A stretch of DNA of 64,000 nt, taken from Bugula neritina (lineage: Eukaryota; Animalia; Bryozoa). Position numbers and translations under genes: made by a program. A model generated the notes under the pieces. That model ran no database searches. It had not been told where the DNA came from and worked only from the letters and a program-made list of their open reading frames with translations. The stretch spans positions 24,172,126-24,236,125 of the forward strand of contig OZ037766.1 in NCBI GenBank assembly GCA_964035545.1, written 5' to 3'. Of this stretch, positions 1 through 64,000 are shown piece after piece. Numbering within the stretch: position 1 is the first letter of the stretch; each line of letters opens with the position of its first letter.

Positions 1-261
1 GTGTTACTGATTTCAATGCCTGTAACTTTAGATGCCAATGAATTGTCAGCAATGTATGAAGAAATAAAGCGACAGCATTTCCCGAGGCATGCAAGAAGTA
101 CTACTAGCTCTAAGCTACTTGGTGGATACACCAATGAAGTGCCACTAACACCATATAGCGGAGTTCCACATCTATCTCCAGGGGTAGGGGGCGTCATGCA
201 CATACCTCAACCTAGCTTTGTGACTACACCAGTCCCAGAACCTATTTGCGAACCAGTATAG
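1..261 (+). CDS. Probable terminal coding exon of a gene entering from the left (product unknown)
   Basis: Frame open from base 1 to TAG at 259-261; higher GC than flanks; Pro/Thr/Gly-rich tail; followed by AT-rich UTR-like sequence. No recognisable domain. Confidence 0.4.
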   Translation: MLLISMPVTLDANELSAMYEEIKRQHFPRHARSTTSSKLLGGYTNEVPLTPYSGVPHLSPGVGGVMHIPQPSFVTTPVPEPICEPV

Positions 262-1431
262 AATTCAGTGACAATGTCTTGTAACTATAAGCATCTGTTT
301 CGGTTTTCAAGAATTCTTTATGCAGCTTGATTTTAATAGATTCACTAAAAGTTTGGACCTTTGGTTTAATGTTTTACTACACAATTTCTGTCAAACTTTT
401 AATCTGTATTTAGTTTTTTTCACATTCTAGTCTTTGCACTTTTCCAGCTCAAATTTTGTAATTTAGGCAAGTGTTATGTTGAATTTAATTTATGTAAGCA
501 ATAAGACAAGAGATATAACAAAACACCAGAAGAACTTTTTAGTTTTTATGCATAGTAATTTATGCAGAGAACTCAAAAGTACAGCTTGCAAAATACTCAT
601 AATAAAAAATTATAGCTTCATAATTTAAACACTGCGCAGTCTTGAGAGTTCCTTTTTGTTTTATAGTCACTCTCCATAATGAAAGCCTGCATCATGAAGG
701 TTCTTATGTAGTCTATATAAGAATTTTGGTATACACTTTAAGACTATTTCATACACCCGGACAGACACATGCATACTAGGAGTAGCGGTTACCTGCAATC
801 ACCTAGACTCAGTGACTGTTAGATATACTCAATATTACAGCTAATAATTAACTCTGCATGTTGACCCCAAGGCTCATTTTTAGCTAAACCCATTAGCTGT
901 TTACACCAAGTTAAAACTTCTGATAAGTTTCGCTTATACCTCTACTAAAAAAAGTGCCGGAGTTTCAGTTAATAACACTCTTCCAAGTACCCCTTTATAG
1001 CTTTACCATGAAACTTGGTGAAATCATATTGATGCAGAAGCTTACTTTCTATTAGCTTCACATATTTTGTTAAGCCTCTATAAATACTTGTCAATTACTA
1101 AAAACATGTTCTGAGTTATAAAATTGTTTACCAACCATTTTAAATTTTGTTTTTCTTATAATTTAGTTCATCAAGAGAGTAAACAAATGGTTTTCATATG
1201 TCCTCTCTGTTATATGGTGCATTTCTACTTTTGCTGCAAAAATTACTGAGTTTCAGTTAATATCTTGTGCACTCGTGCTCCTTTAGGCTTTTGACCGCAT
1301 AATGTAAATAATCATAAGGGATATTTTAAAAGTTATATAAAGAAATATTTTCAGGTCATTATTTTAATTCTAAATCAGCATAAAGTTTTGCTCTAAAGCG
1401 TTTTTAAAAAAAGTGAAGAACTTGGCATTAG

Positions 1432-1563
1432 TGTGGCAATTATAACTGAATATGCTCTTTCTGGCATCACCATACTGACAATAACCCAGCCTTACCATGG
1501 GAGACGAGCTTATGACCTTGTGCTTAAACTAGGCCTGCGCTCTTACCACTAGACTACAGCTTC
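1432..1563 (-). mobile_element. Degenerate tRNA-derived SINE copy
   Basis: Reverse complement reads GCTGTAGTCTAGTGGTAAGAGCG (A-box) ... TGGTGATGCCAGAAAGAGCAT, the same head and core as copies at 24011, 25110 and 30483. Confidence 0.65.
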
Positions 1564-2157
1564 TTCATTATTTTAGAATAATGAATTAATGATTAGGGCT
1601 GATTTAAAGACTCTAATGTACATGCTTTTTTAAAGCTGACTTACTTACCTAACCTTACTCTAAACAAGGATTTTGCTTCAAGCAATAAAAATATCTAAGA
1701 ATTATCTTAAAACTGATAATAATTGGTAAAAGTATTTGTATATACTATCTCTCATATAATGCTATAGCTACTCAACTACACAAATTCTATATAAGTTGTA
1801 CATGTAAGTTCAATGAAATTAAAATAAGGCAATAAACTAATCAAGCAGTTAGGGGCAAGTAATAATTATTGTATAATATTGTATAGAGGCATCAAAAGCC
1901 AGAATAGAATTTTATTGATTATGTTACTTAAGCACTAATTCACCTGAATTTGGCTATTGTTTGAGCTATGAAATACAACAAAAGATTGCTGCTATGTTAT
2001 TGTTGAACTATATTTTACCATACAAACAATTCCTTGCCATGCACCCTGAGTTGACTTTAGTTAAGATTATAGCAGTGCATGCATACCTATAACAAAGCAG
2101 ACATTTTATATTAGCGTTGATGCAATCGTAGCTGACAGACCTGCACCTGCAAAAGTT

Positions 2158-5100
2158 ATGAAAAGTTCTCTTGATGGAAGCGTTGCTAGTAGCTATGGTA
2201 AGTTTGATACTATCTGTTCCTTTTTTTCTAGAAACATAGTGTAGTAATCAAAAGCTATAACAATAATAAAATCAATTAAATGAAAAGAAAATTCATTTGT
2301 TTATATATTTAATGACAGCTGCCAATACTTGAATTAAAATTGTGATATGTATAGGGCATAAATGGCATCAAGTAGTACAAGCATCTCTGTGATTTTACTA
2401 GTAACGGATGATAACACGTGTCTTTTTCATATGAACTACTTGTATCAGCACTTAATTTTCTTGAATCTAGATTTCAAAAATGTTTAGCTAAGTTAGTTGT
2501 ACTAAAGTAAACACAGCTTTTTTCAAAAGTTAAAGTAATAAAAGTAAATGTAAATTATTCTGTGTATTAATAATCAACTATAGCAAAACACATCTGAAGT
2601 CTATCTTGATATGCTTTAAATATGTTGACCTTTTGACTTGATGTAATAGAATATTATAGTTAATACATCTTAGTGCTATTGAAGATCATCCATGAAACAA
2701 AAGTTTCTGAATAAGAAATTACTAATTTTTATACAAACTTTAAAAATTTCATAATGACCAATTATTAGTAAAGCTTATGATTTTCTACTTTACAAATAGT
2801 TTTGTACATATTTAGTTTGCAAATCACATTACCATTCTCATTAAAAGGCTTTAAAAGTTAAAAGTATTGAAAATGTGCTAATTTGCTTATGCTAGTCTTA
2901 ATAACATCAGCAATGCATTTATTTCCAGATGTTGAGAATGAGAAGTTAAATGAAGCTCACCTTAATACACCTGGTCACTCTGTGGATGAAGGATATGCCT
3001 GGGTTATTCTTGCTATTAGTTTCTTTGTTAATGTATGGTTCTTATAATATATTATAATTATATCATATTATAATATTATATTTATTTGGACTGTTTGTCA
3101 TGTGTTGAAATATCGATACAGTTAACAATATAAATATAGCATAGGACTCTAGTTTAGGTCTTGGAAAGTCAAAAATTAGAATATGTGTATATTAGAATTA
3201 CATTAAAGCTAGTTTTCAACTATTTCATGCCCATGTACTTTTGCATTCTGTATCCTTAAATTTCTTCAATATTACCTTTACATTTTTCAGTGGCATGATA
3301 AATAGTTTTACACAAGAACTGAATATCAATTAAAAGTTTGTACCTAGAAATTGCTACAGCAGAGCTGGGTATATCATAAATCTGATGTTAGTTTCAAGTA
3401 CCGTGTTTATATGAGGTATTTTGACCTTCAGCTTATTTAGTTTGCAGGACTTGGGATAGCTTTTTCAGCTGGAGTATACACACCGGTGCTTCTTGAAGAA
3501 TTCAATGGTGAAAAGGAAGCTGTTGGTCTAATAGGAGCTCTTTATATCGGGTTTATATTCTTTGCAGGCAAATACTTATCCTTTATAATATGACCTTTAT
3601 AGCTGGCAAACATGCCACACTGGATGTATTATAAACTTCTAAAAAAATATATGTTCATTGTTACTTTAAAGGTTAATTAATTACCATATACATTATCTAC
3701 AAGTTGTTGTCAAAATAAAAACATATTATAGAAATAAATTAAGTAAAGCAGTATCTAAATAAGCTTAGCAGCCTCATTCATAGCTAAACATAGCTAATAC
3801 AACTTTTGAAGTTTATTTAGATTTCCCCTTATTTTTTTATACAAAGTAATGTCACTGTTGAGGATCTGTAATTACTTTTTCTCATATAATAGTTGCGGGG
3901 TAAGTTTTTAATAATTTTTACTCCTACTAAAATTACAAATGTACACGTTCACGTTGCCACCACTCTAACGGTTAGGTATGTTGACTCTTTCTATATAGGT
4001 CCTGTATCCGGGTACTTCACTAACCAGTTTGGTCACAGAGCTACAATAATAGGCGGAGCTTTGCTTGCAACAGTGGGCGTGGCTTTGGGAGCTGTAGTCT
4101 CTAATGTCTGGTTACTCTGTGTTACTGTTGGTGTAGTTGGAGGTATGGTTTAATAAATATTTGAGGAATAGAAGATATATATACAAAGATGCAAATACAT
4201 AAAAACAACAAAATATCAAAAATATTAAAGAAAATAATTAATTTATTTGTTTAAAATCAGGTAACTTTATTTCTAGAATACTAAAAGAAATAAAGTTTTC
4301 GCTATGTAGCTCATAAGCTTTTCTTGCTTGTATTTTAGTATCAAATTTATGTCATTCTCTTTAAAGAATACTTAAGTTCATTCTTAGAATGAAATATTAC
4401 AGGAATCTAAAACTACATTGTATACGCGGTGTTATTTTTTAGTCATGCAGACTGATTATATACGTTATTATAATACACCAGGTATATATTTCAATAATCC
4501 CACAATATTAAAAGTAAATTTGGCATTTCAGACTATCATCTAATGACATACAGGATGTATTACATACTGTGGTAAATTTATGTTGTGTGTGTGTGTCCTT
4601 TGTTGCCGAGATCGGTACTTCGGTCCTCCGAAACACCGATATGCCGATTCTCGGCATATCGGAATACCGAAGTACCGAAATGCCGGATTCGGCATTTCGG
4701 ATTCCCGAAGTACCGATATTCGGTATTTCGGGCCTCCGATCTCGGCAAACAAAGGAATGCCTTTGTCCTGCATGTATATAAAAGCCAGCGAGTTCCAGTA
4801 TAGTTCAGTCTACTACTGGAGCTCGCTGGATAAAGACCCTTGATTCACTCGGACTATACTACAATAAAGATTATCTACATTCTACCTTATTTCTCGCCTT
4901 GTTTCTTATACAAGCATGTAACAGCACTAGTTTCATTCACAATCCACAAAACTATCACATTGGTGGCAGCAGTGGGATTCTACGAATAGCTAGTTGCTAA
5001 GAGAAATAGGATGGCCCCAGGGGACCCAGCCCCTGAGGCAGCAGCACCACCAGCCCTCACTATTGAGGCGCTGGTCACAGCCCTCCAGGGATTGCGGGGG

Positions 5101-8100
5101 CAAGGACAGGCAGCACCTGGTGACAGGTATCGCCTCCAGCCCCCGACTTTCGGAGGAGATGGAGACGTGGAACAGTTCATCAAGGAGTTCGAGGACGTGG
5201 CCGCCACCGCTGAATGGCCAGTACGGGTGCGCGTCCTCCAACTCCGGGCCTGTCTGACAGGCCGGGCCAGGAACTTCGCACTGGGACCCGACGAAGCCCA
5301 CATCCTCCGGGCTCTTAGGGCCCGGTTCGGGTTGACCACGGAAGAGGCGACAGACCAGCTACAAGTGATGAGGAGAGACCGAAGGACATCTCTGGAAGAT
5401 CACGCTAACGAGGTAGAGCGCCTGGCTCAGGCTGCTTTCGGTCACGCCACTGGCGACGATCGGAAGCGCCTCGTTTTTAACGCGTTCTTCCGGAGTGTGA
5501 ACCACCCGGACCTCCAGCGGTACTGGCTAGCCGCAAAAGTCAAGAGCCTGGACGAAGCACTAGAGATGGGGAAGGCCTACTTCCAGGTGGAAGAGCCACG
5601 GAGGACGAACTACGCAGCTCGCCAGGTGGCCGGAGATGCAGAAGAGGTACCCCCAACCCCACAAGTGGCAGCAGCAGCTACCCCGTCACCTGAGCAGACG
5701 CAGCTCAACATGCTGATGAGCATGATGAAAGGCCTGCAGGCTACAGTGACGGAGTTGCAGCGCAACCAGACGGACAGGCGGGCTCCCCGCTCGCGGGACG
5801 ACCCTGTCCGCCCCCCTATGCCCACTTGCTGGGAGTGCGGGATGCCAGGACATGTGAGAAGGCACTGCCCTAAGGGACAGAAGCCTTTAAACACCCGAGG
5901 CTCACGGTGAATTCCGCCACCCGTGGGCCCCATGCCAATCCGGTCCGGGATAGGACTCGGAAGACAGTAGAAGAGACCTCTCCAGAGTCGACCTATATCG
6001 AGTGGCACGCAAACCGGAGATCTCGGAGACCGAAAGGCCTACCCGATCCTCCTGCCCTGCCACTCGATACCCGGATGGAACTAGAAGAAACCGGATGGCA
6101 GGCACCTCGGAGATCTCGGAGGCCGCAAGGTCTACCCGATCCTCCAGCCTGGCCACTCCGTAACCGGTTCGCGGGGTTGCCCGAGGAGGTTGTGGAGGAA
6201 GATTCAGCTTACTCGCAAGAGTATCCCAAGCTACCCTCCCGACCTCAGAAAACCCCCGTTGTCTCTAAGACGAAGAGGAGGCCCGCTGTGCGGACCCAAG
6301 TCGTGTCTCCCCCAGAGACTGACCGCTCCAGGAGCACCCAGCCGTATGGAAGCAGCTACTTCCTGCCCGGAAAGATTTTGGGTAAAGCTGCCACATTCCT
6401 ACTGGATACTGGGTGCACTACCAACCTGCTGAGTAGGCGTCTCTTTGACACCCTTGGTGCACGAGAGCGGGCGAGCCTCGAGCCGTATGAAGGTGCGCAT
6501 GGTACGTTGGCGGACGGATCATGCATTCCTTTCTACGGCGTCATTTCACTACCTGGACGCGTCCGTGATCAAGCAGTTCACGAGACGTTTATCGTCAGCC
6601 AGCTGAAGGAGGACGCCATCTTGGGAATGCCCTTCCTGGAGAAACACCAGTGCCACATGGATTTCCAGAAGTCAGTGGTGGTGATGGCTGGGAAGGAACT
6701 TGTCTGTGTTGACAAGTTTGGCAGGCCCTTGGTGGGCGGAGTCCAGGTAGTACGGGACTGCACAGTTCCGGGGAGGTCCCAGGCGACTCTCCGATGTAGA
6801 GTCAACTGCAAGGGGATCGCCGGCCTGGGGATGGTTGAAGGAACGCACGGAGCCATCCGACTAGCAAACAGCCTGAATCGGCTAGATTGTCGGCAAGAGC
6901 TCCTCGTGCAGTGCATCAACCCCTTCACGGAACCTGTCCAACTATCGGCTGGAGCGCTGGTGGGGAAGTACCACTCCATCCAGGAAGCGGATGTGGGTCC
7001 GGCACTGGAGACAGTGGCCGACAACCAGGGAAACCCCCTCACACCAGACGAGAAGCAGTCCCGGAGCATCTGGCTGACCTGTATGGCGGAGCATGCGGAA
7101 ACTGTACGAGTAGTACTGAACGCCAAGTACTGGCTCAACTACTCGCGGAGTACAGTGATGTCTTTAGTCGTGGCGATAGAGACATGGGGCTGACTAAGGT
7201 TATCTCTCACGAGATACCCCTGGCAGCCGACACCACTCCCATCAGACAGCCTACCCGACGTCTGGGCCCGGAGAAGGAGAAGGAGGTGAGCCGACAGGTA
7301 CAGGATCTTCTGGACCGGGATCTGATTGAGCCTGCCCACGGTGCGTGGAGCTCCCCAGTGGTCCTGGTCAAGAAGAAGGATGGTAGCTGGAGATTCTGCG
7401 TAGACTACCGCAGACTCAACAACGCCACCATCCAGGACGCCTACCCTCTCCCACGGATAGATGAGTCTCTAGATGCCCTCGCGGGTAGCAAGTACTTCAG
7501 TACTTTGGATCTGCTTAGCGGGTACTGGCAAGTGCCCCTCAGTCCTGATGCCCAGGACAAAGCAGCATTCATTACTCGCGACGGGCTCTGGAAGTGGAAA
7601 GTACTGCCATTCGGACTAACGTCCGCTCCGGCAACATTCCAACGGCTCATGGAGCAAGTCCGCAGTGGGTTACACTGGAAGACCCTCCTCATCTATCTGG
7701 ACGATGTCATTGTCATCTCCCCAGACTTTGCGACTCATGTCAGTCGTCTGCGGGAGGTCTTTGACCGTCTCCGGGCAGCCGGACTGAAGCTGAAGCCCTC
7801 CAAGTGCGCACTCCTGCAGCCGGAAGTCACATACCTGGGCCATGTGGTTGGCCGTGATGGGGTCGCTACCGATCCAGAGAAGGTACAAGCTGTGAAGGAG
7901 TGGACTGTTCCCCGCGACCTCCCTGAGTTGCGTGCATTCCTGGGCCTCGTAGGGTACTACCGGCAGTACATACCTGGTTTCGCAGGAGTGGCTCAGCCGT
8001 TAAATCGGCTGACCGCCAAGGGAGTCCGGTGGCAGTGGACACAGGAGGAGCAGCAGGCATTCGACCACCTCAAGCAACGGCTAATGGAAGCGCCAATCCT

Positions 8101-11100
8101 GGCGTATCCTGATCCAGCCAAGGAGTACATCCTGGACACCGACGCCAGCGACCACAGCGTGGGAGCCGTCCTGTCTCAAGTCCAGGGTGGAAGTGAGGTG
8201 GTCATGGCTTACTATAGCAAGACTCTCGCGGCCGCCGAGAAGAACTACTGCACCACTAGGAAGGAACTCCTAGCAGTAGTCAAGGCGGTCAAGCACTTTC
8301 GGCCATATCTGTATGGGAAATCGTTCCTTTTGCGAACAGACCATGCATCACTGATATGGCTGTGTAAACGTGCAGAGCCCTCGAGCCAGGTGGCTCGTTG
8401 GCTAGAGATTCTTGCCGAGTTCTCTTACCGTATAGAGCACCGTGCAGGCCGGAAGCATGGGAACGCCGACGGCATGAGCCGCCGGCCGGTAGAGAACTGT
8501 AAGCAATGCCTGCACATTGAACAGCGGGACGGGGGACCCGCTCGCCTTGACGTGGAAACAGAGCTAGTGGAGGGCACCGCCTACCGGTGGGAGCACGGCC
8601 ATCTTCGGACCGAAACCCACCAGGACGGTGTCCAGGCGCTCCACGCCAACCCTACTCTGCACCAGAACGTCAAGGAGCTGTGCCGACTCCAGGAGACGCT
8701 ACCCGGCGCGGTAGCGGACATCTTCCGGGCCAAGAAGGAGGGCCGACGACCTAGCGAGGAACAGCAGCGGCAGGGAGACGTTGAGTTCCAACTCCTCTGT
8801 CGTCGCTGGGATGCCCTCAAAGTCAGTCCTGATGGCCTCCTGATGATAACGTTAGCAGCAGACAACCGCCAGCAGAAGAGGGACCGCGTCGTCTGTCCAC
8901 GCGCCCTCCGGCGGGAACTGATCTGGGACACCCATAAGCAGGCTCATGCTGGAGTCAGTCGGGTCATCAGGTGTCTGCGGCTGCGTTGGTATTGGCCCGG
9001 AATGACTCGGGACGTACGACTGCGGGTACGGCAATGCGAGGTCTGCCAAGCTAGCAAGCATGGCCGCCCCACGGAAACCACTGGTCGACGCCGGCTGTAC
9101 GCTGGTCGACCGTGGCAAGTAGTGGCGGTAGACCTCGTCGGGCCTATGCCGTTATCCGCCAGAGGAAACAACTGGATACTGGTGCTCACGGACCACTTTA
9201 CCCGGTGGGCAGATGCTCTGGCCATTCCAGACGCCACCGCCCCCACGGTGGCCCGGACCCTGGACCAACATGTATTCTGTTACCTCGGTTTGCCCGAGCA
9301 GATACATACAGACCAGGGTGCCCAGTTCCAGTCCCAGCTCATGGGAGACCTCTGCCGGATATGGGGGGTGAACCAGAGTCGGACCACCCCATATCACCCG
9401 CAAGGGAACGGAGTCGTCGAGCGGAACAACAGGATGTTGGGTGACGCGCTCCGGAGCCTGCTGCTTGGTCGAGGTCAGGAAGAATGGGACGTGGTGCTGC
9501 CGCAGATCATGCGGGCTTACCGCAGCACACCACACTCCGCCACGCAGGAGACCCCAAACTTCCTGATGTTAGGCCGGGAGACGCGGGTCCCGGAACACCT
9601 GACGTACCATGTTCCTGCCCCCGAGTCACCGGTACACGAATATGTGGAGGGTCTGATGGACATCATGGGCAAAGCTCATGATGCGCTGCGCACCCAGCAG
9701 TGGCAGACCCGCACCGAGGACTCAGAGGAGCCCCCGTTGTACCAAGTGGGAGACTGGGTCTGGATGGTGAGTTACCGTAGGCGGCGTGGACAGTCGGCTA
9801 AGCTTCAGCCCAAGTTCGTCGGCCCCTACTGCGTAGTAGAGGTGCTGCCCAACCACACATACCGTGTGGAGCGCTCTGGGCAGGTCTCTGTCCAGAGCGA
9901 GCAGCGCCTCAAACCTTACCATGCCAGCCCAGACGCGGTGGGTCAGGCTCCACCCCTCTTGGAGCCTCACCGTCAGCCCAACCGACGTGGACGGGCCACC
10001 CGGCCCCGTGAGGTGGAGATTATGGTCCCCAGGGAGGCAGACCAGGAGCAAGCCGCCCTGATAGAGCAGCTGGAGCGACAGCAGAGAGCGGAGCGGGAGC
10101 AGGAACAGCAGCAAGCCCTTGGCTCACAACCCTTTCCGGGGGAGGACACTCCCACCCCCGTACGGGGTGAAGACGGGGACCCCCCTACCAGGGTAGCCCA
10201 GGAGCCACCAACACCACCAGAGTCTGTTCCACTTGAGAGGAGCCAGCGGCCAAGAAGACCTCCCAGGTACCTGGCAGACTATGCTGTAGGACACCTGGAG
10301 GGGCCCCCTCCTGAGGAAGACCCCCCCCACACTGACTGCCACCCCATCTTGGTTGGAAATTCCCTCCATCACCCCGGAGAATTCCACCAAGAAGAAGAAA
10401 TGGCCGACCGAATTTCGGAAGACACTCGATCACGCGAGTTTTCTTCTCGAAATCCGGGGGAAATTTCCACGGGCCACGCGACTCGGGCTTCAGCAGGTAA
10501 AACTTCTGAAGCACGAGGTTCGGCCATTTCTCATTCTGACTTCACACAGCTCGCACGGCAGTTGCAACTCAAACTAAATTCTGATTCTAATACTCATTTT
10601 GATTTTACCACTATTCTCCGTACGCTATCAGCGGCTATGGGGATCACTCTACCAGATACACAATCAGGTATTTCTTCTAGATTAGATCCTCCAGTTACGG
10701 AGTCTAATCAAACTACAGTAGACTGGTCTTTACTAGATTTACTTGGTTCTGATATCTTAGGACCGGAGGCCGAGATGGATCTCGGAGATGACTCTGCCAT
10801 TGATACATTGTTGAATCACGATGTAGGCTCAGTCAATTTCTGCGATACACCTCGGCCCTCGGTTTTTAACTTATCTCCATTCACACCTGTGCCGAATTTC
10901 GGCGATAGTGAGACCGGCTTCTCACAGCCTCTACTATCTATTCTAGAGGAGCGAATGGACGTTGAGGAGGCCAGTCGGTCCGACTCCCCTCCCCCACCGG
11001 GCCTTGCTTCGGCTTCTACCAGCCAGCAGGCCGCCACCTCCTCCACAGAGGTGTGTTCCGCCATGGTTGGCCCTGACCCCAAACCGGTCGAGCTTCAGCT

Positions 11101-14100
11101 CACGGCCGGGGAGGAGCAGGGCATCCTACACGGCGACCACCTGCCAGCAGAAGAAGATGCCTCCCCAATACTGGCCCTGCCTCGGGCCCTGGTCGCCCGC
11201 CAGTATTGGGTGACTGGACCCACCAACCTAAAAATTGGTGATGCTTGCAGTGAGCCGGGTAACCGCATCTGCCATGAGTGTAAGAGGAAATTCTCCTCTG
11301 CACGGCGGTTGCGCGTACACGCCCCTCAGCATTACATCAACGTGTTTTGCCCGTGTGGGGAGTTCTCCTACCAGAGAGACTATGTGTTGAGACATCAGCG
11401 CATAGCTCACTGCCACACGGGCTACACGTTTGCTGTAGACCAGGCCTCCTTTCCCGAATTTCGGGACCTGGTGCTGCCACACGTGGCGGATCCCCACAAA
11501 CGGGCTGCGCTCGCCCTGGGATTCCCCGCGTGTAGGCCTGTTCGGGAGGAAGAAGGGGAGCCCGCCGCGACACCCCAACCGGCAGCCACCCAGCCACTTC
11601 GGGTCATGCTGGCACGGGTCGGATCAGGTGCCAGGGCCGATTCATCGGACCTGGGCCCCCGACCCTCGGCGGCGGGCGAGAAGCAGACGCACCGCCAGCG
11701 ACGTCCTGCCCGTGGTACTACCGACCGCCCTAGGCACCAGACGTCAGCTCAGTTGGCAGAGGAGGTTCACCAGTTACGCCGGCAGCTCCGCAGATATGAA
11801 GAGGAGCTGGGGCAACTCCGGAGACGAGTTAGCCGCCTGGAGCGGGGTCGATCTGGCGACCGCCGCTGAGACTATTTGTATAGTTTTTGTTTTCTCTTTT
11901 CTTTTCTACTCTTATTCTTTGTGTGTTTATTATATGTGTGTAAGTTCTTCATGTGATGTATGTACCTATTCATGCTCTGTTTTTCTTGTGTGTGCACAAA
12001 TTTTCCCTGTTTTTTTGTTGTTATCATTGTATTATTACTATCACTGCATGTTTACCATATTTTTTCCGTGTGTTCTTTCAACTGTGCGTTTTATTGTCGT
12101 GTCATTCCCTGTTGTGTGTTTGTGTTGTGTACGCCTCTTTATCGGAAAGCATGCTTTCCGATGGGGGGTGTGTGTGGTAAATTTATGTTGTGTGTGTGTG
12201 TCCTTTGTTGCCGAGATCGGTACTTCGGTCCTCCGAAACACCGATATGCCGATTCTCGGCATATCGGAATACCGAAGTACCGAAATGCCGGATTCGGCAT
12301 TTCGGATTCCCGAAGTACCGATATTCGGTATTTCGGGCCTCCGATCTCGGCAAACAAAGGAATGTCTTTGTCCTGCATGTATATAAAAGCCAGCGAGTTC
12401 CAGTATAGTTCAGTCTACTACTGGAGCTCGCTGGATAAAGACCCTTGATTCACTCGGACTATACTACAATAAAGATTATCTACATTCTACCTTATTTCTC
12501 GCCTTGTTTCTTATACAAGCATGTAACAGCACTAGTTTCATTCACAATCCACAAAACTATCACAATACTGCTTTTACTCTAGGCAGTGGCACATCTATGA
12601 TATACATTCCATCAGTCACAATCTTAGCTGAATACTTTCGAAAGTGGAGGACAGTAGCTTTTACGATCAGCGCAGTGGGTATAGGAACTGGTACACTGGT
12701 CATGCCTTTCTATTTGAAATGGGCTATTGATCAGTATGGAAGGAGAGGAGCCTATTTGATGACTGCAGGCAAGAGGTGTTTGACTTTCGGTGGTTGTGCT
12801 AATGAAAACTTCAACTGATTATATTTTTGTGTTTTATTGTTTTGGAAATGACCAAGAACTATTTTGCTGCAGTAATTTGATAAACGAAAAACACTTTTTT
12901 TAGACACTTCAACTTTTTTACATCTAAAAATCGTAGGCTAGACGATTTATGTTTGTCAGCCAAATAATAATTTTGAAAATCCTATTACATCATTATAACA
13001 AAGGTGTTCAAAAAGCTATATAAAGAGTTTTAAGGAATTGTTTATAGACAGCTGAATATGAACTGAAACCTCATTTAGATGATATTTTGTTTGATTTTAG
13101 GGGTAATCCTTCAGGTGGTGGTTGCTGGATTTTTAATAGATAGAACTCAAACACCAATTCAAAATCGAAAATCAAATTTTACATTTAAAGAACAGTTTGC
13201 TTCCGTCTGCAACTGGAAATTTATTGGTTTTCTAGCAAACAATTTTCTGTTCGGACTTTCGACTACTGTTGTGTACGTATTTCTTCCCGACTACGCTGAA
13301 TTGAAAGGACTTACTAGAATCCAAGCAGTATACCTCGTGTCAATTATTGGTATCAGCAATGCTGTAGGCCGATTGCTAAACATTCCAATTAGTTTATGTC
13401 GCTGCAACCATGGCGTCGTTTATGGTATTACCTGTGCCCTCAGTGGTGTGGTCATCTGTGTAATAAACATTCACATATCTGAGAATGAGAAAACATTTAT
13501 CTTTCTTGCGTCTGCATGTTTGCTGTATGGGTTGATGTTTGGCATCCAACTGGCTAATCTCGTTGTAGTAACAAACTACTTGTGTGAAGACATATTTCTC
13601 AACTTTGCATTAGGAATAGCTATGATGTTCAACGGAATTGGTTCAATCTGTGGATCGCCAGTCGCAGGTTTGTTAAACATTATTACTAGTTTTGAATGCA
13701 AAGAAAATACTTTATCAAGTAACAGCTCAATGACATAAATTTTATTTCTTGTTTTAAAACGCAGTTAGTTTTAGTGCTAATAGAACATGTAACTAGTTTT
13801 AAATTTGTATTTAATTGTCTACCAAATATTACCTACAATAGATAATTATATTAAAAGTTATTTTAAAGTTTTACTAACAAAGTAATAGAAAAGCAAATGA
13901 AAACAAAAAAACAAATTTCAACTAATATAAAACAATGTTTTCTGATGTATTACAAAATTTTGATTATCTTAAAAGCTATAATATTTACCAGACCACTGTA
14001 CTAATATTTAAAAATGTTATAGTCAACGATAGAGTAAAACTGTGCATGGGGGGGGGGAGGTGGAGTAGTACTTATACTTAAAGCAGCTGACGGATGGTGT

Positions 14101-14719
14101 TTGTGTAGCATATTAGTGAAATAAGGAAAATTATGTTAAGCTATTATAATATAATGTCCCTCTTGTAATTAGTTACGAGACAGCTGTTTGATACATACAT
14201 TATTATCCTAAAATTAGATAAGAATTATTAAACTTAATAATTATTACAAAAAATTTATTTATTGAAATTATTGTGTTTAAACATGTAAAACAAAAATTTT
14301 AATTTGTATAGCTGTGACAAAAAACGAAAAAAAAGAAAACCTTTTAGTCAAATTTGCATTTATAACATTATTTTGCATTTAACTTATCAACATATATGAT
14401 GCTATGATTATATTGTGTTTATTTTGTTCTAAGCATTGATGTTATAGTTTATAGTCTGTAAGTTCTATTTATATTCTTATATATAGATATAGTGCAAGGG
14501 ACAATTAAATACCATTTAATTGTTAAATACTATCGAACACAAAAATTCTTTGATTTTTAACTTGTAGCTTATTTCTTTACTGTTGGAGGAGACAGTTTTG
14601 AACTACCCTACTACATAGCTGGTGGAGTGACTATTATAGCAGGACTGATTCTTTTACCAGTAGTGCATAAGGGAAAACAACCACATGCGTCTATTGAATT
14701 GGATGATAGATTAGACTAA
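2158..14719 (+). CDS. Monocarboxylate transporter family (SLC16/MCT, MFS) gene A, 7 exons: 2158-2197, 2929-3032, 3441-3567, 3999-4142, 12583-12768, 13101-13667, 14568-14719
   Basis: Spliced ORF has VDEGYAWVIL (MCT pre-TM1 motif, cf. PDGGWGWVV), FGHR loop, YFRKWR (cf. YFxKRR) and GSPVAG. Exons 1-5 are the same size as those of the paralog at 16117-20303. Introns 3 and 5 have GC donors. LTR element sits in intron 4. Confidence 0.9.
4568..4959 (+). repeat. 5' LTR of element 1
   Basis: Direct repeat of 12173-12564; only one mismatch seen (C4760 vs T12365); AATAAA at 4863-4868. Confidence 0.97.
4597..4829 (+). promoter_or_regulatory. LTR promoter: CCGA/TCGG palindromic array (4597-4755), TATATAAAA (4775-4783), Inr-like TCAGT about 30 nt downstream inside a hairpin (4785-4829)
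   Basis: Motifs read directly. TATA-to-TCAGT spacing matches a metazoan TATA/Inr core promoter. Array, TATA and hairpin are conserved in element 2 LTRs. Confidence 0.75.
4961..4978 (+). other. Primer-binding site complementary to tRNA-Leu 3' end
   Basis: TGGTGGCAGCAGTGGGAT, 1 nt after the LTR; complementary to ...ATCCCACYGCTGCCACCA of eukaryotic tRNA-Leu(AAG/TAG). Confidence 0.85.
5011..5910 (+). CDS. gag: Gag (299 aa) with CCHC zinc knuckle
   Basis: ORF immediately after the PBS; CWECGMPGHVRRHC (CX2CX4HX4C) at the C-terminus. Confidence 0.93.
   Translation: MAPGDPAPEAAAPPALTIEALVTALQGLRGQGQAAPGDRYRLQPPTFGGDGDVEQFIKEFEDVAATAEWPVRVRVLQLRACLTGRARNFALGPDEAHILRALRARFGLTTEEATDQLQVMRRDRRTSLEDHANEVERLAQAAFGHATGDDRKRLVFNAFFRSVNHPDLQRYWLAAKVKSLDEALEMGKAYFQVEEPRRTNYAARQVAGDAEEVPPTPQVAAAATPSPEQTQLNMLMSMMKGLQATVTELQRNQTDRRAPRSRDDPVRPPMPTCWECGMPGHVRRHCPKGQKPLNTRGSR
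5886..5929 (+). other. -1 programmed ribosomal frameshift signal (T TTA AAC plus downstream stem)
   Basis: Heptamer 5886-5892 in the gag frame; 6-nt spacer; stem GGCTCACGG/CCGTGGGCC; pol is in the -1 frame and open through the site; conserved in element 2. Confidence 0.85.
5886..11869 (+). CDS. pol: Pol polyprotein (PR, RT, RNase H, integrase) plus long C-terminal extension; broken by a 1-nt deletion in a C run near 7034-7038
   Basis: LLDTGC protease; LPFGL and YLDD in RT; TDAS RNase H; HHCC and DDE integrase; GPY motif. ORFs 5907-7193 and 6887-11869 join if C5 becomes C6, as in element 2. Confidence 0.95.
12141..12172 (+). other. Palindromic hairpin and short G-rich polypurine tract before the 3' LTR
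   Basis: ATCGGAAAGCATGCTTTCCGAT (perfect 22-bp palindrome), then GGGGGGTGTG abutting the LTR. Confidence 0.7.
12173..12564 (+). repeat. 3' LTR of element 1
   Basis: Near-identical to 4568-4959; ends in CA and is followed by TSD ATAC. Confidence 0.97.
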
Positions 14720-14756
14720 ACCACTCAGCACTAAATACTCTGATTGATATTTTATA

Positions 14757-14811
14757 AGTAAAGTGTACTTTGGCATTAACAATAATTGTTAATGCCAAAG
14801 TACATTTTACT
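14757..14811. repeat. 27-bp inverted repeat (foldback) in the 3' UTR of MCT gene A
   Basis: AGTAAAGTGTACTTTGGCATTAACAAT-A-ATTGTTAATGCCAAAGTACATTTTACT; one G:T mismatch. Confidence 0.9.
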
Positions 14812-16116
14812 AAATAAATTTGTAGAAACATGATTATAAATATATGATGCATGATTGACCAGTCCTTTGCACTGTTTTTTCTCAAGTTATTTTAGCTGGT
14901 AATACTTATAAGAAATTTGTTATTCATTTTTTTGAAAATTTAGATAGGTTTTATAGCTACGTTTTGTATTAAAGAATAATTTTACCAAGTAAAGTGTTAT
15001 TTGTTTTGTATTTGTCAAGAATATATTAATTTTAAAAATGATATTTTTAGTTATTTTCTAGCAAAATATTATAGTTCAACAATTTAAAGTAGATTTATTA
15101 GATTGGAAGCAATTTATTTAAGCTTTATTAAATGGTGCTGCTGCCAGTATTTTTTTGATGAGGAGAGATAGATTCAAGATAATTTCAACCGATAACTAGA
15201 GTGAGAATTAGTTTAGCGTTTAAACTTTGCTATTTAGATGTAAGATTGTGTTTATAAGTTCACATTTTTCATTAATCAAATTTAAATGCTTTGTTTATTA
15301 GTCTTAAATACTTTGCATGAAATTTATTTTTATAATTTCTGCATTGATCATAATAATTATTAATTTCTAAGCAATCTGTTCAATAAAGTTTTATACTTTG
15401 TGCAGTTTTGTAATAAAATCAATGCTCTTTGTGACTAATAGTTTTCATATGATGAACATGATAATGTATAGTAATATATAAGCATATAATTTGTAATTTT
15501 GTTGAAAACAGCTTCACTCATTTTTGCAATTTTGCTCCTGTTATAACAGTATTCAATGATTACAGCTCTTAACATAGTAACAATTACCATTAACTTCCAG
15601 TTGTGTTTGCAAATTGGCTGTCTTTCTAGAGAAGTGTGTAATTGGCTTCTCTCCTAGTAGAAATGCTAATTGGCATTTCTCCTAAGACAAATTGGCCTTA
15701 TTGTTAGGAAAATCGCCAATTTTAGGTCATATCACATAGAATTGGCAGTTTTCCCAATAAACATACTATAATTACAATTTCACCTCATAGAAAAGATGCC
15801 ATATGCAAACTTCACTAGTAGAATAAGTAATTGTGACTGCAAATGGTATTTTTTCTAAAGGTGCTTGTGATTTGCAACTCTACTTCTTATTTGAGACTTA
15901 TATTAGGTCCTTGTAAAGTAAGAAGTCACAGAAACTTGATGAGTATACTAATATATTTCTATATTTCAATTTACAACTTATTTTCATTTAATTTTCAGTG
16001 CCATAAAAAAGCGTAAGTTTTAAAAACAAACTACAATCCATGCTAAAAAAACTACAGCAACTCTCTAGCTAGCTGTAGGGTATGATAGTAGGTGATAGGG
16101 TCTCTCAACTTAGTGA

Positions 16117-18391
16117 TCAGTCAGCTATTGGAATAGACTCTGTTGATTGTTTCATTTTATAGACCGCAGGTAAAAGAATCAATCCTGCTATGATGGTCAA
16201 TCCTCCAGCTATGTAGAAGGGCAGTTCAAAGCTGTCCCCACCAATAGTAAAGAAAAATGCTACAAATGTAATATAATAGAAAATATATTTCTCAGTTTAG
16301 GGTAGCATTAGTCCAAACATAAATGGAAAAGTTCAAATTTCAGCAAGACAAAAGCAGTAAAAAGCAGTAGAAAAAGTTTTTATTAAATTCTTATCAGCTT
16401 TTTATGTCACAAGAGGAATTGGCTAACAGGAGAAAATTTTTACATCCTTTAATTTTCTCTGGCTTTTTAGTATCAGGTTTATAAAATTTTACTATCACTT
16501 AATATGCATATTTATTATTAGCCAAGTAGTTTGAACAATTAGCTTATTTACAGACACAGTATGGCTCAAAATTTGCTAAAGAGCTTGGTTCAGTTTATAA
16601 AGCATACAAAATTATTAACTGAAAAAATTGTGACTAACCAACCTGCTACTGGTGAGCCAGTTATAACACCACCTCCAGAAAACAGCATAGCAAAGCCAAA
16701 CCCAGTATTGAGAAAAGCATCTGAAGTTAAACAGTTAGCAACTATGGTAAGATTAGCGTGTTGAACTCCATATCCTAAACCATAACATGCGCATGCTACA
16801 GCGAGTATAGAAAAACATCCCTCCATGCTGTCAGATCTAATGTTCATCAAGCAAACCGCTACTCCACTAAATGTACAGGAAATGACGCATATATAACCAG
16901 GGCTTGCACTACAGAGACTTATGGGAATGTTCAATAATCTACTCAAAGCATTGCTAATTCCGATGATCGACACGAGATAAACGGCTTTCATATCTGAGAT
17001 TCCTTTAAGTTCTGCATAGTCTGTTACAAAAACAAAGACAACAGTAAGAGCAATGCTATAGAGAAAAATGTTCAGCAGAAACAGGTTGTATCTCCAATTA
17101 CAGAGACTTAGAAACTGTTCCTTAATTGTAAATTTTGACCTCCGGTTTTGAGAAGAAGCTCTCTTGGTAGAAATAATTAGAAATCCAGCAACCACATTCT
17201 GCAAGCTAACCCCTAAAATGAGATTTTTAACAGTTTTAAACATGGGCGACATGTTTTTTACAATTGTTCTAAACTTAATTCCTAATTCTTGTCAAAGTAC
17301 TTTTACTGGAAAAGATCTACACTTAAAAATGTTGAGCATTGCTACTTTTTACTATAAGATATTTTTCAATCGTTGCGTAAGCTTTTCAAGTTAAACATCG
17401 TACAAACTTGCACACAACTTTGCAAAAGCCATTCTTTTAACTGACAAATTACAACATCTATAGGCTTAGGCTAACAATTCACATTTTTACTAAGATGAAG
17501 ATCTACTTTACCTGCAGAAAGTAAATATCCGCCTCTCCAACCGTAACTGTCAATTGCCCATTTTATATACAGGGGGAAGATCAGTGTACCAAATGCTAGT
17601 CCAGATGTCATGATTGTAAAAGCTATGGTCTTCCACTTAACAAAGTAACCAACAAGTAAGGTGTTTGCTGAAATGTATAAGCAGGACGTCCCTGTACCTG
17701 CAAAAGGGAGTTTAGAGAGGAGATAATAAATAATTTTGCAACTTTATATGATTTATTAAAAGATCATATCTTCTGTTAATTAGTATAATATATGTTAAGA
17801 CTTGTTGAAATTGCCTAAATAGTTTTTATTCTTCAAGATCAACTTGAGGAAATGACAACTTTGTTCAAGCCTATTGCTACATAATATACTATAGTAAAAT
17901 AGTGAGTGAATTTAAAGCAACGCTTTTGTTTAAAAACAGGGCGGTGGCAGAGATTTTTGAATGATGAGTGTGCATCACTGAAACTTATCTAATAAAGATT
18001 ACTGAAAGATAATCAAATTAATTACTATTTTCAATACACTTTTTGAGCTCAAAATAGGTATTTGTATATTTATATTAGGCAAAGTAATTATTTGGCATAC
18101 CTCCAACTACACCAACAGTAACACAGAGTAACCAGACATTAGACACTGCAGCTCCCAAGGCCACGCCCACTGTTGCTAGCAAAGCTCCACCTATTATTGT
18201 AGCTCTGTGGCCAAAATTGGTAATAAAAATCCCAACCAGAGGACCTAAAATTTATATCAACAAATCAACAGCATGACAATGAAAGCTGCTAATAATGAAT
18301 GAATATATTTGTTAAGATGTATGTGTGTGTGCGTGTGTGTGTGCGTGTGTGTGCGCGTGTGTGTGCGCGTGTGTGTGTGTGTGTGTGTGTT

Positions 18392-18422
<31 letters not shown>

Positions 18423-20303
18423 GTAAGTGTGTGCGTGCGTGCGTGTGTGACATTAAAACAAATGTAGGATCTAACATACAGTGAACATTGTTTTCTAAGT
18501 TTTTATATCTTGCCAGCAAAAAAAATGAATCCAATATGAAGAGCTCCAACCAAACCAACAAGTTCTCTTTTGTCATCAAACTCCGCCAGAAGAGCCGGGG
18601 AGAAAACTCCAAAAGACATTCCTAATCCAGCACCAGCAAACTGAGAGAACATAGAATGTGTTACTAGTAAGGAATCTTAAGTCACAGCCTGCTAGTCTTT
18701 TATAGAATTTTACAGGATCAATTCACACTAAATAATATTATAATGAATGATGGTTTTTGCAAACAAAGGCCAATTTATATGTAACTAGGAATTCAAATGT
18801 TAAGCAATATTACTGAAATATCAGTTGCCTTTAAATAATGCATTGAAAAGACAATCAAATTCTTTTGTACTCTAAAAATTATTTTGAGTACTTTAAATAA
18901 GTAAGGCTTATATGGCCATGAACTTGTGATTTATAAAGGTTAAGTTTATGATTATCAGAAATAATAACCAAGTTTATTTATTTAATATATTCTTGCAAAA
19001 ATGGTTATGATTTATCAATTTAAAAACATTTAAATATGCGTTCTCTTTTGCTGCTAAACGAATAACTGATCCACAGTTTAATTTGGCATTTTCAGTTCTC
19101 AGAGAAAATTTGACAAAAATAAGATGCTAAATGAATTCGCATTCTTTTCCCTCAAGTTTTTCAGATAGAGAGAGAGAGAGGGTGGGGGAGGGGAGAGAAA
19201 GTTGGCAAACTATGTTCATAAAGCATTTTAACCTATTCTAAAAAATATATTCAAGTGCTTTAGTTCATCTATCAACTTTTAGTAGATTTCATAGGAAGTG
19301 AAATGTTAAAAATATTTTACAAATACCAAGGTTATTTCATTTGCTGTTTGTGTAAACCTACATGTGGGGAAGCTTAAAGTAAAATACACTAATATTGTAA
19401 TAATAATACAATAATACATACATTAATAAAGAAACTAATAGCAAGAATAACCCAAGCATATCCTCCATCTACAGAGTGACCAGGTGCATTAAGGTGAGCT
19501 TCATTAAACTTCTCATTCTCAACATCTGGAAATATATTGAAAGTTTTGAAACTGGAAGGTAATAGTCGTACAGTATTATAACCAGCACATATGCATGTTC
19601 AAACATAAAGTAAAACCTACACTACTTGTGTTTGGTAAACAACTTGACTTATGGCATGACAATTGACAAAAGTTAAAGCATAATCTAAAATCTTACTACA
19701 TAATTTGTTGACAAACATTTTACCCTGTGATGTTATGCAAAGACTTAGCAGTGTAAAGAGACCTCTCACCTATTTAAATACTTGACCAGGCTCATGTGTT
19801 TAAAGGTACTTTGAGTAAAGCAGAATGAGCTGTTAATAATCTTACTTTATCTTCATCTGGTTTGTTTAATGGTGAAATGAACAATGCTAAACTGATTAAA
19901 CAGCAGATGGAGCAACATATATATGTTAGAGTTAGCTAAGCAAACTATTTTTTCACCAAAGCGGTGTTAGTTTTAGAAGCATCTACTTTCTTTTCAGCAT
20001 CTCACAAGCTATATGACTTGAATTTGATAGAATACCATACACATATTTTATATTCTGTATTTATGTATTATATACCAACTGTAATATTATACAAGTTCAT
20101 GCTAACATAGATAGGAAAATATATAATAACTATTAGAGAAAACAAGTTGCAACACTTTGAAAATTTAACATGCCATCTTAAACTACTTTATCAATAAAAC
20201 TGAATAATTTGTTTTATTAATTTAATTGCCTTTTCCTTTATAAAAGTGTTAGAAAGATCTTACCATACACATCTGAACTGTCAGCTTCAGCAAACTTTTC
20301 CAT
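16117..20303 (-). CDS. SLC16/MCT transporter gene B (inverted paralog of gene A); exons 20264-20303, 19422-19525, 18514-18640, 18101-18244, 17512-17697, 16643-17212, 16117-16259
   Basis: VDGGYAWVIL motif; exon sizes 40/104/127/144/186 identical to gene A; intact spliced ORF ending in TGA. Confidence 0.9.
18317..18449. repeat. Imperfect (TG)n microsatellite in intron 3 of MCT gene B
   Basis: Read directly. Confidence 0.95.
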
Positions 20304-21838
20304 AATTTTATTTTCAATGGAATATATACTACTTAAACTTTCCTATATGTTGTGTTCCTTTGGTCAGAAAGCCATCAGCTGCATGATTGCATTCTACTGA
20401 GCATAATATCAACACATTGTTATTGGAAATTGTGTAATGCATTACGATGACTGTCTGGGCAAATTGGTATATTGTTCTACTTGATTATGCAAACAATTTT
20501 TCTGTTTGGTTGAATAGTCTTTTTCATAACCATGATATTGTATAGGACATTATTGCTTGCAGCAACCACTACTATTTGAATTAATATCAATAGTGTTCAG
20601 TTAATGCTTTATATTTAACTATAACCCAAATAGCTATTCCATTGACACATGTATATTGGTAGTAGTAAAGACTTAGCATAACTACGAACTGCACAGGTAA
20701 TTGCAAGAAAACAACACAGACATGCAAAAAGTATATGCAACAAGTTTAATAATTATTTAACTTGCAATAGTCCATAAAACTTTATACAAATTATTTTGTC
20801 ATCATGAGCTTGTAATGAGTAGTCTTTCCAATACAACATGACTTGTTTATATTGTGACATGGAATAGCAACTCCAAATAATGCTACAAATCATAATTTTT
20901 GTAAATGTGAAACTATAGAATGAAATAAGAAAATATTATAGGCTGCTATATTATTGTAAAAAAGTCTAGCATATACAATATGTAACTTAAAGGAATTAAC
21001 TTTCTATACTTTACCAAATTTTAAAAAAACCTTAAATTTTGACAATGAATTAAAACAATGAATTAAAGATGAGAATAAAAATTTATTAATACTAGGAGAG
21101 GTAATAGTGTAGAATACGTAGTGATATTTCATAACTTCACACTAAACTTATCCATATAATTTAGGTACTCTTTTACTGTTGTAAAGATTCAAACTTATAC
21201 TAACTACAACCAGGACAACATATCTAGCATATATAGATATATTCCATGTTACAGAAAAGCTGCTTTATCTTGAATCCAGAGTATAAGTTGTTACGTGAAA
21301 TATAAGGATCCCAACAACATCTTATTTATGAAATTATTATACATGGTAGTGATAATACAGTTTTATTTTGCTACTTACAATATTGGTCAATTATTTTTTG
21401 TTAAAAAAAACTGCTCATAATAGTTTTTTAAAAACATTTCATATAATTTTCTATACTTGGTTTTTTGCATTCTATGTTTTTTACCTGCGCTTTATCCTGT
21501 TTAGGTAGCAGTTTTGCATTCTTATAAAACTCAAGCAAGGTTTTGCATTCTTATAATAGATTCAGAGATATTTAGTTTTGCACTGATTTAACAAGACTCA
21601 CATTTGCACACTTGGCAGTAGATGAAGCACCAGTGCAAGGCTATTATATAATATAACAGAAAAGGAAGCAGCTATACAATATGTTACAATAATGTAGTTT
21701 CACTTTGTTATCAAATCGTTGCTACATAACAATATTGCTACAAAAAACTGCAACTAGGATTGTATTTTCCAGCTCATGGCTAACACTATTTAAGTTTACA
21801 TCATATCTAGAAATATAATTCAAGCAAAACACTACATT

Positions 21839-24800
21839 TTATTTTTTACTCCATCTTTTGTTTGCTGAAGTTTTTGCTGTGAATTTCACAGAGCTATAAT
21901 TAGATTCATCTGGCAATACTTCTGTCTCTTCTGGTGCCTTTGTTTCTGGATCATTCCCTTGGGTGGTAGTAATCATATTCTTCACAAGTTTACTGAAACG
22001 TCCTGTCTCTACAAACAATACAATATAGTATTCCCCTGGTAGATTATAACATATATAGCCTCTTGTAGCAAAGGGTTATAATCATTGTCTCAGCTAGTAT
22101 ACCAATTCAAGCTGCACAAAATTCTGATTTGCTCAATACATTAGAACATAATTATATGAAATATTTAAAAAACAAGTAGGATCAATCCATTGATTGTGTA
22201 AGCCAAAATTTAAGGTTATTACTGACTTTTTATGAATAAACATACTGAAACCTACTTGAATTTTATGCGAAGTAGGTAACACACACTAGCCTACACGTAG
22301 ACACAAGTGAGAATAAAGTTGCAGACATACTAGTTTCTGTAGGAATTTCTGTTTCTTCCTCCTTCTTACTGATTGGTGGAGATTCAACTTTTATTTCTGG
22401 ATCTGTTTTTCCAGTGCATGCTGATGGCTGGTTGACAGCATCTGACGTACCCTCTAACAATGATGGATTACCTGAAATAATTATTCTACCTGTAAGCTGG
22501 CTTAATGATTGCAAATATTATTTATTTATTACCCTCTCCCTTCTCCCACACAGCAAACACTTTTATTATAGAACTTCTACTTATTGCTGCACAATTTACA
22601 AACCCAGTAGTGAAGGGTTAAGCATCATCCAATTTGCAAACATAGGATGAATGTTTCCAGCTTCCATTGGGTTCATTCCAACTCCTGTTTGACCAGCCAT
22701 CATTGTATTCCCACCCATAAATGGGTTAGCTCCTCCCATCATGAAGTTAGCCGCACCCATGTTCATCTGAGTTCCGCCCACCATAGATGGAAATGCCATT
22801 GGAGCAGAGGTAGTTGTTTTTGGTTGACTTTTTTCTGGTTTTAAAGCCTTCTTTTGATCTTTAATTTTTTTTCTTTCTTCCTTTCTTTTTTCATGCTCCT
22901 TAAAATATCACAATTGATGAATGTGTTGATAAGATGTCTACATATTTTACTTTGACTTCTAATCTAGATATATTCAAATTATTTCTCATAAAATATTCTT
23001 AACTCAACCTTTTATTCAAAACATAGTTCAATGTAACAAGTATTATACCTATACTACAACTACACACCCACACGCACACACACGCACACACACGCACACA
23101 TAAAACACCCATAAAAACACACTTAGACACACATAAACCTATATATAAATATAAAATATGACTCTCACCTTCTGCATTAAAGCTTGTGACTTGAGTTTAA
23201 GGCCAGTGAACTCCATTCTGCCCAGCTTGTCTATGTACTGGTGAGCTGCTTGCCTTTTCTCATAATTTGCTTCTATTTCCTCCTTAGTTCTAGGAATTCT
23301 TAAGTCAATCATACAGCATATAGCTATCACTATAACATGAACACGGTGCATACTAAAATTACACATATATAGTAGTCTACGGTATACATAATTACCCATA
23401 TGTTATTTTACAAGCAACAAACTTAAATTGGTCAGTTTGAAAAAATAACTATTATGATACATTTTACGCAGGACCACTGTATAACATTAAATATGCATAT
23501 ATTTGTTACAGCATAAACTATGAATACTATATATTATATATTATTATTATTATTGAAATAGCAAAAAATGCTAGGTAATTGGTGATTGCTTTATAGAATG
23601 CCTATAATGAACTATATTGATAATGTTAATATCATTTAGTATGTGCATCAAATAATTTAATGCGATATGAGCACTTTTTTAAAGCTTAATTATATATTAT
23701 TAGCAACGGATATTTAAACATGGCACCTGCATGTACTTTTTAAATAACTAAATAAAGCATTATAGAAGTTTTATGGCAACTGCAATGATCAGATCTAGTA
23801 TATATAAATAAATAAAACAATTGAAAAAGTATTTCTTTATATTCCAACATATATAGCTGTGATGGAATATGTAATTCTGCGGTGAATATGCTATACAAGT
23901 CCTAGTCCTGCTTATTTTTAATAGAACAGCTATACAAAAACTTTACCATCATGTAGAAAGCTACTTTTGTAAAGTATATTAACAGAAGTCATTTAAGACA
24001 GAATTAAAGGAAGCAGTTGTGGTCTAGGGGTTAGAGCGTTTGCCTAGTAAACACGAGGTCATGGGTTCAAACCCGAACAAACACCATTGGTGATGTTAGG
24101 AAGAACATTTAAGCATAGTTGCTCCTATGCCACATTTAAATAATTCCTTAGCCTGATTTAACAAAAAAAACCTTCTCCATCAGGGATGGTGACTATAAAC
24201 TTGGGTGATGAGTCATTTTAATGCAGAGTTAACATACGTATAGTGGAGATGCCACAGGAGATGAATCCAGCTATATGCCACACTTTGAATGGTCCAATCA
24301 AAATGGTTTCCATTAAAGGGATGTTATTATTTACAGAAGCTGCAGTAGATGTGCTTTCTTCCTGAAAAGTAAGCAAACCAGCAACTAGAAATATAAAGTT
24401 CTACATGCAAAGCTGTGAAAACTCAAAAAAATGCTAACTAAAAATCCCAGCACAAGATGGCTCTTTGTGTATATTTACTAACTAAAATGATAGTTTCAGA
24501 GTTTTTTTATACAAAACAATAAAATCATCAATACAGCCGACTAATAGAAACATATATTAATCCTTCTATTTGCTGCAATTAATAGAGCTGCAAAGGTGCT
24601 TAGTATTGGCAAACATTATTATTCAATAATTTCTTTGAAGGAGTTTATCAATCTTTTTGGCGCTACTTTAAGTATACCAATTTAATTTAATTTAGTGCTA
24701 GGAAATACACTGTGAATAAGAAAACTTTGTTAAGTTAAAATTTAATTAAAAGCTATAAGAAAATAATGCAGAAAAATAAAAAATTGTAATATGTAAAATA

Positions 24801-24912
24801 ATTTATAGATATCCTGGTATAGTTTTACCTGAAATGTTGGTTTATTTTGGCTCAAGCAGTTTAAGACACAACATAATATTATAAGTGTCTTTAGTATTAT
24901 AATATTGTTCAT
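21839..24912 (-). CDS. TMIE: TMIE-like (transmembrane inner ear) single-pass protein with extended C-terminus; exons approx. 24829-24912, 24238-24361, 23169-23329, 22605-22898, 22331-22489, 21839-22008
   Basis: Signal peptide MNNIIILKTLIILCCVLNCLS, then FKVWHIAGFISCGISTILIAICCMIDLRIPRTKEEIEANYEKRQAAHQYIDKL, matching the TMIE hallmark (W...CC...R[IV]PRTxKEIEAxxxxRxAAxxYxxxL). Splice phases are consistent. Confidence 0.82.
24011..24215 (+). mobile_element. tRNA-derived SINE (best-preserved copy)
   Basis: A-box TGGTCTAGGGG, B-box GGTTCAAACCC, core CCATTGGTGATGTTAGGAAG, tail CAGGGATGGTGACTATAAAC. Confidence 0.8.
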
Positions 24913-25109
24913 GTCTTTAATTAAAATAAAAATTATTCCCAGTTCAAGTTTCTAAAAAGTCAGTAAACTCACAACTCACAAGATTACGCTGTGTAACGTT
25001 TCTATAGGTATAGCTAAAGTATTTTTACTATCTACTGCTTGATGATTTAGAATATGGCTATGATGCAATGTCATTGATTATAACTCTTCTCTTGAGAACA
25101 TGTGTCAAT

Positions 25110-25304
25110 AAAACTCACACACGTTTATAGTCTCCATCCCCAAGAGAAACCCATGATGAAGTGAGTGTTAGTTAAATTGGGCTAAGGACTTATCCATCTA
25201 GAGCACAGGAGCAATTATGACTGGATGCTTTTCCTAACATCACCAATGGGCTTTAGTTGGGTTCAAACCTGTGTTTACTAATCAACTCCTCTAACTCCTA
25301 GACC
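25110..25304 (-). mobile_element. tRNA-derived SINE copy
   Basis: Reverse complement of the same head, core (GGATGCTTTTCCTAACATCACCAATGG) and tail. Confidence 0.75.
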
Positions 25305-27089
25305 CTAATAAAATATTGCAATAAGTTTTCCCACAAGGGAAGAGAAAAAAAGACAGTATCAAACAACTAGCAGTAATGCATTATAATAAAGCATAAATAC
25401 ACAAATCACATCTTTTAAATATAAGGATATTCATTATATCTCAGCTATGCCAAATTTAAATAAGTTAAGTTAAGCTTAAGTTTTTGGAGTAGACAATTGC
25501 TAGCTGCATTACTTTCTCTAAATGACCATTTAATATAATATAGAAAGTGTTGCATGAGCACATTATTGTTTTAGCGCGTTACATTAGAAAGTTATATAAA
25601 ATTTGCTAAGAAAAATATCGTCTAAATATTGTTCTATAGCGGAAGATTATATGTCTTTTTTAAAATATAAATATGTTTATACAGCTTTCATAGGTGTTTA
25701 GTAGGTTAAATAAAGCCTGGCTATATTTTCTTTTTGAATTAGAGAAGTTGTTGTGATAAGCTTTGAATCATTGTAAAAGAGGCATTTGGCAGCTGAAGAT
25801 TGAAAGAAGTGACTGTTAGTACTGAGGAAACTTCCAGAAAACATTGCAAGTAAGTATCTATATTCTAAAGAAGGAAACCACTGTATATCATGTGTCATTA
25901 AGTGGTACAAGGTGTTGTATGTGACATTACAAATGTAAATTGTGTTGATCAAATACCACCTTCTAAAACATTAATACTGTTCATTAATTTTATTAAATAT
26001 AATGCAGTTTAGACCATGTTTGGTGTTTTAAAGCCAATACTTTTTCTATATACTTATTCAGTGTCAAATATTAGAATGTTCTAGCTGTAACAATAAATCA
26101 TATAAGAAAGCATTCTGCTTGCAGTCTAGGAGTTGGAGGGTGTTTTTTTAGAAAACACGAAGTACTGAGCTTGATCTCTCTAAGTAAAAACTATTAGTGA
26201 AGATTCAGTTGAGATAGCCGACCATCAATATATTATTTTACTGGTTTCATCCCAGATAGACGCTATTTTTTATTTTGGTACCACTACATATAGTAATATA
26301 ATTATAATGTATACCCACATAAATGTTGCATTGATCGCTAAATAGCTATAGCTAATAAGCTATAATAGCTAATAGCTATAATAGCTAGTAGAAATTATCT
26401 GGGATAATATTCCAGTTTTTACAGATATGTGTATGGGACAAAAAGCACTAATACATTAATAATAGATATTGTCATATTATTGAATATTTATTAGCGAAAT
26501 ATCTTTTCAAACAATAAGAACTATAGAAAATGTAAAATTAATCGGTTAATGCAGATCGAAGGATTTTATTTATGTGCTAAATAACAAGCGGTTGATTCAA
26601 GTTTATTTAAATATACATATATTTCAATATTCAAATAAATTGCCCATATAATATATATTGTACCTAAATAAACAAATAGCATCTAACTGGGATAACACCA
26701 TTTTACTTAGACTACTCCAACACCCCTCCCTCCTTCTGTCACGTTCATTTAGATGAATTTATTTAAAAGTCTTAAAACATAGTGGTATTTGATACTAATA
26801 AGCTGCATTCATTTTGATTTCAAGTAGTAGTCAAGCTACCATTGATTGTCTCCATGCAACACCTCCGAATATAGCTTTTAAGTATATTTGCTGCAGCTAA
26901 AGTTATCTTCTCCTCTAATTTTCATATCAACTGAAAACTGGCAATTAAAGTTGCTAATATATGCAAAAGAGTCAGTAGTTAATAATGAGACTTGTTATAC
27001 AAGTGCAGCTCTATTTTTCGCTATTCAGGTGAGAGACACAGAAGGCCATATCTCAGTTGTGAAAGAAGCATTCAGGTTGTGACGTTACC

Positions 27090-28484
27090 ATGGCTACTAA
27101 GAGGAAGTCAGCTGATATCTCTAAGACTAAGAGCCCTGTACCAAGAGAGACAACAACTGAGGATGTTACTAAGAAAGCAGAGCTGTTAGAACCTAGTGCT
27201 TACTTTCCTACAGTTCCTAGTACCACATCTCATAAGATTATAGTTCAGCTTTCTGCTGTGATACTGACAAAGCCAAGTTTAGGTCTGAGTGCACTTCCAT
27301 TTGTTTTTGGAAAAAGACAGAATGGTGATTATGTAAAAGAAATTAGAGACGTCATTCTTCTAGCCTACCATCCATTAAAACCAACCCTTGAACTTCTTGA
27401 GGTTTGCTCTAATCTTAATAACTTTTTGAAGTTTTTGATAGAAACATATTTACCGTTGAAGACTGAGCTGCGGAATAGGTATGAGTTATTTTCCAACCTC
27501 AACAAAGGATTACTTGAATACAATCAAACATTTAGGCATGTTATAACAGATAAACAATTTTCAAAACTAGGTTTACTTTTAATCACTCTCACTTCTCAAC
27601 TCTACATTCTGATTTGGCAAGAGCGAGTTGCAGTCCTTGAGATTCAAGAAGAAGAAGCATCAAAAAATCTTTTGGTGAATCTTTTCCTAATGTTTACTGA
27701 CTGTGAACTAAAAATATACACAGATTTGTGGAAAACTAGATTGGAACAAATATCTTTTCCGAGTATAACCAAAGTACTACTAGATAAGAGTGAATCAAGC
27801 ATTCAATCACAAGAGCCATTATATAGCTTAACTGCCGAAATGGTAGACAACCTTCATGATGGGAACAGAACTATACATATCCGTAAACTGACTTGTCCAG
27901 AGTCACAGTTGAGCGTTGAAGTTGAAAACCTGACACTTTATGCAGCTATTTATAGAAAAGAGTACGTGAAAACATGCTTTGAAGAGCTAGATTCTGCTTT
28001 ACATTACCCAATTAGTTCTTGCGTAGTGTGGTTAAATGTATCTAAACATTCTTCTAGTTCCACTTCGAAATCATTATTAAACGCCACCTATTTAAACACT
28101 GTCAGTAGTATGGAGTTTGTGGGTTACAGAGAGTTTTCATCTCTTGCACGTCAGTTTGAACAAGAACCATCAATTTCCAATTTTTTTCTTAAATTGAAAA
28201 ATGGAAAATCAAGAACAGCAATAAAGTTAAGTCAACTGACAACTGGTCCTGGTACATATGCCATAAGCTATTTAGCTCCAAAAGTTGCAGGCCTGGTGAC
28301 TGCAAGTGTTTGTTTAATTGAGCTCAAATGTCGCACAGCACCAAGTAAGTATGATAATCACCTCCATAGATTAACGCAGATAACTTCTGCATCACAACTG
28401 ATAAAAAAGTCATTACTTGATTTTTCTAAATCTTCAGCCTTAGCAAAAGTAATATATTCTTTGAACGCTCATTATTCATTATAG
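27090..28484 (+). CDS. Uncharacterised 464-aa single-coding-exon protein, paralog of 30762-32084
   Basis: Long ORF in ~70% AT DNA; shares blocks with its neighbour (SHKI, GDY[VI]K[ED]IRD, PLKP, YIL.xQE, IYxDLWKxRLxxIS, YVKxCFxExD). Confidence 0.85.
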   Translation: MATKRKSADISKTKSPVPRETTTEDVTKKAELLEPSAYFPTVPSTTSHKIIVQLSAVILTKPSLGLSALPFVFGKRQNGDYVKEIRDVILLAYHPLKPTLELLEVCSNLNNFLKFLIETYLPLKTELRNRYELFSNLNKGLLEYNQTFRHVITDKQFSKLGLLLITLTSQLYILIWQERVAVLEIQEEEASKNLLVNLFLMFTDCELKIYTDLWKTRLEQISFPSITKVLLDKSESSIQSQEPLYSLTAEMVDNLHDGNRTIHIRKLTCPESQLSVEVENLTLYAAIYRKEYVKTCFEELDSALHYPISSCVVWLNVSKHSSSSTSKSLLNATYLNTVSSMEFVGYREFSSLARQFEQEPSISNFFLKLKNGKSRTAIKLSQLTTGPGTYAISYLAPKVAGLVTASVCLIELKCRTAPSKYDNHLHRLTQITSASQLIKKSLLDFSKSSALAKVIYSLNAHYSL

Positions 28485-28897
28485 TATAGCCAAAAATTCC
28501 TTTTATCAAAATAATATTAAAGATGATTTTTTTTATTCATAAGCTAATTTTTTTATCATGCCTGTAGCTTTTTAGTCTTACTAATAATTTTTTTGTGATC
28601 CATAGTATCTAATAGAGCAACTTAATGTTTTATCTATTATTTTATTATTTAGCAATAAAAATTATGAGTATTCTAAACCAAAAGACCATAATGCATTCAA
28701 CTTTTGTAAATTGATTGCTATACTTTTGACTTAGAAGCTAATATTTGGTTTCATTATTTACTAATCAGGAATTAATTTAGCAACTTCAAGTACTGGAGGC
28801 CTCCTGCAAGTTTGTAGAACTTATTATAGGACAACAAATTACATCATTTAATGATTTAAATTTTTGCATGTTAAACTATGCTATATTTGTCTGCGTA

Positions 28898-29560
<663 letters not shown>

Positions 29561-30482
29561 GGATATTTGTTTATGCTAGAGTTGTTCTTCCATGCTTCAA
29601 AAGATGTTTAAACTAATTGGATTTAAGTGTGGAGCAAAAATATTTTAGATAAATAACCAACTGTCACATTTTATACTACAAATGGTTCAGCTCAGAAATT
29701 TTTTACTTGCCTCAGTTTTGATCAAAAACATATTTTCCTATAGAATGATTAAAATGCAGAGCTATACAATGTAACACCTTGTAAAACAAAACAATAAAGC
29801 TATCTCAGCTATTTAAAGCCAATATAGCTTTTTTTATTTTACCAAATTTTATAAAGATATTGAATACAAAACGGCAACTTAAGAACAACTTTGAAATTGC
29901 ATTATTGAAGTTGTAAAATTTATAGATACTCTAATCTTATATAAATATTGAGAAGAGTGCGAAAGCTGGGAAGATTGTTGCAAATATAAATAAGTACAAC
30001 GGGAGTAGCACCATGGTAAGTAGACTCCATGTTGGTTTGAAAAAGTATAGTTCTACAGTAACACCAAGGCTAACAGTAATTGAAACAGCTGTACAAAACA
30101 TTGAACATTGAACTTCAACTTTTTTAATCCAATTGAGGGTAACAAAAAATACTGAATCTACAACATTTTGTAAAAAGTGTTTGATAATGGCTTTTAGCTT
30201 TTGTTTATATTTGCTACTAATATAATCCATCTTTACCTACCCCAAAAATGTTTTATTTAATAATGTTTTCAATAAACCCGAATATATGCTGCGGTCCTGG
30301 TTGACTTAAGTTATGTCTCCTTTCAATCTGTACTGTAGGAAAAAAAGATGTATTTTTTGATACTAATTGCTTGTTCAAATAGGTAATTACTAATTAGTGG
30401 TAATCGTGATGTTTTTAGTAGAAAGTATATCCTTTATACATTACCAACACTTGAATAATTCAATGATGCATAAATGTAACAT

Positions 30483-30649
30483 AAACTCACTCATGCAAGT
30501 TTATAGTCACTATCCCTGTGAAACCACGCAGGTGCAATAATGATCGACTGGATTCTCTTTCTAGCATCACCAATGGCCTTTGTCAGGGCTCGAACCCATG
30601 ACTTCCTGCTTATTAGGCAAACACTCTAACTCCTAGATCACTGCTGCTC
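30483..30649 (-). mobile_element. tRNA-derived SINE copy
   Basis: B-box (rc GGTTCGAGCCC), core TTCTAGCATCACCAATGG and tail TTTATAGTCACTATCCCTG match the 24011 copy. Confidence 0.8.
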
Positions 30650-30761
30650 CCTGTTACATAAATGTATTGTATTATAGTGTTGAACTATTTATTACAATGT
30701 CGGCATTTGTATCTGTTTCTAGGAAGCCATTGGTGAGAAATTGCCTGATAGAATTGACGGG

Positions 30762-32084
30762 ATGATCTCAACTCTGAAAGCAACTTCTATGCAATATACT
30801 GTGTCTGAAGCCCAAGATGCTGCGGCTATGGAAAATATAAATTCATTTGCATGCGCTTCAGATGGTATCAACTGTGATTTCAGTTACCTCCCTTCACACA
30901 AAATATTTGTAAAGCTTTATGAAATACTTGATTCACACACTGATATGACTATTAGTTCCATGTCAAATGCATTCGGTGACCATAGAAAAGATGGTGATTA
31001 TATAAAAGATATCAGAGATATACTAAACATGATTTTCTACCCTCTAAAGCCAAAGCAAGACTTGCTTGATATTTGCACCTTTAGCAACGAGGTCCTAACT
31101 TTTGTGTTCAATGACTATTTGCCAAAAAGTAATCAGCCATGGAAGTGTGAGACTGAAGGTTTGCAATTGAAACAAAAAGCTTTCCAGCTAAAAGAAAAGA
31201 TAGTTTCTATTATAGATGGGAAACTGAAAGTTCCCAGTGCTGCTTTGTTTCTCTTTTTGTTTATAGTGAATATCTATTTGATTCTTTTACAAGAGTTGGC
31301 AAATTTGTTCAAAAACCAAGAAGATAAGTGGCTGAGTGAGCTGAGAACAGTGCCAAAAATATGTGCTGATTATGTTCTCAGAATTTACTCAGATTTGTGG
31401 AAAAATAGATTACAAAACATCTCTTATTTTACCATATCAAAATTTATGGTGGATACAAAGATTCCGGATGATTGTGTGGCAAAGCAAGAGCAAATCTACA
31501 CTGTATCGGCTACCATAATTGACAAGTGCAGAAGTAATGACAATGAAAGAGAAATGAATATTCGGGAAATAATCTGCTCTGACTGTAACCTTGAGAATGC
31601 AATTAAAGATCTTCAGATTGTTGCAAATGAATACCGTGATATGTATGTCAAAAAGTGCTTCAAAGAATTTGATTGGATAATGCATTTTCCAATCAAGGCT
31701 TCGGCGATTTGGATCAAACTATTTTGGCTGCCCATGGTTCATTCACAGGTTAAAGTAGATAACATTCTTTACGTCAACACTATGTGCAGCAAAGGAGTGC
31801 CAGGATCATTACCAGTTTTTGGTGATTCTTCAGCAATTTGGAAATCGAATAAAAACTGCCAATACTCTATGTCTGTTTCTGACCCTATACATTGTCCTCT
31901 TTCATTTCCTAACTATGGTGATTTAGCAGCAAATGTAACAATCAAAGTTATTATGGAGCAAAACATTGCCAGTGCTTGTGCCAAATGCATTATGCATCCA
32001 CTGATTAAGCAAGAAATAGACTACAGTGTTTGGTTAATAGAGATATTCCTAATTCCCAGTGAAATAACTCATCAAAAGAAATAA
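30762..32084 (+). CDS. Uncharacterised ~440-aa protein, tandem paralog of 27090-28484
   Basis: Long ORF; first ATG at 30762 follows acceptor TTTCTAG (30722), so an upstream exon is possible. Colinear similarity over ~280 aa; C-termini diverge. Confidence 0.85.
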   Translation: MISTLKATSMQYTVSEAQDAAAMENINSFACASDGINCDFSYLPSHKIFVKLYEILDSHTDMTISSMSNAFGDHRKDGDYIKDIRDILNMIFYPLKPKQDLLDICTFSNEVLTFVFNDYLPKSNQPWKCETEGLQLKQKAFQLKEKIVSIIDGKLKVPSAALFLFLFIVNIYLILLQELANLFKNQEDKWLSELRTVPKICADYVLRIYSDLWKNRLQNISYFTISKFMVDTKIPDDCVAKQEQIYTVSATIIDKCRSNDNEREMNIREIICSDCNLENAIKDLQIVANEYRDMYVKKCFKEFDWIMHFPIKASAIWIKLFWLPMVHSQVKVDNILYVNTMCSKGVPGSLPVFGDSSAIWKSNKNCQYSMSVSDPIHCPLSFPNYGDLAANVTIKVIMEQNIASACAKCIMHPLIKQEIDYSVWLIEIFLIPSEITHQKK

Positions 32085-33026
32085 AGCTGCTTAGTATGGA
32101 AATCAATGGGAAGTTGTACATTATTATTCTTTTTGTTTATCAATAATTGATTTTTAAGCTTTGAATTTCCTGTTTGTATACTGACAAAGGTGTGTTTAAT
32201 AATAACCCTGCCCTATGATATTTTTGGGTAAAAACAATATATTTACAAAAAAATCAGCTTTGAATATGAATTATATTTTTTTTGCAATTACAGTTATAAT
32301 TTGTTTCTGTTTTAGAGTAAATATTATATCTTTTAGAAATTATCTATTCTCATACTTCATGTAGATCTCTTGAGTTTAAATTTATAAATCATTGTAAAAT
32401 TTATTGATTAAAAGGCTTAACACAAAGAATACACAGCAGCCGTTTATATTATGTGTATAGAATCTATTACATTTACATACAGCTTATGTTTCAAAAAGAT
32501 AATTTGTAACGAAATGCAACGAAACTAGTAATGAAATGTTAGACCTAAATATTATATCCACTGACAGTGGGTATCAACTGATCTTCTGTTACTCTTGCAG
32601 TTTAGTTTTACTTGATATAGCAAAAGAAAAAAGAATGGCATAAAACTTATACAGTGACATGTTGTGTTATACGAGGCATAATGTTATAATATGTATCTTA
32701 CTATTTTGTCAGACTCGATGAAATTTTATTCAAGAACACATTAGAACTGTTGATAAGTAGGTGAACTTATAAGATTTCTCATTTTTCACCTGAGTAAAAT
32801 TCTTTACAAGGTTTTGATAAGTGTTAGTGCTGGGTCCTTTAGCAGATTTGCTTGCGCTAGGCTTTGATGGATTAAGTTTCTTGTTGGCAGTACGAGTTGG
32901 CTCAGATACAAAACTGTATTCAGCTTTTTTGAAGTAGCTAAACTTTCTTTTAAAGAAGCAACTCCTGTCTAAATTGGTAAGGGCATAACCATGTTTCTTC
33001 ACTAAATTTTTAGTCTTTGTGAAAGT

Positions 33027-36000
33027 TTAATAAGTTGAGTTATGTCTGGTGCTTGCCGGTAAGCGGACTAAATAAGTGTCATCCTGTTGAATAATCTCTA
33101 CCTGATTATCTCCTTCTACGTTTTTTTCAATAGTTGGCTCAACTTTTCTCTGTCTTTTTGACAATATACTTTTCAATTCTTTGCTTTTAGAAGCAACAAC
33201 TTCAACCATACCATTGTTTAAAAATGTTGTTTCATCATTTATAAGCTCATTCGAATCTGTTCTGCTTTGCAGGCTTTTACTTGAAACTTTTGAATTAATG
33301 TCACTCTTTTTAATCCACAAAGGTTTCAAGATTAGATTTTCGTTTATGTTTCTTGTTGTTAGTTTATTTTTAGGGAGTTCAGGCGTGTTTGTATAATCTG
33401 TTTGATTATTAGATCCTGATTGGTTTTTGTCTAATGAATTCTCTCTGATTTGTTCAGGGTGTACCTTTGAAGTTCTTTTGTGGCTTAGCAAACCAGGAGA
33501 GTCGGATTTATTAGACTTTACCAATTTTTCTTTTTCAATTGATTTATTATCAACCTGATCAGGGGTCTCTGATGCATGATTAGCAACTCTTGCAGCAGCA
33601 GTACTCTGTATCGTAGAACCAAATTGAAACTCTACGTTCTTGATTTTCTCACCATCAACTGCTTTTCTAGTGGGCGGTTGAAACTTGGAATTAATCACAC
33701 GAATCATGCTGTTAAGCTTTCTACTGGAAACTTCTCGTCCTACACCATAGCCAAGTAAAATGAGAAGCACAAGCAGAACTGCTATAATAATTATCACGGC
33801 ATTGACCGCATTACGCTTTTGATCTTTTGTTTTAGGAGTGTCTTTATTATCAAAGAGCAATGTAAATTCAATGCTAATAGGTCTGTTGAACGAGTCATTT
33901 ACCATAGATACTTTACACGTTACCAGGTTTGGTGAGCTTGTGCTTCCAGATGCATATATAATGTCAACTTGCTTCATATTCACTTGAGAGTAAGGCACAA
34001 CATCTCCTACCCACTCATATTTTAGTTCAGTATTTGAACTTACATAATTCTCACAATTTAACTTAATGTTGCTATTAATATTACTAAAAGTTTGCTCTAA
34101 ATTGTTCTTTGTAAGGTATTTTACTAAAATGGAATCCACAGTTTCAACAACATTTGGATGTTTAGTATCAAAACATTTCAAAGTTTTGCCGTTGTATTTT
34201 TTAGATAAAGTCAGAGTTGCTTCCAAATAATTTTTGTTGTTTGCTTTCAAAGGCTGTCCTTGTAAAACTTCTGATCCCAGTTTTAACCTAAGCTTTTCAA
34301 ATGGGTAACCCTGATGAGCAGAGCATTTGATTTTTTTGTTTTCTCCCTGAAATCCTGCAATATTTTCTGGATCTATCAATAATATTGGACTTCTGCTTCC
34401 GAGTAGGCTAATTTGTTGGCTGATGATTGGCGAAGCTTGTGTGTATGTCCGCGAGAAAAGCGAATATGATTTTCTTTTAAAAATACATTGGTAAGTATTC
34501 ATGCCTACAAACTTACTGCTTACATCAAATTCTATAACTACTGTATAATTGGTTTGGGATTTACTAAAGTTGGGGCAGTTCTTAGTTGCACCAGAAAAGA
34601 GCTTTTTGTTTTCAGGTATTTGTGGAGACTGGCTGCCCAGGCAACCATCTTCATATTCCTCTCCTCTTTCATTTTTCAGTTTTAAAAACATTCCATCGTA
34701 CTCTTCTGCGTAGCTCAAGCCAGAATTCAACTCTACATGACACTTGAACCATGCTTTTTGTCCATATCTAATTTGATTTTTGTCACCATTTTCACCGTGA
34801 ACTTCTAAAATAGCTACCTCAGGTTCAGCCAAGTCTGGCGTCGTACCGATGGGAGCTAACGTCGGCACTAAAAAAATAAAAAAATTTATTGAGTGCACGA
34901 TGCATCTAATAATACAGTAACAGGAGCTTTGTAAAAAAATTCATTGGCTAGGTTGTCAAGTTTTGTAGCTGTAATTTTGGTCTTAACAAGAATTATTTAA
35001 AATTACCAATAAAATCAAACACATGATGTTTATATTTATTGTCTGTGTGAAAATGAGCATGCTAGCTATTGCACACCCATGTTCATACTTTGAAAATAAA
35101 TGATTTTCAATAAAACAATAAAACTAATGCTAATTTATACTTTCATAAAGTTAATTGGTATTTTTTTAACAACTACTATTTGCAAATTAATTTGTGCTGT
35201 TGGTACTTGAAACAATATTAAGGAAAAACTTTATTTATTTGTCTATCATCTATCAATGTAGGCATTTTGTGCACATATGATATTTTACATGCTTACATGC
35301 TGTATTAATTATCGCCACCAAGCTGTCAACTTTTCGTGGCAATTCAATGTGTTTTATGGTACTACTCAGCGCACAATCAACGTTAAAGATTAGAATATTT
35401 AGATTCAGGATTCCGGGTGGAATTACACCACTGACTTCGTTATCAGCATTTGGCTGCAAGACTTTATTATCAATTAGGAATTCAGTATTTGATGACTCAT
35501 GGCGAGCTTTTAGCCTCAGTTGTATGTCAGAACTTGGTGGAAGATCTTTTGTGGTGTACAGACACGTAAATACATCTGTGCTATGTTTGTTAATCTAAAC
35601 AGTAAACAATTATAAATAAAAATTAAACCATTATAAAAATAATTTAACTGATTTTTGATCGTAATTAAAATCACACACCCTAAGGTAAACAGTTTTTAAA
35701 ATTACTAAAATAATCAACTTGAAATACAAAAATTTAGTTCACTCCTCTCAGCTTAACTGATTTCACTTGTAAATGTTTCAAAAATCAACATAGAAATGGC
35801 TGAAAACACAATAGCTCAAACACACTAGCAATATATGATCTAATGCCGTTTTAATTTATGGTTAATATTGATATATGTACTATTAATATATATAATATAA
35901 TATACCATTAAATATAAAGGAGCATTGAGCAGAGATAGTTTTTAAATGTTTTTTTATTTTAAATAACTCAACGAAGTTCCTTTTTTCTTCATTTCTGTTC

Positions 36001-39000
36001 ATGTCTACTTATTATGGTCAGTATTTACACTAAATTTCACAACATTTGTTTATGTATCTGTGATATGTAACAAATAAATCAATCAACTATAAAATCTAGA
36101 AACAAAACATATTATTTAGAGAAAAATGTCTTTAAAGACAGAGTGCTTGCCGAATTTGTAATACAAGAGTGTTTTTAATCGAAATCAAAAATGATCTCTA
36201 TTAACCGACACTCAAGATCAAGAAAATGGGTAATTAATAAATGGGCCTCAGCAGACTAAGCACAGAGAATGAAAAACCACTCTTACTTACTGTTGTGACT
36301 TAGCAATGTAGAGCTTAATATTTCAAACAACTAATTTTATATAAAACCTAAATTTACACTACGGTAATGAACTTGTTTATATCTAATTTTGTATGGTTCT
36401 CATAAACCTACAGCTACAAGCCAAGAACTGCAAATATGGATGTGTTGCTTCATGAAGTAAAATATTCCTAAAATTATTTGTAATAAGTTTTTGAGACATG
36501 TTAGAACTGAAATTAAAAATATATCTATAATCTGAATGCAGCAGAAATGTTTTAATTTACTTTCTTGAAAATTTGAACTAAATAATCAAATTAATAGCAC
36601 AATTAGTTGCTGATAGTATTTAAGTGAAATCCAGCTTATTGAATGATCAAAAATCTTCTAATGCAAATACTTATAGTAGCAAGACCTTTCTATCTCACAG
36701 CCAGCTGCAGATGCATAAAATTATTATTTTCAGCTTAAGGTTTATTGTAAAACCTAAAGTCTGTTGAATGTAAGTCATAGAAAATAGCGGGTTGCTTTGA
36801 ATTTGCGAGTCCGGGGTAATTGGGTCATTTTACTTATTTTAGTACACACCCGAAATCTCCAGGTCTTAGCTATTTTTCACAAATTAGCAGCTAGTGAACA
36901 AGGGTTTTTGCCCAAAACTATTAAAATATGAATGATCAATGCACCTAAATAATCAAGGTTCTTTTTAATTTTGCTTGATTTCCCATGGTTTTTTCTAATT
37001 ATTTAGCTACTTTTGATTATTTAGGTGCGTTCATTCATATTTTACTACTTTTAGGCCAAAACCCATGTTCATTAGCAGCTAAATTGCAAGAAATAGCTAA
37101 AAACTGGAGATTTTCAGTGTGTACTAAATTAAGTAAAATGACCCAATTATTAATTTTCATTTGTAAAAGAAGCACTGAAAACATTTTTGCCTTGGTGTAT
37201 AACATTAATAGCTGCATGAGCCATAGAAACAAATATAGGCCGAAAAGAAGTGGGTAAGAAAAAGTAAATTATTGGGTTACTTTTAATTTGAAACAAATCA
37301 TGTGTCTTGAATGTTAGTGTATGTGCATGTCTGCGTGTGTGCGTATGTGCGTGTGTGGCTTAAGATGTTTACTTACACTTGATGGAAATGATTGGCTTGG
37401 AAAATCCGGTAAATGATAAATGATTGGTTGAACCATTGAACTACTTTCAAATATTTCATCGGTACTGCCATACTTTGCTTGACAGGTATATTTGGGTCGA
37501 GCCTGGCTCGTCAGTTGTGTTGTAGCAGCTGACTCACTCATATCATGAACTGTTATTTGGTAATCAGTTTTTTGGCTTCTATAATCTAAGCAAAAGCAAT
37601 TATAATAAATACACTGTCCATAATTATCATCAGTAAGATGTCTTTAAGCTCATGTTAACATCTTGACCTCCACTTAGTTTGTAAAGAAGCAGTTGCTAGA
37701 CCGGGTGTAATGGTCTAAAGCTGTTTGTAAAAATGTCAAATTTACTTTGATATCCTTACATTATGCTGTATCAATTAAAGGATCATGACATACACTTTTA
37801 GAAAACCGCAAGGTTAGCAGAAGTGTTGATCACTTTACCAGGCTATTGCAAAGCATACCTATTTCGACTTGCAGCTCATTACAAGATGTTTCCACAAAAA
37901 GTAAAGATTCCCAGGCATTAAAAAGAGAGCTTAGCGCTGATTGGTTTTTCGGAGGGCAGTACGCTACTTCTTTTGTAGTTGCATTTATCTCTTTGGTAAT
38001 CTTTAGCTGTTGTGTAAATTAAATGTACTAATTACAAAATCTTTAACATTTCCTCTTTCTGTTGGCACAGTCTAAAATACTGAAGGCTAAAAATTTAAAC
38101 ACTGAATGATTAAAGGTGAAGCAAGTATGTAAGTCAAGTTCGATCACTTTTACCTGCTAAAAAATTTTGGCGTACGGTAAATACTTTTAGTCAAAAGCCA
38201 TCTATAAATATAGTGTGCAAAACTAATCTATATGGAAATATGAGCAAATTGTGTTCTGAATTTTTATGCATACTAGACTACCTGTAGCCGCTCTGGTGGC
38301 TTGCTGAAGTCAACTGAACAAGTGAAGTTGATGAATTGATTTGTAAAAACAGGTTCCGTCGCTTCTAAACTTACATCCATCTTTGTGATGTTCAGAAAAA
38401 CAAATGGGGGAACAGCCGGTATGCTTTTTCTACAAACATATTATCTTTAATGTTTTTGTTACCCGAATCCTTTTGTTCTGTCCTCCAAAATATTCTAACA
38501 ATAAAATACATGGATCGTTACTCTGTATTTTTAAAGTGTGACTAGAAGGATTCTGTTCAAGATTGAGAGTGCATTTTACAAGCAAGCTACCAACAGAAGA
38601 AATTCACTGTAGATGTCATGCGTTTTTATTTCTACTCTTTATGCAATTGCATTGCTAATATTTTATTGCTGCTATTTTTTCAGTATTTGTCTACTCTATT
38701 ATAAAATATTTGTTTCAATAATATTGAATCAGTGACAGCCAACTAAAGGTGCTAATTAATCATAATATCCTGCTGTTATATCAATTGCCACATTAGTATC
38801 CAAATTCCCATCTACAAACTACAACAATGCAGCTATATTATGTTGTATATATAATATATCTTCATAAGGCATGTATGCTACTTTCAAACTGTGTGCATAC
38901 TTTTAAAGTTTAACCAATAGAACTGTGATTATAATATATTTTGAGCTTAAATCACACAATGTCCATGGGGAAAACTCATTGGAAACATGCGCATGAACTA

Positions 39001-41957
39001 TAATGTTGTAATGGTCAAATGTCTACTTGTGTGTCAGCCAGTTTATAGTAATATTATTTATCTCAACTTTAAGCAATACACATGCTATTTTTAGTCTTCT
39101 ATTTTGTTGTCCTGTGAGAAATTTATTGGAAAAAGTTATTATTTTCAATCCAGAAAATAGGTTATGCAAATAGCTTACGTAATGAAAGTTTTGTCTTGTA
39201 CCATTCTCCCTCCATCAGAGCATTGCACCATATTTGCTCCTGGATTGAATGTAAAGTCTCCAATAACCTCACTACCTTTTCGCTGAATGTTGGAAAAGTT
39301 CGAAGAGCCTAAAGCAATGAACATCAGGTTCAAAAATATGAGCTAAGCTAGCTGAGACCCTCATTCAAACAAACGCACACACATGCAAGTGTGCATTATG
39401 CACAAGTAGCATATGTTGCATACAATCACACAGAGTATACGCACATTCATACACAACACATAACCATATTATTATACAAAAACCACTTTTGTAACCTTAA
39501 TCCGTAATAATTTAACTGCCACATGTAACCAACTAACAATTTAAGATTGAAGCAATGAGCAGTTTTCTTTGGGAAAGTGCTATTTCATTCAATGACTATA
39601 ATACCACGTAAATTAATGATGATTGTTATTAGGAATGCACTGTAATGTGTTATAATATAGTTATAATATAGTTATAATATAATCAAGCTGAGATATAAAA
39701 TCTTGCATCATAGAGCTACATGCATGTTTTTAAATGGTTGCTTGTAATTTTTACAAATATATACTGAAATAAACTGAGTTTGAAAAAATATATCGGCATA
39801 ATACCAATTCAAAACAGCCAGTTTAGTAATTCAGTTTAACAGAGTATTTAGTTGCGAATTACTAACTTATACAGATTCACAATCAAAAATTTATATACTT
39901 TCTTTTATTTGTTCAAACATTTCACTTTATACCTGGAGGTAGGATTTGTAGCTGAGGGGTAGAGAAAGAGTTGCTGCTGTTACAGAATGCTGTAACTTGA
40001 GCAGTCATGCCAGTGTAGAAGAATCTAAGAGCTAAGTCTATAGTCTGACTCCCAATATCAAACAGCTTTAGAGACACTGGAGCTGAGGCTACTACATATT
40101 CTGTTAGTCCCCCAAAAAAGCCAGAAGTTGCATAAATCAAGTTGCATTTGTAGCTGGCCTGATCTTTATACGCCCTGCCAAACAATTTTATATTTGTATA
40201 ACCCTGATATTTCTATAAGCAGAACTATAAACATATGTATATAGCAACAATATGTCTGACTCGTACAATGTTATCAAGAATCCACTAATATCTTCAAATA
40301 ATTTCGACTAATATGCAAAATATTATGGGACTACTGTGCTTGAACATAATGGAATCATGATGCTATAAGGTTTCCAGTATAAAAAAAAATTGAGATAATT
40401 TTGAATCAACTAAACATATGGGCGATTAGCAACTTCTCTTTCTAGAATGAATCCAGAAATTTGCGCCATTCTTACTGTAGTGATGAGTTTACCCAGTGGT
40501 CCCAGTGGTGTAATGGTTAGCACACTTGCTTTCAAGCCAGAGGTCTCGGGTTCGATTCCCAGTGACAGTAAAATCATTTTTCACTTACAGTGTACAGACC
40601 GAGTTATAATAAATGAGAAAAAAAAACAGCTGTTTTGATCATATCTGAATAACACTTATGCCAAAATTTTAGCCAGTAGATCTTTAAGAACTAAAATTAT
40701 ATTATGATAAAATTATTTGCACAATTTAGCATCTTAAGTTATATTAGATTATAAACTATAGCTGAAGCTTTTTAAAACACTAAATTTTTGCTCACGATGG
40801 GTCGTGCATGTTCTCATTTATCGGAATTGACACTGTGACCCATTTCTGTCCTTGAACTGTTTGCACTCTGCTGCAGTTAACATTGGTAACGTCTAAGTTG
40901 ATCCATTCATATGGGGCTTTGTCAGAGCATACTTTACCATAATCATAGCTGCCAGAAAGGAACTTCTGTATCATTACAAACTCAACTCCAACATAACTGT
41001 CACTTCCACTCACAGTAGTCTGCAAATTAAAGTAATAATAAAATATTCCAAGCCATGCGCAAATTTGACTGATTGCAGTTTTAGTGTTGTGTTTTGTTGA
41101 AAGATTTGTTTTGGCATTTCTACATTTTCAGATAATAATATCACTCATATTAAATAATTGTAGGCCTATTGAATTAAGCTTAATGACAGTGTTGAGACAT
41201 TTAAATGTGCTGTTATATATAGACTGTGTAAAATAATAGACAAACTTTAGGAAAGTTTATGATAGTTTACTAGTTTACTGAGAAAGTTATTAATTTGTAT
41301 GACAGCTATGAATGCTATAATAAATACATTTTTGCCTGCCATTACAAAATTATTACAGATGTATAAATAGTAAATTTTTACAGAGCGAAAAAGAAGGGTG
41401 GCTGCAAGCAAATTTTAAATTTAATAAATGATTTCATGGTGCATGAATTGCATTCGTCACTTATTACTTTTGTAAAAAAAACTTGCATGTGGCAATTATA
41501 AGCAGGAGTTGAAACATTGAATATAAAGCCACTCATAATTTATTTAACTTTTTATTTAAATACACAGCGTAAGAGTTTTTATGTAGATGAGTCATAAGAC
41601 TAGTTAAAGAAACTGTCAAGATGTCCTCCTAATAATCAATAATATAGTTGTAATCAAGCAATATTTGGTAAGGTAAACAAAGGTGAGGCAATAAAGTGTA
41701 ATCAACTGAAACAATGCATGTGTTATAGTAGCTCTAATCATTTTGAGTGAGATACAACAAGTATAATATATCAATTTATTAACCTTGCAAGTGAAGTCAA
41801 ATGTATCGCCATAATAATTCAGTTGGTGAGGCTTTGTGATCTCAAGGGTTGCCGAAGACTGAGCACTGCTTCCATCTAACGTCACCAAGATATAGAAGCT
41901 TAGGCTATAAATACTCTTCAGTAAATGACTCATACAGGTGCAGAAAGCTTTCGTCAT
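33027..41957 (-). CDS. Multi-immunoglobulin-domain single-pass membrane protein; exons approx. 41783-41957, 40796-41019, 39933-40212, 39179-39308, ~38282-38428, ~37859-38004, ~37377-37585, 35297-35594, 33027-34867
   Basis: Signal peptide followed by Ig-type Cys motifs (FDFTCK, ASYKC, AWFKC/TYQC, KIKCSA/NGKTLKC, LNC/YEW/VTC); TM AVIIIIAVLLVLLILLGYGV; long cytoplasmic tail. Boundaries of the middle exons are approximate. Confidence 0.75.
36822..37144. mobile_element. MITE with ~135-bp imperfect TIRs (GGGTCATTTTACTT...AAGTAAAATGACCC), TSD AATT
   Basis: TIRs and 4-bp flanking duplication read directly; second copy at 48299-48683. Confidence 0.88.
40498..40570 (+). pseudogene. tRNA-like fragment (tRNA pseudogene or SINE head)
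   Basis: A-box TGGTGTAATGGTTAGCAC, B-box GGGTTCGATTCCC, possible TTC loop; no paired acceptor stem. Confidence 0.6.
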
Positions 41958-43617
41958 CTTCTAAACCTTATATAATGGTTTATTAACTCAGGCTCTAACA
42001 ATTTGTAGTTAAATTTTAAAAAAGATAAAAGTTATAAAAAAATTATTAACATAATATTATTCAAAAACAATATGGCCGATAAGTCAAATTAATTTGTTTT
42101 ACTATAACATTGGCTTAAACTAGTTCACAATATAATTCATTTTATGAATAATTCTATATGTTTGTAAATAAAATAAAATTTTGTATGATATAGATTTTTG
42201 TACAAGTCAACTTGTAGAGTTTGAAAAACTAAATGAATGACATTGTAATGATGTTCAGATGTAAAAATTATCTGAGAAATATATAAGTTTATGAAGTATA
42301 GCTATCAGCATATCACTGCATTCCCATGTTTAGCATTATTCGAATAGGTTTTTCATCCAATGCAACCTCAACTCTATCCGTATATATACGGATAGAGTAT
42401 ACTTGTATACAAGCATCAAATATGGATTCATTTGAAGCATGTATAACTCTAGTGACTGATGAACCTATCAATAGCTAAAGCCAGATAAGCCTATATATAT
42501 AATATGTACATGTTGGACCACCGTATAAATATAGCAATGTTTTAATGAGTTCAAAATATATCATTGTCAAAGCTTACAAACTATGAAATAATTCCCTAAA
42601 TTAGGGCTGTCCAACAGGCTGCCCCAGGGCTGGACGTGGCTCCCAGCCTACATTTATGTTGCCCTCAAAGGCATAAAGCCAAAAATATTTTTCTCAAGTG
42701 AAATCAGCTATGAAAATTATATTATGAGTGTGGAGTGGAACTTACATCAATCCCGAAGCAAAGCTAGTTCACCCTCTAAACAAGTATGCCTTTCAATATG
42801 AATATGCACGTCGACCATAATAGAATTAGGAAATTATTTTGCTTATGAAGCTAACACATACAAGTCACCAAGTGTAGTCACGCCAACACTAGAGCAAACA
42901 TTTCATTGTTTTTATTTTTGAAATAGTTTGAAGTTATTTTTATTTGTGCATACGTTCAAAAAAAATTATTAATAATCAGAAGTAGAAACTACTGTGTATT
43001 ATAGAGTCACAATAGATGAGATATTGAATCACTAATTTTAAATAAATTATTGATTAAAAGCTAAATTTAGTAAACAGCTAAGCAAATGCATAGTCTAGTT
43101 AATAATGTAAACGTGTAAAAAATTTTATTGAAAGACATTTGTTATAGATATTTAACTATCTATGCCACTTTATTTAGAGTAAACATCTTTGTTATATATT
43201 ACACTGAGAGTTCAATTCTTGTATATATAGGTATAGCAAATGCAATTTTATATATTTTATAAAAATAATATAAATATTTTTTTTAATCTACTTAATATTT
43301 AGAATTGTGAGGATTGTGATGAAATTATACATCTCAGCTATTGGAGTGTATACTTATTGAAGTCAATAAGGCTAGTATGGACAGGTTTTAGCCAAGATAA
43401 AATTACGATAATAGCCATAAAGAGTACAACTTAAGTTTGCATAATGAATATTGGTATGTAATTATTAAAACACAAACACATGCAAAATCTGTGATTTGTT
43501 TGAATAGAATATAAGTTGTAGATAAAACATTTGTGCTGTATTCATGTGTACATAATGCTCGTAAAATTTGTTCATTTTACTCAACAAGTAATTGCTGTAG
43601 TCAAGAATTAAAGGGAT

Positions 43618-51765
<8,148 letters not shown>

Positions 51766-52955
51766 CTACAAGAATAACCTAGTAGTACAGATGGTCATAA
51801 TGCCCACAACTATATACTATGGTAAAGTGAAAATTGATAGCTTTTGTACAGCTTCAGTTAAAAGCTATAAGTCTCCATATTTACATAATTAGATGCTAGT
51901 CGGTAGTCACTGCATACTATTGTTGGGGTATTCTAAGCTATAGCATGCTGAAAACATAGTGTTTGTTGTAGTGTTTTAATTCACCAGGTTTCTCACACTG
52001 TAACGAGTGGCATGCTGGCTTTGCAAGTTTTCAATGGGAACACTTAATTTTACATTTTTTACTGAGTACTTCGAATTTAGATAAAGTTTTTGTTTCGCGC
52101 CAGAACATGCATTATATTGGTTAACATGGGTAGTGCTGATCAGAGAAGCTATAAATAGATTATGATAAATATAGTATTGACTGGTAACAGTTATCATAAG
52201 TAACTAGTCATTAGCTTCTGTAGTCATAGTAATATTTTTACAGTGATAGAATATCTTGAATTCTATTGGCTGGAAATTAGGGTATTCTCCTACTGCAGTA
52301 AAAATTTTCCCTTTTATTATTGAAATTTGTATTTGCATTTGCATTCTTGTTACTGAAACACAAACGGCTCGCATCTTATCAACTCTTTAACAGTTTAAGG
52401 TGAGTGAAGATCAACTGTATTCTGTTTAATATTGTGAAGTTTCCAGCAGCATTTGCTTTAAAGTCTATAAAAATATAAATTCTTTGTATGAGATCATATC
52501 TCAACTATAAGTAAATTGAGAAAGAGCAGGTGCATGGCTATAATAGCTTACTTGTTATTGAAACTCTTTAAATTTAGGTGCGGTAACAGAGAAATTTAGA
52601 AAAGCCGGTGTTCTAGATTAGAAATGGAGTGAAATAAGTTATGTTCGTGCATGAATTTCAACATGCACCCCATACCAAAATCTAATAAAAGTTAAAGAGC
52701 ACTTAGCCTATCTTAATTTCACCACTGCTGGGTATAAATGTAAAACCATGTACCGTAAGAATGCTTGGATAATATAATATGTAGTTAGCAGTTTTAGTTT
52801 ATGGCCTCAGCTTAGCTTGAATTTTTTTACAAGAAAGTTTTCCTTCAGCCAATAATATATTTTAATATAATATAATAATATATAACATACAAAATATAAT
52901 ATTATAATATATAGAATACAATACAATATAAAACAATATTATTGGCAGGAAAAGC

Positions 52956-54265
52956 ATGAGTTTGTGGAATTTTCTGAGAGTGACAAGTTTAGTCTTTCTG
53001 CTGTTCACAGCAGCCAATGGCTATAAGGAGGAAGCTGATGGGAAGGCAGGAGAGCCAACGATACACCGGCGTTGCGTCCCAACTTGGAAAACAAAGATTA
53101 TTATTGGCACTGCTGCAGTGGTGCCACATACGCCCTTGGAGGCCTTGTACTAAGTAATCAATGCAGCAACTGCATTAATTTAGTTGAACTTTAAATTTCA
53201 GTTCTTTTTACTCATGACCAACCTCCGTGAGCTCAACCGATAAACAAAAATAGATAAGATTTTTTTCATATTAAGTAGACAACTTCTAGGAGTCGGCAGG
53301 CTACAGATTATGCAGGATTTATAGGTAGCTTTGTGTAGGTGGGACTGAAATGTTAGGAAAAATAATGCCTAAGTAGTTTCATTTTTATATACCTTTTGAA
53401 AAAAGTAGGTGAAAAGCATAATACAGCACTTGAAAAACAATCTTAAATTATATAATGTTACGCAATTGTGCCTCAAAACTTTTTATGAGTAAGTAAGTAA
53501 TAAGCTGCAAGTACTTGTACCTATGTATATATTTAAGTAAATTAACTGATGTTTAACTTCGTATTAATCTTACATTGATGATGCTAACCAGCTTAGCGCT
53601 TAGTGACTATTAAATAAACTATTTTTATTCATGCTGAAAGTGAAGTCACATATTCTAGTCGATTTCAACTGAAATGTGTCATAAGTTTAGTATAAAAGTT
53701 TCAAGTTTTTATGTAATTTGTTCAATCTTTACATTCAAATCTTGCCAATAGATTTTAGGATTTCTTTCATAGAATTCTACAAAAAATGCATATTATAGAT
53801 AAATTTGGTTTGGGGCATTTGTAATTCTTTTAGATTTCCTTGGAGCTACTCCTGCTGGCATAGGCGCTGGCACAGTGATGTCTTTTGTTCAATCTATGAT
53901 TGGAAATGTAGGCAGAAACTCCGCCTTTGCAATGCTCCAGTCTCTTGGTAAGCCATGTTTTGTGATGAGTTTATAGTAAAATAAGTGTCAGATTTTGCAA
54001 AATTTGTTTGCAATACTTCATTAAATCGTCTAAGTGTTTATGTAAACCTTATAACATACATTTTTAAGCTTTTCCTTATTCCATATATTAATATAAGTTT
54101 TGTAAACTGGCTAATGACATCACAAGTTATTTACTTTCACAACAAATTACAGGTGCCAAGGGTGTGGATGTTAAGTCAGCAGCATCAATTGCTGCCTACA
54201 TTGCCAGAAGTGATGTACCAGACACATTAGCCCCTCTCCTAGGAGTAGAGTGTGAAAACTACTGA
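52956..54265 (+). CDS. IFI6/IFI27 (ISG12)-like small membrane protein; exons 52956-53153, 53834-53947, 54153-54265; 1-nt frameshift near 53120
   Basis: Signal peptide; exons 2-3 give LGATPAGIGAGTVMSFVQSMIGNVGRNSAFAMLQSLGAKG, matching the ISG12 motif (GFTxxGIAAGS...S.A.LQS.GA). Exon 1 joins only if one G is added at GTGGTG. Confidence 0.72.
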
Positions 54266-56580
54266 CAGCTTATAATTTCTAAACAGATGCTCTTTGTTTC
54301 TGCTTTAAGCTTTTTAAAATATTAGGATATGTACTATTTATACTTGCATGGATATATATAATATCTAAAGCATAATATTTTGTATATTATAAAGAGTAAT
54401 TTATTCAGTATTTCACTGCATGTATGCAACGTCTGATTAGTTTCTATAATATATACAGGGTTTTATGCACTGCTAGCAAAAGTTCTGATGATACATATTT
54501 GAGATTTTTGGAACATCAAACTAGCAATGTTTTAAATAATGTAATTATTTGTTTTGTAAATTAATAAAGACAAACTATAATTGTACTTGAGGTTAAAAAC
54601 AAAAGAAAAATGCAAATTGTTGACCATGTTAGCTTTGTTAACAGATCATTTCTTTTATAAAAAGTAGTGAATGAACCAGCCCGCAGCCACTCTCAACTTG
54701 ATAACTTGCAAGTGAATTCATGAAAATTTAAAAAAAATTGTATAAGTTTTGGCTGAAAGCTCATAAAGTTATGTTATTTTCATGACATTTTTGCCAAAGT
54801 CGAGTTTTATAGAAGTACATATAAATATACCATTTAATGTATAGTCCTATAATGGAATGTATGAGTAAAGGTATACTTTTACTCATGTTTAGGAGAATAA
54901 CTTTATTCATTCAGAATTTAAATGAAAAACAGTGCACTGGTGTATTCTGAAGTGCAGATGTATGCATTGCAAAATCTAACTATAAATAAGCAACTGATAC
55001 TACTTTTAAATTCTAAATCAGCTCACATATTTTAGTCATATTCCTGTGTAAATGCAGCAAGAAGAAGAGAACTCTTAAAAGATTGTGTTATTTCAATTGG
55101 TTTAACATCCTATTGCATTGCTTGAAACACCTATGTCATACATATAATAAGTCAGATGAAAATAAATGAAATCTGGTTCCCTACAGCTTTACCAAAAATA
55201 TCAACAATGCAAGTGCTCATAGCCTATCTATATAATTATAGCCAAAAGTTTATTTAACTAGAGAGGATATCAAAAATTTGCAACAATGTGAATATTGCAT
55301 CTTGGTTTATAACAAATAAGTTCCAAATTTAGCATACATTTATTATACTGCTAATAAAAGAATTGCTTTGAATACACTGTAAAATAATTTTTAAAATAAC
55401 AAGGTATAGTGCAAGGTAGTTAAATGAGCATTATATGACCATGGATTTTGTATGAAATAATAAAACAAGTTGAAGTTTGACTGTTATAAATTAAATAAAA
55501 TAGATCTAGATAGTCATATTTTACAATTATTCGCCTTCTTGATGACGTTTAACAGAACTATATATATTTTTTGATTCCAGTTAACACTGTTTCATAATTT
55601 TGAAAGCAAAATCTCGTGTTATATAGGAAAGGCATTTGCATGCTTTTAATCAGCATTTCCAGTTTATTTGCAGACTAAAAGTTACCATGAGCAAAAAATC
55701 TGTCTATAATTATGGCTAGTATCTATTATGTACATAGTTGCCTTTTTTGTTTTAAAAAGCTGTTTACTTTTACAATTTTTAAGTGGTAGCATTAAACTTG
55801 AATTGATATGAGAAAACAACTTAATTTCCCACAATAAATTTTGAAATGGAGTTGTCTTCAATTTTATCGGCACTTTAACAGGTGTTAAGAAAATGCACAC
55901 ATACACGCACCATGTGCACACATGCACACGTAAAAACCTAATTCCAATTTTATAAAGAGTTCATATTTTGAATATACATTATCCTAGTTGCATTGAAAGA
56001 GAATTATTTCATAATAACACCTTATGTTACACTTCGACTTAATTAAATTACACAAATATAACATTCAAGTGCATTACAGTATCTCATTTAAAGAATTCTG
56101 GTGCAATTTGGATTTTGAATATTAGGATTCAACAAGACATGACCTGAACGCATGTTCAAAAACATATTATCAGGAACAGACAACTCTTAAAAAATTCATC
56201 CAAGCAAGCAAATTTATACTTCAGCCTAAAACTAGTAGATTTGCGCAATACTACTCCGGTAACTAACGCATAATTCAATATAAGCGTTATTTTTAAAAGT
56301 GCAGCAACCAGATTTTGTAAATTATTAAAGGTTTTATTTTAATCAATGTATATAACTTCCAAGCAAGCTATTAGCTAGTAAAGATGATATTCAAATACAA
56401 AATATAGCGTAAGCTTTTGACGCTAGCTTTTACACAACCAAACATTATTAAATTCTAGATCTTTTTATTTAGTTTTCTCATAAATACATTGTTTATGTTT
56501 TTTTAGCTTAAGTTTTCTTACTCAACAGTTCAAATTTTCTTCATTATGTTATTATCAATTTGGCTAAAATATCTAGCTAT

Positions 56581-57101
56581 TGTAATGGATTCTCATCCTC
56601 TATTGTTCTGAAATAACTGCGTGCATCAGTATACTATAAATACTGTTGCGTATCATTCTTAATGCTGTAATTATAGTTAAGTAAGCTAGCTTGCTAATGC
56701 CTAAGTATGGTGATTACTGTTAAGCTTGCAGCATAATGTGATTTTACTGAAATACGCATTCTGAAGTTATGTAATATTTCTTTTACTAATGTTGCTTTCT
56801 TTTGTGTGTGTCCTTGGTGGCTGAGATCGGCATTTCGGAGTCCCGAAATGCCGATATTCGGCATTTCGGAACCCCGATCTCGGCAACAAAGGAATGTCTT
56901 TGTCTCGCTTGTATATAAAAGCCAGCGAGTTCCAGTGTAGTTCAGACTACTACTGGAGCTCGCTGGTAGTAGGACCACATAAGCTGTATCTGATACAAAT
57001 AAAGTTTATCTTTCATTCGTATTCAAATACTTGGCTTATTCTCTCTAACGCAAAGAGTATGTTCAAGCACTAGTTGCATTCATAACCCACAGTTTACTAC
57101 A
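56581..57101 (+). repeat. 5' LTR of element 2 (521 bp)
   Basis: Direct repeat of 63329-63869 with ~10 substitutions and a 20-bp indel. Confidence 0.96.
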
Positions 57102-57102
57102 T

Positions 57103-57120
57103 TGGTGGCAGCGGTGGGAT
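57103..57120 (+). other. PBS, tRNA-Leu
   Basis: TGGTGGCAGCGGTGGGAT, complementary to the tRNA-Leu(AAG/TAG) 3' end. Confidence 0.88.
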
Positions 57121-57152
57121 TATACGAATAGCTAGTTGCTGGAAGAAAAAAG

Positions 57153-58071
57153 ATGGCCCCAGGGGACCCAGCCCCCGAGGTAGCGGAGACACCAACCCTC
57201 ACTGTTGAGGCGTTGGTCACAGCCCTCCAAGAATTGCGGGGGGGGGGGGGGGGGGCAAGGACAGGCATCACCTGGTGACAGGTATCGCCTCCAGCCCCCA
57301 AATTTCGGAGGAGAAGGAGACGTAGAGCAATTCATCAGGGAGTTCCAGGATGTGGCCACCATCGCTGAATGGCCAGTACGGGTGCGCATCCTCCAACTTC
57401 GGGCCTGTCTGACAGGCCGGGCCAAGAGCTTCGCTCTTGGGCCTGATGAAGAGCACATCATGCGGGCTCTCAGGGCCCGGTTCGGTCTGACGACTGAAGA
57501 GGCGGCAGACCAACTACAAGTGATGAGGAGAAACCAAAGAACACATCTGGAAGATCACGCTAACGAGGTAGAGCGCCTGGCTCAGGCTGCTTTCGGCCAC
57601 GCCACTGGCGACGACCGGAAGCGCCTCGTTTATAATGCGTTCTTCCGGAGCGTGAACCACCCGGACCTGCAGCGATACTGGCTGGCCACCAAGGTCAGCA
57701 GTATAGAAGAAGCGCTGAAGATGGGGAAGGCTTACTTCCAAGTGGAAGAGCCTCAGAGGGCAAGCTACACAGCTCGCCAGGTGGCCAAAGACGAAGAAGA
57801 GGCACCCCTATCTTCAACCCCACAGGTGGCGGCAGCAGTAACTCCATCACCTGAGCAGACGCAGCTCACCATGTTGATGAACATGATGAAAAGCCTGCAG
57901 GCTACGGTGTCGGAGTTGCAGCGCAACCAGACGGACAGGCGGGCTCCCCGATTGCGGGACGACCCTGTCCGCCCCTCTCTGCCCACCTGTTGGGAGTGCA
58001 GGATGCAAGGTCATGTGAGAAGGCACTGCCCTAAAGGACAGAGGCCTTTAAACACCCAAGGCCCACGGTAA
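57153..58071 (+). CDS. gag: Gag of element 2, frameshifted by a G18 run at 57238-57255
   Basis: ATGGCCCCAGGGGAC start as in element 1; G5 expanded to G18 (+13); CCHC knuckle CWECRMQGHVRRHC. Confidence 0.88.
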
Positions 58072-61000
58072 CTTCCGCCACCCGTGGGCCTCACGCTAAT
58101 CCGGTCCAGGATAGGACTCGGAAGACAACAGAAGAGACCTCTCCAGAGTCGACCTACATCGAGTGGCAAGCAAACCGGAGATCTCGGAGACCGAAAGGCC
58201 TACCCGATCCTCCTGCCATGCCACTCGAAACCCGGATGGAACTAGAAGAAACCGGATGGCAGGCACCTCGGAGATCTCGGAGACCGCAAGGTCTACCCGA
58301 TCCTCCAGCCTGGCCACTCCGTAACCGGTTCGCGGGGTTGCCCGAGGAGGTTGTGGAGGAAGATTCAGCTTACTCGCAAGAGTACCCCAAGCTACCCTCC
58401 CGACCTCAGAAAACCCCCGTTGTCTCTAAGACGAAGAGGAGGCTCGCTGTGCGGACCCAAGTTGTGTCTCCCCCAGAGACTGACCGCTCCAGGAGCACCC
58501 AGCCGTATGGAAGCAGCTACTTCCTGCCCGGGAAGATTTCGGGTAAAGCTGCCACATTCCTGCTGGATACTGGGTGCACTACCAACCTGCTGAGTCGGCG
58601 TCTCTTTGACACTCTTGGGGCTCGAGAGCGGGCGAGCCTCGAGCCGTATGAAGGTGCGCATGGTACGTTGGCGGACGGATCATGCATTCCTTTCTACGGC
58701 GTCATCTCACTGCCTGGACGCGTCCGTGATCAAGCAATTCACGAGACGTTCATAGTCAGCCAGCTGAAGGAGGACGCCATCTTGGGAATGCCCTTCCTGG
58801 AGAAACACCAGTGTCACATGGATTTCCAGAAGTCAGTGGTGGTGATGGCTGGGAAGGAACTTGTCTGTGTTGACAAGTTTGGCAGGCCCTTGGTGGGCGG
58901 AGTCCAGGTAGTGCGGGACTGCACAGTTTTGGGGAGGTCCCAGGCGACTCTCCGATGCAGAGTCAACTGCAAGGGGATCGCCGGCCTGGGGATGGTTGAA
59001 GGAACGCACGGAGCCATCCGACTAGCAAACAGCCTGAATCGGCTAGATTGTCGGCAAGAGCTCCTCGTGCAGTGCATCAACCCCTTCACGGAACCTGTCC
59101 GAATATCGGTCGGAGCGCTGGTGGGGAAGTACCACTCCATCCAGGAAGCGGATGTGGGTCCGGCACTGGAGACAGTGGCCGACACCCAGGGGAACCCCCC
59201 TCACACCAGACGAGGAGCAGTCCCGGAGCACCTGGCTGACCTGTATGGCGGAGCATGCGGAAACTGTACGAGTAGTACTGAACGCCAAGTACTGGCTCAA
59301 CTACTCGCGGAGTACAGTGATGTCTTCAGTCGTGGCGATGGAGACATGGGGCTGACTAAGGTTATCTCCCACGAGATACCCCTGGCAGCCGGCACTACTC
59401 CCATCAGGCAGCCTACCCGACGTCTAGGCCCGAAGAAGGAGAAGGAGGTGAGCCGACAGGTACAGGATCTTCTGGACCGGGATCTGATTGAGCCTGCCCA
59501 CAGTGCGTGGAGCTCCCCAGTGGTCCTGGTCAAAAAGAAGGATGGTAGCTGGAGATTCTGCGTGGACTACCGCAGACTCAACAACGTTACCATCCAGGAC
59601 GCCTACCCTCTCCCACGGATAGATGAGTCTCTAGATGCCCTCGCGGGTAGCAAGTACTTCAGTACTTTGGATCTGCTTAGCGGGTACTGGCAAGTGCCCC
59701 TCAGTCCTGATGCCCAGGACAAAGCAGCATTCATTACTCGCGACGGGCTCTGGAAATGGAAAGTACTGCCATTCGGACTGACGTCCGCTCCGGCAACATT
59801 CCAACGACTCATGGAGCAAGTCCTCAGTGGGTTACACTGGAAGACTCTCCTCATCTATCTGGACGATGTCATTGTCATCTCCCCAGACTTCTCGACTCAT
59901 GTCAGTCGGCTGCGGGAGGTCTTTGACCGTCTCCGGGCAGCTGGACTGAAGCTGAAGCCCTCCAAGTGCGCACTCCTGCAGCCGGAAGTCACGTACCTGG
60001 GCCATGTGGTTGGCCGTGATGGGGTCGCTACCGATCCAGACAAGGTACAAGCTGTGAAGGAGTGGACTGTCCCCCGTGACCTCCCTGAGTTGCGTGCCTT
60101 CCTGGGCCTAGTAGGGTACTACCGGCAGTACATACCTGGTTTCGCAGGAGTGGCTCAGCCGTTAAATCGGCTGACCGCAAAGGGAGTCCGGTGGCAGTGG
60201 ACACAAGAGGAGCAGCAGGCATTCGACCACCTCAAGCAACGGCTAATGGAAACGCCAATCCTGGCGTATCCTGATCCAGCCAAGGAGTACATCCTGGACA
60301 CCGACGCCAGCGACCACAGCGTGGGAGCCGTCCTGTCTCAAGTCCAGGGTGGAAGTGAGGTGGTCGTAGCTTACTACAGCAAGACTCTCGCGGCCGCCGA
60401 GAAGAACTACTGCACCACTAGGAAGGAACTCCTAGCAGTAGTCAAGGCGGTCAAGCACTTTCGGGCATATCTGTATGGGAAATCGTTCCGTCTGCGAACA
60501 GACCATGCATCACTGATATGGCTGTGTAAACGTGCAGAGCCCTCAAGCCAGGTGGCTCGTTGGCTAGAGATTCTTGCCGAGTTCTCTTACCGAATAGAGC
60601 ACCGTGCAGGCCGGAAGCATGGGAACGCCGACGGCATGAGCCGCCGGCCGGTAGAGGACTGTAAGCAATGCCTGCACATTGAACAGCGGGACGGGGGACC
60701 CGCTCGCCTTGACGTGGAAGCAGAGCTAGTGGCAGGCACCGCCTACCAGTGGGAGCACGGCCATCTTCGAACCGAAACCCACCAGGACGGTGTCCAGGCG
60801 CTCCACGCCAACCCTACTCTGCACCAGAACGTCAAGGAGCTGTGCCGACTCCAGGAGACGCTACCCGGCGCGGTAGCAGACATCTTCCGGGCCAAGAAGG
60901 AGGGCCGACGACCTAGCGAGGAACAGCAGCGGCAGGGAGACGTTGAGTTCCAACTCTTCTGTCGTCGCTGGGATGCCCTCAAGGTCAGTCCTGATGGCCT

Positions 61001-63148
61001 CCTGATGATAACGTTAGCAGCAGACAACCGCCAGCAGAAGAGGGACCGCGTCGTCTGTCCACGCGCCCTCCGGCGGGAACTGATCTGGGACACCCATAAG
61101 CAGGCTCATGCTGGAGTCAGTCGGGTCATCAGGTGTCTGCGGCTGCGTTGGTATTGGCCCGGAATGACTCGGGACGTACGACTGCGGGTACGGCAATGCG
61201 AGGTCTGCCAAGCTAGCAAGCATGGCCGCCCTACGGAAACCACTGGTCGACGCCGGCTGTACGCTGGTCGACCGTGGCAAGTAGTGGCGGTAGACCTCGT
61301 CGGGCCTATGCCGTTATCCGCCAGAGGGAACACCTGGATACTGGTGCTCACGGACCACTTTACCCGGTGGGCGGATGCTCTGGCTATTCCAGACGCAACC
61401 GCCCCCACGGTGGCCCGGACCCTGGACCAACATGTGTTCTGTTACCTCGGTTTACCCGAGCAGATACATACGGACCAGGGCGCCCAGTTCCAGTCCCAGC
61501 TCATGGGAGACCTCTGCCGGATATGGGGGGTGAACCAGAGTCGGACCACCCCATATCACCCGCAAGGGAACGGAGTCGTCGAGCGGAACAACAGGATGTT
61601 GGGTGACGCGCTCCGGAGCCTGCTCCTTGGTCGAGGTCAGGAAGAATGGGACGTGGTGCTGCCGCAGATTATGCGGGCTTACCGCAGCACACCACACTCT
61701 GCCACGCAGGAGGCCCCAAACTTCCTAATGCTAGGCCGAGAGACGCGGGTCCCGGAACACCTGACGTACCATGTTCCTGCCCCCGAGTCACCGGTACACG
61801 AATATGTGGAGGGTCTGATGGACATCATGGGCAAAGCTCATGATGCGCTGCGCACCCAGCAGTGGCAGACCCGCACAGAGGACTCGGAGGAGCCCCGTTG
61901 TACCAGGTGGGAGACTGGGTCTGGATGGTGAGCTACCGTAGGCGACGCGGACAGTCGACTAAGCTTCAGCCCAAGTTCGTCGGTCCCTACTGCGTAGTGG
62001 AGGTGCTGCCCAACCACACGTACCGTGTGGAGCGCTCTGGACAGATCTCCGTCCAGAGCGAGCAGCGCCTCAAACCTTACCATGCCAGCCCAGACGCGGT
62101 GGGTCAGGCTCCACCCCTCCTGGAGCCCCACCGTCAGCCCAACCGTCGAGGACGGGCTACCCAGCCCCGAGAGGTGGAAATCGTGGTTCCCAGAGAGTCG
62201 GACCAGGAGCAGGCCGCCTTGATAGAGCAGCTGGAGCGACAGCAGAGAGAGGAGCGGGAACAGGAACAGCGGCAAGCCCTAGGACCACCACCCTCCCTGG
62301 GGGAGGACACCCCCACCCCCGTGTTGGGTGAAGGCGGGGACCCCCCTACTAGGGTAGCCGAGAAGCCACCAACACCACCGGTGCCTGTTCCAATTGAGAG
62401 GAGCCAGCGGTCAAGAAAACCCCCCAGGTATCTGGCAGACTATGCTGTAGGGCACCTGGAGTGGCCCCCTCATGAGGACAACCCACCCAGTACAGACGAC
62501 CACCCCATCTTGGCTGGAAATTCCCTCCATCACCCCGGAGAATTCCACCAAGAAGAAGATTTCACACAGCTAGCACGTGAGTTACAGCTTAAGTTGAATT
62601 CTAATCCTGATACCCCTGAGTATAATTTAGACACTGTTATTCAGACACTAGCATCAGCTATGGGAATTACCTCGCCAGATACCCAAACAGAGGAGCGTAA
62701 GGATACCGAGGAGGCCAGTCGATCCGACTCCCCTCTTCCACCAGCTCCTGTTTCGGCTCCCCGCAGCCAGCAGGACGACACCCCCTCTTCCGAGGTGTGT
62801 TCCGCCAGCGTTAGTGGCCCTGACCCCAAACCGGTTGAGCTCCAGCTCACAGCTGGGGAGGAGCAGGGCACTCTATACGGCGACCACCTCGCAGGCAGAG
62901 ACGAAGAAGACTCTCCAATACTGGCAATGCCTCGGGCCCTGGTCGCCCGCCAGTATTGGATATCTAGAGCACCAGGCAGCCAGATAGAAGAACAGACTCA
63001 GCCAACCCACCCACAATTGCCCCGTCACGGGCAGAGTATGGCACTTCCTTACCGAGAGTGCGTTCTGGATAGCGCAATCGAGGCCTGGTCCCGTATCCTC
63101 GATCCAAGTACAGAAGAGATAAAAAGCCTGGTGCACCACCTCCAATGA
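58047..63148 (+). CDS. pol: Pol of element 2 (via -1 frameshift at TTTAAAC 58047-58053); 1-nt deletion in a C run near 61893-61896; shorter tail lacking zinc fingers and zipper
   Basis: ORFs 58218-61931 and 61862-63148; PR/RT/RH/IN nearly identical to element 1. Confidence 0.93.
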
Positions 63149-63328
63149 TAAAACCGGACAATTAGGGGCTGCTGTCAATAGCCACCCGAACTGTATATAT
63201 TATCGTGTTACGTGTGATTAATCATAATACTTTTCTGTTAACCGCATATTTTTCTACGTTGTGTTTCATTTTTGTGTGGAATCATTGTTCTGTTATCGAA
63301 AAGGGGATGCTTTTCGATGGGGGGAGAA

Positions 63329-63869
63329 TGTAATGGATTCTCATCCTCTATTGTTCTGAAATAACTGCGTGCATCAGTATACTATAAATACTGTTGCGTA
63401 TCATTCTTAATGCTGTAATTATAGTTAAGTAAGCTAGCTTGCTAATGCCTAAGTGTGGTGATTACTGTTAAGCTTTCAGCATAATGTAATTTTACTGAAA
63501 TACGCATTCTGAAGTTATGTAATATCTCTTTTACTAATAGTGCTTTTCTTTTGCTAATGTTGCTTTCTTTTGTGTGTGTCCTTTGTTGCTGAGATCGGCA
63601 TTTCGGTCTTCCGAAATGCCGATATTCGGCATTTCGGAACCCCGATCTCGGCAACAAAGGAATGTCTTTGTCTCGCTTGTATATAAAAGCCAGCGAGTTC
63701 CAGTGTAGTTCAGACTACTACTGGAACTCGCTGGTAGTAGGACCACATAAGCTGTATCTGATACAAATAAAGTTTATCTTTCATTCGTATTCAAATACTT
63801 GGCTTATTCTCTCTAACGCAAAGAGTATGTTCAAGCACTAGTTGCATTCATAACCCACAGTTTACTACA
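63329..63869 (+). repeat. 3' LTR of element 2 (541 bp)
   Basis: Follows the PPT; ends TTTACTACA, then TSD CTAT. Confidence 0.96.
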
Positions 63870-64000
63870 CTATAACCAGTCAAAATTTGCTCTTCAGTTT
63901 CAAATTTTTATTAGAGAACAGTTTGGATATCTTCTTTTTTGCTCTAATAAATGATTGTTTATGTGTAAAAACTGGCAAATTTTGTAGTAGTGTGTGATTT

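Follow-up and report, generated by a model that had tools for sequence, protein, structure and literature searches.

A conserved two-zinc module encoded with Pol in animal Gypsy elements, a putative DNA-binding regulator of its own element

Two sister elements and an extended Pol frame

The window, the whole 64,000-nucleotide stretch of Bugula neritina DNA that was analysed, holds two sister LTR elements (Table 1). All Ty3/Gypsy (Metaviridae) hallmarks are present in element 1, namely LTRs, a primer-binding site that we take to be of the tRNA-Leu type, a polypurine tract, and a target-site duplication, and its gene order fits as well, with gag followed by protease, reverse transcriptase (RT), RNase H, and integrase. 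Gag and pol are probably joined by a -1 frameshift, with a slippery-like TTTAAAC near 5885 in their overlap. Element 1 pol is broken between protease and RT, where element 2 reads through; element 2 has frame breaks in gag and at the end of integrase. CpG is depleted in the host flanks (0.33–0.35) and less so in the elements (0.70–0.74), which makes methylation plausible. A search of 4400-12700 against Rfam gave 0 matches.

Table 1. Features of the two elements and of the Pol extension
Feature	Position	Strand	Remarks
Element 1 target-site duplication	4564-4567 and 12565-12568		4 bp, ATAC
Element 1 5' LTR	4568..4959	+	392 bp; TATA at 4775, AATAAA at 4863; 1 mismatch to 3' LTR
U3 array	4606..4745		18 TCGG/CCGA half-sites, ~8-bp pitch, direct and inverted pairs; directly upstream of TATA
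Element 1 primer-binding site	4961..4978	+
Element 1 gag	5011..5910	+	CCHC knuckle; pol overlaps
Element 1 pol, protease part	5874..7193	+	frame break before RT in this copy
Element 1 open frame	6839..11869	+	RT, RNase H, integrase (H2C2, core, SH3/GPY-F), C-terminal extension
RPRRPPRYLADY motif	10247..10282	+
Candidate splice acceptor and conserved Met80	10605..10639	+	AT-rich stretch; AG ends at 10631, Met80 at 10637
Acidic-hydrophobic patch	10721-10813	+	aa 108-138; activation-domain-like by heuristic
Conserved two-zinc domain	11171..11539	+	aa 258-380 of the 489-aa stretch
Predicted C-terminal coiled coil	11753..11839	+	heptad L452-L480
Element 1 3' LTR	12173..12564	+	polypurine tract 12163-12168 upstream
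Element 2 (sister element)	56581..63869	+	93% DNA identity over 5.7 kb; target-site duplication CTAT
Element 2 LTR array	56827..56883, repeated 63595-63651		8 half-sites
Substitute C-terminal piece in element 2	62965..63148	+	~55-60 aa, in place of domain; also in unnamed protein P0095

Past integrase and GPY/F, the element 1 frame stays open for about 660 more residues, as the original prediction stated, and the peptides it quoted were all found in place. Its view that the extension lacks envelope-type segments also stands: there is no transmembrane segment (top 19-residue hydropathy, 0.94), and profile matching and hydropathy revealed in the tail neither the fusion-protein homology nor the transmembrane anchor that would mark an envelope-type third open reading frame (ORF3). 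Its choice of the ATG at 10400 as a start fared less well, as this codon is missing from element 2 and from the homolog P0095, and Met80 and Met186 (10955) are better conserved. A separate tail protein may possibly start at the candidate acceptor and Met80. Among 87 related Pols without the extension, 34 end shortly past the RPRRPPRYLADY motif.

The two-zinc domain and its flanking segments

Two C2H2-type fingers had been proposed in this tail. The first is confirmed, with C291, C294, H307, and H311 at 11270-11332. The second is present as a Cys/His site, but only 16% of 78 non-redundant copies keep the proposed ligand H337; conservation falls instead on C317, C319, and H332, followed by a variably placed Cys or His (C338 in element 1). 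Nor are the two sites loose fingers, as both lie, in a structure model with pLDDT 94 and pTM 0.86, inside one compact domain of ~120 residues with flanking helices and strands. Its architecture runs from a helix with W270 and T275 through CxxC-x12-H-x3-H and CxC-x12-H-x5-C to a V346-D347 strand and closing helices, and the prediction is of one folding unit that holds two zinc sites and has a basic finger helix. The Cys/His pattern is conserved across copies, with seven positions held at 94–100% (78 copies, <60% identity). Arg or Lys occupies positions 302, 303, 305, 326, 331, and 334 in 51–73% of these copies, and the canonical finger-1 spacing, C-x2-C-x12-H-x3-H, is found in 41 of the 78.

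The domain appears to represent a zinc-binding family without a name, versions of which are apparently present in host genes. Pfam zf-C2H2 scores 21.2 bits on it, below the 25.2 cut-off, and no whole-domain match was found in Pfam, PDB, or BFVD, which is no proof of a new fold. The structures that match best are paired fingers from C2H2 proteins that bind DNA (Z ≤3.6), with TM-scores against the query of at most 0.35; Atlas matches are unnamed and C2H2 clusters at ≤0.90, which serve as leads only. A literature search, whose coverage excluded Repbase, Dfam, and most subscription journals, found no published description of the domain.

C2H2-like domains also bind RNA or protein. The module could serve counter-defence or act as an adaptor whose partner is not promoter DNA but RNA or a host protein, for instance of the small-RNA pathway, silencing complexes, or ubiquitin ligases. 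The atypical second site and the packing of the fingers into a larger domain, unlike that of tandem DNA readers, suit such a role, as do the faster evolution of the domain relative to integrase (median identity 0.24 versus 0.57) and the non-envelope ORF3s with RNA-related functions described for bdelloid elements in the accessible part of PMC5408684. We nevertheless consider it quite unlikely, since profile and fold searches found no catalytic motif or known interaction fold in the tail, and an acidic patch with an oligomer helix suits a transcription factor.

The linker between integrase and domain spans 200–730 residues in fused forms; it is disordered and variable. A heuristic finds an activation-domain-like window in 21 of 34 fused linkers; shuffled sequences give 7.6, and RT-integrase gives 5 of 34. 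There is no acidic patch in 13 of the 34 linkers, nor in XP_067940964, P0056, or the L002 ORF, and element 2 also passes the heuristic, as do 11 of 65 short tails. Coiled-coil scores in the last 70 residues pass in 26 of 34 fused forms, where shuffles give 1.5–5.8 and other Pols 7 of 87, at a looser cut-off picked afterwards with shuffle controls (5 of 34 at the strict cut-off). The C-terminal helix is predicted to carry a heptad coiled coil, but the basic leucine zipper (bZIP) of the original prediction had to be abandoned, as its helical basic region is absent. The bZIP basic-region motif is N-x7-R/K-x9-L; the tail has neither this motif nor a Pfam bZIP match, its basic stretch contains prolines, and its helix is predicted to begin only at about residue 447. 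A homodimer prediction, in which the alignment was not used, scored 0.18 against a mark of 0.32, and an early structure model from 10 sequences (pLDDT 44) modelled only the C-terminal helix.

Distribution, selection, and loss of the module

Judged by sequence, a conserved accessory module of acidic patch, two-zinc domain, and coiled coil is the mark of a large group of animal Gypsy elements, and it is found in 251 clusters. Of 120 Pol relatives, 33 carry the domain as an in-frame fusion downstream of integrase, all in one 96-row clade of a tree without named reference elements, and several families have many full-length copies of the fused form. Elsewhere it is a separate ORF3 past the pol stop with the acidic patch at its start, in one family represented by four loci (L003, L004, L005, L010) and in L006; in a third such family, L002, the domain ORF adjoins an LTR. 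Within the clade, fused domains show no clustering (52 of 500 shuffles were as low), in part because protein records do not reveal broken copies or separate ORF3s. A word-based tail search among 921–2933-residue proteins found no match, which reflects its sensitivity limit, because a profile found the tail in 33 Pols. Scans for loci with the tail alignment returned nothing in metagenome or viral contigs, and those with the integrase alignment returned nothing in viral contigs and 11 genome-contig loci without a domain match. The available part of a study of Troyka elements mentions no such module (PMC12440569).

A common and stable fused form fits an integration tether, in which the domain, on or bound to integrase, would guide the pre-integration complex to particular DNA or chromatin as chromovirus chromodomains do, and it counts against a trans-activator. 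Chromodomain, PHD, and MBD extensions offer precedents (PMC6673714, in the part available). Domain divergence also tracks that of integrase (rho 0.68, a value reached in 0 of 2000 permutations), yet this is expected from linkage alone. The products of separate ORF3s would by default be left out when Pol is packaged, the acidic patch and coiled coil accompany the domain in both forms, the linker places hundreds of residues between integrase and domain, and element 2, which lacks the domain, still shows both of its LTRs and its target-site duplication. Tethering is to us a somewhat unlikely reading; if correct, it would establish a new class of integration-targeting domain.

The module has been lost from sister copies. 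As predicted, element 2 has neither fingers nor zipper; its linker is kept, and the two-zinc domain and coiled coil are gone. P0095 and a deletion variant of L002 also lack the module. Such loss is frequent.

The tail shows purifying selection, a point on which the original prediction had made itself vulnerable. In the domain, 20 of 31 variants are synonymous, against an expected fraction of 0.24–0.30 (40 best-supported of 147 sites, which are non-independent), and dN/dS for ORF3 is 0.09 and 0.22, beside 0.23 for gag and 0.08 for protease. Integrase differences between L003 and L004 comprise 4 nonsynonymous and 0 synonymous changes. Within-family protein variation (domain 1.09%, linker 1.30%, integrase 0.33%, coiled coil 3.69%) is driven by outliers and uninformative. 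Neutral read-through, or a dead captured host fragment, might be suspected from the disordered, variable linker and the frequent loss, but is largely refuted by the selection signal and, given invariant ligands, an excess of synonymous variants, dN/dS well below 1, and the many clusters, is very improbable.

Stand-alone annotated proteins of Watersipora subatra and Bugula neritina also have the domain, and two of them, one from each genus, share an N-terminal segment (27% identity, E 7e-20). Together with the DEAF1-like LTR array described below, these proteins would suit a module that binds host promoters and shifts cell state in favour of the element, leaving the array to host factors alone. 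We hold this to be improbable: the annotated proteins, among them XP_067940964, XP_067944745, and KAF6040922, could be retroelement transcripts or later domestications, and the domain trees are poorly resolved and cannot root them.

The LTR array, the proposed role, and known systems

TCGG-N4-CCGA occurs 12 times in the window, always within the four LTRs, against 0.06 expected by chance. Element 2 has about half the half-sites of element 1, as had been noted, but the coupling of protein and array drawn from this is weak: element 2 keeps the motif without the fingers, the array resembles a host DEAF1 site, and two other domain-bearing families have no TCGG array. The motifs of the three domain-bearing families with much LTR sequence differ (TCGG; GCACTTC in L002; AGCCA), and finger-helix residues are fairly conserved across families with such differing motifs, which argues against strict protein-site co-evolution. 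In the available part of PMC4274154, CpGs 6 nt apart were selected in 23 of 58 sequences. The array is like DEAF1/SAND sites in its repeated TTCGG-type half-sites and in this CpG spacing, which 13 of its 18 intervals have, and unlike them in that only 9 of 19 CpGs lie in TTCG and many half-sites are inverted. A host DEAF1-type factor would explain the array at least as well as the module protein, and we regard the array as a possible, rather doubtful DNA target of the module.

We lean, tentatively, towards the tail acting in trans for its element, as an activator or anti-silencing protein that binds DNA or chromatin. This retains from the original LTR regulator or tether a conserved, selected, non-envelope tail with transcription-factor-like parts (acidic patch, zinc-finger domain, coiled coil), and gives up the bZIP and, its support being weak, the coupling to the array. 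Whether fused to integrase or encoded as a separate ORF3, the module would act in trans on the expression of the element; the coiled coil would oligomerise it, and the acidic patch would recruit host co-activators. If the module is made mostly as its own protein, from its own ORF or an internal or spliced start, copies without it could use protein from intact copies. As a putative regulator, the module likely binds DNA and likely boosts the expression of its own element. A bolder proposal, unlikely in its entirety, is that a clade of animal LTR retrotransposons makes a transcription factor of its own, sequence-specific and built on a two-zinc fold not named before; the protein of each family would read the motif array in that family's LTRs (TCGG here and, in L002, GCACTTC), keep it active and unmethylated, travel with integrase when fused, be parasitised by tail-less sisters, and have been domesticated in bryozoans, as an animal retrotransposon counterpart of VANC and Tas.

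Foamy-virus Tas acts on the transcription of its own virus. Complex retroviruses and plant DNA transposons are known to encode DNA-binding regulators of their own, and our literature search found none described for animal Gypsy elements. The module offers a compact, well-predicted domain, hundreds of natural variants, loss mutants in the same genome, and a 392-bp LTR as a reporter, and thereby opens to testing the question of how, in an animal genome with methylation, LTR elements drive their expression or protect it.

Like the bdelloid Ty3/Gypsy elements Vesta and Juno with their non-envelope ORF3s, the group described here has an extra ORF past pol with family-specific gain and loss (PMC5408684). 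Theirs usually have a separate spliced message, and some likewise contain coiled coils. They are GDSL esterases, DEDDy exonucleases, or membrane proteins, whereas the module here is often fused in frame to integrase; the word zinc is absent from the available text of that paper. Chromoviruses with integrase chromodomains, PHD-bearing retrotransposons, and CopiaMBD likewise encode a chromatin- or DNA-reading-type domain with Pol, as is predicted here (PMC6673714), but the element 1 tail gave no profile match to chromodomain, PHD, or MBD, and our domain also occurs as its own ORF, with acidic patch and coiled coil. Tandem C2H2 factors (Kaiso, ZNF524, SALL4, HIC2) share the canonical finger 1, with ~50–57 residues superposing at Z 3.0–3.6, and differ in that our domain has a five-residue link in place of TGEKP, a CxC motif at its second site, where the fourth ligand varies, and additional helices and strands that make it one domain. 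VANC of Arabidopsis VANDAL is an element-encoded accessory protein associated with short motif arrays that vary in unit number and sequence between related elements (PMC5735166), as here; it belongs to a plant DNA transposon, has DUF1985/DUF287 with no homology found to our module, and has demonstrated binding and demethylation, whereas the module is known from sequence and model. Foamy-virus Tas differs in belonging to Retroviridae with env and an internal promoter, in being unfused to integrase, and in that our module has no BFVD match; by analogy, it provides the mode proposed here, a 3' accessory ORF acting on the transcription of its own element (PMC7828637).

The extended tail of element 1

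Element 1 is a complete Ty3/Gypsy element with a PBS, a PPT, 392-bp LTRs that differ by one mismatch, a 4-bp target-site duplication, a gag with a CCHC knuckle, and a pol ordered PR-RT-RH-IN, whose frame in this copy breaks after protease and before RT. Beyond the SH3/GPY-F region of integrase the frame stays open, as the original prediction held, for a further ~660 aa, and the peptides it quoted lie where it placed them. Comparison with homologs changes the account of what this tail contains. The supposed two loose fingers belong to one domain (aa 258–380, counted from the ATG at 10400), for which an AlphaFold2 model from 74 sequences (pLDDT 94, pTM 0.86) shows the fingers flanked on either side by helices and strands. 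The last His of the second finger is not conserved; its ligands are C317, C319, and H332 plus a Cys/His whose position varies, present in 63 of 64 pattern-matching copies, with 14 of 78 copies outside the pattern. The C-terminal helix, read earlier as a leucine zipper, is a predicted coiled coil that lacks a bZIP basic region. The ATG at 10400, from which the 489-aa stretch was read, is missing in element 2 and in the homolog P0095; Met80 and Met186 recur among relatives, and a candidate splice acceptor lies in an AT-rich stretch immediately upstream of Met80.

The sister element 2 is 93% identical to element 1 across 5.7 kb and reads through the protease-RT site where element 1 breaks, but its own frame is broken within gag and again where integrase ends. 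The C-terminal piece that takes the place of the domain in element 2 is also present in P0095, joined there at a different junction; the tail-less variants are thus a subfamily that recurs. The two elements have the LTR array, TATA, and R region in common; their unrelated 5' U3 parts and a dS ranging from 0.04 to 0.35 along their length suggest recombination. Related pieces are numerous in three public DNA runs (one organism, one study). Element 1 itself lies within an intron of an MFS gene, whose likely splice acceptor follows the element by ~18 bases.

Coordinates of features in the window
Feature	Position	Strand	Remark
MFS gene (monocarboxylate-transporter-like)	3985-4145, 12583-12768, 13100-13690		element 1 in intron
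Element 1	4568-12564
Element 1, 5' U3 part	4568-4600
MFS gene paralog	near 16590-17291	minus
GT/AT microsatellite tracts	18265-18480, 28839-29600, 44266-45500		long; source of spurious ORFs
Two long intronless ORFs	27063-28484, 30723-32084		paralogous-looking by eye; no Pfam family at cut-off
637-aa ORF, receptor-like	33027-34940	minus	weak Ig-like match, hydrophobic stretch
Element 2	56581-63869
Element 2, 5' U3 part	56581-56800
Element 2, replacement C-terminal piece	62965-63148

Distribution and conservation of the domain

Residues 250–489 are matched by nine proteins at 55–76% identity. A profile search returned 251 clusters (50% identity) at E up to 0.001 and 121 at E up to 1e-10, counts that include matches to the linker alone. 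Scored at E under 1e-5, the domain follows integrase in frame in 33 of the 120 best-scoring Pol relatives, all of them inside a single clade of 96 rows (support 99), whereas the other 25 rows have none; many full-length fused copies occur in several families. Domain identity correlates pairwise with integrase identity (rho 0.68). Six of 19 metagenome DNA loci retrieved by integrase also carry the domain. In L003, L004, L005, and L010, which form one family, and in L006, it occupies an ORF of its own (ORF3) downstream of the pol stop; in L002 it lies in a separate ORF preceding an LTR, and an adjoining variant has that ORF deleted. Protein records thus miss part of the total: P0210, which was scored as lacking the domain, is the Pol of L002. 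The single L002 contig (1-1356, 7336-7435, and 1842-1930 for these ends and the LTR array described below) bears both ORF3-bearing and ORF3-deleted 3' ends, with a short common sequence at the deletion junction, and may represent two variants that assembly joined in a loop.

Across 78 copies below 60% identity, seven Cys/His are 94–100% conserved. Synonymous changes make up 20 of 31 domain variants against an expected fraction of 0.24–0.30, a count drawn from the 40 best-supported of 147 sites, which are not independent; the sole Cys/His changed among the listed variants is H337, a non-conserved residue. Values of dN/dS were 0.09 and 0.22 for ORF3 pairs of the L004 family, 0.04–0.55 for domain pairs, with few changes, and 0.30 and 0.43 for the linker common to elements 1 and 2. 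We regard neutral evolution of the tail as extremely improbable.

Annotated proteins of Watersipora subatra and Bugula neritina carry the domain without RT or integrase, and one from W. subatra has it twice, together with a coiled coil; named carriers are bryozoans only (three of 20 representative-search clusters looked up). A ~60-aa N-terminal segment accompanies the domain in both P0154 (Watersipora XP_067944745) and P0163 (Bugula KAF6040922), which suggests an orthologous host gene. That the module serves to regulate host genes seems to us improbable.

A candidate trans-acting module

No Pfam family covers the domain, and no structural match spans all of it. Pfam on the element 1 copy gave zf-C2H2 matches below threshold and nothing else, and Foldseek of the domain against PDB and BFVD gave none at E 0.001. 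In sequence and structure searches, ~50–57 residues align with the paired fingers of C2H2 proteins that bind DNA (Z at most 3.6), and both finger helices bear conserved basic residues. An acidic-hydrophobic window, scored by an activation-domain heuristic, is present in 21 of 34 fused linkers versus 7.6 in shuffles; in each of the 11 cases that could be scored it lies downstream of the end motif of integrase, and it begins the separate ORF3s of L004 and L006. Coiled-coil signal marks the C terminus of 26 of 34 fused proteins versus 7 of 87 others.

We tentatively propose that the module is a trans-acting activator or anti-silencing protein, a diffusible product that copies would use in common. 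We favor this reading because the unit of acidic patch, zinc domain, and coiled coil is retained fused or free, occurs in stand-alone proteins, and disappears from sister copies, as such a product would lead one to expect. Binding to DNA, the oligomer state of the protein, its expression as a separate product, and its target are all putative. An integration tether is the main rival, since fusion to integrase is common and precedents exist (PMC6673714); we consider it possible but doubtful. Counter-defence directed at RNA or protein appears less likely still.

LTR arrays and known systems

The array in the element 1 LTR, 18 TCGG/CCGA half-sites at ~8-bp pitch upstream of TATA, is real and far above chance. 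Element 2 has 8 half-sites. The coupling between protein and site originally proposed is putative; element 2 retains the TCGG motif without the fingers. No TCGG array occurs in the L002 LTR or the covered part of the L006 LTR. The former has a GCACTTC array (15-bp unit, 4.7 copies) with an ETS-like palindrome; the latter has five AGCCA motifs.

Retroelements with an additional ORF downstream of pol, or with a reader domain attached to integrase, are already known (PMC5408684, PMC6673714); the literature searched, with Repbase and Dfam outside it, yielded no description of the domain. The DEAF1 site, as described in PMC4274154, is a repeated TTCGGG with CpGs 6–11 nt apart. The array's CpG spacing, 6 nt in 13 of 18 intervals, fits this site, but TTCG contains only 9 of 19 array CpGs. 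The differing LTR motifs fit either arrays of different host-factor sites or family-specific targets, a feature of VANC (PMC5735166).
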